In this document: positions 1 to 20,889 of the stretch, in pieces
Numbering within the stretch: the first letter of the stretch is position 1
Layout of the letters: the number at the start of each line of letters is the position of its first letter
Position numbers and translations under genes: made by a program
Source: an uncultured Clostridia bacterium
Lineage (GTDB): Bacteria > Bacillota > Clostridia > Christensenellales > Aristaeellaceae
Assembly: GCA_937907055.1 (NCBI GenBank)
Contig: CALCTW010000072.1
Span: 1 to 20,889, forward strand
DNA: 20,889 nt
Direction: 5' to 3'
Notes under the pieces: model-generated
What the model saw: only the letters and a program-made list of their open reading frames with translations
Database searches by the model: none
Told to the model about the DNA's origin: nothing

Positions 1-797
1 GCTGCCCCGTCTGCATCCGCTTCCTGGATCCCCCGCTCCATGAATTCGTTCCCACCGAGGAAGACGATATCAAGGCGCTGGCCGATGCCCAGGGCAAGAG
101 CGTTGAGTCCATCAAGGCTCTGATCTCCTCCCTGCATGAGTTCAACCCCATGATGGGTCACCGTGGCTGCCGTCTGGCCGTCACCTATCCCGAAATCGCC
201 AAGATGCAGACCAAGGCTGTCATCCGTGCCGCGATCAACGTGAAGAAGGCTCATCCCGATTGGAACATCAAGCCCGAGATCATGATCCCCCTCGTCTGCG
301 AAATCAAGGAACTCAAGTTCGTCAAGAACGTTGTCGTTGCGACCGCCGATGCTGAGATCGCCGCTTCCGATGTGAAGATCGAATATGAAGTCGGTACCAT
401 GATCGAGATCCCCCGTGCCGCTCTGACCGCTGATGAGATCGCCAAGGAAGCTGACTTCTTCTGCTTCGGTACCAACGACCTCACCCAGATGACCTTCGGC
501 TTCTCCCGTGACGATGCCGGCAAGTTCCTGAATGCTTACTATGACACCAAGATCTTCGAGAGCGATCCCTTCGCCCGTCTGGATCAGACCGGTGTTGGCA
601 AGCTGATGCAGATGGCCATCGCTCTGGGCCGTCCCGTCAATCCCAAGCTTCATGTCGGTATCTGCGGCGAACACGGCGGCGATCCTTCCTCCGTCGAATT
701 CTGCCACAAGATCGGTCTGGACTATGTGTCCTGCAGCCCCTTCCGTGTGCCGATCGCCCGTCTGGCCGCTGCTCAGGCCGCGATCAAGGATCTTTGA
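1..797 (+). CDS. ppdK: pyruvate, phosphate dikinase, C-terminal part (5' end lies outside the window; codon phase starts at nt 3)
   Basis: The frame is open from the window edge. The translation CPVCIRFLDPPLHEFVPTEED...NPMMGHRGCRLAVTYPEI...FFCFGTNDLTQMTFGFSRDD...HVGICGEHGGDPSSVEF carries the conserved motifs of the PEP/pyruvate-binding C-terminal domain of PPDK. The stop is TGA at 795-797. Strong C-ending codon bias is typical of a highly expressed gene. Confidence 0.93.
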   Translation, partial: CPVCIRFLDPPLHEFVPTEEDDIKALADAQGKSVESIKALISSLHEFNPMMGHRGCRLAVTYPEIAKMQTKAVIRAAINVKKAHPDWNIKPEIMIPLVCEIKELKFVKNVVVATADAEIAASDVKIEYEVGTMIEIPRAALTADEIAKEADFFCFGTNDLTQMTFGFSRDDAGKFLNAYYDTKIFESDPFARLDQTGVGKLMQMAIALGRPVNPKLHVGICGEHGGDPSSVEFCHKIGLDYVSCSPFRVPIARLAAAQAAIKDL

Positions 798-844
798 TTC
801 TTATCTCAGATCACGCGGATCGTAAGATCGCTTAAATGATCAGA

Positions 845-878
845 CCCCGGTTTGTGAAAGCAAACCGGGGCCTTTTTC
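845..878 (+). terminator. rho-independent terminator of ppdK
   Basis: A perfect 10-bp stem CCCCGGTTTG (845-854) / CAAACCGGGG (861-870) with a 6-nt loop, followed by CCTTTTTC. Confidence 0.85.
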
Positions 879-1089
879 ATGTCTTTATCCTTCGGTTCTT
901 TATGAAAGCCGGATGATAGAGGGGAGAGGGCTGTGCAATGAAGCCTGATGACCGGATCATGCCTTGAACAACTGGAATAAGAAAATTTCTTTGTCCATGC
1001 GGGATTGGCTATCATTGTGTGCTATAATACTTTTATCGATCCACTCAGCATAGCTTCATCTCTCATCTGCAAAGAAAGAAGGTCTCATT

Positions 1090-1788
1090 ATGAAGAAACT
1101 TTTATCCGTTTTACTCATCGCGCTCATCCTTGCCTCTGCCGGTGCCGTTGCCCAGGTCGAGCCGTATAACTGGCAGGATCAGATTGCTGTCGGTGACAAG
1201 GTGGATTGGCGTTCCATCCTGCAGTATTATCGCGATGATGATGATACGCGCCAGCTGATCTTTGTGAAATACACCGGCGGTTCCGAATGTGAGGTGCAGG
1301 TGTATATCAAGGATACTGCTCAGAATAACGCATGGACGAAGAGCCTGGTCTGCGCCGGTCTGGTCGGCCGAAACGGCGCGGGGCTGACTCATGAGGGCGG
1401 CGGAAGAACGCCGCTGGGTGTGTACGGCATCTCCACAGCCTTTGGCATCAAGGCTAATCCCGGCACCACAATGCCCTATATCGATGTCACACCCACCATT
1501 TATTGCTGTGATGAGGATACGGAGTACTACAACACCATCATCGATCTGAACGAAGTGGATCATGACTGCCACGGCGAATAGATGTTCAAATACAGCCCGG
1601 AATACAACTACGGCATGTTCATGGACTACAACGCAGAATGTACGCCCGGCAAGGGCAGCGCCATCTTCTTCCACTGCGACGGCGCGCGTGATTACACCGG
1701 CGGCTGCGTGGCCGTGAGCGAGGAAAACATGATATGGATCCTGCAAAATTGTGATTCCGGCGTAAAGGTTTGCGTGTTCAATAAGTAA
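1090..1788 (+). CDS. secreted YkuD-type L,D-transpeptidase family protein, one frame interrupted only by an in-frame TAG at 1579-1581
   Basis: A GAAGG RBS precedes ATG 1090. The signal peptide is MKKLLSVLLIALILASAGAVAQ. Under the standard code the gene splits into 1090-1581 and 1582-1788, which share one frame. The downstream piece carries the catalytic motif GKGSAIFFHCDGARDYTGGCVAVSEE (H...GC). It has no RBS and no signal peptide of its own. The final stop is TAA at 1786-1788. Confidence 0.8.
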
Positions 1789-1806
1789 CTCCATCAGGCA
1801 ATGCGT

Positions 1807-1848
1807 CAGCGGCAGATGATTTTCGGTCATCTGCCGCTGCTTTTTTTG
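1807..1848 (+). terminator. rho-independent terminator
   Basis: Stem CAGCGGCAGATG (1807-1818) / CATCTGCCGCTG (1828-1839), followed by CTTTTTTT. Confidence 0.85.
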
Positions 1849-1966
1849 ATCAGATGGGGCCTGCGGCGTGCCCGCAACCTCAAAATGCCGCCATTCAGAT
1901 ATCTTTCGCTGCTCCTGTGTTTGTAGAGGTTGATAAGGCCGAATTGTAAACAAATCAACAGATCGG

Positions 1967-2017
1967 TTGACAAAATAGTAGACATGTGTATACTAATTTA
2001 TGTAGACAGTTGTTTAC
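1967..2017 (+). promoter_or_regulatory. sigma-A type promoter with two BlaI/MecI/CopY-like inverted-repeat operators
   Basis: TTGACA (1967-1972), a 16-nt spacer, then TATACT (1989-1994) preceded by TG. There are two 16-bp inverted repeats of the form GTAnACA-N2-TGTnTAC: GTAGACAtgTGTATAC (1978-1993, overlapping the -10) and GTAGACAgtTGTTTAC (2002-2017). They resemble the TACA/TGTA operators of this repressor family. Confidence 0.6.
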
Positions 2018-2036
2018 CTTTTATGAAAGGAGAATC

Positions 2037-2408
2037 ATGATGCCGATTCAATGTACCGAAGCTGAATGGAAGATCCTTGAGGTCCTGTGGGACCGTGCTC
2101 CGCGCACCATTGCCGAGATCACCAAAGCATTGGAGGAAAAGACAGGCTGGTCCCGTCATGTGATCATCACACTGCTCAAGCGAATGGAAGAGAAGGGAAC
2201 TGTGGTTGTTGACGAAACCGGGCCTGCCAAACGTTATTCGCCCAAGGTCAGCCAGCAGGAGGCCAACACAGAGGAGACCGGAAAATTCCTTTCTCATGTG
2301 TTCAAGGGCGATGTTTCCCTGCTGATCAACCATCTTGTTGACACCGATCGTATCACGGCGAATGATCTGCAACAGATCGTCGATCTGATCCGTGAAAAAG
2401 GAAAGTGA
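2037..2408 (+). CDS. BlaI/MecI/CopY-family winged-helix transcriptional repressor
   Basis: An AAGGAG RBS lies 4 nt before ATG 2037. The translation MMPIQCTEAEWKILEVLWDRAPRTIAEITKALEEKTGWSRHVIITLLKRMEEKGTV...YSPKVSQ is typical of the family. The gene lies immediately upstream of an M56 peptidase gene. The stop is TGA. Confidence 0.88.
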   Translation: MMPIQCTEAEWKILEVLWDRAPRTIAEITKALEEKTGWSRHVIITLLKRMEEKGTVVVDETGPAKRYSPKVSQQEANTEETGKFLSHVFKGDVSLLINHLVDTDRITANDLQQIVDLIREKGK

Positions 2409-2424
2409 CATTACGGAGGTTTGT

Positions 2425-4026
2425 ATGCGAACCGCACTTTTATTCAACTTCCTGATCGAAGCCACGATCATGGCTTCGATCGCGATCGTCCTGATGATGC
2501 TCCTGCGCAAGACGCTCCGCAATCCGCTTGGAAATAAGGCGATCTGCTTCGGCTGGCTGCTGATCGCGGCAAGATTGCTTCTGCCGATCAGCATTGTCAA
2601 TCCGTGGATCTCCTCCATCCGTTCGCCGTTTTCTTCGGATGCCGCCATTCGGCCCATCGCGGGGCAGATCGTTGTGCGCACACGCGATACGCTCTCCGGG
2701 GTCAGAGACCTGTTTTCTCAATCGGGAAATTCCGCGGGCACGGGCATGATGGATCGCGCCATCATGGAGATCGATTACGGCAATGCCGGGCTGATCCTGA
2801 TGCGCGTTTACCTGATCGGGATGGCGGCTGTACTCATATGGTTCATGATCCGCAATGTACAATTCCGATTGAAATTGCGCGCGGCCCTGATCGAGCCGGT
2901 TTCGGGAAAACTGCTGGAGCAGTACAGGGAAGTCTGCCTGCAAAGAGGTGTGAAGCCGATCCCGGTCATTTTCGCCGATCCTTTACCCAGTGCCTGCCTT
3001 GTCGGTGTGTTTCGTCCTTATATCGCGTTGCCGCTCACCGCTTCGCCAGCGGAGGTCATCCATGTGCTCACCCATGAGATCTGTCATCTGAAAAACAAAG
3101 ATCATCTTTGGAGCCTTCTGCGGTTGGCCTGCTGTGCGGTGCATTGGTTCAATCCTCTTGTCTGGATCGCGGCCGATATGAGCCGCACCGATACAGAGCT
3201 TCGCTGTGACGACCGCGTGGCGGCGCCGCTGAATGAGGAACAGCGAACGGCCTACGCCAATGTCCTTGTGCTTGCGGCGGCACGCCGAAGCGCGCCCGGT
3301 GTAGCGGTACTTGCGACCGGCATGACCATGACCGGCAAAAAGCTGAAGACACGTGTAATGACGGTCCTGCGCGGTGAACAAACGCACAGAGGGCTTGTTA
3401 TCGCGTTCTGCGTGCTGTCCACACTGTGTCTGATCTGCGCGTTCGCGACTTCTGAACTGCCGCTGCAGATCAGCAGACTGGGCACCACGGACGAAATGCC
3501 CCATTTTGTCACACAGGGCATGCAAGGCAATGTTCATCTGACAGACTCGGATGCCGCCGCGGCGTACGCGCTTGATCTGTGGCAGAATGTCCTCGGAGGG
3601 GCCGAGGCCGTTATCTCAGTAGATCCCTACGAAAATCGATATCAGGTACACGCGTTTGAAACTGATACCGCTGTGACATGGCAGATGCTCATGACCGATA
3701 CCGGGATCGTTGTCGATTATACGGCCTCATTCCCCGATCCGGACATCGCGAAGGACCTGAACGGGGAAAAACTGCAGGATCAGAAAAGCGAGATCAGTCA
3801 AGCCCGAGATTTCATGATGCCGCTCATTGAGCGTCTCGCCCCGGGGATCACCGGACGGATCTCCGAGATCTACAACGATTCCGTGACGGTCGTCGGCGAA
3901 GCGCATTATTTCTATTTTGTACTCAAACGCGCGGACGGGGATGAAAACAGCGCTTACGCGATCGTGCGCAAAGCGCCGGACAGCACCCTTCGCCTGATCT
4001 GGTTCTCAACGGAAGGGAACGGATGA
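2425..4026 (+). CDS. BlaR1-like M56-family membrane metalloprotease / signal transducer with a non-PBP extracellular C-terminal domain
   Basis: A GGAGG RBS precedes ATG 2425. The N-terminal part contains several hydrophobic TM segments and the HEXXH zinc motif in LTHEICHLKNKDH. After the last TM segment (VIAFCVLSTLCLICAFA) there is a ~190-aa domain. I could not recognise penicillin-binding SxxK or KTG motifs in it. The stop is TGA. Confidence 0.85.
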   Translation: MRTALLFNFLIEATIMASIAIVLMMLLRKTLRNPLGNKAICFGWLLIAARLLLPISIVNPWISSIRSPFSSDAAIRPIAGQIVVRTRDTLSGVRDLFSQSGNSAGTGMMDRAIMEIDYGNAGLILMRVYLIGMAAVLIWFMIRNVQFRLKLRAALIEPVSGKLLEQYREVCLQRGVKPIPVIFADPLPSACLVGVFRPYIALPLTASPAEVIHVLTHEICHLKNKDHLWSLLRLACCAVHWFNPLVWIAADMSRTDTELRCDDRVAAPLNEEQRTAYANVLVLAAARRSAPGVAVLATGMTMTGKKLKTRVMTVLRGEQTHRGLVIAFCVLSTLCLICAFATSELPLQISRLGTTDEMPHFVTQGMQGNVHLTDSDAAAAYALDLWQNVLGGAEAVISVDPYENRYQVHAFETDTAVTWQMLMTDTGIVVDYTASFPDPDIAKDLNGEKLQDQKSEISQARDFMMPLIERLAPGITGRISEIYNDSVTVVGEAHYFYFVLKRADGDENSAYAIVRKAPDSTLRLIWFSTEGNG

Positions 4027-4057
4027 CCGGATATCAGAATGTTCATACAGGAGAAAA

Positions 4058-5527
4058 ATGATGAAGAAATTTATATTTTGCGTTCTTATCCTATTGGCGG
4101 TCTTTCTGCCGGTCTGCGCGGTCTACGCGGAGGGCGGCTATATCGAGTTTATGCCGCAGGTCGTTGCGGATCAATTGGAAAAACTCGGTGTCCGCAAGGA
4201 AAACTATGAGGACATCGTGATCTTGGATCAGGTAGAAACCTCCGATTGCCGGTCTCATCTTTTTGTGCTGGCCGGTAATGACGGCACACATCACACCGTC
4301 TATCATTTCACCAACATCGAGACCGATGAAAACGCCTATCTTCACTGGGTATATCAGGCGTGCTATGATCAGCTGGCACCGCAGGGAGAAGGAACGGTTT
4401 GTTTTTACAGGCATGAGCATTATGACCGCTATGGTGAAAACGGAAATGTGCAGCTTTATGATGACCCCAATGGGTTCATGATCTATCGGATCGATCCCGA
4501 GGATCCCGAGACATATATTCAGGGCGTCAATGTGCATGTGATCGATCGGCAATTTCAGATCATGGCATGGTTTGACAAGAGCGTTTCCCCGGTCTGCAGC
4601 GCTTATATTCAGAATGGAAAGCTGCATTATGGTGATAACGAAACCGGAAAAAGCTATGGAACGGTGAAATTGTATCGTGTTTTTGATCTGAATGTCGCCT
4701 TCAGCAGTCTGCCCAAGACCTATCGGAAGGCTTCGGAGAAGTATACCGATCCTGCCGCGATCCCACACGGTGAACTTAAGGCGGAGCTGGTCAAATTCGT
4801 ATCAAACAAAAAGTACGCGGTTTATTCCGCACCGGATCAGAACTCGCTTCGGGCGGCCAAGGGAAAGGCTGTGGTTTCGACCAATGACTGGATCCAGGTA
4901 TTCGGTCGGGAGAAGGATTGGATCCTGATCCAATATGCCATCGATAAGGATCATTACCGCTTCGGCTATATTTCCGCCGACGCGCTACCCAAGAAAACCA
5001 CTGTGAAGCAGTTGGATCTTCGATATACAAGCGCGTATACGAAAGGCCGCGTATCGGTGACGGATGATCCTTTGTATTCCGGTGCTGAACTGGTCAGCCT
5101 GCCGGAAGGCAGCCGCGTGACATGGCTCGCGACGATGGGCGAATGGGCTTATATCGAGAGCAGTAACGGCGATCGGCTGCGCGGTTTTGTTCCGCTGTCC
5201 GCGCTTCGGACAGAACAGGTGTTTGAATTGCGGAACTATCCGGGTGAAAACGGCCCTGTGTATGACGGTGATCTGATCATCCGCGCCGATCAAACCTTCA
5301 GCGCGTCCTTCACGGTCGTGCAGTCCGGGCCGCTCGGTAATGCCGCTGTGTCCGCTGTGTTTTTGGTCGATCCTGAAGGGAACGCACTGGGGACAGCCGC
5401 GTTCGATGCGCGTGAGAACGATTTCTTTTGTACCGGTGTGATCGATGATTCCGTTACTGTCATCCGCTTCGTTGCCGTCAATGCGGACGGTGATCCGCTG
5501 GATCATTCCGTTTCTGTACAATGGTAA
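4058..5527 (+). CDS. secreted protein with two C-terminal SH3b-like repeats; N-terminal domain unknown
   Basis: A GGAGA RBS precedes the start. The signal peptide is MMKKFIFCVLILLAVFLPVCAVYA. SH3b-like segments include YAVYSAPDQNSLRAAKGKAVVSTNDWIQVFGREKDWILIQY...GYISADAL and RVSVTDDPLYSGAELVSLPEGSRVTWLATMGEWAYIESSNGDRLRGFVPLSAL. The stop is TAA. Confidence 0.75.
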   Translation: MMKKFIFCVLILLAVFLPVCAVYAEGGYIEFMPQVVADQLEKLGVRKENYEDIVILDQVETSDCRSHLFVLAGNDGTHHTVYHFTNIETDENAYLHWVYQACYDQLAPQGEGTVCFYRHEHYDRYGENGNVQLYDDPNGFMIYRIDPEDPETYIQGVNVHVIDRQFQIMAWFDKSVSPVCSAYIQNGKLHYGDNETGKSYGTVKLYRVFDLNVAFSSLPKTYRKASEKYTDPAAIPHGELKAELVKFVSNKKYAVYSAPDQNSLRAAKGKAVVSTNDWIQVFGREKDWILIQYAIDKDHYRFGYISADALPKKTTVKQLDLRYTSAYTKGRVSVTDDPLYSGAELVSLPEGSRVTWLATMGEWAYIESSNGDRLRGFVPLSALRTEQVFELRNYPGENGPVYDGDLIIRADQTFSASFTVVQSGPLGNAAVSAVFLVDPEGNALGTAAFDARENDFFCTGVIDDSVTVIRFVAVNADGDPLDHSVSVQW

Positions 5528-5563
5528 CAGAAATATGGACTTTGTTGCGACAAGGAGGTATCT

Positions 5564-7285
5564 ATGAAACGGCTCGTGATGATCGTATTCGGTCTGATGA
5601 TGCTTTGCGTGGCAGCCAAGGCGGATGTTTTTGATCCGGAGGCCTATGCGCGGATCACATTGACGGAACGGTTCGGCTATACGGAGGAAGAGGCGTCACG
5701 ATTTGTTTTTGAAAATAAACAAGAGGGTCTGCTTCAGTATCATGATGCCGATCATGCCGATCGTGTCTATCAACTGACCTATACAGTCAACGGTCCGATC
5801 TGCGCTGTTTCTCCGTATGAAACGGATTTCAGCTCTTATCCCGGTGAATACGCGGTCCGGGACACCCTGCGGCAGGCCGAGAAGGAAAACTGGTTTTCGC
5901 AGTGGAACGCGGAGCATCGTGACGCTTTGCTGGCGTGGATGGATTCCGATCACCACAGCATGATGGTCAGAAGGGCGTTTGAAAACATTCTCTACAGCGA
6001 ATTGACCGATACAGCGCAGGTCATTCAAGGCTTTTTCCTGAATTGCTACGGGGACGAATCGGAATGGTCTCCTGCTTTATACGCGTGGCGGGATGAAGTG
6101 CTGGCGGCTTATGGTATATCACCGGACGCGCTGACTCGTTATCCCGAAGAGGGCATCACGCGCTACAGTATCGTAAAGGGCTTTTATATCGGAAAGACGG
6201 AAGTCTGTGAATTCAAAGGCGTGGTCCCGGATGAATTGACTCCTGTATTTTCACAGGAGTCGAGGCTTGAAGGATGGAACTGTCTTTGCGGTACCGTATT
6301 GCGATTGGATGCTCCGCTCGCGGGCAGGCCGGACGCGTACGGCATGGCGGCCTTTGAAAAAGACGGCGAAAGGATGCTTGTGATCATGGATCATGATCAC
6401 GATCGATGGTATCTCACGTTTCCCGGGAAAAGGTCACTGTATCAGGGCGATGAGCGGGAACTGTCGATCCGGGCGCATGAACTGAGCGGAACGTACTTCG
6501 TTTTGAGCTACAAGGGCACGGAAGGAACTGAATCGTTCTATCTGAGTGTCGTTGCGGAAACGGATGACCTGCTCGGCCATTACGCGCTGTGCCGCGTTGA
6601 ACGCTGTCGGTTGATCTCGGCAGAAGGAAAGGGTACAAGCTGGATCATTCCGGATGAGCCATACGGCAAGTGGACATATATCACACAGAAGGATGATCAT
6701 GTCTCAAAGGAAACGATCACCGTTGATCATCCGTGTTGGCTGGGGCTGCGTGACATGACGGACTTCCCGGTCACGCTCGAAAAAGGAAGGGCGCTTCCGT
6801 CTCCCTTGCCCGATGACTGCCGGATGACGACCGCCGTGCATCTGCGCAGAGATCACAACAGTCATTCTGAGGACATGGGAACGCTGCTTGATGGGACCGT
6901 CATTCGGGTCAAGTCCCGCGTGGCCGGAGATCCGTATGACTGGTTTCAAACGGATATCGGTCTGCTGAAGGGATATGTCAACACGCTGTATACCGATGTT
7001 TCCTTCGGGAATGCCAATCTATCCACGACACGCCCGCTCCCTGTGGCACAGTGCGAAAAAACAATACAATTGAGATCATCGGCCGGCTGGATCAGTACCG
7101 CGGTGGGCGATTTCCCGGCAGGTACAAGGATGCATGTCATCATGCGCCGTGGCGACTGGCTGTATGTCGTTGTTCCGCGCGGCGAGATCGATTGGCTCAT
7201 GGATGTAGACGGCACCTACGGCTGGATCCGCAGGGGAGATGTTCGTGTCGCCGCCATGCCGGTTTATTTGAATACGGAACCATGA
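5564..7285 (+). CDS. secreted protein with C-terminal SH3b-like repeats; N-terminal domains unknown
   Basis: An AAGGAGG RBS precedes the start. The signal peptide is MKRLVMIVFGLMMLCVAAKA. SH3b-like C-terminal segments include AVHLRRDHNSHSEDMGTLLDGTVIRVKSRVAGDPYDWFQTDIGLLKGYV and IQLRSSAGWISTAVGDFPAGTRMHVIMRRGDWLYVVV...GWIRRGDV. The stop is TGA. Confidence 0.75.
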   Translation: MKRLVMIVFGLMMLCVAAKADVFDPEAYARITLTERFGYTEEEASRFVFENKQEGLLQYHDADHADRVYQLTYTVNGPICAVSPYETDFSSYPGEYAVRDTLRQAEKENWFSQWNAEHRDALLAWMDSDHHSMMVRRAFENILYSELTDTAQVIQGFFLNCYGDESEWSPALYAWRDEVLAAYGISPDALTRYPEEGITRYSIVKGFYIGKTEVCEFKGVVPDELTPVFSQESRLEGWNCLCGTVLRLDAPLAGRPDAYGMAAFEKDGERMLVIMDHDHDRWYLTFPGKRSLYQGDERELSIRAHELSGTYFVLSYKGTEGTESFYLSVVAETDDLLGHYALCRVERCRLISAEGKGTSWIIPDEPYGKWTYITQKDDHVSKETITVDHPCWLGLRDMTDFPVTLEKGRALPSPLPDDCRMTTAVHLRRDHNSHSEDMGTLLDGTVIRVKSRVAGDPYDWFQTDIGLLKGYVNTLYTDVSFGNANLSTTRPLPVAQCEKTIQLRSSAGWISTAVGDFPAGTRMHVIMRRGDWLYVVVPRGEIDWLMDVDGTYGWIRRGDVRVAAMPVYLNTEP

Positions 7286-7324
7286 TCATAAACGCGCCGT
7301 GAGGCGTCAAAAAAGAGGAGAAAA

Positions 7325-7795
7325 ATGCAGAAAGACCAACGACAGCATTTCGCAAACTGGCAGCATCTTTATGATCAGTACGCGACCGATATCCTTCGGA
7401 CCTGTTATCTGCTTTTGAAGGATAAGGACGCGGCGGAGATCGCTGTACAGGAAACTTTCATTCAGATCGGATGCGGAAGCGGATATCTGGCACCGGGAAA
7501 CATGATCAGCGAAAAGGCCTGCCTTCTGCAGATCGCGATGGATCATTGCCGGGGATTATCGGGAAAATCAACGAGCGGATCCCCGGATCTGTATAAAACC
7601 GTCAGTCATGGCGGCGAAGAAGAGCGCCTGCTCAGAGGGATCGTCGGGCTGGATGATAAGCTTCGGCAGACCACTTTGCTTTTCTATTATCAGCAGCTGA
7701 CCATGCGTGAAGTCGCTTACGTGCAGCGCTCCTCGGTGTGGCTCGTAAAGCTTCGCCTCTTTCAGGCGGTCAGGCAATTGCGTATGCTTGCCTGA
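7325..7795 (+). CDS. small sigma-70 family (ECF-like) RNA polymerase sigma factor
   Basis: An AGAGGAG RBS precedes the start. A region-2-like segment is LYDQYATDILRTCYLLLKDKDAAEIAVQETFIQ. A region-4 helix-turn-helix-like segment is LRQTTLLFYYQQLTMREVAYVQRSSVWLVKLRLFQAVRQL. The stop is TGA. Confidence 0.7.
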   Translation: MQKDQRQHFANWQHLYDQYATDILRTCYLLLKDKDAAEIAVQETFIQIGCGSGYLAPGNMISEKACLLQIAMDHCRGLSGKSTSGSPDLYKTVSHGGEEERLLRGIVGLDDKLRQTTLLFYYQQLTMREVAYVQRSSVWLVKLRLFQAVRQLRMLA

Positions 7796-7893
7796 AGATT
7801 TCCTTTGTAACAATTGATAAGAGCACAGTCTGAGGTGTTAAAAAGCGCTCCGGAAAACAGAGTTTCATTCTTGGGGAAGGATCGAAAAAGGAA

Positions 7894-9558
7894 ATGAAAA
7901 AGTTGATAATGAAGAAACCGATGATAAAAGAAAAAATGATCTTGCTGCTTGGGCTTCTGCTCCTGTTATTGCCGTTCACAGCCGCAGCAGAATCGAAAAA
8001 GGAGTGGGAATTGACGTGTGATGCCAAACTGGCGGAAAACACGACGATCTATGCGATCGATATCGCGGCGGATGGCACAAAATCGGCGCGGGCGATCGGT
8101 TCTCTTCCGGCGGGTACCTATTTTCGGGTCAACAGCAAAGGGTTTGATGAAGAACTGCAGCTGAAGATGATCCGTTACTATCAGAATGGCGAGCAGAGCG
8201 CTTATATGGCGCGTTCCGCTCCGATCGCCAGTGCTTCCAAGATCATCTGGTTTACAGACGGCACGATGACACATCTTCCGGAAAATGTTGTGGCGGATCC
8301 GGCTGAGTTGCGTTCCTGGCTGAATACCACCTGCCCCGGGCATACGGTTTACGCCATTTCCAATGTCGGACAGGCCAGTCCACTTGAATTTCCTCAGACC
8401 TTTGACGGCACACAGACGACAATTCTCACCTCAGATCAGGCTGCCGCTGTGAATCCGGGCGGAACGCCGCGTCCGTACACCGGCGGCACCGCGAAGGATC
8501 CTTCTGTCAACACATCCGGCTATGTGGAAGGGGAGTGGAACATCAGCACAGAAATCTCTGCTGAAGAACAGGCCTTCAATGCGTCTTGTCCTCATCGCCT
8601 GAAGCGTACGGTCTGGGGCTATTCCGATGCGCATATGACGAGCAAATACGAGAAGATCAATATCGGCACCTATGTGAATATCATGACTGATTTCAACGAT
8701 GTCGTGAAGATCGCCTATTATAAAAACGGTGTGCGCCATACCGCATATGTTGAACGCGTGGATCTTCTGGGGGCTTATACGCAGTATGTTGATCGTCAGG
8801 GAAACGCGCAGACAGTCTATACCGGAGATCCCGATTATGAGGCCATTCTTTCCGGCTGTGAGGTGACCTTTCAGGCAGAGTCCATCACTCAGGGGTTGGA
8901 CACACTGGTGGCAGAAGAGCAGAACAGGAAAAACACGCCTGCCAAAGCTTCTGCTGAATCGAACGGAGCTGCCCATGCTTCGCAGGAGGCCGCAAGCACG
9001 GCATCCGGGAGCGAAGGTGAAAAAGTGGTCGTGAGCAGAGTCGGGGTCTCCACCACAATGATCGCGTATCAGGGTGAAACGATGGAAGTGCGCACCGCGC
9101 AACTTACCTTCAGCAAAAATGTGCCTTCATAGCATAAGGTGGCGGTCATCTACGCGCCTAAAACAGGAAAATGCACATTGCGAAAGAGCGCGTCCACCTC
9201 GTCCGCTGCATTGAAGAAGTGTAAGGCCGGTACGGTCGTCATCGTACTGGAACAGGGCGATAAAACCTGTAAGATCAATGTGAACGGCACCACTGGCTAT
9301 GTGCTGACCTCCTGTCTCAGATTTTATGACGCGAATACGCCCCTTTTGGGGGATGGCCAATTGTCCTATAATGGCAAAACAACGGGAAGAACTACCGTCA
9401 ATGTGCGCAATACACCGGAAAAGGGCAGTGCTGTCATCGGTGATTGGAAAACCGGCACGCAGGTGCAGGTCTTTTCACATGAAAATGGCTGGTATGAGAT
9501 CGAGTATCAGGGTATGCATGGCTATGTTCAGGAAAAATACCTGAATTTTGAGGAATAA
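7894..9558 (+). CDS. secreted multi-SH3b-repeat protein, one frame interrupted only by an in-frame TAG at 9130-9132
   Basis: The signal peptide region is MKKLIMKKPMIKEKMILLLGLLLLLLPFTAAA. Under the standard code the gene splits into 7894-9132 and 9139-9558, which share one frame. The downstream piece (HKVAVIYAPKTGKCTLRKSASTSSAALKKCKAGTVVIVLEQGD... and TVNVRNTPEKGSAVIGDWKTGTQVQVFSHENGWYEIEYQGMHGYVQEKYL) is two classic SH3b repeats. It has no ATG, no spaced RBS and no signal peptide. The final stop is TAA at 9556-9558. Confidence 0.78.
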
Positions 9559-9609
9559 CATGCCGCTTCAGTTTTTACATGTGCCGTCCTCTCTTGCATT
9601 CTCTATCGG

Positions 9610-9653
9610 TTGACAACCTGTTCTGAAAGACATACAATACTCATGATCATGAG
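9610..9653 (+). promoter_or_regulatory. sigma-A type promoter followed by a perfect 14-bp palindrome (candidate operator)
   Basis: TTGACA (9610-9615), a 17-nt spacer, then TACAAT (9633-9638). The palindrome CTCATGATCATGAG (9640-9653) sits at about the transcription start, 60 nt upstream of the VanW-family gene. Confidence 0.6.
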
Positions 9654-9713
9654 ACTGGGTCTTTTCGTGATTTTTCGCCTCATCTCCCGGTCTCCGCGAA
9701 AGGAAAACACTGC

Positions 9714-10685
9714 ATGAAACGTTTCCTGTCTCTGCTGCTCATTTTGTTCCTTCTGCCGCTCAGCGCGTTTGCCGCGCCGGACCCGCAGGCATTGTATGTC
9801 TGCAAATCCGCGCGGGATTTTCATCTGCGCGATAAGCCGGACGGACGTTTTGTGGAATCGGTTCCCGATGCCAGCACCGTCTATATTCTGGAATGGCCCG
9901 CGGAGGAGGAATGGGTCTATGCCAGCTATAAAGGGCAGCGCGGTTATGCCAAGCTGGCCTGGCTGTATCAGATCCGCTCGCTGGATCCGGCCAACGCGCC
10001 GCTTCACAATGTGCCGAATGCCGTGGAAGGCATGCTAGTGCTGAAGGAGCAGGTGCTCATCAAGGCCGGTGATTATGAGGGCACGCTGCTGGAGGCTGGC
10101 GATACCGTGTGCGGCCGCCCGGACGGCGAGGGCAATTACATCGTTCCCGTATGGCGGAGCGAGCTGATCCTCACTTCCGAACAGGCAGATTTTGTGCCTT
10201 TTGCCGATCCTGCCGAGGCGGAGCCCGGCGATGTCATCGGTGCCTTCACCACCTTCTACGGCGATCAGCAGGGGAAGGGCAAGGCCAAGGAACGCGAGTT
10301 CAACATCATGGAAGGTTCTGTCCGCACTAATGGCGCCACCGTGCAGCCGGGGGAGTCATTCTCCTTCAACGCGCTGTGCTATCCCTATTCCAAAAAGAAC
10401 GGCTATCAGCTGGCCCCAAATATCAGCAAGAAGGGCACGGGCTACGGCGGCGGCATCTGCCAGTTTACCACCACGCTCTATAATGCCCTGCTGACCACCC
10501 CGCTGCTGATCACGGAATGGGCGGTGCATCGCTATAATGGTGTGGCTTACGTGCCGCAGCTCTTTGATGCCGCGGTCGGTGATTATTCCGATCTGGCCTT
10601 CACCAACACTCTCTCTTATCCTGTCAGGCTGGACTCCACAGTGGAGAACGGCGTGATCAACACCTTTATCGTTCGGGCGGATTGA
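9714..10685 (+). CDS. VanW-family protein with an N-terminal SH3b-like segment, secreted
   Basis: The signal peptide is MKRFLSLLLILFLLPLSAFA. The SH3b-like segment is FHLRDKPDGRFVESVPDASTVYILEWPAEEEWVYASYKGQRGYAKLAWL. The VanW signature is GTGYGGGICQFTTTLYNALL. The stop is TGA. Confidence 0.85.
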   Translation: MKRFLSLLLILFLLPLSAFAAPDPQALYVCKSARDFHLRDKPDGRFVESVPDASTVYILEWPAEEEWVYASYKGQRGYAKLAWLYQIRSLDPANAPLHNVPNAVEGMLVLKEQVLIKAGDYEGTLLEAGDTVCGRPDGEGNYIVPVWRSELILTSEQADFVPFADPAEAEPGDVIGAFTTFYGDQQGKGKAKEREFNIMEGSVRTNGATVQPGESFSFNALCYPYSKKNGYQLAPNISKKGTGYGGGICQFTTTLYNALLTTPLLITEWAVHRYNGVAYVPQLFDAAVGDYSDLAFTNTLSYPVRLDSTVENGVINTFIVRAD

Positions 10686-10709
10686 TCCCTTCTTTTGTCC
10701 CGGATACGC

Positions 10710-10737
10710 AAAAAAGCAGCCTTCGAGCTGCTTTTTT
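10710..10737 (+). terminator. rho-independent (potentially bidirectional) terminator
   Basis: AAAAAAGCAGC-cttcga-GCTGCTTTTTT is a hairpin with an A-tract before it and a T-tract after it, between convergent gene ends. Confidence 0.8.
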
Positions 10738-10763
10738 ACGTTTCCAGTATAGCACATTTGCAA

Positions 10764-10819
10764 GTGACCTGCAATGAACCTCTTGTGACATTTGGTGACT
10801 TTAAGTGACTTTAAGTGAC
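10764..10819. repeat. five phased GTGAC motifs (iteron-like direct repeats)
   Basis: GTGAC occurs at 10764, 10785, 10795, 10805 and 10815. The last three form the tandem GTGACTTTAA-GTGACTTTAA-GTGACC with exact 10-bp spacing. Confidence 0.6.
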
Positions 10820-10985
10820 CTGTTTTAACAATTTTGTAACATATCAAGCTGAATTTGTCCCCTGTAAACCGGACACGGGAAAGCATCTAAATCGCAGATA
10901 CCGGATGTTATCTCCCGGTTCGTCAGCATGCGACCTGATCGGATCAGTACACTTTGGCATCTGTGTGCATAACGATCAGCTTACC

Positions 10986-11354
10986 CTATGAACCGTCCTC
11001 GTTCCTTATGCCTCCTTCGATCCGTAATCTGTATTCGCCGTTCACGATACCGCTTATCCCGCTTGCAGCCGCGTTTCCGACAAATTGAAGATCGTCCCAT
11101 GTGCAGACTGTGATCCATGATCCGTACACGCGCTTTTGCAGCATGATCCGAATAAAGCTGCCCGTCTGTTTCTGGTCATAGGGCACGATCAAACCGTAAA
11201 TGATAGCATTGAAGTCGCGCAGATCCATATATCCGATGCATTTGTACAGACTATCATAAACGGGATGCTTTTCTGACACTTCACAAAGAACGTTTACGTT
11301 GATCGAAGACATGAGCAGCAGGATCAATAAGAATATCGCAATGATCTTTTTCAT
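10986..11354 (-). CDS. small secreted protein of unknown function (ends at TAG; in-frame extension possible to 10944)
   Basis: An AAGGAG RBS lies 7 nt before ATG (11354-11352). The signal peptide is MKKIIAIFLLILLLMSSINVNVLC. The ORF stops at TAG (10988-10986). Reading through adds GKLIVMHTDAKVY and then TGA at 10946-10944. Confidence 0.6.
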   Translation of the reverse strand: MKKIIAIFLLILLLMSSINVNVLCEVSEKHPVYDSLYKCIGYMDLRDFNAIIYGLIVPYDQKQTGSFIRIMLQKRVYGSWITVCTWDDLQFVGNAAASGISGIVNGEYRLRIEGGIRNEDGS

Positions 11355-11365
11355 AACCAAGCTCC

Positions 11366-12130
11366 TTATTCTTCTGAAACGATGTGGTGAACACTCTGCG
11401 CGATCTGAATGGCGTTTTCAAGATCAATCGGGGATGATACGACAAACCATTTATCATCAACACTCCAGATGATCGTGAACATATTGAATGTGCCCTCTTT
11501 TATTTCGCATTCCTTCTCGATCACAAAAGCCGGATTGCCATTCAGGGTCATATTTGACAGTTGTGCTTCTTTTATGTCTATCAGAAGGTGCGTGTTATCG
11601 TCACATTCATCATAGGAAACGAAACCGGAATTGTCGTTGGAAAAGAGCATTACATTTTTCCCGGTTTCTGATACCCATATCCTATCATATTCCGCCGGTG
11701 TGAAGGCCGGATAGTATTCACCTTTGTAACCTGAGGGCACAGTGAAAACATCGGTAGGTTCAAGGTGAATATTGGCGTAGCCGGAATCAAGACTCATCAC
11801 CAGATTCATGATACTGCTGCGGATATAAGGGTTGCTTGCAACAGCCACAGGTACACCGATGAGGATCCCCATCAGCAGAACGATGATAACCGACATGGTT
11901 TTAACAAGGCGGCTCGTATGTGCGCTGTTTATTCTGTCTGTGTCCGGAGAACGTTTGTCCGAAGCCCGTTTCATCTTCAACCATTGTTGATGCGTGAACT
12001 GAATGGGGGTGATCTCTTCGGCTGTTTCTGTATCCTCGTCCGGGGGTTCGGCTTCATTGATCAGCGACAGACGGATCAATTCGTCCCAAAGCTGATCTTC
12101 TGAATAATCTATTGTTCTTCTTTTGATCAT
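11366..12130 (-). CDS. single-pass membrane protein, DUF4367-like putative anti-sigma factor
   Basis: The start ATG overlaps the stop of the upstream sigma gene (ATGA at 12130-12127). The layout is a cytoplasmic N-terminal region, one TM segment (MSVIIVLLMGILIGVPVAVA), then an extracytoplasmic domain. This is the usual arrangement of Clostridial sigma/anti-sigma pairs. The stop is TAA. Confidence 0.65.
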   Translation of the reverse strand: MIKRRTIDYSEDQLWDELIRLSLINEAEPPDEDTETAEEITPIQFTHQQWLKMKRASDKRSPDTDRINSAHTSRLVKTMSVIIVLLMGILIGVPVAVASNPYIRSSIMNLVMSLDSGYANIHLEPTDVFTVPSGYKGEYYPAFTPAEYDRIWVSETGKNVMLFSNDNSGFVSYDECDDNTHLLIDIKEAQLSNMTLNGNPAFVIEKECEIKEGTFNMFTIIWSVDDKWFVVSSPIDLENAIQIAQSVHHIVSEE

Positions 12131-12687
12131 TCCGCGTCAACCTCCTCCTGTATTTTGATTTGAATCAGCTTCCGTGCGCGTCTGATATATTGATTGATAC
12201 TGTTCGGTGAAAGGCCTGTTCGCTTTGCGATCTCTCGATTGCTCATTCCCAGGATCAGCTTCATACGAAATATCATTTTCATGCTGTCGGGCAAAGCCTG
12301 AACAGCATGCTGCACGTGATTTATCAGTTGCTTGTTTTCAAACACTTCCATCGTGCTGACAGAAGTTTCGTTTAACTGCAATTCTTCCACATTGATGACT
12401 GTCTTTAACTTTCCGCGCTGGGTATGCATGGCGATGGTATCAAGTGAAGTGTTTTTGACAGTTGTCAGTATGTATTGCTTCAAACTTTTTGCAGGCAGTT
12501 TCTTTAATTGATCAATGCGCCTGAATAACCGGACGCAGCTTTCTGAAACAGCATCCTATTCCAAACAATACGCACCGGCATATTTTCTTGCGATCTTCAG
12601 CATGTCGGATCCGTATGTTTCGTATAATTGTTCCATATACAGAATGCTTTCATCATCCTGTGCAGGATCTAAAAACAGCAGTATCAT
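12127..12687 (-). CDS. sigma-70 family (ECF-like) sigma factor, one frame interrupted only by an in-frame TAG at 12558-12556
   Basis: The standard-code ORF 12127-12483 encodes only regions 3/4 (LPDSMKMIFRMKLILGMSNREIAKRTGLSPNSINQYIRRARKLI) and begins at a TTG. The same frame continues upstream: MILLFLDPAQDDESILYMEQLYETYGSDMLKIARKYAGAYCLE[TAG]DAVSESCVRLFRRIDQLKKLPAKSLKQYILTTVKN. This supplies region 2. ATG is at 12687-12685, with AAGGAG 12 nt upstream. The stop is TGA. Confidence 0.72.
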
Positions 12688-12945
12688 TGCCGGGTGTTAC
12701 TCCTTTCGGTAACAAGGTTATCCCTATTCACTATTATATACGATTCTCGTATCAGATCTGTGACTTGTTGGATCGCATTATGTAAAATTTCAGGGAAACT
12801 GTCACATTTCCATGGCAGAATAAGTATAATAGATGAGAACAGCAGTAATTGCATCTTGAAAGGAGGGATTGTGAATCCGATCCTGCTGAAGTTCTCATAC
12901 GAAAACCGCTTGACTTGTAAAATAGCGGAGAGAAGAGGAGAATAC

Positions 12946-13512
12946 ATGAAAAAGGGTGTATTTGGAATTGTAGTTCTTTGTTTGTTGACAATATGTTCAT
13001 TTGCTTATGCGGATTGCAGTGTTTGTGGTGGTAACAACAAAACAACTGTTAATCGTCCGACAAAATGGATTGATGATATTGTTTTTGATACTCATACTCA
13101 ATATTATGTGGTTGACTCTTATTGCGCAGATTGCGGAAATTTTTTAGAAAGCACAACGAAAGAGTACAGAGATAGATCATATGCGCATATTTGGAGTATT
13201 GAATGTATTAACATTACATATCACAATGATACCAACTATCATTGGAAGGAGGGAAAACGGATTAAGCGATGTGAAGCATGCAATAAAATGATTACACTTG
13301 ACGAAAATGTGATCTATGATTCATAGTCTCACTATATGTCATCTTCTTATTTTGAAGATGCAGGGCATATTGGTGCACGACATTACTATGTAGTTATCTG
13401 TGGTAATGTGCATTGCAGTCGTTACTATACGATTTCTATTCCGTGTAAAGGCGGTTCTACACATGTCGCACCACTGTCTGTTGATCCAAATCCCAATACT
13501 GATATACAGTGA
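12946..13512 (+). CDS. small secreted Cys-rich (CxxC-repeat) protein, one frame interrupted only by an in-frame TAG at 13324-13326
   Basis: An AGAGGAG RBS lies 5 nt before ATG 12946. The signal peptide is MKKGVFGIVVLCLLTICSFAYA. Motifs are CSVC, CADC and CEAC before the TAG. After it, 61 more sense codons (62 codons counting the TGA stop) repeat the same theme (HYYVVICGNVHCSRYY versus the earlier QYYVVDSYCADCGN). The stop is TGA at 13510-13512. Confidence 0.68.
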
Positions 13513-13533
13513 TGTATGAAAGAGGTGTCGAAA

Positions 13534-14181
13534 GTGAAAAGGCATGTCGTTTTCTTACTGTGCTTGCTTTATCTTTTTTTGCTTGGCACAGCATTTGCGG
13601 ATCCTGTACCTGCCGATGATGCGCTTGAAAAATAGTTGCGTTATATTGCGGAGATATGGATGGGGGACATCATACCGGAGGAATAGTGCTTTACCGAGAC
13701 TACGGTAAAAGATGAACAGGGGAATACACTTGATGTCGAAGCATATTTATGTTAGGACAAAGACGAAACTACAGGTCAGGAGTATCTTCTGTTTGCGAAA
13801 ATATAGGAAAACAAGACCTCACTGCTCAGAATTTACTTGAACCATCAGAGAATCGAACCTGAGGTGGATGAGACTGCGGCAATTGATGCAGAAACCGCGG
13901 CGAGGCTTTTTTTGCGGATATGCGAACAGAATGAAGCCTTTGGTAACAGAGGTGATATGACACATGAACAATTCTTAAAAGAATGCGATTGCGAACTCTT
14001 TTCACCGGAACAAATGCGGTATACAGATCAGTCATTATGGACAAGCGTCCTGAAAGTTAACGGAACAGAAGGCAGCACGATTGTGGAACTTCTGTGGGAT
14101 GCATCAACGATGAGCATCGAACGTGTTATGTTGATGACAGAATCCCCGGATTCGTTTGCTTTCATACACTTAATGAGGTAA
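13534..14181 (+). CDS. small secreted protein of unknown function whose frame contains four in-frame TAG codons
   Basis: An AAGAGG RBS lies 8 nt before GTG 13534; an in-frame ATG at 13516 is an alternative start. The signal peptide is KRHVVFLLCLLYLFLLGTAFA. The frame is a 215-codon frame plus its TAA stop, with no internal TAA or TGA in AT-rich DNA. TAG codons are at 13633, 13684, 13753 and 13804. The standard-code ORF track shows only 13837-14181. The stop is TAA at 14179-14181. Confidence 0.65.
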
Positions 14182-14298
14182 ATGTGAAGGAACACGAAAT
14201 ATACGATCGACAGATATTGCGTTTGACAGCAATGAGGTTTGAAGTACACATATCTGAATCCGGATTCTCTTGCTTTGAGAGGAAGCCTGTATATTCGT

Positions 14299-14342
14299 AA
14301 AAAACCGAGCCCCCGATGCCGTCTGTTCGGCGTCGGGGGCTC
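14299..14342 (-). terminator. rho-independent terminator of the SulP gene
   Basis: On the minus strand, GAGCCCCCGACGCCG-aacaga-CGGCATCGGGGGCTC is followed by GGTTTTTT. Confidence 0.85.
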
Positions 14343-14363
14343 GTGCTGATCACATATGGATCT

Positions 14364-16067
14364 TCAGTTTTTATCATCCTGCGCGGCGAGGATCGCTTCG
14401 GCACGGGTGAAGGCGGCATCGATATTGGGGCAGAAGTTTTCCGCGCCCACTTCCTCACGGAAGCCGTACTTGACCATGGTCAGCATGGGCTGCTCGTTTA
14501 CGTGAGAGAGCACCAGCGTGATCCCGGCCTTCTTGCACTGCTCCTGCAGGTTCTGCAGCGCGATCATGGCGGTCACATCCAGCGAGGGCACGGCGCGCAT
14601 ACGCAGGATCAGCACCTTGGTCACATCACGGGTGGTGATCTGGTTCAGTCTGTCGGAAACGCCGAAGAACAGCGGGCCGCTGATCTCATACACGCGCACA
14701 GCCTGCGGCACGTCGCGCAGCTCCTTGCCGTTTTCATCGGTCTTTTCGTCATAGTGCCAGTTCTTTACGCTGAATTCGCTGGTCAGATGCTTCACCAGCA
14801 GCACCAGCGCGGCCACCAGGCCCACCTCGATGGCGACCACCAGGTCAAATACCACCGTCAGGATGAAGGTGATCACCAGCACCAGAATATCGGCCAGAGG
14901 AGCCTTCTTTACGATCCTGACCACGGTACGCCAGCCGCTCATGTTATAGGCCACCTGGAACAGGATGGCGGCAATGACCGGCATGGGGATCATGGCAGCA
15001 TAGGGGATGAGCAGCAGCAGCACCAGCACCAGCACCAGCGCGTGCACGATACCGGCAATGGGGGTGCGGCCGCCGTTCTTGATGTTGGCCGCGGTACGGG
15101 CGATGGCGCCGGTGGCGGGGATACCGCCGAACAGCGCGCTGCCCATGTTGCCGATACCCTGCGCGATCAGCTCCTGATTGGGGTTGTGCTTGGCGCCGAT
15201 CATGCCGTCAGCCACCACGCAGCTCAGCAGGCTCTCAATGGCCGCCAGCACCGCGATGGTCAGACCGTCGCTGAACTCGGCGCTGATCATATCAAAGGAC
15301 AGGGCAGGGAAGTGGAAGGCGGGCAGACCGGGCTCAATGGTGTACAGGTCGCCGATCGTCTTGACAGGCAGACCGGCCAGCTTGACCACCAGAATACCGG
15401 CCACGACCGCGATCAGGGAGCCCGGGATCGGGATCTTCTTGCAGATCTTCGGCCAGAAAATGAGGATCAGCAGCGCGAACACGCCCACCGCGACAGCCCA
15501 CAGATTGATGGAGCCGATGTTTTTAAAGAAGACCACCAGCTTTTCCACGGTCTCCACAGGCTTTTCGGCATAGGTGACACCGAAGAAATCCTTAAACTGA
15601 CCGATCAGGATGGTCACGGCGATACCGGCGGTGAAACCGGTGGTGATCGTGAACGGGATGAACTTGATCAGCGAACCCACGCGGCAGAGGCCCATAATGA
15701 TCAGCAGCACACCGGCGATGATGGTGGCAATGATCAGACCGTTCATGCCGTTCCGGGCGATGATCCCGGCTACGATGGTGGCAAACGCGGCGGTCGGACC
15801 GGCGATCTGCACCTTGCTGCCGCCGAAGAAGGCAATCAGGAAGCCCGCGACGATGGCAGTGTAGATACCCTCCTGCGGGCCCACACCGCTGGCCAGCGCC
15901 AGCGCGATGGAAAGCGGCAGCGCGATGATCGCGACGATGATGCCGCTGATGATGTCCCGGGAGAGCTGCTTGCCGTTATAGCCCTTCATGCTCAGGAACA
16001 GCTCCGGAATCAGGGGCTGCTTCTTCTCACCGGAAGTCTTGGTCTTTTTCTTGTTCAGGATGCTCAT
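14364..16067 (-). CDS. SulP-family inorganic anion (sulfate/bicarbonate-type) transporter with a C-terminal STAS domain
   Basis: The long ORF has many TM segments and SulP-like sequence (GIIVAIIALPLSIALALASG, GGSKVQIAGPTAAFA). The STAS-like C-terminus is VRVYEISGPLFFGVSDRL...VLILRMRAVPSLDVTAMIALQNL. I chose the start ATG at 16067-16065 (MSILNKKK...) because a GAGGGG RBS precedes it. The ORF track start at 16154 has none. The stop is TGA. Confidence 0.9.
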   Translation of the reverse strand: MSILNKKKTKTSGEKKQPLIPELFLSMKGYNGKQLSRDIISGIIVAIIALPLSIALALASGVGPQEGIYTAIVAGFLIAFFGGSKVQIAGPTAAFATIVAGIIARNGMNGLIIATIIAGVLLIIMGLCRVGSLIKFIPFTITTGFTAGIAVTILIGQFKDFFGVTYAEKPVETVEKLVVFFKNIGSINLWAVAVGVFALLILIFWPKICKKIPIPGSLIAVVAGILVVKLAGLPVKTIGDLYTIEPGLPAFHFPALSFDMISAEFSDGLTIAVLAAIESLLSCVVADGMIGAKHNPNQELIAQGIGNMGSALFGGIPATGAIARTAANIKNGGRTPIAGIVHALVLVLVLLLLIPYAAMIPMPVIAAILFQVAYNMSGWRTVVRIVKKAPLADILVLVITFILTVVFDLVVAIEVGLVAALVLLVKHLTSEFSVKNWHYDEKTDENGKELRDVPQAVRVYEISGPLFFGVSDRLNQITTRDVTKVLILRMRAVPSLDVTAMIALQNLQEQCKKAGITLVLSHVNEQPMLTMVKYGFREEVGAENFCPNIDAAFTRAEAILAAQDDKN

Positions 16068-16125
16068 GGTGTACCCCTCAGTGTATACACGATTCACGCG
16101 CGTACGCACGCGCGCGGCGTCCGTT

Positions 16126-16154
16126 ATTATAGCACCAAGCTTTCCCTCAAACAA
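16126..16154 (-). promoter_or_regulatory. candidate extended -10 promoter for the SulP gene
   Basis: The minus strand reads TTGTTT, a 17-nt spacer, then TGcTATAAT (TATAAT = 16131-16126). Confidence 0.45.
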
Positions 16155-16664
16155 TCACACAATTCTGGTCATTTTTTCGCCATATCCGTGGTTCTCCGGG
16201 CGCGTTTTCCTGCCGGGATCCTGATCCCTTTTCGTCGCGTCGGTTGCTTCAGCGTATCCCGGATCGCGCGTCATGCAGCGTTGCTCTGATCAGCGGCGGT
16301 TTGAGGATAGGAATGATCCTTTCAATCGATTCCGTGCCGCCGCAGACCTTGACCTTATTCTGATGATGATAAACGGAGTATCCCGGTACCGCGTGAGATC
16401 GCACATCGTCATCGGCACGTCCTTGCCCGCGCGTTGCTCCCGGTGAAGATCTTTTCATCCGGCCGCGGATCGCTTTACCCGGAAGCATCTGTTCTTCACG
16501 ATCATGGGGGAGGTCTCGTGCTCCCCATTCCGTTCACCTCCGTTTACCCACCTCCCAGATCCATGCTGTATACCGCGGCCGATTGATCCGGCTGTTTTCT
16601 GTGATCCTGTATGCGCTTTTTCCCGGATTTTCAGGGCTTTTGCGTGCTGATAAATGAACTCTTC

Positions 16665-16723
16665 AAAAAAATCAAAAAAATTTCAAAAAAAGTGTTGACA
16701 AAAGAGGCATGATAATGTATTAT
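16665..16723 (+). promoter_or_regulatory. strong promoter with an A-rich UP-like element for the tRNA cluster
   Basis: The A-tracts CAAAAAAATCAAAAAAATTTCAAAAAAA are followed by TTGACA (16695-16700), a 17-nt spacer, then TATTAT (16718-16723) preceded by TG. tRNA-fMet starts about 30 nt downstream. Confidence 0.7.
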
Positions 16724-16754
16724 CTATCTTGAGCCGCGGAAGTGGCAACGATGA

Positions 16755-16831
<77 letters not shown>

Positions 16832-16834
16832 TAT

Positions 16835-16911
16835 GGCTCCGTAGCTCAGCTGGCTAGAGCATTCGGTTCATACCCGGAGTGTCATCTGTTCGAATCAGAT
16901 CGGAGCCACCA
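16835..16911 (+). tRNA. elongator tRNA-Met (anticodon CAU), CCA encoded; lysidine-modified tRNA-Ile2 not formally excluded
   Basis: The cloverleaf has acceptor GGCTCCG/CGGAGCC, D-arm GCTC-AGCTGGCTA-GAGC, anticodon stem TTCGG/CCGGA with loop TTCATAC, and T-arm ATCTG-TTCGAAT-CAGAT. Confidence 0.85.
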
Positions 16912-16914
16912 TTT

Positions 16915-16987
16915 GGGGCATTAGCGCAGTTGGTAGCGCACAACACTGGCAGTGTTGGGGTCAGGAGTTCGAATCTCCTATGCTCCA
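16915..16987 (+). tRNA. tRNA-Ala (anticodon GGC), no encoded CCA
   Basis: The cloverleaf has acceptor GGGGCAT/ATGCTCC containing the G3:U70 alanine identity pair. The anticodon stem is CAACA/TGTTG with loop CTGGCAG, and the T-arm is AGGAG-TTCGAAT-CTCCT. The discriminator A is followed by TAA. Confidence 0.92.
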
Positions 16988-16992
16988 TAAGC

Positions 16993-17042
16993 AAAGAAAT
17001 CCGAACTTTATCCCAAGCGGGAATAAGTTCGGATTTCTTTTA
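16993..17042 (+). terminator. rho-independent terminator of the tRNA operon
   Basis: A 16-bp stem AAAGAAATCCGAACTT (16994-17009) / AAGTTCGGATTTCTTT (17026-17041) runs into a T-run. Confidence 0.85.
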
Positions 17043-17118
17043 CTCGAAAAAAACGGTACGCTTTTCATTGAGCCTTTTCGTAACCGCAAAAAACTGGACC
17101 GTTTAAAGGAGAAACAGC

Positions 17119-17898
17119 GTGAGGACGAAATACCCTATCGTGCTTGTGCATGGACTTGGCATGAAAAGCCTGCCTTTTCTGCGCGCTTTCGGCCGTATTG
17201 ACCGCATACTGCGAATCCAAGGATATACGGTTTATGTGAGCCGCATTGACGCTATGGGCTCTGTCGAAACGAACGCACAGAAGTTAAAAGAAGAGATTGA
17301 TTCCATCCTTCTTGAAACCGGCTCCAAAAAAGTCAACATCATCGCTCATTCCAAGGGCGGACTTGACGCGAAGTATATGATGAGCGCGCTTGGAATGATG
17401 GAGCATGTCGCATCCTTTACCACGCTTTGTACGCCTCATGCCGGTTCTCCCATCGCTTCGTTCGTACTTCGCTTTCCAGACATACTGCTTCGTTACGCAG
17501 CTTTCTGGGTCAACTTCGCCTATCGTATTTTAGGCGACAAGCATCCCGACTGCTTGGCAGCGTGCCGTCAGCTTCGCCGGGTTTCGGGCAATGAAAAAAC
17601 GGAATTGCAGGGCGTGTTTTGCCAAAGCTTCTCTTCTGCCATTTCTGAGAAGGAGAAGCATTTTGACTTCGTGATGGGAATTCCCGCGTTTTTGTCACGC
17701 ATGATTGAGAAGAATTCTCTTACGGACGGACTCGTTCCGCGCGATTCCGCCGTCTTCGGGCAATACCGTGGCGATTGTATCGACGGTTCGGTCAGTCATA
17801 CGGAAATCATCGACTTCATGGTGCGCGACAAATACCGGGATCGCGTATTTACATTTTATTCCACTCTCTGCGAAGAACTGTCAAAGATGGGATATTAG
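17119..17898 (+). CDS. alpha/beta-hydrolase, lipase/esterase-like (GxSxG-type nucleophile elbow AHSKGG)
   Basis: An AAGGAG RBS precedes GTG 17119. The N-terminus YPIVLVHGLGMKS (oxyanion-hole type) and IIAHSKGGLDAKY are typical of small bacterial lipases. The ORF ends at TAG 17896-17898. Here TAG looks like a genuine stop (see findings). Confidence 0.75.
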   Translation: MRTKYPIVLVHGLGMKSLPFLRAFGRIDRILRIQGYTVYVSRIDAMGSVETNAQKLKEEIDSILLETGSKKVNIIAHSKGGLDAKYMMSALGMMEHVASFTTLCTPHAGSPIASFVLRFPDILLRYAAFWVNFAYRILGDKHPDCLAACRQLRRVSGNEKTELQGVFCQSFSSAISEKEKHFDFVMGIPAFLSRMIEKNSLTDGLVPRDSAVFGQYRGDCIDGSVSHTEIIDFMVRDKYRDRVFTFYSTLCEELSKMGY

Positions 17899-17975
17899 GC
17901 GTTTAAGCGCTGCTGTCGTTCTCATGAGCGAGAGCTTGACATACAAATGAGCTTTCTCAAGAATCGTAATTGTCC

Positions 17976-18689
17976 TTATTCCGTCTCCGCCATCCGGTAG
18001 CCCACGCCGACTTCCGTAAAAATATACATCGGTTCGTCCGAATTAGGCTCAATTTTCCGGCGGATATTCGCCATGTGTACGCGCAGTATTTTGTTGTCGC
18101 TGCTGGCATACGGACCCCAGAGCTCACGCATGATAAATTTATAGGTGAGAACTTTTCCAGCGTGCTCGCCGAGCAGCGCGACAATTTTGTATTCGTTCGG
18201 CGTCAGATTGACATCTTTGCCGCTGACGAACACACGGTGCTTCCGATAGTCAATTTCCATGTCGCCCACCTTGTACACACCCTGAAGCGCCACCGTGTCG
18301 TTTTCCATGGACGTGCGCGTATGGCGCAGTGCCGCGCGGATGCGCGCAAGCATTTCAATGGTACCGAAAGGCTTTGTAAGATAATCGTCCGCGCCCAAGT
18401 CCAGCGCTTTCGCTTTATCCTCCTCCATCGAACGCGCGGATATGACGATGATGGGCGTTTTCGTCCATTTCCGAACGCTTTGGATAATCTCGTTCCCATC
18501 CATGTCGGGCAAGCCAAGATCCAGAAGAATACAGTCCGGACAATGCGATGATATCATTTGAAGCGCCTTTTCGCCCGCGTCGGTAACGACCACGTCAAAA
18601 CGATTGGCGACAAGCATCGCTTTCAGGAATTTTGCAATTCCAGCGTCATCCTCCACAATCAATACCTTCAAAGGACATTCAGCCATCAT
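17976..18689 (-). CDS. OmpR/PhoB-family response regulator, KdpE-like
   Basis: The receiver domain is KVLIVEDDAGIAKFL...ILLDLGLPDMDG...PIIVISARSMEEDKAKALDLGADDYLTKPF. The winged-helix output is LTPNEYKIVALLGEHAGKVLTYKFIMRELWGP...LRVHMANIRRKIE. The start ATG(ATG) at 18689/18686 overlaps the kinase stop. The ORF-track N-terminal extension to 18779 was rejected. The stop is TAA. Confidence 0.88.
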   Translation of the reverse strand: MMAECPLKVLIVEDDAGIAKFLKAMLVANRFDVVVTDAGEKALQMISSHCPDCILLDLGLPDMDGNEIIQSVRKWTKTPIIVISARSMEEDKAKALDLGADDYLTKPFGTIEMLARIRAALRHTRTSMENDTVALQGVYKVGDMEIDYRKHRVFVSGKDVNLTPNEYKIVALLGEHAGKVLTYKFIMRELWGPYASSDNKILRVHMANIRRKIEPNSDEPMYIFTEVGVGYRMAETE

Positions 18690-19731
18690 ATTCCTCCTCG
18701 TGCGGCAGCCAGAAACGGATGATTCCCCCGCCCCGCTCGCGGTTGCCGGCGGTAATCTCTCCACCATGCGCGCGGACAATCGACCGGCATACGCTTAAGC
18801 CTATTCCCATATTGCGTTTTCCGTCCGCGGTAACGGGCGATCTCGCTGCGTTCATTTCAAAGATATGCGATAGCCGCGCTTCGTCAAATCCCGCGCCGTT
18901 GTCCTCGATGGAAACGCACACCCGCCCCGTCTCCACGGAAACATACACGTCGATATCCGTGGCGCTTTTTCCGTGATCCGCTACATTCTCAAACAGATTT
19001 ACAAGTAACTGCTCGATCAGCACGCCGTCCATTTCGACCAGTAAAATCCGTTCGGGGCGGTGTACGTTCACCCGGATATCCGCGCAATTTTTCTTGAATT
19101 TCAATATCGCGCTGCCGATGATTTCCTCCAACACCTCGGCTTCCTTCTTGATATGCACTTCACCGCCGGAAAATTTGGTAATGGAGAGCAGGTTTTCCAT
19201 AACCCGGATCAGCCATTTCGCATCCTTTTGGATTTCGCGTATCAGATCGTCCCGGTTTTCCTTTTCCATGTCCTGATTCTCAATCAGAGCGGAGCTTGCG
19301 CCAAGAATGGACGAAAGGGGCGTTCTTAAATCATGCGAAATAGATCGAAGCAGATTTCCGCGCATTTTCTCCGCGTCAATTTCGTATTTTAGCTGCTCCT
19401 GCCGCTTGATCTGCGAAGTAAGCGCGCTGATGATGAAGGAAACCAGCAGCATGGATACAAAGCTCAGCGGATATCCGCTGATGGAAAAATCGAACTCCAG
19501 AAACGGATAGGTAAATAAGAAATTTACGCAGAATACCGATATCAACGAAGCGACAATTCCATAAACAAAACCATTCGTGAAACGGGCGATCAACGCGACC
19601 GCCAGAATAAAAACAGGCGTGGCAAACGGGTTGTTGTCGTTATTTACTTTAGCCAATAATACGCAAAGAAGGACTGCGCACAACAGAATGAAAAAAGAAA
19701 CAAGAACGCTTTTCAATTTCTGATTCTTCAT
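18679..19731 (-). CDS. sensor histidine kinase resembling the C-terminal half of KdpD (membrane DUF4118-like domain + HisKA + HATPase_c)
   Basis: There are four hydrophobic segments at the N-terminus, the H-box LLRSISHDLRTPLSSILG, the N-box LLVNLFENVADHG and the G-boxes IEDNGAGF / GIGLSVCRSIVRAHGG. The KdpD N-terminal sensor (Usp/KdpD-N) domains are absent, and no kdpABC genes are in the window. The stop is TGA. Confidence 0.85.
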   Translation of the reverse strand: MKNQKLKSVLVSFFILLCAVLLCVLLAKVNNDNNPFATPVFILAVALIARFTNGFVYGIVASLISVFCVNFLFTYPFLEFDFSISGYPLSFVSMLLVSFIISALTSQIKRQEQLKYEIDAEKMRGNLLRSISHDLRTPLSSILGASSALIENQDMEKENRDDLIREIQKDAKWLIRVMENLLSITKFSGGEVHIKKEAEVLEEIIGSAILKFKKNCADIRVNVHRPERILLVEMDGVLIEQLLVNLFENVADHGKSATDIDVYVSVETGRVCVSIEDNGAGFDEARLSHIFEMNAARSPVTADGKRNMGIGLSVCRSIVRAHGGEITAGNRERGGGIIRFWLPHEEEYDG

Positions 19732-19876
19732 TTCTTTCTTCCCTTCCCTATTCTTTGACAGAATTATTATAGCACAAATCTGAAACGATGTTCATTTCCT
19801 GCCGATTCTTTCCGAAAAATTGGCGGCATTTGACAGTATAATACGTATATTCATAGTTTTAGGAGGAAAGTTACAT

Positions 19877-20020
19877 ATGCACTCTGAAAAATACATAAGC
19901 GCCAAGAAAGAATTCTGGAACTGCATTCGGATGAGCATTTTCGGGATTGGCGTTCCCATCGTGATTGCGTTCAAAGAATGGCTTCCCATCATGCGCGCTG
20001 AAAAAGCGAAAGAAAAATAA
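19877..20020 (+). CDS. hypothetical 47-aa small membrane protein
   Basis: An AGGAGG RBS lies 10 nt before ATG 19877. There is one hydrophobic segment (MSIFGIGVPIVIAF) and a Lys-rich tail. The stop is TAA and a terminator follows. No homology is recognisable by eye. Confidence 0.45.
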   Translation: MHSEKYISAKKEFWNCIRMSIFGIGVPIVIAFKEWLPIMRAEKAKEK

Positions 20021-20039
20021 GCTGTTGCTTCTAGAAGCT

Positions 20040-20070
20040 GCCGTCTTCCTTGCGAAGCCGGCGTTTTTTT
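20040..20070 (+). terminator. rho-independent terminator
   Basis: An interrupted stem GCCG-t-CTTC (20040-20048) / GAAG-c-CGGC (20054-20062) is followed by GTTTTTTT. Confidence 0.6.
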
Positions 20071-20091
20071 CTGTCAAATTACAGAAATATC

Positions 20092-20131
20092 CGAACAGAC
20101 GTTTGCGAAATGAGAAGGTTTATGATATAAT
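20092..20131 (+). promoter_or_regulatory. LexA (Cheo-type) box overlapping a sigma-A promoter
   Basis: CGAACAGACGTTTG (20092-20105) fits the Firmicute consensus CGAAC-RNRY-GTTYG. It overlaps the -35 TTGCGA (20103-20108), followed by a 17-nt spacer and TATAAT (20126-20131). Confidence 0.7.
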
Positions 20132-20269
20132 GATTAGGCAACCGGCGCGAAGCGCGGTTGGCCGGGGCGCCGGAGGACCAAAGGGACTACGGCGACAATC
20201 ATGACATAATGATTAGGCAAGCCGAAGGCCTGGCCGGCTCACGGACTCCAAAGGAGGCCGTGACAATCA
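20130..20269 (+). ncRNA. two tandem copies of an unclassified structured leader element (candidate cis-regulatory RNA) upstream of lexA
   Basis: Copy 1 is 20130-20202 and copy 2 is 20209-20269. Both start ATGATTAGGCAA and end GACAATCA, so ATGATT pairs with AATCA(T). Each has an internal GAA-loop hairpin, a shared GGCCGG and a CCAAAGG loop. The third helix covaries: CGCCG/CGGCG in copy 1 and CACGG/CCGTG in copy 2. A partial third copy lies at 20272-20300. Confidence 0.4.
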
Positions 20270-20370
20270 CAATATAATGGAAGCCCAGTTGGCCGGGTCG
20301 CTAAAAACTTGAAATGGCTTCATCGACCATCATGACATACTCAAATAACAGAAATTTGGAGGAATACGTC

Positions 20371-20889
20371 GTGCGGGACGGAACCGAAAAGAAACTACAA
20401 ATTCTCGAATTCATTCGGGAAGAAATCGAAGCGAAGGGGTATCCGCCTTCGGTGCGCGAAATCTGCGCGGCAGTCGGACTCAAATCCACCTCAACCGTAC
20501 ACGCGCACTTGAACCGTCTGGAAGACGAAGGCTACATCCGGCGCGACGCCTCCAAACCGCGCGCTATGGAGATTACCGACGCTCCTTTGGCAAAGGGGCG
20601 CAGCGTCCCTCTGGTCGGCCGAGTGACAGCGGGCGTTCCGATTCTCGCTCAACAGAATATCGAAGAATACTTCATGCTGCCCCAGAACGTAATTGGTCGG
20701 GACGAGTCCTTTATTCTCGCCGTGGAAGGCGACAGCATGATTGAAGCCGGAATTCTGAACGGCGATTATGTGGTGGTTCGCCGTCAAAATAACGCCGAGA
20801 ACGGCGATATTGTCGTTGCCATGTTAGGCGACGAAGCGACAGTCAAGACATTTTATAAAGAAAACGGTCATTTCCGTCTCCAGCCCGAA
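20371..20889 (+). CDS. lexA: LexA repressor (3' end outside the window)
   Basis: A GGAGG RBS lies 8 nt before GTG 20371. The winged-helix part is [51 protein letters not shown]. The cleavage/S24 peptidase region is [22 protein letters not shown]...[21 protein letters not shown]. Confidence 0.93.

What the first reader, a model, noticed from the sequence alone, without database searches (positions are those of the whole stretch)
1090..14181. Amber (TAG) behaves like a sense codon: eight in-frame TAGs in five genes, with no internal TAA/TGA and no frameshifts
Reading straight through TAG turns split or truncated ORFs into coherent proteins. The five cases are: (1) the L,D-transpeptidase (TAG at 1579); (2) the multi-SH3b secreted protein (TAG at 9130); (3) the sigma factor (TAG at 12558-12556, minus strand); (4) the CxxC-rich secreted protein (TAG at 13324); and (5) a secreted protein with four TAGs (13633, 13684, 13753, 13804). 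A ninth TAG (10988-10986, minus strand) is followed by 13 in-frame codons and then TGA. In every case the downstream piece stays in the same frame. It lacks its own RBS and signal peptide, and it carries the missing domain: the catalytic H...GC motif, SH3b repeats, sigma region 2, or further Cys motifs. Every unambiguous gene end left of the tRNA cluster is TGA or TAA. Random pseudogenisation should also produce TAA, TGA and indels, and none are seen. The most economical reading is that this organism decodes UAG, at least efficiently, as an amino acid. To my knowledge genome-wide amber sense decoding is known for some phages (UAG to Gln) and for pyrrolysine users restricted to methylamine methyltransferases. 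It is not known for ordinary envelope proteins of a bacterium. The inserted amino acid cannot be deduced from this window.
Basis: partly seen in the sequence, partly recalled or inferred. Interest (0 to 1): 0.93.

Follow-up and report, generated by a model that had tools for sequence, protein, structure and literature searches.

The report
Amber codons read as sense, bacterium
In this uncultured gut-type Clostridia bacterium, six ordinary chromosomal genes carry nine in-frame TAG "stop" codons that are kept in every strain sampled and are evidently translated, something not yet described for a bacterium's own genes.

Summary
Six genes hold nine in-frame TAGs and no in-frame TAA, TGA or frameshift. 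They encode an L,D-transpeptidase, a multi-SH3b protein, a small secreted protein, an ECF-type sigma factor, a Cys-rich secreted protein and a four-TAG secreted orphan.

- Pfam domains run across the TAGs (YkuD, Sigma70_r2), and about 146 full-length sigma homologues do too.
- Independent assemblies from at least five other samples (95-98% nt identity) keep all eight TAGs they cover.
- Sequence downstream of the TAGs shows pN/pS of 0.09, against 0.16 in uninterrupted genes.
- The region is chromosomal, not phage or plasmid.
- No common RNA structure follows the TAGs, and the window holds no tRNA with a CUA anticodon.
- Homologues have Glu or Asp (sigma), or His, Glu or Asp (transpeptidase), at the TAG columns. 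Sister lineages have Glu, so Glu or Gln is the best guess.

One caveat: a lipase right of the tRNA cluster ends at TAG. That block differs in composition, and no other assembly confirms its link to the rest.

Verdict: UAG is very probably translated by a trans-acting decoder. Genome-wide reassignment, RF1 loss and the decoding tRNA remain untested. I found no published bacterial precedent.

The parts
1090..1788 (+). L,D-transpeptidase (YkuD) gene, 232 codons, in-frame TAG at 1579-1581 (codon 164), stop TAA
   Evidence: Pfam YkuD spans residues 91-227 across the TAG. 120 homologues align through it, with H88/E18/D10 at the column. The TAG is kept in L001 and L002 and in at least 7 catalogued 163-aa alleles. 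The sister lineage has Glu there.
7894..9558 (+). Secreted multi-SH3b protein gene, 554 codons, in-frame TAG at 9130-9132 (codon 413), stop TAA
   Evidence: Two SH3_3 domains lie after the TAG. The 141 downstream codons are open, score as coding and have no RBS. The TAG is kept in L116 and L119. Six N-piece alleles all end at ...KNVPS. Downstream substitutions are 6 syn: 1 nonsyn.
10944..11354 (-). Small secreted protein gene, in-frame TAG at 10986-10988, then 13 codons and TGA
   Evidence: The TAG and the 13-codon tail are identical in L116 and L119. This is a short-extension case, so it does not discriminate on its own.
11366..12130 (-). DUF4367 protein (anti-sigma-like partner), no TAG. Its start overlaps the sigma gene stop (ATGA).
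   Evidence: Pfam DUF4367. Its role as an operon partner is inferred from position.
12127..12687 (-). ECF-type sigma-70 family factor gene, 186 codons, in-frame TAG at 12556-12558 (codon 44), stop TGA
   Evidence: Sigma70_r2 spans 21-86 across the TAG, and r4_2 covers 125-174. About 146 homologues of roughly 185 aa align across it, with E 99 and D 32 of 148 at the column. The TAG is kept in L116, L117, L118 and L119. Downstream substitutions are 8 syn: 4 nonsyn.
12946..13512 (+). Cys-rich secreted protein gene, in-frame TAG at 13324-13326, stop TGA. It is a strain-specific 594-bp insertion (12940-13533).
   Evidence: ORF and CxxC motifs on both sides of the TAG. Absent from L116, L117 and L119. 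No homologues. The coding score of the tail is ambiguous.
13516..14181 (+). Secreted orphan protein gene, 221 codons, four in-frame TAGs (13633, 13684, 13753, 13804), stop TAA
   Evidence: Frame 0 has 0 TAA/TGA and 4 TAG. The other frames have 6-12 TAA/TGA each, and the two other sense-strand frames have no TAG. All four TAGs are kept in L116 and L117. Whole-gene substitutions are 9 syn: 11 nonsyn, p = 0.013 against neutrality. No homologues.
16755..16988 (+). tRNA cluster: tRNA-Met(CAT) x2 and tRNA-Ala(GGC). No CUA anticodon.
   Evidence: ARAGORN and Rfam. Other assemblies break here.
17119..17898 (+). Family I.1-like lipase gene that ends at TAG (17896-17898). This is the counter-example.
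   Evidence: The presumed catalytic His sits 31 aa before the end; the PDB lipase matches cover only the N-terminal part, and the usual distance from that His to the C-terminus is my own knowledge. The read-through frame carries 3 more TAGs, overlaps the RR gene in antisense and scores as non-coding. All 10 catalogued alleles are 259 aa.

Best explanation
This uncultured Clostridia species translates UAG as an amino acid at the level of the codon. The decoder is a trans-acting tRNA with anticodon CUA, encoded outside this window. No local RNA signal is involved. The inserted residue is most likely a standard polar or acidic one, with Glu the best guess and Gln second.

TAG codons arose by point mutation from Glu (GAR) codons. 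They have accumulated mainly in fast-evolving secreted cell-envelope proteins and in one ECF-type sigma factor. Decoding is efficient enough to express a gene with four TAGs. It may still compete with termination, leaving UAG with an ambiguous stop/sense meaning, if the TAG-terminated lipase truly belongs to the same genome.

**Shown:** the TAGs are real, inherited, confined to one stop type and embedded in intact domains, and the sequence behind them is under purifying selection.

**Inferred:** the tRNA, the amino acid, the efficiency, and whether RF1 is present.
For: - **ORF fusion.** Only TAG fuses the ORFs. There is no in-frame TAA, TGA or frameshift.
- **Continuity.** Domains and homologues run across the TAGs.
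- **Conservation.** Eight of nine TAGs are testable in other strains from SRR21151017, SRR21151018, SRR14246005, SRR14246008 and ERZ27247131, and all are kept with no new disabling mutation. Catalogued alleles are all cut at the same residue.
- **Selection.** pN/pS downstream of the TAGs is 0.086 (19:6, p about 9e-9). It is 0.14 upstream and 0.16 in uninterrupted genes.
- **Four-TAG gene.** TAG occurs at about the random expectation (4 observed, 4.5 expected), while TAA and TGA are absent (P about 4e-5). All TAG triplets on its sense strand are in frame.
- **No reinitiation signal.** The downstream pieces have no RBS.
- **No cis element.** No shared 3' structure follows the TAGs, and the upstream-A context matches the window-wide ATAG bias.
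- **Not mobile DNA.** No phage or plasmid matches.
- **Amino acid.** The sigma column is E 67% and D 22%. The transpeptidase column is H/E/D, and sister lineages at about 89% and 80% identity have Glu (codon GAA in L003).
Against: - No CUA-anticodon tRNA, pyl gene or RF gene is in the window, so the mechanism is inferred.
- About 4,300 codons of the other genes (ppdK, blaR1, sulP, HK, RR, lexA and others) hold no TAG. TAG use is therefore patchy (P about 0.002 under a uniform rate, from the counts).
- The lipase at 17119-17898 ends at TAG and a read-through product would be junk.
- The shortage of TAG as a terminator is not significant (1 of 18 against a baseline of about 23%).
- The four-TAG, Cys-rich and small proteins have no homologues, and the four-TAG gene's downstream pN/pS (0.65, 2:5) is not distinguishable from neutral when taken alone.
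- The amino-acid inference rests on two columns only.
Confidence: 0.7

Rival explanations
1. Pyrrolysine decoding. The species carries pylTSBCD, as some Clostridia and Deltaproteobacteria do. With Pyl-tRNA(CUA) present, TAG codons have drifted into non-methyltransferase genes, giving a bacterial counterpart of the ambiguous or fully Pyl-coded archaea (Code 34).
For: - UAG-specific recoding without a cis element fits what is described for Pyl (PMC12626013).
- In-frame TAGs together with a TAG terminator fit 'ambiguous amber usage'.
- Archaeal Code 34 shows that TAG can spread into ordinary genes.
Against: - The two alignable TAG columns are acidic or His (E/D 88% in sigma, E in sister lineages of the transpeptidase). 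Lys is 3/148 and 0/120.
- In bacteria Pyl is reported only in a few methyltransferases and one serine dehydratase, and Code 34 is stated not to be observed in bacteria.
- No methylamine methyltransferase or pyl gene is in the window.
Confidence: 0.08
2. No dedicated decoder. These are nonsense alleles of dispensable genes that persist at population level, either as young pseudogenes or expressed at a low level by spontaneous near-cognate read-through, as proposed for sporadic conserved in-frame stops in bacteria (Belinky et al. 2021, PMC7918605).
For: - In-frame stops with dN/dS below 1 at short evolutionary distance are reported as widespread.
- The affected genes are accessory, fast-evolving secreted proteins, and three have no homologues.
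- The strains compared differ by only 2-5%.
- A TAG terminator exists on the contig.
Against: - Nine of nine are TAG (P about 2e-4 to 2e-3).
- Six of 18 genes are hit, far above sporadic density.
- There are no indels or other stops in any strain.
- All strain differences arose after the shared TAGs, yet downstream pN/pS is 0.086, equal to or below that of intact genes.
- A gene with four TAGs would yield essentially no product at basal read-through, yet its frame is kept free of TAA and TGA.
- The strain-specific inserted gene also carries a TAG.
Confidence: 0.12
3. Genuinely split genes. Translation stops at TAG and restarts just downstream (ATG at 1582, GTG at 9139), giving two polypeptides that work together.
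For: A start-type codon follows the TAG at once in the transpeptidase (TAG-ATG) and two codons later in the SH3b gene.
Against: - That Met is a conserved internal residue in homologues.
- No RBS precedes any downstream piece.
- In sigma the next start is 25 codons downstream, inside region 2.
- The split would cut single domains (YkuD, sigma region 2).
- It cannot explain four TAGs 17-23 codons apart.
Confidence: 0.03
4. Assembly or consensus artefact, or a chimeric contig that mixes a TAG-recoded element with a standard-code genome.
For: - The right-hand block (17-20.9 kb) differs in tetranucleotide profile.
- It is joined to the left block across tRNA genes only in this contig.
Against: - The TAGs recur in independent Logan, ENA and NCBI assemblies of several samples, including a 65,663-bp contig that carries the transpeptidase, blaR1, p573, SH3b, vanW, small-protein and SulP alleles together.
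- The TAG genes are interleaved with ordinary chromosomal genes.
- A chimera at the tRNAs would only remove the lipase counter-example. It would not remove the finding.
Confidence: 0.02

Closest known systems
Genetic code 15 in gut bacteriophages (UAG to Gln via phage suppressor tRNAs; Borges et al. bioRxiv 10.1101/2021.08.26.457843; Peters et al. PMC9523058)
   Same: Only TAG is recoded. The in-frame TAGs sit in otherwise intact genes, use no cis signal, are spread unevenly among genes, and occur in a gut-type community.
   Different: Here the genes are chromosomal bacterial genes lying between ppdK, blaI/blaR1, sulP and tRNAs, with no phage or PHROG signal. The aligned columns favour Glu or Asp, not Gln. 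No suppressor tRNA was seen in the window.
Pyrrolysine systems: ambiguous UAG in Methanosarcina (PMC12626013) and archaeal Genetic Code 34 (bioRxiv 10.1101/2024.09.30.615893)
   Same: UAG is read as an amino acid in ordinary proteins of a cellular organism with no obligatory cis element. Internal TAGs can coexist with TAG terminators. The same TAG gene categories apply here (internal, short extension, large overlap).
   Different: This is a bacterium, and the Code 34 paper states the code is not observed in bacteria. No pyl genes or methyltransferases are visible, and the columns are acidic rather than Lys-like.
Known bacterial stop-codon reassignments: UGA to Trp (code 4) and UGA to Gly (code 25)
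   Same: A stop codon of a bacterium's own genome is used as sense.
   Different: Those involve UGA and loss of RF2. All bacterial stop reassignments known up to the Codetta screen involve UGA, and 'three codes are known in Bacteria'. Here the codon is UAG, and the genome-wide status is unknown.
Sporadic conserved in-frame stop codons with read-through (Belinky et al. 2021, PMC7918605)
   Same: In-frame stops conserved among close relatives, with dN/dS below 1 on both sides.
   Different: Those are scattered, involve all three stop types and are mostly of population-polymorphism age. Here there are nine stops of one type in six of 18 neighbouring genes, including four in one gene.
bldA/TTA control in Streptomyces (own knowledge, not tested here)
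   Same: A very rare codon is confined to accessory and regulatory genes, so their expression depends on one tRNA.
   Different: TTA is a sense codon in the standard code. No evidence for regulated decoding exists here.

Membership tests
Stop-codon reassignment / alternative genetic code of a cellular genome | The codon occurs in frame inside genes, with homology or domains on both sides | tested here: met
   YkuD and Sigma70_r2 span the TAGs, and 120 and about 146 homologues respectively align across them.
Stop-codon reassignment / alternative genetic code of a cellular genome | Sequence after the codon is under purifying selection and the codon is stably inherited | tested here: met
   pN/pS is 0.086 downstream (p about 9e-9). 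All testable TAGs are kept in 2-4 other strains each.
Stop-codon reassignment / alternative genetic code of a cellular genome | The codon is no longer used as a terminator | tested here: inconclusive
   0 of 15 gene ends left of the tRNAs are TAG, but the lipase ends at TAG. 1 of 18 is not significant against a baseline of about 23%. The lipase block's linkage is unverified.
Stop-codon reassignment / alternative genetic code of a cellular genome | A cognate tRNA (anticodon CUA) is present and the matching release factor (RF1) is lost or altered | not testable with these tools
   The window's only tRNAs are Met x2 and Ala. The rest of the genome could not be fetched, because the GTDB and JGI scans found no close relative.
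Stop-codon reassignment / alternative genetic code of a cellular genome | The codon occurs genome-wide, including in conserved core genes | tested here: not met
   Within the window, no TAG occurs in ppdK, blaR1, sulP, HK, RR or lexA (about 4,300 codons). All nine lie in accessory or secreted genes and a sigma factor. The rest of the genome was not seen.
Phage code 15 (UAG to Gln) | The genome is a phage or prophage | tested here: not met
   No phage matches beyond ppdK and the tRNAs. No IMG/VR relatives. PHROGs gives only a generic SH3 hit.
Phage code 15 (UAG to Gln) | TAG columns align with Gln in homologues | tested here: not met
   Gln is 1/120 and 3/148. Glu/Asp or His dominate.
Pyrrolysine decoding | pylT, pylS and pylBCD present, with TAG in methylamine methyltransferase genes | not testable with these tools
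   None in the window. The genome is not available.
Pseudogenes | Relaxed selection after the lesion, mixed lesion types (TAA, TGA, indels), and lesions that vary among strains | tested here: not met
cis-directed recoding (SECIS/PYLIS-like or programmed read-through context) | A shared RNA structure or sequence context at the recoded codons | tested here: not met
   Fold z-scores range from -2.45 to +0.58 with no common hairpin. The base after the TAG is variable, and the base before it reflects the general ATAG bias.

The most novel reading that the evidence does not exclude
This Clostridia lineage uses a new bacterial genetic code in which UAG is a genome-wide sense codon for glutamate, read by a tRNA-Glu- or tRNA-Gln-derived CUA tRNA, with RF1 lost or disabled. 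That assignment is not known in any natural code. The lipase TAG 'stop' would then be either foreign or chimeric DNA or a tolerated extension.
Probability: 0.25. Interest if true: 0.97.

Novelty: new variant of a known kind. Interest (0 to 1): 0.85.

Why it matters
Every stop-codon reassignment accepted so far for a bacterial genome involves UGA. UAG as sense is known from phages, eukaryotes and Pyl archaea. A free-living gut-type bacterium that translates UAG in ordinary envelope and regulatory genes would matter in several ways.
- It would add a fourth bacterial code, or a natural chromosomal amber-suppression system.
- It would provide a natural UAG-decoding tRNA/synthetase pair.
- It bears on phage-host code conflicts, because a UAG-reading host would be permissive for code-15 phages.
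- It would show an 'ambiguous intermediate' stage of code change in action.

There is also a practical point. Public catalogues currently split these genes into fragments (163+68, 412+139 and 43+118 aa pieces). Genomes of this lineage are therefore mis-annotated under code 11.

Tried and rejected
- **GTDB scan with p573** found nothing. GTDB and JGI scans with SulP gave only relatives at about 65% identity, so no close genome could be pulled.
- **Exact-protein look-ups** for blaR1, p573, p489, HK, DUF4367, RR and the lipase found nothing usable. The window's own record seems not to be readable through that index.
- **A concatenated protein query** wasted the last word-indexed homology search (3 SH3-only hits). 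The four-TAG protein has no homologue at all.
- **Phage or mobile origin** is rejected.
- **cis signal** is rejected. The 'A before TAG' context is explained by the window-wide ATAG excess.
- **A-to-I editing of UAG to UGG (Trp)** was considered and rejected. There is no TACG or tRNA-like context and no Trp in the aligned columns.
- **Reading-through statistics on 89 control loci** did not discriminate, because adjacent same-frame genes are common. Only the 23% TAG-terminator baseline was kept.
- **ORF 12684-12947(-)**, called as a 92-aa gene in other assemblies, looks spurious because it overlaps the sigma promoter/RBS region.
- **No paralogy** was found among p489, p573 and the SH3b protein by BLASTP.

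Full report
**What the window is.** The 20.9-kb window is a chromosomal stretch of an uncultured Clostridia bacterium. Its genes run in this order:
- the 3' end of ppdK;
- an L,D-transpeptidase;
- blaI and blaR1;
- two large secreted proteins (p489, p573);
- a small sigma-like protein (p156);
- a multi-SH3b secreted protein;
- a VanW protein;
- a low-GC island at 11-14.2 kb, holding a small secreted protein, a DUF4367 protein, an ECF-type sigma factor, a Cys-rich secreted protein and a secreted orphan;
- a SulP transporter;
- three tRNA genes (Met, Met, Ala-GGC);
- a lipase, a KdpE/KdpD-like response regulator and kinase, and the 5' part of lexA.

MegaBLAST against phage and plasmid collections matches only ppdK (78% identity to a Vescimonas replicon) and the tRNAs. 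Scans of GTDB representatives and JGI metagenomes with p573 and SulP found nothing closer than about 65% protein identity. The lineage is therefore poorly sampled there. Cluster tables show that the contig itself is deposited in NCBI and ENA.

The one correction is that the Cys-rich gene starts at 12946.
- *Domain continuity.* The Pfam YkuD match covers residues 91-227 of the transpeptidase, across X164. The nearly invariant His195 and Cys206, which I take to be the catalytic pair, lie behind the TAG. Sigma70_r2 covers residues 21-86 of the sigma factor, across X44, with region 4 further on. Two SH3_3 domains follow X413 of the SH3b protein.
- *Start signals.* True gene starts have GGAGG-like ribosome-binding sites, and the first start-type codons after the TAGs do not.
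- *Coding score.* Codon-usage scores put the downstream segments in frame 0 at the level of the window's bona fide genes. The exception is the Cys-rich tail, which is ambiguous.
- *Four-TAG gene.* Frame 0 has no TAA or TGA in 221 codons (P about 4e-5 for its composition), while every other frame has 6-12. All four TAG triplets on its sense strand are in frame, at about the count expected by chance (4 against 4.5).
- *Chance.* If the nine lesions were random nonsense mutations, the chance that all are TAG is 2e-4 to 2e-3, depending on the transition bias assumed.

**Not an artefact and not decay.** A representative-library search with the sigma protein returned about 146 full-length homologues that align across the TAG. 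It also returned two fragments (43 aa and 118 aa) that are 98% identical to the two halves. Through these fragments and the transpeptidase fragment I fetched contigs of other strains: L001, L002, L116, L117, L118 and L119. They come from five other samples and are 95-98% identical in DNA.

Every TAG they cover is unchanged:
- 1579 in two strains;
- 9130 and 10988 in two strains;
- 12558 in four strains;
- the four TAGs of the orphan gene in two strains.

No strain has any additional stop or frameshift. Cluster tables add more independent alleles, and all are cut at the same residue:
- at least 7 N-terminal and 4 C-terminal alleles of the transpeptidase;
- 6 plus 6 alleles of the SH3b protein;
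- 5 alleles of the small protein.

Because all strains share the TAGs, the differences among them arose after the TAGs did. Those differences downstream of the TAGs in the transpeptidase, SH3b, sigma and small genes are 19 synonymous to 6 non-synonymous. That gives pN/pS of 0.086 (p about 9e-9 against neutrality). The ratio is 0.14 upstream of the TAGs and 0.16 in seven uninterrupted neighbouring genes. The four-TAG gene taken as a whole gives 9:11, with p = 0.013. The regions behind the TAGs are therefore being kept as protein-coding sequence.

**How the recoding works.** Nothing local marks the sites.
- The 90 nt after each TAG have no common structure (z-scores from -2.45 to +0.58).
- The next base varies.
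- The A that precedes 8 of the 9 TAGs reflects a window-wide excess of ATAG over GTAG, TTAG and CTAG (100, 42, 19 and 6).
- Reinitiation is unlikely. There is no RBS, single domains would be cut, and four TAGs lie 17-23 codons apart.
- A-to-I editing to UGG has neither the required context nor Trp in the aligned columns.

That leaves decoding of the codon itself by a trans-acting factor, most simply a tRNA with anticodon CUA. No such tRNA is in the window, so this step is inferred.

**Which amino acid.** Two sites can be aligned.
- *Sigma factor.* The TAG replaces the acidic residue of the conserved (A/V)-E-D-(I/V)-V-S motif of region 2. Among 148 homologues the column is E 99, D 32, Q 3 and K 3.
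- *Transpeptidase.* The TAG sits in a G-E-x-M motif whose x is H 88, E 18, D 10 and Q 1 among 120 homologues. The closest full-length relatives have Glu there. These are P0276 and P0282, at about 89% identity within the same 90% cluster, and P0001 at 80% identity, where the codon is GAA in locus L003.

Multiplying the column frequencies favours Glu over Gln several-hundred-fold and over Asp about five-fold. Two columns are too few to be sure. Pyl looks unlikely on these columns but is not excluded.

**Limits and the counter-example.** TAG use is patchy. About 4,300 codons of the other genes contain none. This fits a rare, recently captured codon that first appears in weakly constrained genes. 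It also means that no core gene yet testifies to the recoding.

The lipase at 17119-17898 ends at TAG.
- Its presumed catalytic His lies 31 residues before the end, which from my own knowledge is the usual spacing in family I.1 lipases; the PDB matches themselves cover only the N-terminal part.
- The read-through frame has three more TAGs, overlaps the response-regulator gene in antisense, and scores as non-coding.
- All ten catalogued alleles are 259 aa.

Either UAG keeps a dual meaning in this organism, as described for Pyl methanogens, or this block is not native. Its tetranucleotide profile correlates only 0.40-0.61 with the left blocks, which correlate 0.76-0.83 among themselves. Other assemblies place SulP and all the left-hand genes on one 65.7-kb contig, but hold the lipase and kinase only on 1-3-kb contigs. 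The shortage of TAG as a terminator (1 of 18) is not significant against a 23% baseline from 89 Clostridia control loci.

**Comparison with what is known.** The Codetta screen states that all known bacterial stop reassignments involve UGA. The Code 34 paper says three codes are known in Bacteria. It also says that bacterial Pyl is confined to a few methyltransferases and one serine dehydratase, and that a TAG-sense code is not observed in bacteria. UAG to Gln is established for gut phages. Sporadic conserved in-frame stops with dN/dS below 1 have been reported in bacteria, but at low density and for all three stop codons. My literature searches found no report of a bacterium whose own ordinary genes carry multiple conserved in-frame TAGs.

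The present case works like amber suppression or code 15. It fails the membership tests for a phage code (not a phage, and not Gln columns), and it cannot yet be tested for full code-change membership (tRNA, RF1, genome-wide use).

**Verdict.** The finding is real and unusual. I put 0.7 on trans-acting translation of UAG by a standard-amino-acid tRNA (Glu or Gln), possibly in competition with termination. I put 0.08 on a Pyl version, 0.12 on undedicated leaky or decaying alleles, and little on split genes or artefact. A complete, genome-wide UAG-to-Glu code is the most novel reading still open, at about 0.25. The genome that contains this contig is public, so the decisive checks (CUA tRNA, prfA, pyl genes, Codetta, TAG terminators) are a short computation away.

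Noticed in passing
window 12940-13533: The whole Cys-rich gene, including its in-frame TAG, is a 594-bp insertion/deletion polymorphism. Strains L116, L117 and L119 lack it and place the four-TAG gene directly behind the same RBS. In the window the four-TAG gene has no RBS and starts 1 codon after the Cys-rich gene's TGA.
   Followed up: partly
window 17000-20889 versus 1-16700: The block right of the tRNA cluster (lipase, RR, HK, lexA) has a distinct tetranucleotide profile. Other assemblies hold it only on 1-3-kb contigs, whereas SulP and all the left-hand genes share a 65.7-kb contig. This could be a genomic-island boundary or a mis-join at the tRNA genes.
   Followed up: partly
window 4058-7285: p489 ends in TAA, and p573 follows 11 codons later in the same frame. 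p573 has its own RBS and signal peptide, so these look like two genes rather than a TAA read-through.
   Followed up: partly
whole window, both strands: The TAG triplet is very rare (63 on the + strand, against 481 TGA and 136 TAA) and strongly biased to ATAG (100), against GTAG 42, TTAG 19 and CTAG 6.
   Followed up: yes
window 11000-14200: This is a low-GC island (40-45%, against about 53% elsewhere). It holds seven of the nine TAGs, a sigma / DUF4367 pair and three orphan secreted proteins. No relatives were found in IMG/VR or PHROGs.
   Followed up: partly
L003 (Logan SRR18398434), 1645-2340: A related species (transpeptidase 80% identical) has GAA (Glu) at the TAG position. All four complete genes on that 4-kb contig end in TAA, and none contains an in-frame TAG.
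   Followed up: partly
window 12684-12947 (-): An 87-92-aa ORF is called as a gene in other assemblies, overlapping the sigma start by ATGA. It covers the sigma promoter/RBS region and looks spurious.
   Followed up: partly
window 16155-16754: A 600-bp non-coding stretch lies between the sulP start and the tRNA cluster, with a strong sigma-70-like promoter (TTGACA...TATTAT) just upstream of the first tRNA. It has no Rfam match.
   Followed up: no

What the first reader, a model, noticed from the sequence alone, without database searches (positions are those of the whole stretch)
1579..1581. TAG splits an L,D-transpeptidase 30 codons upstream of its catalytic His...Cys motif
The sequence reads ...DLNEVDHDCHGE-TAG-MFKYSPEYNYGMFMDYNAECTPGKGSAIFFHCDGARDYTGGCVAVSEE. 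The N-terminal piece has the signal peptide and the front of the YkuD fold. The C-terminal 68 aa has the active site. Neither half should be functional or correctly localised alone. This gene lies in the high-GC part of the window, so the TAG phenomenon is not confined to the low-GC islet. The TAG is directly followed by ATG, so stop-restart coupling is a formal alternative. That alternative would leave the catalytic fragment in the cytoplasm.
Basis: partly seen in the sequence, partly recalled or inferred. Interest (0 to 1): 0.75.

Follow-up and report, generated by a model that had tools for sequence, protein, structure and literature searches.

The report
Amber codon read as glutamate
The TAG inside this cell-wall enzyme gene is most likely translated as glutamate rather than ending the protein, as are other TAGs in this uncultured Clostridia lineage, which points to a bacterial genetic-code variant not described in the papers I could search.

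Summary
ORF 1090-1581 (163 aa, signal peptide) ends in TAG. ATG 1582-1788 (68 aa, with the His195/Cys206 motif) follows in frame.

The gene is not a dead pseudogene and not a split gene.
- Six distinct haplotypes from independent assemblies keep the TAG.
- Changes are mostly synonymous on both sides of it (33:5 upstream, 8:2 downstream), with no extra stops or indels.
- The downstream piece has no Shine-Dalgarno sequence.
- The read-through protein models as one confident YkuD fold.

Every in-frame TAG of this lineage whose column can be judged sits at a glutamate position.
- YkuD: GAG in relatives about 90% identical.
- BlaR1: TAG in one strain, GAG in four others.
- ECF-type sigma factor: the 'AED' motif.
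- A secreted protein with SH3 domains: an Asp/Glu-dominated column (D9, E5, G4, S1).
- Xaa-Pro aminopeptidase: the Glu of the 'RIED' motif, known as a metal ligand, with homology continuing 30 residues past the TAG.

TAG terminates only 1 of 42 genes, against 17% in related Clostridia.

Best explanation: UAG is decoded as Glu, probably by a Glu-type tRNA(CUA). The tRNA and the state of RF1 were not seen. One lipase gene still ends in TAG, so decoding may be ambiguous.

The parts
1090..1788 (+). YkuD-fold (L,D-transpeptidase/carboxypeptidase family) gene. It is one 232-codon reading frame with TAG at codon 164 and a terminal TAA.
   Evidence: Pfam YkuD match across the TAG. Uninterrupted homologues of 229-232 aa. 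AF2 single fold, with Foldseek top hits Csd6, Pgp2 and L,D-transpeptidases.
1090..1155 (+). Signal peptide (residues 1-22).
   Evidence: The sequence MKKLLSVLLIALILASAGAVAQ. This is the only fast-evolving part of the gene: 3 synonymous against 6 non-synonymous polymorphic codons.
1579..1581 (+). In-frame TAG, inferred to be decoded as Glu.
   Evidence: GAG at this codon in relatives about 90% identical (L086-L088) and GAA in the 80% relative. TAG is kept in 6 haplotypes.
1672..1707 (+). Catalytic His195...Cys206 motif (HCDGARDYTGGC), downstream of the TAG.
   Evidence: H195 and C206 are nearly invariant columns in alignment A1.
2767..2769 (+). GAG (Glu126) of BlaR1. The orthologous codon is TAG in strain L101.
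   Evidence: The window, L001, L084 and L085 read ATG GAG ATC. L101 reads CGA TAG ATC.
7894..9558 (+). Secreted protein with two C-terminal SH3_3 domains. It is one frame with TAG at 9130-9132 (codon 413).
   Evidence: Full-length homologues of 509-515 aa span the TAG. Their column holds D9/E5/G4/S1. TAG is kept in L084, L089 and L101. Downstream differences against L084 are 6 synonymous to 1 non-synonymous.
10944..11360 (-). Small secreted protein with TAG at 10986-10988, 13 codons before a TGA. It is either a near-terminal sense TAG or the true stop.
   Evidence: TAG is kept in L084 and L089. No homologues were available to decide between the two readings.
12127..12687 (-). ECF-type sigma-70 factor gene of the low-GC islet, with in-frame TAG at 12556-12558 (codon 44), followed by a DUF4367 anti-sigma-like gene.
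   Evidence: Pfam Sigma70_r2 and r4_2 matches. The TAG aligns with the E of the 'AED' motif in 6 of 7 homologues. TAG is kept in L089-L091.
12964..13512 (+). Cys-rich secreted orphan protein with in-frame TAG at 13324-13326.
   Evidence: No homologues were found. The segment 12940-13536 is absent from L089 and L090.
13516..14181 (+). Orphan secreted protein with four in-frame TAGs (13633, 13684, 13753, 13804) and no in-frame TAA or TGA.
   Evidence: All four TAGs are kept in L089 and L090. A good SD sequence precedes GTG 13534.
17896..17898 (+). The only TAG in 42 genes that sits at a natural C-terminus (lipase/esterase gene 17119-17898). This is unexplained under a full reassignment.
   Evidence: Alignment with solved lipases puts the end of the gene at the end of the family. 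All 10 cluster variants are 259 aa. The next in-frame TAA or TGA is 129 codons further on.

Best explanation
The TAG at 1579-1581 is a sense codon. In this uncultured Clostridia lineage, ribosomes read UAG as glutamate, so the gene makes one secreted 232-aa YkuD-fold enzyme with Glu164.

The codon arose from GAG by a single G-to-T change. If UAG is read as Glu, that change is synonymous or nearly so, which is why it has persisted under purifying selection.

The same decoding applies to the other in-frame TAGs of the lineage, and TAG has almost disappeared as a terminator.

Shown here: the TAG is conserved, selection acts on both sides of it, TAG columns are Glu columns, and TAG stops are depleted.

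Inferred, not seen: the agent is a tRNA with anticodon CUA charged with Glu, either a tRNA-Glu derivative or a tRNA-Gln derivative left unamidated in an organism that makes Gln-tRNA by transamidation. RF1 is either lost or outcompeted.
For: 1. Persistence and selection. Six distinct haplotypes keep the TAG. Polymorphic codons are 33 synonymous to 5 non-synonymous in the mature N-terminal part and 8 to 2 after the TAG, with no further stops or indels. My binomial estimate for 2 or fewer of 10 changes being non-synonymous under neutrality is about 4e-4.

2. Glu identity, shown five times:
- YkuD has GAG in L086-L088 and GAA in L003.
- BlaR1 has TAG in L101 and GAG in four other haplotypes.
- The sigma factor has E in 6 of 7 homologues.
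- The SH3 protein column is D/E-dominated.
- In Xaa-Pro aminopeptidase, the TAG aligns with the Glu of GIRIED in PDB 3ig4 and 1a16, and the alignment continues to the C-terminus. Six variants of this gene carry the TAG.
- GAG makes up only 16% of the codons one step from TAG, so four clear cases out of four gives p of about 7e-4.

3. TAG terminates 1 of 42 genes, against 43 of 252 (17%) in 80 related Clostridia loci. Binomial P = 0.0037.

4. All nine in-frame stops in the window are TAG. None is TAA or TGA.

5. None of the post-TAG pieces has a Shine-Dalgarno sequence.

6. The read-through protein folds as one YkuD domain.

7. A Glu-type tRNA with a CUA anticodon exists in a public metagenome contig (L169). 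This shows such a tRNA is possible. It does not show that this lineage has one.
Against: - No tRNA(CUA) was found in the roughly 60 kb of this lineage that I could read.
- The state of RF1 is unknown.
- The lipase gene 17119-17898 ends in TAG at its natural C-terminus in all 10 variants, and a 129-codon junk-looking frame follows. Either termination at UAG still occurs or this tail is tolerated.
- The orphan genes that carry five of the TAGs cannot be checked against homologues.
- All evidence is comparative. There are no protein data.
Confidence: 0.75

Rival explanations
1. Conditional suppression. The chromosome uses the standard code. The in-frame TAGs are read only when a suppressor tRNA supplied by a resident or infecting mobile element or phage is expressed. 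The envelope genes, the sigma factor and the peptidase would then be switched on translationally.
For: TAG-recoded prophages with their own suppressor tRNAs are known in Oscillospiraceae and Prevotella (Borges et al., bioRxiv 10.1101/2021.08.26.457843). Most TAG-bearing genes here are secreted or envelope proteins or regulators. One gene still uses TAG as its stop.
Against: The known phage code reads TAG as Gln, but the columns here are Glu and never Gln. No relative of the YkuD or sigma gene was found in viral contigs. The surrounding genes are core chromosome: the dcw cluster, groESL and PPDK. Depletion of TAG terminators across core genes implies constant exposure to suppression, not occasional exposure.
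Confidence: 0.1
2. Leaky termination without a dedicated tRNA. Near-cognate tRNAs read UAG at low frequency, and the genes survive on a trickle of full-length product. This is the general picture of conserved in-frame stops in bacteria proposed by Belinky et al. 2021.
For: In-frame stops with low dN/dS are reported to be widespread in bacteria (PMC7918605). TAG still ends one gene.
Against: Near-cognate read-through of UAG would mostly insert Gln, Tyr, Lys or Trp (established knowledge), not Glu. That would kill the peptidase at its metal-ligand position. A gene with four TAGs would yield almost nothing. This model does not explain why all in-frame stops are TAG, why they all sit at Glu columns, or why TAG terminators are depleted.
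Confidence: 0.06
3. UAG encodes pyrrolysine or another amino acid, not Glu.
For: UAG is read as Pyl in some anaerobic Bacillota, and one archaeal code reads every TAG as Pyl (bioRxiv 10.1101/2024.09.30.615893). ARAGORN labels any CUA tRNA as Pyl.
Against: The columns are Glu, including an invariant metal ligand and a direct GAG/TAG polymorphism. No methylamine methyltransferase or pyl gene appears in about 60 kb. The genes that carry TAG are unrelated to Pyl biology.
Confidence: 0.04
4. Pseudogene. A nonsense mutation killed the YkuD gene, and the other TAGs are likewise decay.
For: Taken alone, a GAG-to-TAG change is an ordinary nonsense mutation. Intact copies about 90% identical exist elsewhere (L086-L088).
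Against: There is purifying selection after the TAG (8 synonymous to 2 non-synonymous) and no secondary lesions in six haplotypes that differ by pS 0.14-0.22. All in-frame stops are TAG. The same pattern occurs in a housekeeping peptidase across six variants.
Confidence: 0.03
5. Stop-restart. Translation terminates at TAG and re-initiates at the adjacent ATG, giving two polypeptides that work separately or assemble.
For: TAG is directly followed by ATG.
Against: The Met is an ancestral residue of the family (GE[EH]M), not a newly evolved start. There is no SD sequence. The catalytic piece would lack a signal peptide. The other TAG genes have no usable restart codon with an SD, and one of them has four TAGs.
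Confidence: 0.02

Closest known systems
Genetic code 15 in gut phages and prophages (TAG read as Gln, with phage suppressor tRNAs; Lak, crAss-like, Garnet, Topaz)
   Same: In-frame TAG is read as an amino acid. The setting is a gut community that includes Clostridia hosts. TAG is enriched in particular gene classes. A tRNA(CUA) is the presumed agent.
   Different: Here the genes are chromosomal and bacterial (next to PPDK, groESL and the dcw cluster). The amino acid is Glu, not Gln. No viral relatives were found.
Nuclear codes 30 and 31 (peritrich ciliates; Blastocrithidia: UAR read as Glu, with UAA also serving as stop)
   Same: UAG is read as glutamate. In Blastocrithidia a reassigned stop codon keeps a second meaning as terminator, which resembles the single TAG-terminated lipase gene here.
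   Different: Those are eukaryotes with eRF1 and poly(A)-dependent context, and UAA changes meaning together with UAG. Here only UAG is affected, in a bacterium, and TAA remains a normal stop.
Known bacterial stop-codon reassignments (code 4, TGA read as Trp; code 25, TGA read as Gly)
   Same: A lineage-wide change in the meaning of a stop codon in bacteria, with that codon depleted as a terminator.
   Different: Those affect TGA and involve RF2 loss in reduced or low-GC genomes. This case affects TAG, in a genome of about 52% GC with an ordinary gene content. A recent screen of 2.7 million assemblies lists no bacterial TAG reassignment (10.64898/2026.04.02.715157).
Pyrrolysine decoding of UAG in anaerobic Bacillota and archaea
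   Same: UAG is translated in organisms that may also use it as a stop.
   Different: Pyl occurs in methylamine methyltransferases and needs pylTSBCD. Here the columns are Glu in unrelated proteins.
Conserved in-frame stop codons in bacterial genes (Belinky et al. 2021, PMC7918605)
   Same: An in-frame stop is kept with low dN/dS on both sides.
   Different: That work proposes occasional read-through of any stop codon. Here the effect is specific to one codon and one amino acid, and it comes with terminator depletion.
Csd6 and Pgp2 L,D-carboxypeptidases and Ldt L,D-transpeptidases (YkuD fold)
   Same: The host gene shares the fold and the His/Cys catalytic motif.
   Different: It is only distantly related (TM about 0.44, 16-19% identity). 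Whether it is a transpeptidase or a carboxypeptidase is unknown.

Membership tests
YkuD / L,D-transpeptidase catalytic domain (PF03734) | Profile match above the curated threshold. | tested here: met
   34.2 bits against a cut-off of 23.4, over residues 91-227, spanning the TAG.
YkuD / L,D-transpeptidase catalytic domain (PF03734) | Conserved catalytic His and Cys (H...GC motif). | tested here: met
   H195 and C206 are nearly invariant in alignment A1.
YkuD / L,D-transpeptidase catalytic domain (PF03734) | YkuD beta-sandwich fold as a single domain. | tested here: met
   AF2 pLDDT 88.6 and pTM 0.83. Foldseek top hits are Csd6 (4xzz), Pgp2 (6xj7), Ldt-fm and B. subtilis YkuD.
Stop-codon reassignment (UAG as a sense codon) | In-frame TAG inside conserved genes, with homology continuing past it. 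| tested here: met
   YkuD, the SH3 protein, the sigma factor, BlaR1 (L101) and pepP.
Stop-codon reassignment (UAG as a sense codon) | TAG columns correspond consistently to one amino acid. | tested here: met
   Glu in four clear cases and D/E in a fifth. Chance estimate about 7e-4.
Stop-codon reassignment (UAG as a sense codon) | The codon is depleted as a terminator. | tested here: met
   1 of 42 genes against a 17% baseline, P = 0.0037. One TAG-terminated gene remains.
Stop-codon reassignment (UAG as a sense codon) | A cognate tRNA with anticodon CUA in the genome. | not testable with these tools
   None was found in the roughly 60 kb I could read. The rest of the MAGs could not be fetched.
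Stop-codon reassignment (UAG as a sense codon) | Loss or alteration of release factor 1. | not testable with these tools
   prfA lies outside the sequence I could read.
Stop-codon reassignment (UAG as a sense codon) | Peptide evidence for the inserted residue. | not testable with these tools
Phage genetic code 15 (TAG read as Gln) | Viral genome context and Gln at TAG columns. | tested here: not met
   The context is core bacterial. No viral relatives were found. No TAG column contains Gln.
Pyrrolysine system | pylTSBCD genes and TAG in methylamine methyltransferase genes. | tested here: inconclusive
   Neither is present in the sequence I read. The TAG columns are Glu, which argues against Pyl. 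The whole genome was not examined.
Pseudogene | Relaxed selection and secondary disabling mutations downstream of the first stop. | tested here: not met
   8 synonymous to 2 non-synonymous polymorphic codons after the TAG, with no stops or indels in 6 haplotypes.
Split gene with termination-reinitiation | The downstream piece has its own start with a ribosome-binding site and can function or localise on its own. | tested here: not met
   Anti-SD duplex energies are -2.1 to +0.6 kcal/mol for post-TAG starts, against -7 to -13 for real starts. The C-terminal piece has no signal peptide.

The most novel reading that the evidence does not exclude
An uncultured Clostridia lineage with an ordinary-looking genome of about 52% GC has fully reassigned UAG from stop to glutamate, using a Glu-type tRNA(CUA) and with RF1 lost or disabled. 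This would be a new bacterial genetic code and the first bacterial amber reassignment to a standard amino acid. New TAG codons are still arising from GAG, as the BlaR1 polymorphism between strains shows.
Probability: 0.45. Interest if true: 0.95.

Novelty: new variant of a known kind. Interest (0 to 1): 0.88.

Why it matters
Only TGA reassignments (to Trp and Gly) and a few sense-codon changes are accepted bacterial genetic-code variants. Amber reassignment to a standard amino acid is known in phages and protists but not in cellular bacteria.

A free-living gut Clostridia lineage that reads UAG as Glu would be a natural counterpart of engineered amber-recoded E. coli. It would offer a case of codon capture caught in progress, since GAG and TAG are polymorphic between strains. 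It would also bear on phage-host code incompatibility.

There is a practical consequence as well. Standard-code gene calling truncates or splits these genes, so databases hold 163-aa and 68-aa YkuD fragments and a 390-aa peptidase that lacks a catalytic residue. Gene calls, and any quality or pseudogene measures that depend on them, are therefore probably affected for this lineage.

Tried and rejected
- A scan of GTDB genomes for close YkuD relatives found none. A PPDK scan returned 80 Clostridia loci at up to 93% identity, but none shares synteny or shows in-frame TAGs in conserved genes. A crude scan for TAG-containing ORFs picked up only antisense noise.
- Homologue searches returned nothing for the four-TAG ORF and only the query's own fragment for the sigma factor. 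I replaced the sigma search with a tblastn against plasmids.
- The PDB match of the sigma factor to E. coli RpoE puts Pro at the TAG column. RpoE lacks the AED motif, so this was uninformative.
- Eight of nine in-frame TAGs have A at position -1. This looked like a context signal, but 60% of all TAG trinucleotides in the window are preceded by A, so it is not significant.
- The 573-aa neighbouring gene is not a paralogue of the SH3 protein, so it could not tell me which residue belongs at the TAG column.
- Two exact-sequence contig look-ups failed, probably because the gene callers used other start codons.
- A guessed tRNA-Glu anticodon-arm pattern with CUA gave mostly random hits in metagenome contigs and one real Glu-like tRNA(CUA), with no link to this lineage.
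- My first BlaI coordinates were out of frame, so the BlaI rows should be ignored. An apparent TGA in VanW of L089 was an alignment artefact.

Full report
**Observation**

Positions 1567-1593 read TGC CAC GGC GAA TAG ATG TTC AAA TAC. ORF 1090-1581 encodes 163 aa and starts with a typical signal peptide. ORF 1582-1788 encodes 68 aa in the same frame and ends in TAA. Joined, the 232-aa protein matches Pfam YkuD above threshold over residues 91-227, so the match crosses the TAG. The TAG is codon 164. The nearly invariant His195 and Cys206 lie downstream. The finding is accurate as written.

**Not an error and not a dead gene**

The 163-aa and 68-aa fragments occur in many independent assemblies. 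I recovered six distinct nucleotide haplotypes: the window, L001, L002, L084 (identical to L085), L100 and L101. All carry GAA TAG ATG.

These haplotypes differ by pS 0.14-0.22 in the N-terminal part, with pN of 0.012 or less. Across all six, the counts of polymorphic codons are:

| Region | Synonymous | Non-synonymous |
|---|---|---|
| Mature N-terminal part | 33 | 5 |
| The 68 codons after the TAG | 8 | 2 (K/R and I/K) |

No further stops or indels appear. If the 68 codons were untranslated, about three quarters of changes should be non-synonymous. My binomial estimate for seeing 2 or fewer of 10 is about 4e-4. So the part after the TAG is translated and under selection.

**Not two genes**

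The Met after the TAG is an ancestral residue of the family (GE[EH]M). Real starts in the window pair with the anti-Shine-Dalgarno sequence at -7 to -13 kcal/mol. ATG 1582 and the candidate restarts after the other TAGs score -2.1 to +0.6. The catalytic piece would have no signal peptide. AlphaFold2 models the read-through protein as one domain (pLDDT 88.6, pTM 0.83, pLDDT about 93 around residue 164). Its best structural matches are the YkuD-fold enzymes Csd6, Pgp2 and the L,D-transpeptidases.

**Which residue belongs at the TAG**

Uninterrupted relatives about 90% identical (P0124 and P0129, on L086-L088, in a different genomic context) read GAA GAG ATG. The 80% relative reads GAG GAA ATG. 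More distant homologues have E or H. The TAG is therefore one G-to-T step from GAG.

**The wider pattern**

The window holds eight more in-frame TAGs and no in-frame TAA or TGA. I followed each one whose column could be judged.

- **SH3 protein (7894-9558, TAG at 9130).** Full-length homologues of 509-515 aa span the TAG in one alignment stretch. The column holds D (9), E (5), G (4) and S (1). The TAG is kept in L084, L089 and L101. Downstream differences against L084 are 6 synonymous to 1 non-synonymous.
- **Sigma factor of the low-GC islet (12127-12687, minus strand).** The TAG aligns with the E of the 'AED' motif in 6 of 7 homologues. These include the sigma/DUF4367 gene pairs of Flavonifractor and Clostridioides.
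- **BlaR1 in strain L101 (NCBI MAG GCA_045628485.1).** This strain has an extra in-frame TAG where the window and three other haplotypes have GAG (window 2767-2769). This is a direct GAG/TAG polymorphism.
- **Xaa-Pro aminopeptidase on the syntenic 65.6-kb contig (L084/L102).** Gene callers end this gene at 390 aa on a TAG. That TAG aligns with the Glu of GIRIED in PDB 3ig4 and E. coli PepP, and the alignment runs 30 more residues to the normal C-terminus. From the literature on M24B peptidases, this Glu is a metal ligand. I state that from knowledge and did not test it here. All six sequence variants of the gene stop at the same ...GIGFRL.
- **Four-TAG orphan ORF (13516-14181).** All four TAGs are kept in L089 and L090, but no homologues exist to judge the columns.

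GAG makes up 16% of the codons that lie one step from TAG in these genes. Four clear Glu cases out of four therefore has a chance probability of about 7e-4.

**Terminators**

I counted 42 non-redundant genes: the window plus about 39 kb of the 65.6-kb contig. That stretch includes the dcw cluster, ftsA/ftsZ, an EF-G paralogue, groESL and PPDK. Terminal stops are about 24 TGA, 17 TAA and 1 TAG. In 80 loci from related Clostridia with 45-60% GC, 43 of 252 long ORFs (17%) end in TAG. The binomial P is 0.0037. Within the window, internal TAGs equal about 2.4% of the Glu codons (GAA + GAG + TAG).

**Interpretation**

Four observations fit together. The in-frame stops are always TAG. The TAG columns are Glu columns, including a catalytic residue and a live GAG/TAG polymorphism. 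Selection acts downstream of the TAG. TAG terminators are depleted. Together they are best explained by UAG being translated as glutamate in this lineage.

The most economical agent is a tRNA with anticodon CUA charged with Glu. I could not look for it.

A guessed anticodon-arm pattern did recover one tRNA(CUA) from a JGI contig (L169). Its D-arm and anticodon stem are of the tRNA-Glu type, and it sits next to tRNA-Gln. This shows that such tRNAs exist in nature. It does not link one to this organism.

**What does not fit**

The lipase gene 17119-17898 ends in TAG exactly where solved homologues end. All ten variants are 259 aa, and the frame stays open for 129 junk-looking codons that run antisense to the convergent response-regulator gene. 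Either UAG still terminates part of the time, meaning RF1 is kept and decoding is ambiguous, or this tail is tolerated. I cannot decide between full and partial reassignment.

**Rivals**

- Conditional suppression by a mobile-element tRNA remains possible. However, phage code 15 inserts Gln, and no viral relatives were found.
- Unassisted leaky termination cannot supply Glu at a metal-ligand site or carry a ribosome through four TAGs.
- Pyrrolysine is not supported by the Glu columns.
- The pseudogene and stop-restart explanations fail the tests above.

**Comparison and novelty**

The closest known cases are:
- phage code 15 (TAG read as Gln);
- the protist codes in which UAR is read as Glu, including Blastocrithidia, where a reassigned stop keeps a terminator role;
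- the bacterial TGA reassignments.

Searches of the held literature found no report of a bacterium reading TAG as Glu. A 2026 screen of 2.7 million assemblies lists none. I rate this as a new variant of a known kind. It is of high interest, but it rests on comparative evidence from about 60 kb and lacks the tRNA, the RF1 status and protein data.

**Organism**

The lineage is an uncultured member of the Clostridia. The PPDK best match is 93-94% to unnamed Clostridia MAGs, and no GTDB species representative shares synteny.

Noticed in passing
window 11315-14254: The low-GC islet (a DUF4367 anti-sigma-like gene, the sigma factor and two secreted orphan genes) is an insertion relative to strain L084, which has only about 107 bases there. 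Three of its four genes carry in-frame TAGs. Within the islet, 12940-13536 is a further indel that is absent from L089 and L090.
   Followed up: partly
window 4042-5534: The 489-aa gene at 4058-5527 has no Pfam match. It is present in the window, L001 and L101 but absent from L084 and L085, so it is a strain-variable insertion between BlaR1 and the 573-aa SH3 protein gene.
   Followed up: partly
window 17896-17898: The lipase/esterase gene ends in TAG at its natural C-terminus in all 10 variants. It is the only TAG terminator among 42 genes, and 129 open codons follow it, running antisense to the response-regulator gene.
   Followed up: partly
L169 3157-3234 (minus strand; JGI contig Ga0209723_1014892): A tRNA with anticodon CUA has a D-arm (TCGTCTAAAGGCCCAGGA) and an anticodon stem that match tRNA-Glu. 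It lies directly next to tRNA-Gln(CUG). ARAGORN labels it Pyl, but it looks like a natural Glu-type amber suppressor. The three genes on the contig end in TAA, TAA and TGA.
   Followed up: partly
L086 1949-2647, L087, L088: An uninterrupted YkuD copy about 90% identical (GAG at the TAG column) sits in a different neighbourhood (TraX, Lgt and a 1858-aa protein with a weak PI-PLC-X match). It comes from the same studies that yield the TAG form. Whether it is a paralogue or belongs to a sister species is unknown.
   Followed up: no
L101 2635-4236: In NCBI MAG GCA_045628485.1, BlaR1 is annotated as two genes (114 aa and 401 aa) because of an in-frame TAG. This shows how standard-code annotation fragments genes in this lineage.
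   Followed up: yes
window 14316-16289 (+): The 657-aa ORF on the + strand is an antisense artefact of the SulP/STAS sulfate permease gene at 14364-16154 (minus strand).
   Followed up: yes
window 16755-16988: A cluster of tRNA-Met, tRNA-Met and tRNA-Ala(GGC). The window contains no suppressor tRNA.
   Followed up: yes
L102 8770-10267: A TPM-domain/barnase fusion gene is followed by barstar, directly upstream of the TAG-containing aminopeptidase gene.
   Followed up: no

What the first reader, a model, noticed from the sequence alone, without database searches (positions are those of the whole stretch)
9130..9132. TAG joins a 412-aa secreted protein to two orphan SH3b repeats
The sequence reads ...RTAQLTFSKNVPS-TAG-HKVAVIYAPKTGKCTLRKSASTSS.... 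The 9139-9558 ORF in the track starts at a GTG that directly abuts AAGG with no spacer. It has no ATG near its start and no signal peptide, yet it consists of two SH3b repeats, a domain type that works outside the cell. It shares a frame with the upstream signal-peptide protein, which itself contains SH3b-like repeats. Read-through gives a single 554-codon secreted multi-SH3b protein.
Basis: partly seen in the sequence, partly recalled or inferred. Interest (0 to 1): 0.7.

Follow-up and report, generated by a model that had tools for sequence, protein, structure and literature searches.

The report
Conserved amber stop inside SH3b gene
A gut Clostridia species carries a stop codon (TAG) in the middle of a wall-binding protein gene, yet the part after the stop is still kept intact by selection, and two neighbouring genes show the same oddity, so this bacterium probably reads through TAG some of the time.

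Summary
TAG at 9130-9132 interrupts, in frame, a 554-codon gene: a signal peptide and N-terminal beta modules (7894-9129), then two SH3b domains (9133-9555). In other species every homologue is a single chain across this point (36-54% identity over the full length; 18 further loci without a stop).

The TAG is not an error. Six strain-level sequences from independent assemblies all carry it, and no intact near-identical allele exists among 5.8 billion clustered proteins. Among these TAG-bearing strains, the 141 codons after the TAG show 12 synonymous of 15 changes (P = 2e-4). That constraint is as tight as upstream.

The downstream ORF has no ribosome-binding site and no signal peptide. Independent expression or a dead pseudogene therefore fits poorly. 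The best explanation, at about 0.6, is partial translational read-through of UAG.

The window also holds two more homology-verified in-frame TAGs. One lies in a YkuD transpeptidase gene (1579-1581), ahead of the catalytic His/Cys. The other lies in a small Cys-rich secreted protein gene (13324-13326). One strain has a fourth, in BlaR1. This points to a species-wide tolerance or suppression of amber codons. The mechanism could not be tested from 21 kb. This is a new member of a known kind, with an interesting open tail.

The parts
7894..9129 (+). Upstream 412 codons of the gene. They comprise a signal peptide (about 7894-7989), two beta-rich modules (residues about 44-157 and 212-347), a disordered linker (348-374) and a small three-strand module (376-400).
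   Evidence: ORF list and translation. Real SD before the 7894 ATG, -6.1 kcal/mol. AF2 model. Homologues aligned over the full length. Among 6 strains, 38 synonymous and 13 nonsynonymous variable codons.
9130..9132 (+). In-frame amber codon TAG, in the context CCT TCA TAG CAT AAG. It is residue 413 of the fused protein and lies in a loop (406-415) between the three-strand module and the first SH3b domain.
   Evidence: Identical in the window, L001/L002, L003, L004, L005 and L006. It aligns with a variable D/E/G/V/S column in homologues. Loop position from the AF2 model.
9133..9558 (+). Downstream 141 codons plus TAA. SH3b-1 is at about 9139-9327 and SH3b-2 at about 9349-9546.
   Evidence: Pfam SH3_3, two stretches. 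Sub-threshold NCBIfam matches to the SH3 regions of EntFM/EntA-D. 12 of 15 substitutions among TAG-bearing strains are synonymous, P = 2e-4. No SD at GTG 9139, and a background-level one at TTG 9178.
7325..7795 (+). ECF-type sigma factor gene directly upstream (context only; a regulatory link is not shown).
   Evidence: Sub-threshold NCBIfam sigma-factor matches. The same neighbour is present in all strain loci.
1090..1788 (+). Second case of the same phenomenon. A YkuD L,D-transpeptidase gene has an in-frame TAG at 1579-1581 (GAA TAG ATG). The catalytic His and Cys lie after the TAG.
   Evidence: One Pfam YkuD stretch, residues 91-227, spans the TAG. More than 200 single-chain homologues of about 230 aa carry 'GE[EH]M' here. 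An 86%-identical homologue has GAG at this codon. The TAG is present in 4 strain sequences, and the cluster holds 7 distinct 163-aa truncated forms. Upstream 31/31 substitutions are synonymous and downstream 6/7.
12946..13515 (+). Third case. The gene of a small Cys-rich secreted protein (189 codons) has an in-frame TAG at 13324-13326 (GAT TCA TAG TCT).
   Evidence: The 189-aa homologue P0290 aligns end to end (57% identity, E 3e-69). The stretch after the TAG is the best conserved part, and Glu aligns with the TAG. A second strain, L033, has the same TAG.

Best explanation
Positions 7894-9558 are one gene for a secreted multi-SH3b, probably cell-wall-binding, protein. In this species it carries a fixed in-frame amber codon at a domain boundary. 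Most ribosomes probably terminate there and release a 412-residue protein without the two C-terminal SH3b domains. A functionally relevant fraction reads through UAG and makes the full 554-residue protein.

The read-through is most likely a property of the organism rather than of this site: leaky RF1 termination or an amber-suppressing tRNA. Two further genes in the same 21 kb, and a fourth in one strain, also carry in-frame TAGs and stay under selection.

Shown: gene continuity, conservation of the TAG, selection on the downstream codons, and the absence of independent start signals. Inferred: that translation passes the TAG, and by what means.
For: 1. All full-length homologues are single chains across the junction. 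These are P0002-P0007 (486-532 aa, 95-99% coverage) and 18 loci from other Clostridia MAGs with no stop.

2. The TAG is identical in six strain-level sequences from independent assemblies that differ at 20-37 of 1650 positions. All 6 members of the 90% cluster end at the TAG, and no intact near-identical allele was found.

3. Downstream of the TAG, 11 variable codons are synonymous and 3 carry conservative replacements (K/R, K/R, Q/R). pN/pS is about 0.08 against 0.10 upstream. There are no indels or new stops. A permutation matched for mutation type gives P = 2e-4.

4. There is no SD at GTG 9139 (+0.8 kcal/mol) and no promoter or terminator between the parts. The downstream piece has no signal peptide, although SH3b domains act outside the cell (established knowledge).

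5. The YkuD gene is interrupted before its catalytic His/Cys, yet shows 31/31 synonymous changes upstream and 6/7 downstream among TAG-bearing strains. One polymorphism lies only 6 nt from the TAG. A truncated or split YkuD domain cannot work, so full-length product must be made.

6. There is a third in-frame TAG verified by homology and a fourth in BlaR1 of strain L003. All four are TAG; none is TAA or TGA.

7. Conserved in-frame stops with dN/dS below 1 are a documented bacterial phenomenon that has been read as read-through (PMC7918605).
Against: - There is no direct evidence of a junction-spanning product.
- No stimulatory RNA structure follows the TAG (z = 0.07), and no suppressor tRNA lies in the window.
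- TAG still seems to act as a real stop for the lipase gene 17119-17898. All 10 cluster variants are 259 aa, and the next in-frame stop is 128 codons on, running antisense through another gene. Suppression therefore cannot be efficient everywhere.
- A 157-nt stretch without polymorphism surrounds the SH3b TAG, against a mean spacing of 24 nt. This could reflect a recent recombinational sweep of a null allele.
- All affected genes are accessory secreted or membrane proteins, where loss of function is easily tolerated.
- The sample is small: 6 strains and 15 downstream substitutions.
Confidence: 0.6

Rival explanations
1. Gene fission with termination-reinitiation. Ribosomes stop at TAG and restart at GTG 9139 (6 nt on) or TTG 9178. 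This gives a secreted 412-aa protein and a separate cytoplasmic two-SH3b protein, each with its own function.
For: A start-type codon lies within 6 nt of the TAG. In YkuD the TAG is directly followed by ATG, which is a classic coupling arrangement. Gene callers annotate 139-aa or 126-aa products. Purifying selection on both parts is compatible with two functional proteins.
Against: There is no SD at 9139 (+0.8) or at 1582 (-2.1). TTG 9178 scores -4.3, which 35% of internal positions reach. The GTG and ATG are pre-existing conserved Val/Leu and Met codons of the family. The downstream product would lack a signal peptide, though SH3b domains bind peptidoglycan outside the cell. No stand-alone two-SH3b homologue exists in other species. 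The same logic cannot rescue YkuD, whose single catalytic domain would be cut in two, with the halves on opposite sides of the membrane.
Confidence: 0.12
2. Plain loss-of-function allele (pseudogene). The TAG inactivated an accessory gene, possibly adaptively. The apparent purifying selection downstream is inherited from functional alleles through recombination, or is a small-sample effect.
For: The affected genes are accessory secreted or membrane proteins in a variable region with presence/absence polymorphisms. The family is multi-copy in related genomes, and two neighbours (4058-5527 and 5564-7285) are similar SH3b-tailed proteins, so there is redundancy. There is a 157-nt monomorphic stretch around the TAG. 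The upstream part of the Cys-rich gene shows 5 nonsynonymous changes against 1 synonymous between two strains. The BlaR1 TAG sits in one strain only, in a divergent allele.
Against: No intact allele at 90% identity or more exists in the 5.8-billion-cluster protein collection to serve as a recombination donor. The synonymous excess downstream (P = 2e-4) equals that upstream. There are no secondary frameshifts or stops in six strains, although 0.56 new stops are expected from 15 random substitutions. For YkuD, 37 of 38 substitutions are synonymous, including one 6 nt from the TAG. All four disruptions are TAG nonsense codons. None is a frameshift, which is the commoner pseudogenising lesion (established knowledge).
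Confidence: 0.15
3. Dedicated recoding of UAG by a cognate tRNA. Either pyrrolysine is inserted by a pyl system, or a tRNA with a CUA anticodon inserts a standard residue, perhaps Glu. UAG would then be a dual-meaning codon in this species. This is a specific sub-case of read-through.
For: There are three in-frame TAGs in about 20 genes and a fourth in one strain, and none is TAA or TGA. Where a counterpart can be read it is Glu. YkuD has GAG in L030. The Cys-rich protein aligns with E in P0290. BlaR1 has GAG in the other strains. SH3b is mostly D/E. Under the species' own mutation spectrum (81% transitions), new TAGs should come from CAG (48%) and TGG (26%), and from GAG only 10% of the time.
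Against: - No tRNA with a CUA anticodon lies in the window, and the rest of the genome could not be reached.
- TAG terminates the lipase gene.
- The TAG-bearing genes are unrelated to methylamine methyltransferases, and there is no structure after the TAG.
- The Glu association rests on 3-4 sites of uneven quality: divergent alleles and distant homologues.
- No conserved housekeeping gene in the window carries a TAG.
- All bacterial stop reassignments known so far concern UGA (PMC8629427).
Confidence: 0.18
4. Sequencing or assembly artefact.
For: None found.
Against: The same TAG, with different linked polymorphisms, appears in assemblies from at least five independent samples or projects: ERZ27247138/ERR6929694, GCA_045628485.1, SRR14246005, SRR14246008, SRR21151017 and the window itself.
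Confidence: 0.01

Closest known systems
Conserved in-frame stop codons under purifying selection in bacterial genes (Belinky et al. 2021, PMC7918605)
   Same: An orthologous in-frame stop is shared by related genomes, with dN/dS below 1 on both sides. It is interpreted as read-through that lowers expression rather than as pseudogenisation.
   Different: That survey finds such stops to be mostly short-lived, with 71% of pairs showing no mismatch within 30 nt. Here the TAG is shared by strains that differ at about 1.2-2.2% of positions, about 0.12 segregating synonymous sites per synonymous site. It also comes with two or three more TAG-only cases in 21 kb.
Amber suppression by suppressor tRNAs, for example E. 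coli supE/supF strains (own knowledge)
   Same: Partial decoding of UAG lets genes with amber codons stay functional while UAG still ends other genes. Tolerance is genome-wide, so amber codons can accumulate.
   Different: No suppressor tRNA has been identified here. Natural, population-wide suppressor backgrounds in gut Clostridia have not been described, as far as the literature searches showed.
Pyrrolysine (UAG) recoding
   Same: UAG has a dual meaning in an organism that still uses UAG as a stop.
   Different: The genes are not methylamine methyltransferases. The pyl genes could not be examined. The aligned residues are Glu/Asp in loops, not a catalytic Pyl site.
TAG-to-Gln recoding in gut phages (genetic code 15; bioRxiv 10.1101/2021.08.26.457843)
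   Same: In-frame TAGs occur in otherwise intact genes from gut metagenomes. One pipeline even translated the Cys-rich gene with TAG read as Q.
   Different: The window is ordinary bacterial chromosome: PPDK, tRNAs, SulP, a two-component system and BlaI/BlaR1. The family has no viral relatives. Homologues show E/D, not Q, at the TAG positions.
Multi-SH3b cell-wall-binding proteins (B. cereus EntFM/EntA-D, B. subtilis YrvJ, endolysin CBDs)
   Same: Tandem C-terminal SH3b domains sit on a secreted protein.
   Different: No catalytic domain is recognisable. The N-terminal 412 residues match no Pfam or NCBIfam model. All NCBIfam scores are far below their cut-offs, so this is a resemblance at the domain level only.

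Membership tests
Bacterial SH3 domain (Pfam SH3_3, PF08239) | The sequence matches the profile above the gathering score. | tested here: met
   76.8 bits against a cut-off of 27, two stretches in 9133-9555. The AF2 model shows two five-to-six-strand modules at 416-478 and 486-551, and Foldseek matches SH3b NMR structures 2kt8 and 2krs.
Functional stop-codon read-through gene | The in-frame stop is conserved among related genomes. | tested here: met
   Identical TAG in six strain-level sequences.
Functional stop-codon read-through gene | The downstream frame is under purifying selection in stop-bearing lineages. | tested here: met
   12/15 substitutions synonymous, P = 2e-4; pN/pS about 0.08.
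Functional stop-codon read-through gene | A protein product spanning the stop is detected. | not testable with these tools
   This needs proteomics or ribosome profiling of the organism.
Functional stop-codon read-through gene | A cis element or trans factor (suppressor tRNA, weak release factor) is identified. | tested here: inconclusive
   No structure after the TAG. No suppressor tRNA in the 21 kb.
Pyrrolysine-containing protein | A pylTSBCD cluster is present in the genome. | not testable with these tools
   Only 21 kb plus strain loci are held.
Pyrrolysine-containing protein | The TAG lies in a methylamine methyltransferase or another known Pyl protein family. | tested here: not met
   The genes are an SH3b protein, a YkuD transpeptidase, a Cys-rich secreted protein and BlaR1.
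Genetic code 15 (TAG read as Gln) element | Homologues carry Gln at the TAG positions, and the element is of phage origin. | tested here: not met
   The aligned residues are D/E/G/V/S, E/H and E. No viral relatives were found. The gene content is chromosomal.
Pseudogene | Neutral evolution (dN/dS about 1) and secondary disabling mutations follow the first lesion. | tested here: not met
   Searches show no further stops or indels in six strains and a synonymous excess downstream.
Split gene with an independently translated downstream cistron | The downstream cistron has its own start codon with a ribosome-binding site, and homologues occur as separate genes. | tested here: not met
   SD energy is +0.8 kcal/mol at 9139, against -5.7 to -12.5 for real starts. 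No stand-alone two-SH3b homologue was found outside this species.

The most novel reading that the evidence does not exclude
This gut Clostridia species decodes UAG ambiguously through a dedicated tRNA, plausibly inserting Glu. Amber codons would then be spreading into accessory genes at former GAG positions while UAG still ends other genes. That would be an 'ambiguous intermediate' stage of a UAG reassignment in a free-living bacterium. All bacterial stop reassignments known so far involve UGA (PMC8629427).

A milder version: the TAG at the domain boundary is a programmed switch that sets the ratio of a released 412-aa form to a wall-anchored 554-aa form.
Probability: 0.17. Interest if true: 0.88.

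Novelty: new member of a known kind. Interest (0 to 1): 0.58.

Why it matters
If read-through is real, annotation of this species splits functional genes into fragments: a 412-aa 'hypothetical' protein plus an orphan SH3 protein, and a YkuD in two pieces. The organism would also be a natural case of long-lived amber suppression.

Three amber-interrupted genes in 21 kb, all still under selection, give a concrete and cheap test bed. One can ask whether a wild gut bacterium carries a suppressor tRNA or a weakened RF1, and whether stop-codon reassignment can be caught at an intermediate stage.

For this gene itself, the TAG sits exactly between the body of the protein and its wall-binding domains. 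Read-through level would therefore set how much protein is anchored and how much is released.

Tried and rejected
- **More genome of the species.** The PPDK fragment search gave only conserved partial hits from many Clostridia, with no species-level match and no taxonomy. The histidine-kinase look-up found nothing on record. The 163-aa YkuD look-up added only a 4.9-kb contig.
- **Intact alleles in other collections.** Two JGI metagenome scans with junction patterns (NNN at the TAG) found nothing. The viral scan found no relatives.
- **Syntenic ortholog in a sister species.** The loci of P0003, P0049 and P0309 are not syntenic, so the ancestral codon at 9130 stays unknown.
- **Six-frame scan for stops flanked by long open stretches.** It was too noisy to serve as a control.
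- **Internal-repeat test for the Cys-rich extension.** It was not significant. The exhaustive profile search then settled the question.
- **An apparent intact 'Q' allele (P0296).** Rejected. Its DNA has TAG, and the Q comes from a TAG-read-as-Gln translation table used by the source pipeline.
- **An RNA element after the TAG.** None (z = 0.07). No Rfam family is present except three tRNAs.
- **Complete reassignment of TAG.** Rejected, because the lipase gene would gain a 128-codon antisense extension.

Full report
**Observation.** The window reads ...AAT GTG CCT TCA TAG CAT AAG GTG GCG GTC..., with TAG at 9130-9132.
- The ORF 7894-9132 (412 aa) and the ORF 9139-9558 (139 aa from GTG) share a frame. 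Reading through gives 412 + 1 + 141 = 554 codons, ending at TAA 9556-9558.
- The upstream product starts with a typical signal peptide.
- The downstream piece holds two Pfam SH3_3 domains (E 1.5e-21, 76.8 bits against a cut-off of 27).
- Pfam and NCBIfam find nothing in the first 412 residues.

Only its remark about 'SH3b-like repeats' upstream remains weakly supported, by beta-rich modules in the AF2 model and a low-TM match to a multi-SH3b amidase model.

**One gene, interrupted.** A search with the fused sequence found 37 relatives.
- The best full-length ones, P0002-P0007 (486-532 aa, 35-54% identity), cover 95-99% of the 554 residues as single chains.
- In the alignment every homologue runs ...VPE-x-K-x-AVIYAPxTGKC... 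without a break. The TAG aligns with a variable column (D, E, G, V, S; acidic in the majority).
- A tblastn of the junction region against 18 loci from other Clostridia MAGs (ruminant and human gut) found no stop in any of them.
- No stand-alone two-SH3b gene turned up outside this species.
- The AF2 model (mean pLDDT 76.6) places residue 413 in a loop (406-415). The loop lies between a small three-strand module (376-400) and the first strand of SH3b-1 (416-419, 'AVIY'). The identity of an inserted residue should therefore matter little.

**The TAG is real, fixed and old enough to be informative.**
- The 90% cluster of the upstream product has six members, all ending at the TAG. The downstream ORF forms its own six-member cluster.
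- I fetched five further strain loci from independent assemblies. All carry CCTTCATAGCATAAGGTG. They differ from each other at 20-37 of 1650 positions.
- No near-identical intact allele exists in the 5.8-billion-cluster collection.

**Selection after the stop.**
- Among the six TAG-bearing sequences, the 407 upstream codons show 38 synonymous and 13 nonsynonymous variable codons.
- The 141 downstream codons show 11 synonymous and 3 conservative nonsynonymous ones (K/R, K/R, Q/R). There are no indels and no new stops.
- With 96 synonymous and 327 nonsynonymous sites downstream, pN/pS is about 0.08, against 0.10 upstream.
- I re-dealt the observed substitutions to random positions of the same base. 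This gives a mean of 5.4 synonymous where 12 of 15 are observed (P = 2e-4).

The downstream codons have thus been kept as protein-coding in lineages that already had the TAG.

**Independent expression is unlikely.**
- Real starts in the window pair with the anti-SD at -5.7 to -12.5 kcal/mol. GTG 9139 scores +0.8. TTG 9178, chosen by some gene callers, scores -4.3, a value that 35% of internal positions reach.
- There is no promoter- or terminator-like site between the two parts.
- No unusual RNA structure follows the TAG (z = 0.07), and no Rfam element is present.
- The product would also lack a signal peptide.
- Termination-reinitiation at the nearby GTG cannot be excluded. It would, however, put wall-binding domains in the cytoplasm.

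**The same thing happens elsewhere in the window.**

*Case 1: YkuD.* ORF 1090-1581 (163 aa) ends in TAG and is followed directly, in frame, by ATG 1582-1788.
- The fused protein gives a single Pfam YkuD stretch (residues 91-227) across the TAG at residue 164. The catalytic His and Cys lie downstream.
- More than 200 homologues are single chains of about 230 aa with 'GE[EH]M' at this point. An 86%-identical homologue has GAA GAG ATG where the window has GAA TAG ATG.
- The TAG is present in all strain loci. The cluster holds seven distinct 163-aa truncated forms.
- Substitutions among the TAG-bearing strains are 31/31 synonymous upstream and 6/7 downstream, with one polymorphism only 6 nt from the TAG.
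- A half YkuD domain has no catalytic residues. This pattern therefore requires that the full-length protein is made.

*Case 2: the Cys-rich protein.* ORF 12946-13326 (a small Cys-rich secreted protein) ends in TAG and stays open for 62 more codons.
- The exhaustive search found a 189-aa homologue (P0290) that aligns end to end (57% identity, E 3e-69).
- The part after the TAG is the best conserved, and Glu aligns with the TAG.
- A second strain (L033) has the same TAG. Its database protein shows 'Q' there only because the source pipeline translated TAG as Gln.

*Case 3: BlaR1 in one strain.* Strain L003 has TAG in BlaR1 where the others have GAG, within a very divergent allele.

All four interruptions are TAG. 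By contrast, the lipase gene 17119-17898 ends in TAG. All ten cluster variants are 259 aa, and the next in-frame stop is 128 codons on, antisense to a response-regulator gene. TAG is therefore still a stop in this organism.

**Interpretation.** Three homology-verified amber interruptions among about 20 genes, with selection maintained in the two that could be tested, are far more than ordinary gene decay predicts. The most economical reading is that this species reads through UAG at a useful frequency.
- The SH3b gene would then yield mostly a 412-residue released form and some full-length, wall-binding form.
- This fits the class described by Belinky et al. 2021 (PMC7918605): orthologous in-frame stops with dN/dS below 1, read as read-through that lowers expression.
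- The TAGs here are unusually persistent and clustered.

I put read-through at about 0.6. Within it, a dedicated tRNA (a suppressor or Pyl) sits at about 0.18.

*A lead towards Glu.* The counterparts that can be read are GAG/Glu (YkuD, BlaR1, the Cys-rich protein) or mostly acidic (SH3b). Under the strains' own mutation spectrum (81% transitions), new TAGs should come mainly from CAG (48%) and TGG (26%), and from GAG only 10% of the time. The sites are few and of uneven quality, so this remains a lead. The literature searches found no bacterial UAG reassignment, and known bacterial cases concern UGA.

**Rivals.**
- *Pseudogene with borrowed diversity, about 0.15.* Evidence for it:
  - The genes are accessory.
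  - There is a 157-nt stretch without polymorphism around the SH3b TAG.
  - The upstream part of the Cys-rich gene shows 5 nonsynonymous changes against 1 synonymous.

  Evidence against it:
  - No intact donor alleles were found.
  - There are no secondary lesions.
  - The YkuD data argue for a functional gene.
- *Reinitiation, about 0.12.* Nearby start-type codons favour it. The missing SD, the missing signal peptide and the YkuD case count against it.
- *Artefact.* Excluded by the independent assemblies.

**What could not be done.** The rest of the genome (tRNA set, prfA, pyl genes, genome-wide TAG statistics) was out of reach.
- Look-ups for flanking contigs gave little.
- The JGI and viral scans found nothing.
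- No syntenic sister-species ortholog was found that could show the ancestral codon at 9130.

Noticed in passing
window 1090-1788 (TAG at 1579-1581): A YkuD L,D-transpeptidase gene is split by an in-frame TAG directly followed by ATG. The catalytic His/Cys lie downstream. The TAG is conserved in all strain loci, and substitutions on both sides are almost all synonymous. An 86%-identical homologue has GAG at this codon.
   Followed up: yes
window 12946-13515 (TAG at 13324-13326): The gene of a small Cys-rich secreted protein carries an in-frame TAG. The 189-aa homologue P0290 aligns across it, with Glu at the TAG. The gene fills a 595-bp segment (12940-13534) that is absent from strains L004 and L005.
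   Followed up: yes
L003 2225-2227 (equivalent to window about 2763-2765): In one strain (GCA_045628485.1) the BlaR1/M56 sensor gene has TAG where the other strains have GAG. That strain's allele is very divergent, with 19% nucleotide difference over the first 600 nt.
   Followed up: partly
window 9126-9132, 13320-13326, 10986-10992(-): Three of the five ORF-ending TAGs in the window share the heptamer T-TCA-TAG. TCATAG is not enriched overall (12 found against 8.2 expected), so the coincidence is about 3e-3 post hoc. The two apparently genuine TAG stops are followed by G, and the read-through candidates by A, C, T and A.
   Followed up: partly
window 10986-11360(-): The ORF of a 122/124-aa secreted protein ends in TAG, followed by 13 more open codons (GKLIVMHTDAKVY) before TGA. 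This extension is invariant in five strains. Whether it is a fourth read-through site could not be tested.
   Followed up: partly
L033 182-748 / protein P0296: A public protein record shows Gln at the TAG of the Cys-rich gene although the DNA has TAG. The source's gene caller evidently chose a TAG-read-as-Gln table for this 1.1-kb contig. Database proteins can hide in-frame stops in this way.
   Followed up: yes
window 4058-5527: The gene of a 489-aa secreted protein with a C-terminal SH3b-like tail is present in the window and in L025. It is deleted in L001 and L003, where only its last ~37 codons remain after BlaR1.
   Followed up: partly
window 10900-14300: This is a low-GC (36-46%) variable island. 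It holds a sigma factor (12127-12483) and a DUF4367 anti-sigma-like pair, besides small secreted proteins. It differs between strains by indels.
   Followed up: partly
window 14316-16289 (+): A 657-aa ORF rich in His, Asp, Gly and Arg runs antisense to the SulP/STAS transporter gene (14364-16154, minus strand). It is almost certainly spurious.
   Followed up: no
window 16755-16988: A tRNA cluster: Met(CAT), Met(CAT), Ala(GGC). No tRNA that reads a stop codon is present.
   Followed up: yes
window 9040-9195: A 157-nt stretch around the SH3b TAG has no polymorphism among six strains, where the mean spacing of variable sites is about 24 nt. This could be a sweep signature or local constraint.
   Followed up: no

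What the first reader, a model, noticed from the sequence alone, without database searches (positions are those of the whole stretch)
12556..12558. TAG inside a cytoplasmic regulator: sigma factor region 2 is reachable only by reading through amber
The standard-code ORF (12483-12127) begins at TTG and contains only regions 3/4, so it could not bind core RNA polymerase or the -10 element. The same frame continues upstream through one TAG to an ATG at 12687. This adds ...MEQLYETYGSDMLKIARKYAGAYCLE-TAG-DAVSESCVRLFRRIDQL.... The TAG falls immediately before the D-A-V-x-E segment that corresponds to the conserved region 2.1/2.2 motif of ECF-type sigmas. This case matters because it is not a secreted accessory protein. 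The anti-sigma gene downstream is intact and translationally coupled.
Basis: partly seen in the sequence, partly recalled or inferred. Interest (0 to 1): 0.72.

Follow-up and report, generated by a model that had tools for sequence, protein, structure and literature searches.

The report
Gut bacterium reads amber as glutamate
The stop codon TAG inside this sigma-factor gene is one of many in-frame TAGs in an uncultured gut Clostridia species, and they all sit where relatives have glutamate, so the organism very probably translates TAG as glutamate, a genetic-code change I could not find reported for any bacterium.

Summary
A minus-strand TAG at 12558-12556 interrupts a 186-codon ORF (12687-12127). 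Read through, this ORF is a complete ECF-type sigma factor by HMM, by full-length homologues and by predicted fold.

The TAG is not a lesion. It is conserved in every other assembly of the species, and the window holds nine in-frame TAGs in six genes and no gene broken by TAA, TGA or a frameshift.

At all four TAG positions that can be aligned, relatives have glutamate:
- sigma: E in 99 and D in 32 of 147 homologues;
- YkuD: GAG or GAA in relatives 90% and 80% identical;
- BlaR1: GAG in four strains against TAG in a fifth, with dN/dS 0.14 over the 419 codons downstream;
- aminopeptidase P just outside the window: the metal-ligand Glu of the RIEDD motif.

Only 1 of 39 genes of the species ends in TAG.

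Best reading: UAG is a rare glutamate codon here, so the sigma gene is intact. No tRNA(CUA) was found in the roughly 42 kb of the species that I could reach, and RF1 status could not be examined. I found no report of a bacterial UAG-to-Glu code.

The parts
12127..12687 (-). ECF-type sigma factor gene, 186 codons including one in-frame TAG
   Evidence: Pfam Sigma70_r2 and Sigma70_r4_2. TIGR02937 at 80.2 bits, end to end. About 186-aa homologues align in one stretch across the TAG. AlphaFold mean pLDDT 89; the top Foldseek hits are all ECF sigma factors.
12556..12558 (-). In-frame TAG, codon 44 of the sigma gene, at the conserved acidic residue of the region 2.1/2.2 motif
   Evidence: The column is E 99, D 32, S 3, Q 3, K 3 among 147 homologues. 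The TAG is conserved in L001, L002 and L003.
12700..12706 (-). AAAGGAG ribosome-binding site, 12 nt upstream of the ATG at 12687
   Evidence: Read directly from the sequence. Homologues start at the equivalent position.
12777..12805 (-). Promoter-like site GTGACA-17-CATAAT upstream of the sigma gene (weak evidence)
   Evidence: Consensus scan, 10 of 12 matches; the number of sites in the region is not above the shuffles.
11366..12130 (-). Putative anti-sigma factor (cytoplasmic N-terminus, one membrane segment, DUF4367); its start overlaps the sigma stop (ATGA)
   Evidence: Pfam DUF4367, 29.9 bits. Coordinates. dN/dS below 1 between strains.
11315..14254 (.). 2.9-kb strain-variable, low-GC island holding the anti-sigma, sigma, p210 and sec4 genes; six of the nine in-frame TAGs of the window lie in it
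   Evidence: Absent from L166, L167 and L180 of the same species. GC is 0.36-0.45 against 0.50-0.60 elsewhere.
1090..1788 (+). YkuD-type L,D-transpeptidase gene with an in-frame TAG at 1579-1581; the catalytic His/Cys motif lies downstream of the TAG
   Evidence: Pfam YkuD on the C-terminal piece. The column is E (GAG) in the 90%-identical P0276/P0282 (L173) and GAA in the 80%-identical L084. The TAG is conserved in 8 assemblies.
2767..2769 (+). GAG (Glu), codon 115 of BlaR1; the same codon is TAG in strain L168 (GCA_045628485.1)
   Evidence: dN/dS is 0.14 over the 419 codons downstream of the TAG in L168 against the window.
7894..9558 (+). Secreted protein with two C-terminal SH3_3 domains and an in-frame TAG at 9130-9132
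   Evidence: The SH3_3 domains lie after the TAG. The TAG is conserved in 5 assemblies. Downstream substitutions are 4 synonymous to 1 non-synonymous.
10944..11354 (-). Small secreted protein (p124) with a TAG at 10986-10988, 13 codons before its TAA
   Evidence: The TAG and the tail are conserved in L001, L166 and L167.
12943..13512 (+). Strain-specific Cys-rich secreted protein (p210, GC 0.36) with an in-frame TAG at 13324-13326
   Evidence: It is inserted between the shared leader and sec4, relative to L001 and L002.
13516..14181 (+). Secreted protein (sec4) with four in-frame TAGs at 13633, 13684, 13753 and 13804
   Evidence: All four are conserved in L001 and L002, and the frame is intact although the signal peptide has diverged.
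17896..17898 (+). The only TAG at a natural stop position: end of a family-I lipase gene (17119-17898). Read-through would add 129 codons antisense to the response-regulator gene.
   Evidence: The region is not shared with the other strain.

Best explanation
The window is a chromosomal contig of an uncultured human-gut Clostridia species in which UAG is translated, most probably as glutamate. The sigma gene at 12687-12127 is therefore an intact gene for a 186-aa ECF-type sigma factor. Its codon 44 (UAG) supplies the conserved acidic residue at the start of the region 2.2 helix, and its translation is coupled by an ATGA overlap to a membrane-anchored partner that is probably its anti-sigma factor. 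Shown here: the ORF, the domains and the fold; the conservation of the TAGs across strains; purifying selection downstream of the TAGs; the Glu identity of every alignable TAG column; and the near absence of TAG as a terminator. Inferred: decoding by a dedicated tRNA with anticodon CUA that is charged with Glu. From general knowledge, this could be a duplicated tRNA-Glu, or a tRNA charged by a non-discriminating GluRS and not transamidated. Also inferred: RF1 is lost or weakened. UAG is a rare codon: 10 in 12,933 codons, about 1% of Glu codons.
For: Sigma identity:
- establish the domains, the full-length homologues and the fold.

The TAGs are not errors or decay:
- The same TAGs occur in independent Logan, ENA and NCBI assemblies.
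- No TAG-free sigma above 50% identity appeared among 1.84 billion cluster representatives.
- All six PepP variants and all six variants of the SH3 N-terminal piece stop at the same TAG.
- There is no internal TAA, TGA or frameshift in 39 genes.

The regions after the TAGs are translated:
- BlaR1 of L168 has dN/dS 0.14 over 419 codons after its TAG, against 0.11 before it.
- Downstream substitutions are 4 synonymous to 1 non-synonymous in the SH3 protein and 6 to 2 in the sigma gene.
- The catalytic motifs of YkuD and the C-terminal metal ligand of PepP lie at or after the TAG.

The amino acid is glutamate:
- Sigma column: E 67%, D 22%.
- YkuD: GAG or GAA in relatives 90% and 80% identical.
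- BlaR1: GAG/TAG polymorphism within the species.
- The PepP TAG aligns with the E of RIEDD, which is E406 of E. coli PepP (1a16) and the equivalent residue of 3ig4.

Stop usage:
- The 39 genes end in TGA 23 times, TAA 15 times and TAG once.
- In 80 loci of related Clostridia, TAG is 14% of stops.
Against: - No tRNA with anticodon CUA lies in the roughly 42 kb of the species that I could read. RF1 status is unknown.
- The lipase gene ends in TAG at the natural C-terminal position and has no back-up stop for 129 codons. This fits residual termination at UAG, or a recently acquired gene.
- In-frame TAGs are unevenly spread: nine in about 1,500 codons of six accessory genes of the window and none in about 4,400 codons of the other window genes. 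This suggests that decoding is costly or inefficient.
- Only four columns could be aligned.
- There is no protein-level evidence.
Confidence: 0.8

Rival explanations
1. UAG is only partly suppressed. RF1 is retained and a suppressor tRNA competes with it, so each in-frame TAG lowers the yield of full-length protein and TAG still terminates some genes. On this reading the sigma, its coupled anti-sigma and the secreted island proteins are expressed at a reduced level, or at a level set by the amount of suppressor.
For: The lipase ends in TAG at the natural C-terminus with no back-up stop. In-frame TAGs are concentrated in accessory and envelope genes and are absent from EF-G, GroEL, PpdK and FtsZ. 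The codon is very rare.
Against: PepP carries a TAG at a catalytic residue and the TAG is fixed in the species. sec4 has four TAGs, which would compound the loss of yield. Only 1 of 39 genes ends in TAG. The lipase region is strain-variable and could be a recent import.
Confidence: 0.3
2. The suppressor is not chromosomal or not constitutive. It is supplied by a prophage or mobile element, as in phages that recode TAG, so the TAG-bearing genes are completed only in certain states.
For: Six of the nine in-frame TAGs of the window lie in a 2.9-kb strain-variable, low-GC island. Phage-encoded suppressor tRNAs are well documented (Borges et al., 10.1101/2021.08.26.457843).
Against: TAGs are also fixed in the core genes pepP and ykuD in every strain sampled. 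The aligned residue is Glu, not the Gln of the phage code. The island proteins found no relative in IMG/VR or in the phage and plasmid collections.
Confidence: 0.07
3. UAG encodes pyrrolysine, a bacterial counterpart of the archaeal Code 34, or encodes glutamine, as in phage code 15.
For: These are the two UAG meanings known in prokaryotes and their viruses (10.1101/2024.09.30.615893; PMC9523058).
Against: The aligned columns are E, or E/D. Q is 3 of 147 and 1 of 117; K is 3 of 147 and 0 of 117. The PepP position is a metal-binding carboxylate. The within-species alternative codon is GAG. No methylamine methyltransferase or pyl gene lies in the roughly 42 kb read.
Confidence: 0.05
4. The TAG-bearing genes, the sigma gene included, are pseudogenes inactivated by nonsense mutations, or the TAGs are assembly errors.
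For: In the standard code each TAG truncates its gene. GAG to TAG is a single transversion.
Against: All ten disruptions are TAG, with no TAA, TGA or frameshift. They are identical in independent assemblies from several studies. Purifying selection acts downstream of the TAGs. All four alignable sites derive from Glu, although eight sense codons are one step from TAG. A frameshifted homologue of the kind a pseudogene would show (or a low-coverage assembly error) looks quite different (L165).
Confidence: 0.03

Closest known systems
Genetic code 15 of crAss-like, Lak and other gut phages (TAG read as Gln through a phage suppressor tRNA)
   Same: In-frame TAGs in otherwise ordinary genes. Same habitat. 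The codon is rare and unevenly distributed among genes.
   Different: This is a bacterial chromosome carrying groEL, the EF-G gene, ftsZ, ppdK, lexA and mutY. The aligned residue is Glu, not Gln. No suppressor tRNA has been seen so far.
Archaeal Genetic Code 34 (all TAG read as pyrrolysine; Kivenson et al., 10.1101/2024.09.30.615893)
   Same: A prokaryotic genome with internal TAGs in many unrelated genes, little TAG termination, and no drop in coding density under table 11.
   Different: That case is archaeal, needs the Pyl machinery and has proteomic proof. Here the organism is a bacterium, the columns point to a standard amino acid (Glu), and no pyl genes were seen.
UAR read as Glu in the nuclear codes of Blastocrithidia nonstop and peritrich ciliates (PMC12153298)
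   Same: The same meaning for UAG (glutamate), and in Blastocrithidia a stop codon that keeps a dual role.
   Different: Those are eukaryotes with eRF1 changes, and UAA is reassigned as well. Here UAA remains a normal stop (15 of 39 genes).
Bacterial codes 4 and 25 (UGA read as Trp or Gly in Mycoplasmatota, some endosymbionts, Absconditabacteria/Gracilibacteria and Eggerthellaceae; PMC13462651)
   Same: A lineage-level stop-codon reassignment in bacteria, usually with loss of the release factor that reads the codon and gain of a cognate tRNA.
   Different: A different codon (UGA, read by RF2) in mostly reduced or AT-rich genomes. This genome has about 52-56% GC and is not obviously reduced.
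ECF (group 4) sigma factor with a co-transcribed anti-sigma factor
   Same: A two-domain sigma2-sigma4 protein of about 186 aa, with an adjacent single-pass membrane partner whose start overlaps the sigma stop.
   Different: It carries a TAG codon in region 2. The partner has DUF4367 and no recognised anti-sigma domain. The pair sits in a small strain-variable island with secreted proteins of unknown function.

Membership tests
ECF-type sigma-70 family sigma factor | sigma2 domain (Sigma70_r2) present and complete | tested here: met
   PF04542 at 33.2 bits (cut-off 24), residues 21-86 against profile 1-66 of 71, spanning the TAG. TIGR02937 at 80.2 bits against a cut-off of 42.9.
ECF-type sigma-70 family sigma factor | sigma4 domain with a helix-turn-helix | tested here: met
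   PF08281 at 51.4 bits, residues 125-174.
ECF-type sigma-70 family sigma factor | Two-domain architecture of about 160-200 aa without regions 1.1 and 3, and an ECF sigma fold | tested here: met
   186 aa. AlphaFold mean pLDDT 89.2. The best Foldseek PDB hits are SigE (1or7), SigL, AlgU, SigW and SigH over 165-180 columns.
ECF-type sigma-70 family sigma factor | Cognate anti-sigma factor encoded next to it | tested here: inconclusive
   The adjacent gene has an ATGA overlap, one membrane segment and DUF4367. No anti-sigma domain model matched.
ECF-type sigma-70 family sigma factor | Binds core RNA polymerase and directs transcription from cognate promoters | not testable with these tools
   This needs biochemistry or genetics.
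Lineage-wide stop-codon reassignment (UAG as a sense codon) | In-frame TAG in several unrelated genes with homology continuing across the codon | tested here: met
   Sigma, YkuD, the SH3 protein, PepP and BlaR1 (strain L168), plus three genes that belong to no family.
Lineage-wide stop-codon reassignment (UAG as a sense codon) | One consistent amino acid at the aligned columns | tested here: met
   Glu at 4 of 4 alignable sites.
Lineage-wide stop-codon reassignment (UAG as a sense codon) | The codon is no longer used as a terminator | tested here: inconclusive
   1 of 39 genes ends in TAG, against 14% in related Clostridia. The single case, the lipase, has no back-up stop.
Lineage-wide stop-codon reassignment (UAG as a sense codon) | A tRNA with anticodon CUA in the genome | tested here: inconclusive
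   None lies in the roughly 42 kb of the species available; only Met, Met and Ala(GGC) were found. The rest of the genome could not be fetched.
Lineage-wide stop-codon reassignment (UAG as a sense codon) | Loss or alteration of release factor 1 | not testable with these tools
Lineage-wide stop-codon reassignment (UAG as a sense codon) | Peptide evidence for the inserted residue | not testable with these tools
   This needs metaproteomics of the source samples.
Pyrrolysine decoding | pylT and pylSBCD present; TAG in methylamine methyltransferase genes; no preference for a standard residue at the aligned columns | tested here: not met
   The columns strongly prefer Glu. Neither pyl genes nor methyltransferase genes lie on the contigs read. 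The whole genome was not available.
Phage genetic code 15 | A phage genome in which TAG aligns with Gln | tested here: not met
   The context is chromosomal housekeeping genes. Q is at most 2% at the aligned columns. There was no match in IMG/VR or in the phage collection.

The most novel reading that the evidence does not exclude
This uncultured human-gut Clostridia species (contigs in GCA_045628485.1 and ENA ERZ272471xx; not found among GTDB r232 species representatives with the VanW query) uses a genetic code in which UAG is a glutamate codon. That would be the first UAG reassignment to a standard amino acid in a bacterial chromosome, and the first UAG-to-Glu code outside eukaryotes. It appears to have been caught at an early stage, when the codon is still rare (about 0.08% of codons) and one gene still ends in TAG.
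Probability: 0.6. Interest if true: 0.92.

Novelty: new variant of a known kind. Interest (0 to 1): 0.85.

Why it matters
Bacterial stop-codon reassignments known so far all concern UGA. UAG is known as a sense codon only in phages (Gln), in some archaea (Pyl) and in eukaryotes. The literature held here up to mid-2026 lists no bacterium with UAG reassigned.

A free-living, normal-GC gut bacterium with a rare UAG-Glu codon would be a natural example of the early or ambiguous stage of codon capture. It would make that stage directly testable, through which tRNA reads the codon, which synthetase charges it, and what has happened to RF1.

It would also bear on infection by phages that recode TAG. 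And it would explain why standard pipelines split such genes into fragments and call them hypothetical: every database entry for these genes is a fragment.

For the sigma factor itself, the consequence is that the gene should be annotated as intact.

Tried and rejected
- **Sequencing or assembly error.** Rejected: the TAGs are identical in Logan, ENA and NCBI assemblies.
- **Split gene or re-initiation.** Rejected: there is no ribosome-binding site before the TTG at 12483, and the YkuD C-terminal piece would lack a signal peptide.
- **Frameshift or hopping.** Rejected: the downstream frame is frame 0 and no matching take-off and landing codons are present.
- **A cis recoding element.** No shared 3' structure: fold z-scores lie between -1.5 and +0.4 for nine of the ten contexts, with p210 the outlier at -2.95. 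There is no common +4 base.
- **An apparent preference for A just before the TAG (8 of 9).** It disappears once the genome-wide ATAG bias (60% of all TAG trinucleotides) is allowed for.
- **A crude count of ORF pairs joined by a stop.** Too noisy to be of use.
- **Searches that found nothing.**
  - VanW against the GTDB species representatives.
  - The island proteins against IMG/VR, phages and plasmids.
  - A chimeric four-protein query, which wasted the last word-index search.
  - Exact look-ups of several window proteins whose start I had chosen differently from the gene caller.
- **Nearest GTDB and metagenome relatives by PpdK (93%) and LexA (75%).** They show no in-frame TAG pattern, and the PpdK relatives end some genes in TAG, so the trait is not visible at that distance.
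- **L165, a truncated sigma homologue.** It proved to be a frameshift, not a TAG.
- **The 657-codon ORF at 14316-16289 (+).** It is a shadow of the SulP gene on the other strand.

Full report
**1. The observation.**
On the minus strand the codon at 12558-12556 is TAG. The frame is open from the ATG at 12687 to the TGA at 12127, which gives 186 codons with this one TAG at codon 44. The ATG has AAAGGAG ending 12 nt upstream. The mechanical standard-code ORF (TTG at 12483, 118 aa) has no such site.

With X at the TAG, the product hits Pfam Sigma70_r2 (33.2 bits, residues 21-86, so the match runs across the TAG) and Sigma70_r4_2 (51.4 bits). It also hits NCBIfam TIGR02937 sigma70-ECF almost end to end (80.2 bits against a cut-off of 42.9). 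A full HMMER scan of 1.84 billion cluster representatives found 4,266 homologues. The best are 180-190 aa long and align in a single stretch from about residue 2-17 to about residue 180.

An AlphaFold model built on 41 of them has mean pLDDT 89. Its best PDB matches are all ECF sigma factors: SigE, SigL, AlgU, SigW and SigH. The next gene (12130-11366) overlaps the sigma stop by ATGA. It encodes a single-pass membrane protein with DUF4367. That it is an anti-sigma factor is an inference.

**2. The TAG is one of many.**
The window holds nine in-frame TAGs in six genes:
- the YkuD transpeptidase gene (1579);
- a secreted SH3 protein gene (9130);
- a small secreted protein gene (10988);
- the sigma gene (12558);
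- a Cys-rich secreted protein gene (13324);
- a secreted protein gene with four TAGs (13633, 13684, 13753, 13804).

In YkuD the catalytic His/Cys motif lies after the TAG. In the SH3 protein both SH3_3 domains lie after it. No gene is interrupted by TAA, TGA or a frameshift.

**3. Other assemblies of the same species.**
Exact-protein look-ups and cluster listings showed that the window is a whole 20,889-bp contig held by NCBI and ENA. They also showed that the species occurs in several independent assemblies. These include GCA_045628485.1 (L168) and a 65.7-kb ENA contig (L166, L176, L180).

Every TAG is conserved wherever the gene is present. The sigma TAG is in 4 assemblies, YkuD in 8, the SH3 protein in 5 and sec4 in 3. 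The databases hold only the fragments. No TAG-free sigma above 50% identity exists among the 1.84 billion cluster representatives, and the word-index search of the 5.8 billion clusters returned only the 118-aa fragment. All six PepP variants and all six variants of the SH3 N-terminal piece end at the same TAG.

**4. The regions after the TAGs are under purifying selection.**
- In strain L168, BlaR1 carries a TAG at codon 115 where the window and three other strains have GAG.
- The L168 gene is 12% diverged at the nucleotide level yet stays open for 419 further codons. It shows 81 synonymous and 42 non-synonymous changes there, so dN/dS is 0.14, against 0.11 upstream.
- After the TAG of the SH3 protein the count is 4 synonymous to 1 non-synonymous. 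After the sigma TAG it is 6 to 2 against L001.

**5. Which amino acid.**
Four TAG sites can be aligned, and all four give glutamate.
- Sigma: E in 99 and D in 32 of 147 homologues, with Q 3 and K 3. This is the acidic residue of the x-[E/D]-D-x-V-[SQ]-[DE] motif at the region 2.1/2.2 boundary.
- YkuD: E in relatives 90% identical (P0276 and P0282; codon GAG in L173) and GAA in a relative 80% identical (L084).
- BlaR1: GAG against TAG within the species.
- Aminopeptidase P, 9 kb to the left of the window on the 65.7-kb contig...GIGFRL-TAG-DNLLVTEDGCENLS... aligns with GIRIEDDILVTKDGHENLS of 3ig4 and GIGIRIEDDIVITETGNENLT of E. coli PepP. By count along chain 1a16 the aligned residue is E406, which I know as one of the metal ligands of that enzyme. 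Thirty-one conserved residues follow the TAG.

Gln and Lys/Pyl are each at most 2% at the two columns that have many homologues. A metal-binding carboxylate also argues against them.

**6. Stop codon usage.**
In 39 complete genes of the species (12,933 codons) the terminators are TGA 23, TAA 15 and TAG 1, and there are ten internal TAGs. In 80 loci of related Clostridia, TAG is 14% of the stops of long ORFs.

The single terminal TAG ends a family-I lipase gene, at the position where such lipases end. Read-through there would add 129 codons antisense to a genuine response-regulator gene. That region is not shared with the other strain. It may therefore be a recent import, or a sign that UAG still terminates to some extent.

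**7. Distribution.**
Internal TAGs are rare, at 0.08% of codons, or about 1% of Glu codons if TAG is Glu. They are also uneven. Six lie in the 2.9-kb low-GC island (11315-14254) that carries the sigma, anti-sigma, p210 and sec4 genes and is absent from other strains. None lies in the genes for EF-G, GroEL, PpdK, FtsZ or SulP. PepP shows, however, that core enzymes are not exempt.

**8. Mechanism.**
The best-supported reading is that UAG is decoded as Glu, so the sigma gene is intact. The decoder was not found. The roughly 42 kb of the species that I could read hold only tRNA-Met, tRNA-Met and tRNA-Ala(GGC), and the other loci fetched hold no tRNA(CUA) either. RF1 could not be examined.

No shared 3' context or structure accompanies the TAGs. 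This favours a tRNA-level mechanism over a cis element. Whether termination at UAG is abolished or merely out-competed is open.

**9. What is known.**
Searches of the held literature found UAG reassignment in three settings only: phages (Gln, code 15), archaea (Pyl, Code 34) and eukaryotes (including UAR read as Glu in Blastocrithidia). For bacteria they found only UGA reassignments. I therefore rate this a new variant of a known kind, stop-codon reassignment. The reservation is that the tRNA, RF1 and protein-level evidence are missing.

The nearest GTDB and metagenome relatives by PpdK (93%) and LexA (75%) show no in-frame TAG pattern, and the PpdK relatives end some genes in TAG. A search of the GTDB r232 species representatives with VanW found nothing.

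Noticed in passing
L166 910-2178 (= L176 10286-11554), about 9 kb left of the window on ENA contig k141_137555: The aminopeptidase P gene (M24B) has an in-frame TAG exactly at the metal-ligand Glu of the RIEDD motif. The TAG is fixed in six protein variants of the species.
   Followed up: yes
window 14316-16289 (+) against 14364-16154 (-): The longest ORF of the window (657 aa, + strand) is a shadow ORF. The real gene is a SulP/DauA-type transporter on the minus strand (NCBIfam, 489 bits).
   Followed up: yes
window 11315-14254 and 4042-5534: Two strain-variable insertions relative to the 65.7-kb contig of the same species. One is the low-GC island with the sigma, anti-sigma, p210 and sec4 genes. 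The other is a 489-aa secreted protein gene.
   Followed up: partly
window 12943-13512: p210 (GC 0.36, Cys-rich, with a signal peptide) is inserted between a shared leader/RBS and sec4, relative to L001 and L002, and the sec4 signal-peptide region was replaced along with it. This strain-specific gene also carries an in-frame TAG.
   Followed up: partly
window 7325-7795: A second, uninterrupted ECF sigma factor gene lies immediately upstream of the TAG-bearing SH3 protein gene. No obvious anti-sigma gene lies between them.
   Followed up: no
window 17119-17898 and 17976-18674: The lipase gene ends in TAG and converges on a response-regulator gene. The frame stays open for 129 codons if TAG is read, crossing three more TAGs. 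No terminator-like hairpin lies in the 77-nt gap.
   Followed up: partly
whole window, both strands: Tetranucleotide bias around TAG: ATAG 100, GTAG 42, TTAG 19, CTAG 6. This explains the apparent preference for A just before the in-frame TAGs.
   Followed up: yes
L165 401-1070: A 33%-identical sigma homologue from another metagenome is broken by a frameshift near the same region. It is either a true pseudogene or a low-coverage assembly error, and it serves as a contrast to the TAG cases.
   Followed up: partly
L173 1949-2647: A 90%-identical YkuD copy with GAG at the TAG column lies in a different context (TraX, Lgt, a 1,858-aa protein), in samples of the same studies. Two genes there end in TAG, followed by a second stop 1 and 3 codons later. 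Whether it belongs to the same organism, as a paralogue, or to a sister species is not known.
   Followed up: partly
window 16755-16988: The tRNA cluster Met(CAT)-Met(CAT)-Ala(GGC) is conserved next to the SulP gene in the other strain, but the genes beyond it differ completely between strains.
   Followed up: partly

What the first reader, a model, noticed from the sequence alone, without database searches (positions are those of the whole stretch)
13534..14181. Four TAG codons in one frame of 215 sense codons with a clean signal peptide
From GVG-start 13534 (GTG, RBS AAGAGG) the frame reads KRHVVFLLCLLYLFLLGTAFADPVPADDALEK-TAG-LRYIAEIWMGDIIPEE-TAG-CFTETTVKDEQGNTLDVEAYLC-TAG-DKDETTGQEYLLFAKI-TAG-ENKTS... 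and continues to TAA at 14179. In DNA this AT-rich, a 648-nt frame free of TAA and TGA is very unlikely by chance. Yet it contains four TAGs. Under the standard code only the C-terminal 114 aa (13837-14181) form an ORF. That ORF has no signal peptide and no RBS, while the signal peptide would be stranded on a 33-aa fragment. This is the most concentrated single-gene evidence for amber decoding in the window.
Basis: seen in the sequence. Interest (0 to 1): 0.8.

Follow-up and report, generated by a model that had tools for sequence, protein, structure and literature searches.

The report
Real gene read through four ambers

Summary
Frame 13534-14181 (+) has four TAGs, no TAA or TGA, a ribosome-binding site, a signal peptide and a TAA stop.

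- **Homology:** two full-length, stop-free homologues (197 and 202 aa) align across all four TAG sites.
- **Conservation:** in three orthologous contigs from other samples, three TAGs are conserved. The fourth is TGG in two of them. There are no indels and no TAA or TGA.
- **Selection:** dN/dS in the TAG-bearing half is 0.22-0.34, against about 0.6-1.35 in control frames.
- **Other genes:** five more window genes carry in-frame TAGs. A sister contig has a TAG at the metal-ligand Glu of an Xaa-Pro aminopeptidase, with the conserved C-terminus following.
- **Amino acid:** profile scoring favours Glu, then Gln.
- **Terminators:** TAG ends only 1-2 of 33 genes, against 19% in other Clostridia.

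One lipase-like gene does end at TAG, so decoding may be ambiguous rather than fully reassigned. The tRNA, RF1 status and inserted amino acid are untested. The gene lies in a 2.9-kb accessory island with a sigma/anti-sigma pair. Its function is unknown.

The parts
13520..13525 (+). Ribosome-binding site AAGAGG, 8 nt upstream of the GTG start
   Evidence: Read directly from the sequence.
13534..14181 (+). Coding sequence of the secreted protein: 215 codons including four TAGs, with a GTG start and TAA stop
   Evidence: Translation. Full-length homologues P0003 and P0004. Orthologues in L001, L003 and L079. dN/dS 0.22-0.44 in frame against 0.6-1.5 out of frame.
13534..13599 (+). Predicted Sec signal peptide, residues 1-22: VKRHVVFLLCLLYLFLLGTAFA, followed by D
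   Evidence: By inspection: a positive n-region, a hydrophobic core and an A-x-A site. AlphaFold models a helix at residues 2-18. P0003 and P0004 have equivalent N-termini.
13633..13635 (+). In-frame TAG 1 (codon 34)
   Evidence: Conserved in L001, L003 and L079. P0003 has Q and P0004 has T here.
13684..13686 (+). In-frame TAG 2 (codon 51)
   Evidence: Conserved in all four orthologues. P0003 has C and P0004 has I here.
13753..13755 (+). In-frame TAG 3 (codon 74)
   Evidence: TAG in the window and L079; TGG (Trp) in L001 and L003. P0003 has S and P0004 has E here.
13804..13806 (+). In-frame TAG 4 (codon 91)
   Evidence: Conserved in all four orthologues. It lies in a predicted beta-hairpin turn.
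12946..13512 (+). Upstream Cys-rich secreted protein (188 codons) with one in-frame TAG at 13324-13326. It ends 21 nt before the target and is probably co-transcribed with it.
   Evidence: The orthologue in L001 has CAA (Gln) at the TAG site. The gene is absent from L003 and L079.
12127..12636 (-). ECF-type sigma factor (regions 2 and 4) with an in-frame TAG at 12556-12558 inside region 2
   Evidence: Sigma70_r2 is matched at residues 4-69 only when the TAG is read through. Glu is the best-scoring residue at the TAG site. The TAG is conserved in L079.
11366..12130 (-). DUF4367 protein, a putative anti-sigma partner, overlapping the end of the sigma gene
   Evidence: Pfam match.
11315..14254 (.). 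2.9-kb accessory island of lower GC (40-45%) carrying the DUF4367, sigma, Cys-rich and target genes. It is absent from the otherwise 97% identical contigs L076 and L077.
   Evidence: blastn, junction alignment and composition profile.
1090..1788 (+). L,D-transpeptidase (YkuD) with an in-frame TAG at 1579-1581. The catalytic H...C motif lies after the TAG.
   Evidence: Pfam. Orthologues P0130, P0135 and P0007 have Glu at the site. The TAG is conserved in L076 and L077.
7894..9558 (+). Secreted SH3-domain protein with an in-frame TAG at 9130-9132. Both SH3 domains lie after the TAG.
   Evidence: The gene is split into the same two ORFs in L076, L077 and L079.
10944..11354 (-). Small secreted protein with a TAG at 10986-10988, followed by 14 more codons before TGA. 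Whether this TAG acts as stop or sense is ambiguous.
17119..17898 (+). Family-I lipase-like esterase that ends at TAG (17896-17898) at its natural C-terminus. The next TAA or TGA is 129 codons on and overlaps the convergent response-regulator gene. This is the counter-example to complete reassignment.
   Evidence: All ten cluster members are 259 aa.

Best explanation
Frame 13534-14181 is one functional gene. It encodes a roughly 190-residue mature, Sec-exported protein with two alpha/beta lobes and no known function. It lies in a 2.9-kb accessory island next to an ECF-type sigma factor and a DUF4367 anti-sigma-like gene, in an uncultured Clostridia bacterium.

The four TAGs do not end translation, because this lineage decodes UAG as an amino acid. 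The most likely mechanism is a tRNA with a CUA anticodon that inserts glutamate (glutamine is second choice). RF1-dependent termination at UAG would be lost or strongly out-competed.

New TAG codons then arise by single-base changes from GAG, CAG, TGG or TTG. They accumulate first in fast-evolving secreted and accessory genes such as this one.

Shown here:
- The frame and its four TAGs.
- Homology across all four TAG sites.
- Conservation of the TAGs among orthologues.
- Purifying selection on the TAG-bearing half.
- In-frame TAGs in six other genes of the lineage.
- Depletion of TAG as a terminator.

Inferred, not shown:
- The suppressor tRNA and the RF1 status.
- Which amino acid is inserted.
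- How efficient read-through is.
For: 1. Full-length, stop-free homologues P0003 (197 aa, E=7e-25) and P0004 (202 aa, E=1.5e-12) align from the signal peptide to the C-terminal domain, across all four TAG sites.
2. Orthologues from other samples (L079, L001, L003) keep a 648-nt frame with no indel and no TAA or TGA. TAG1, TAG2 and TAG4 are conserved. TAG3 is TGG in L001 and L003.
3. Nei-Gojobori dN/dS for codons 1-101 is 0.22-0.34 in this frame against 0.6-1.35 in the other two frames. The C-terminal part gives 0.33-0.44. Fisher's test on synonymous against non-synonymous changes gives P=1e-4.
4. AlphaFold gives pTM 0.70, with pLDDT 82-87 for residues 31-100. All four TAG sites fall at a helix start, loops or a hairpin turn.
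5. The same lineage has in-frame TAGs in YkuD, an SH3 protein, a sigma factor, a Cys-rich protein and a small secreted protein. On the sister contig, an Xaa-Pro aminopeptidase has a TAG aligned to the E of GIRIED in 3ig4 and in E. coli PepP. The conserved C-terminal 32 residues follow the TAG. All seven cluster members of that peptidase are cut at the same codon.
6. All 11 in-frame stops found inside homology-supported genes are TAG; none is TAA or TGA.
7. Amino-acid identity: among the one-step neighbours of TAG, Glu scores best in Peptidase_M24 (140.1 against Q 137.1), in Sigma70_r2 (37.0 against Q 35.0) and in the YkuD family model. The closest YkuD orthologues have Glu.
8. TAG ends 1-2 of 33 lineage genes, against 18.9% (132 of 698) in other Clostridia loci (P=0.009-0.037). 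It ends 0 of 15 in a sister lineage.
Against: - The lipase-like gene 17119-17898 ends at TAG exactly where family-I lipases end. Read-through would add 129 non-protein-like residues that overlap a convergent gene. All ten relatives are 259 aa. So UAG may still terminate at least part of the time.
- No tRNA with a CUA anticodon was found in about 60 kb of lineage sequence. prfA and the pyl genes could not be examined.
- Within the island, TAG corresponds to CAA (Gln), TGG (Trp) and CTG (Leu) in orthologues. The distant homologues show Q/T, C/I, S/E and L/R at the four sites. The Glu assignment therefore rests on only three conserved-domain sites.
- The aminopeptidase also has Asp in place of the other Glu metal ligand, so it may be an atypical enzyme.
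- There is no expression or peptide evidence.
Confidence: 0.68

Rival explanations
1. Decoding is ambiguous or conditional. UAG remains a stop codon read by RF1, but a suppressor tRNA reads it through with partial efficiency. The suppressor could be chromosomal, or supplied by a TAG-recoded phage or another mobile element. In-frame TAGs would then act as expression attenuators or switches for accessory secreted proteins and a sigma factor, with four TAGs giving a very steep dependence on suppressor level.
For: - The lipase-like gene terminates at TAG at its natural C-terminus.
- The small secreted protein at 10944-11354 has a TAG 14 codons before TGA.
- TAGs are concentrated in accessory and secreted genes. 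They are absent from GroEL, GroES, PpdK and the other housekeeping genes sampled.
- Ambiguous amber usage is documented for Pyl-encoding archaea (PMC12626013). TAG-recoded phages with suppressor tRNAs occur in gut Firmicutes (10.1101/2021.08.26.457843).
Against: - Four TAGs in series would cut yield to the fourth power of read-through efficiency. Yet the whole gene shows purifying selection as strong as an ordinary gene.
- A housekeeping-type aminopeptidase carries a conserved TAG at a catalytic residue.
- TAG is depleted as a terminator.
- No viral relatives of the target family were found.
Confidence: 0.2
2. Pyrrolysine decoding. The organism carries pylTSBCD, and the in-frame TAGs are read as pyrrolysine, as in Pyl-using Firmicutes and the archaeal 'Pyl code'.
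For: - UAG is the Pyl codon.
- Pyl users show low TAG terminator usage and ambiguous amber decoding (PMC12626013; 10.1101/2024.09.30.615893).
- Nothing in the available sequence excludes pyl genes elsewhere in the genome.
Against: - None of the TAG-bearing genes is a methylamine methyltransferase.
- At the three conserved-domain sites the profiles and orthologues call for Glu, including a metal-binding carboxylate in the M24 peptidase. Lys-like residues score 3 bits lower.
- No pyl gene or tRNA-Pyl is present in the roughly 60 kb examined.
Confidence: 0.05
3. The gene is a decaying pseudogene. The four TAGs are nonsense mutations in a dead gene, and only the 114-aa C-terminal ORF, or nothing at all, is expressed.
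For: - Under the standard code the frame is broken four times.
- The gene is in a dispensable island that close relatives lack.
- Contig L003 has acquired a fifth TAG at a conserved Leu.
- TAG corresponds to different residues (Q, W, L, E) in relatives, as random nonsense mutations would.
Against: - Three TAGs are shared by lineages about 12% diverged in DNA. Since their split there has been no indel, no TAA and no TGA. dN/dS is 0.22-0.34 upstream of the last TAG.
- All 11 interrupting stops in seven genes are TAG. That has P of about 6e-6 if stop types were equally likely.
- The interrupted set includes a YkuD whose catalytic motif lies after the TAG and a peptidase with its TAG at a catalytic Glu. 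Both TAGs are conserved across samples.
Confidence: 0.05
4. The pattern is a chance open frame or an assembly or sequencing artefact.
For: At window composition about 1.5 TAA/TGA-free frames of this length are expected by chance.
Against: - Homologues span the whole frame.
- The same TAGs occur in independent assemblies from NCBI/ENA, Logan SRR14246005, Logan SRR21150886 and ENA ERZ27247133.
Confidence: 0.01

Closest known systems
Genetic code 15-type amber recoding in gut phages (TAG read as Gln in crAss-like, Lak and other phages; 10.1101/2021.08.26.457843, PMC9523058)
   Same: - In-frame TAGs occur in otherwise intact genes, with TAA and TGA kept as stops.
- The presumed mechanism is a CUA-anticodon suppressor tRNA.
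- The setting is a gut-type Firmicutes environment.
- Gln is the second-best candidate residue here.
   Different: - The TAG-bearing genes here are chromosomal bacterial genes. They sit next to PpdK, GroEL/ES, tRNAs, LexA and two-component systems.
- No viral relatives were found.
- Conserved sites point to Glu rather than Gln.
- No suppressor tRNA has been seen yet.
Bacterial stop-codon reassignments of UGA (code 4, UGA=Trp; code 25, UGA=Gly; PMC8629427, PMC13462651)
   Same: - The change is organism-wide, not gene-specific.
- The reassigned codon appears at conserved sense positions and is depleted as a terminator.
- By analogy, the cognate release factor should be lost and a tRNA anticodon changed.
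   Different: - The codon here is UAG, not UGA, so the factor expected to be lost is RF1 rather than RF2.
- The papers found here (to August 2026) describe only UGA reassignments in bacteria.
- The genome is not small or AT-rich (GC about 51-54%).
- One gene still appears to stop at TAG.
Pyrrolysine decoding and ambiguous amber usage (PMC12626013; archaeal 'Pyl code', 10.1101/2024.09.30.615893)
   Same: - UAG is read as an amino acid in a cell that may also still use it as a stop.
- TAG terminator usage is low.
   Different: - The TAG sites here are not in methyltransferases.
- They align with Glu, including a metal ligand.
- No pyl genes were seen, although most of the genome was not available.
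Conserved in-frame stop codons with read-through in ordinary bacterial genes (Belinky et al. 2021, PMC7918605)
   Same: - Orthologous in-frame TAGs are conserved across strains, with dN/dS below 1 downstream.
- TAG alternates with CAG-type sense codons among relatives.
   Different: - That survey reports isolated single stops of all three types.
- Here the stops are exclusively TAG, affect about a third of the window's genes and reach four in one gene.
- This implies efficient, codon-specific decoding rather than occasional leakiness.
DcrB/PsbP/Mog1-like periplasmic alpha/beta proteins (fold of the encoded protein)
   Same: The best, but non-significant, Foldseek matches of the model are DcrB 6e8a and PsbP (E=0.01-0.1). 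These are small secreted or periplasmic alpha/beta proteins.
   Different: - TM-scores are only 0.28-0.37.
- No Pfam match was found.
- The target family (P0003, P0004) has no annotation.

Membership tests
Organism-wide stop-codon reassignment (alternative bacterial genetic code) | The codon occurs in frame at conserved sense positions in several unrelated genes | tested here: met
   Eleven in-frame TAGs in seven genes: the target (4), YkuD, an SH3 protein, a sigma factor, a Cys-rich protein, a small secreted protein and an Xaa-Pro aminopeptidase.
Organism-wide stop-codon reassignment (alternative bacterial genetic code) | The codon is no longer used as a terminator | tested here: inconclusive
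   TAG ends 1-2 of 33 lineage genes against an 18.9% baseline (P=0.009-0.037). However, the lipase-like gene 17119-17898 ends at TAG at its natural C-terminus.
Organism-wide stop-codon reassignment (alternative bacterial genetic code) | A tRNA with the matching anticodon (CUA) is present | not testable with these tools
   Only about 60 kb of the lineage could be fetched. ARAGORN found only Met, Met and Ala tRNAs there.
Organism-wide stop-codon reassignment (alternative bacterial genetic code) | The cognate release factor (RF1, prfA) is lost or altered | not testable with these tools
Organism-wide stop-codon reassignment (alternative bacterial genetic code) | A consistent amino acid appears at aligned positions | tested here: inconclusive
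   Glu is best at three conserved-domain sites. Close orthologues in the island show Gln, Trp and Leu.
Code-15 recoded phage or prophage | Viral genome context (structural, replication or lysis genes) | tested here: not met
   The neighbours are PpdK, BlaI/BlaR1, VanW, SulP, tRNAs, two-component systems, LexA and GroEL/ES. There are no relatives in IMG/VR.
Code-15 recoded phage or prophage | TAG aligns with Gln | tested here: inconclusive
   One TAG corresponds to CAA, and P0003 has Q at TAG1. Gln ranks second to Glu in the profile tests.
Pyrrolysine system | The pylT, pylS and pylBCD genes are present | not testable with these tools
   They are absent from the roughly 60 kb available. The remainder of the genome was not seen.
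Pyrrolysine system | In-frame TAGs lie in methylamine methyltransferase genes | tested here: not met
   None of the seven TAG-bearing genes belongs to those families.
Pseudogene | Constraint is relaxed (dN/dS near 1) after the first stop | tested here: not met
   dN/dS is 0.22-0.44 in frame against 0.6-1.5 in the control frames.
Pseudogene | A mixture of stop types and frameshifts, not shared among diverged relatives | tested here: not met
   Only TAG occurs and there are no indels. Three of the four TAGs are shared by lineages about 12% diverged.
Sec-secreted protein | An N-terminal signal peptide with an A-x-A cleavage site | tested here: met
   By inspection (KRH, hydrophobic core, AFA|D). 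Homologues have the same architecture. No dedicated predictor was available.

The most novel reading that the evidence does not exclude
This Clostridia lineage uses a previously undescribed bacterial genetic code in which UAG is a standard sense codon for glutamate. That would mean a tRNA-CUA charged with Glu, RF1 lost or disabled, and only UAA and UGA left as stops. It would be the first amber reassignment in a free-living bacterial chromosome. The sister lineage, with no TAG terminators and no in-frame TAGs in 15 genes, could be the 'unassigned codon' intermediate predicted by the codon-capture model.
Probability: 0.3. Interest if true: 0.92.

Novelty: new variant of a known kind. Interest (0 to 1): 0.8.

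Why it matters
**A possible new bacterial code.** The bacterial stop-codon reassignments in the papers found here all involve UGA. UAG is read as sense only in some phages, in pyrrolysine users and in one archaeal code. A medium-GC, apparently normal-sized Clostridia lineage that reads UAG as Glu or Gln across chromosomal genes would be a new natural code. It would also be a natural counterpart of engineered RF1-deficient E. coli.

**A transitional state.** TAG sense codons are rare and concentrated in fast-evolving secreted and accessory genes. At least one gene still ends in TAG. This makes the long-debated 'codon capture' and 'ambiguous intermediate' routes directly testable.

**Annotation errors.** Standard-code gene calling splits or truncates these genes in public databases. 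The target is recorded as 33-aa and 89-114-aa fragments. The aminopeptidase is recorded without its last metal ligand. Proteins of this lineage are therefore systematically mis-annotated.

Tried and rejected
**Searches for relatives of the target**
- The word-indexed homologue search found nothing. Only the exhaustive HMMER search found relatives.
- GTDB genome scan with the C-terminal half: no relatives.
- JGI metagenome scans with the protein and with alignment A3: none.
- IMG/VR scan with A3: none. A phage origin for the island was therefore dropped.

**Identifying the organism**
- Exact-protein contig look-ups with my own start-codon guesses failed. Cluster look-up then showed that the window is a complete 20,889-bp public contig.
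- The SulP neighbour in GTDB gave only 47-72% identical Clostridia/Lachnospiraceae hits and no synteny. The organism can only be called an uncultured Clostridia.

**Reading errors corrected**
- I first took 14316-16289 (+) as a 657-aa gene. It is the antisense frame of a SulP permease at 14364-16154 (-).

**Function and RNA searches**
- Rfam and ARAGORN found no suppressor tRNA or other RNA near the gene.
- Pfam gave no match for the target. Foldseek against PDB gave no significant fold match.

**Other checks that gave little**
- PDB alignment of the sigma factor put the TAG opposite Pro of E. coli sigma-E, which is uninformative. Substitution scoring against Pfam replaced it.
- Local phmmer and jackhmmer of the sigma factor against the fetched loci found no hits.
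- A symmetric scan for ORF pairs split by each stop type was too noisy to use.
- No direct repeats or mobile-element signature were seen at the island junctions.
- No consistent nucleotide context distinguishes the read-through TAGs from the lipase-gene terminator TAG.
Full report
**1. The observation**

Translation of 13534-14181 (+) gives 215 codons plus a TAA stop. In-frame TAGs lie at 13633, 13684, 13753 and 13804. There is no TAA or TGA in the frame. AAGAGG sits 8 nt upstream of the GTG start.

The N-terminus is VKRHVVFLLCLLYLFLLGTAFA|D. It has the n-, h- and c-regions of a Sec signal peptide, judged by inspection. Under the standard code, only a 114-aa TTG-started ORF (13837-14181) is listed.

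- GC is about 40% locally and about 51% overall.
- TAA+TGA trinucleotides are only 3.0% (window) to 4.2% (local) of the total.
- About 0.13-1.5 frames of this length free of TAA and TGA are expected in the window by chance.
- The 108 codons upstream of the standard ORF stay open with P = 0.01-0.04.
- Four TAGs in that stretch is an excess over the local TAG frequency (P = 0.005).

**2. Context**

The window is a complete 20,889-bp public MAG contig. It is bacterial chromosome, not phage. Its genes are:

| Coordinates | Strand | Gene |
|---|---|---|
| 150-797 | + | PpdK C-terminus |
| 1090-1788 | + | YkuD |
| 1986-4026 | + | BlaI and BlaR1 |
| 4058-9558 | + | secreted and SH3 proteins |
| 9714-10685 | + | VanW |
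| 11366-12130 | - | DUF4367 |
| 12127-12636 | - | ECF-type sigma factor |
| 12946-13512 | + | Cys-rich secreted protein |
| 13534-14181 | + | the target |
| 14364-16154 | - | SulP permease |
| 16755-16988 | + | tRNA-Met, tRNA-Met, tRNA-Ala |
| 17119-17898 | + | lipase-like esterase |
| 17976-19731 | - | two-component system |
| 20305 to the window end | + | LexA |

The 657-aa ORF on the plus strand at 14316-16289 is only the antisense frame of the SulP gene.

The best named relatives are uncultured Clostridia MAGs. PpdK reaches 88-94% identity. SulP reaches only 47-72% in GTDB representative genomes.

Comparison with 97% identical contigs L076 and L077 shows that 11315-14254 is a 2.9-kb, lower-GC accessory island that they lack. 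The island carries the DUF4367, sigma, Cys-rich and target genes.

**3. Is the frame a gene?**

An exhaustive HMMER search found two full-length, stop-free homologues. P0003 is 197 aa (35% identity, E = 7e-25) and P0004 is 202 aa (E = 1.5e-12). Both have signal peptides and both align across all four TAG positions.

The same search found database fragments that are the standard-code pieces of orthologues. One is a 33-aa 'gene' ending exactly at TAG1 (P0005). The others are C-terminal pieces (P0001, P0002).

Orthologous DNA came from three other samples:
- L079, 97% identical to the window;
- L001 and L003, 86-89% identical.

All three keep a 648-nt frame with no indel and no TAA or TGA. TAG1, TAG2 and TAG4 are conserved in all of them. 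TAG3 is TAG in the window and L079 but TGG in L001 and L003. L003 has an extra TAG where the others have CTG.

Nei-Gojobori dN/dS values are as follows:

| Region | Proposed frame | Other two frames |
|---|---|---|
| Codons 1-101 (TAG-bearing) | 0.22-0.34 | 0.6-1.35 |
| C-terminal part | 0.33-0.44 | 0.8-1.5 |

Fisher's test on synonymous against non-synonymous changes gives P = 1e-4.

AlphaFold with only three sequences gives pTM 0.70. The TAG-bearing segment (residues 31-100) has the best confidence, with pLDDT 82-87. All four TAG sites fall at a helix start, in loops or in a hairpin turn.

The pseudogene and chance-ORF readings are therefore disfavoured.

**4. Not just this gene**

Five more window genes have in-frame TAGs:
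- YkuD at 1579, with the catalytic H...C motif downstream of the TAG;
- the SH3 protein at 9130, with both SH3 domains downstream;
- the sigma factor at 12556-12558, inside region 2; Sigma70_r2 is matched only on read-through;
- the Cys-rich protein at 13324;
- a small secreted protein at 10986-10988.

The YkuD and SH3 TAGs are conserved in L076 and L077, and the sigma TAG in L079.

Ten kilobases upstream on the sister contig (L080), an Xaa-Pro aminopeptidase has a TAG followed by 32 codons, DNLLVTEDGCENLSAAIPRTMEEIERVMAGE. These match the family C-terminus. The TAG aligns with the E of GIGIRIEDD in 3ig4 and in E. coli PepP. From my own knowledge, that residue is metal ligand Glu406. All seven database members of this protein are cut at the same codon.

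In total there are eleven interrupting stops in seven genes. All eleven are TAG.

**5. Which amino acid?**

I substituted each one-step neighbour of TAG at the TAG site and scored the result against the family profile:

| Profile | X (TAG left undefined) | E | Q | K | S | Y | L | W |
|---|---|---|---|---|---|---|---|---|
| Peptidase_M24 | 136.4 | 140.1 | 137.1 | 137.0 | 137.0 | 135.7 | 134.7 | 134.7 |
| Sigma70_r2 | 33.5 | 37.0 | 35.0 | 33.7 | 33.9 | 31.6 | 33.4 | 30.9 |

For YkuD, the closest orthologues have Glu (P0130 and P0135, in the same 90%-identity cluster as the window's protein, and P0007 at 80%). The family column is H 26, E 6, P 1, D 1. Glu is again the best one-step neighbour.

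Inside the island, however, close orthologues give CAA (Gln), TGG (Trp) and CTG (Leu). The distant homologues are not informative.

Glu is the best guess and Gln the second. This rests on three sites only.

**6. Is TAG still a stop?**

Among 33 distinct genes of the lineage, TAG is the terminator in one clear case and one ambiguous case. In 72 other Clostridia loci it ends 132 of 698 long ORFs, or 18.9%. The difference gives P = 0.009-0.037. A sister lineage with 93% identical PpdK has 0 of 15 TAG terminators and no in-frame TAG.

The clear case matters. The lipase-like gene 17119-17898 has Ser, Asp and His motifs and about 32 residues after the His, like family-I lipases. It therefore ends at TAG at its natural C-terminus. 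The next TAA or TGA lies 129 codons further on, inside the convergent response-regulator gene. All ten relatives are 259 aa.

So either UAG still terminates part of the time, or a junk C-terminal extension is tolerated.

**7. Mechanism**

The best-supported reading is lineage-wide decoding of UAG as a sense codon. This would work through a CUA-anticodon tRNA, probably inserting Glu or Gln, with RF1 termination lost or out-competed. Confidence is about 0.68. New TAGs would arise by single-base changes and be tolerated first in fast-evolving secreted and accessory genes.

The other readings considered are:
- ambiguous or conditional suppression, which remains a serious rival (0.2);
- pyrrolysine decoding, which is unlikely (0.05);
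- a decaying pseudogene, which is unlikely (0.05);
- chance or artefact, which is effectively excluded (0.01).

No tRNA-CUA was present in the roughly 60 kb of lineage DNA I could fetch. prfA and the pyl genes could not be examined.

**8. The protein itself**

It has no Pfam match and no significant PDB fold match. The best is DcrB 6e8a, with E = 0.01 and TM-score 0.28-0.37. No relatives were found in viral contigs or JGI metagenomes.

It is a small secreted protein with two alpha/beta lobes. It is probably co-transcribed with the Cys-rich gene and lies divergent from a sigma/anti-sigma pair. That hints at an envelope-related accessory module. This is inference only.

**9. Comparison with what is known**

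Papers found up to August 2026 describe the following:
- bacterial stop-codon reassignments of UGA only (PMC8629427, PMC13462651);
- UAG read as Gln in phages (10.1101/2021.08.26.457843, PMC9523058);
- pyrrolysine users with ambiguous amber decoding (PMC12626013);
- an archaeal Pyl code (10.1101/2024.09.30.615893);
- sporadic conserved in-frame stops in bacteria (PMC7918605).

I found no paper describing a Clostridia lineage with TAG-specific read-through in many genes.

**10. Verdict**

I class it as a new variant of a known kind, stop-codon reassignment or suppression. Interest is 0.8, pending whole-genome and proteomic confirmation.

Noticed in passing
L080:4330-5598 (TAG at 5500-5502), same 65.6-kb contig as L076: An Xaa-Pro aminopeptidase carries an in-frame TAG at the metal-ligand Glu of the GIRIED motif, with the conserved C-terminus following. 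Databases hold only the 390-aa truncated form (7 members). The other Glu ligand (the VEPG motif) is Asp in this protein.
   Followed up: yes
window 17119-17898, extension to 18285: A lipase-like esterase ends at TAG at its natural C-terminus. If TAG is always sense, it would gain a 129-residue junk tail that overlaps the convergent response-regulator gene. This conflict with complete reassignment is unexplained.
   Followed up: partly
window 14316-16289 (+) versus 14364-16154 (-): The 657-aa ORF on the plus strand is an antisense artefact. The real gene is a SulP/STAS sulfate permease on the minus strand.
   Followed up: yes
window 11315-14254: A 2.9-kb lower-GC island (DUF4367, ECF sigma, Cys-rich protein, target) is replaced by about 107 unrelated nucleotides in the 97% identical contigs L076 and L077. 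No flanking repeats or mobility genes were seen.
   Followed up: partly
window 4042-5534: The 489-aa secreted protein gene (4058-5527) is a second insertion that L076 and L077 lack.
   Followed up: no
L003:355-380 and L079 (reverse-complement coordinates 7340-7372) versus window 12940-13536: In two relatives the Cys-rich gene is missing. The target is fused to that gene's ribosome-binding site and start, giving an ATG start and an MKKSMH N-terminal extension. This looks like a deletion between the two similar signal-peptide starts.
   Followed up: partly
L003:934-936: One relative has a fifth in-frame TAG, at the conserved Leu of the ELLWD motif (CTG in the others). It could be a damaging mutation, an assembly error or a further tolerated TAG.
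   Followed up: no
window 16755-16988: The tRNA-Met, tRNA-Met, tRNA-Ala cluster marks a synteny break. Downstream, the window has the esterase, a two-component system and LexA. L076 instead has an FtsX/ABC transporter and a different two-component system.
   Followed up: partly
L081 (ERZ27247122 k141_61407, 214-kb contig): A sister lineage with 93% identical PpdK shows no TAG terminators in 15 genes and no in-frame TAGs. It could be a stage at which TAG is unassigned, but the sample is small.
   Followed up: partly
P0172 (985-aa PpdK variant on a 62.8-kb ENA contig): This PpdK relative is 107 residues longer than the usual 878. The cause was not examined; it might be an N-terminal extension or a fusion.
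   Followed up: no
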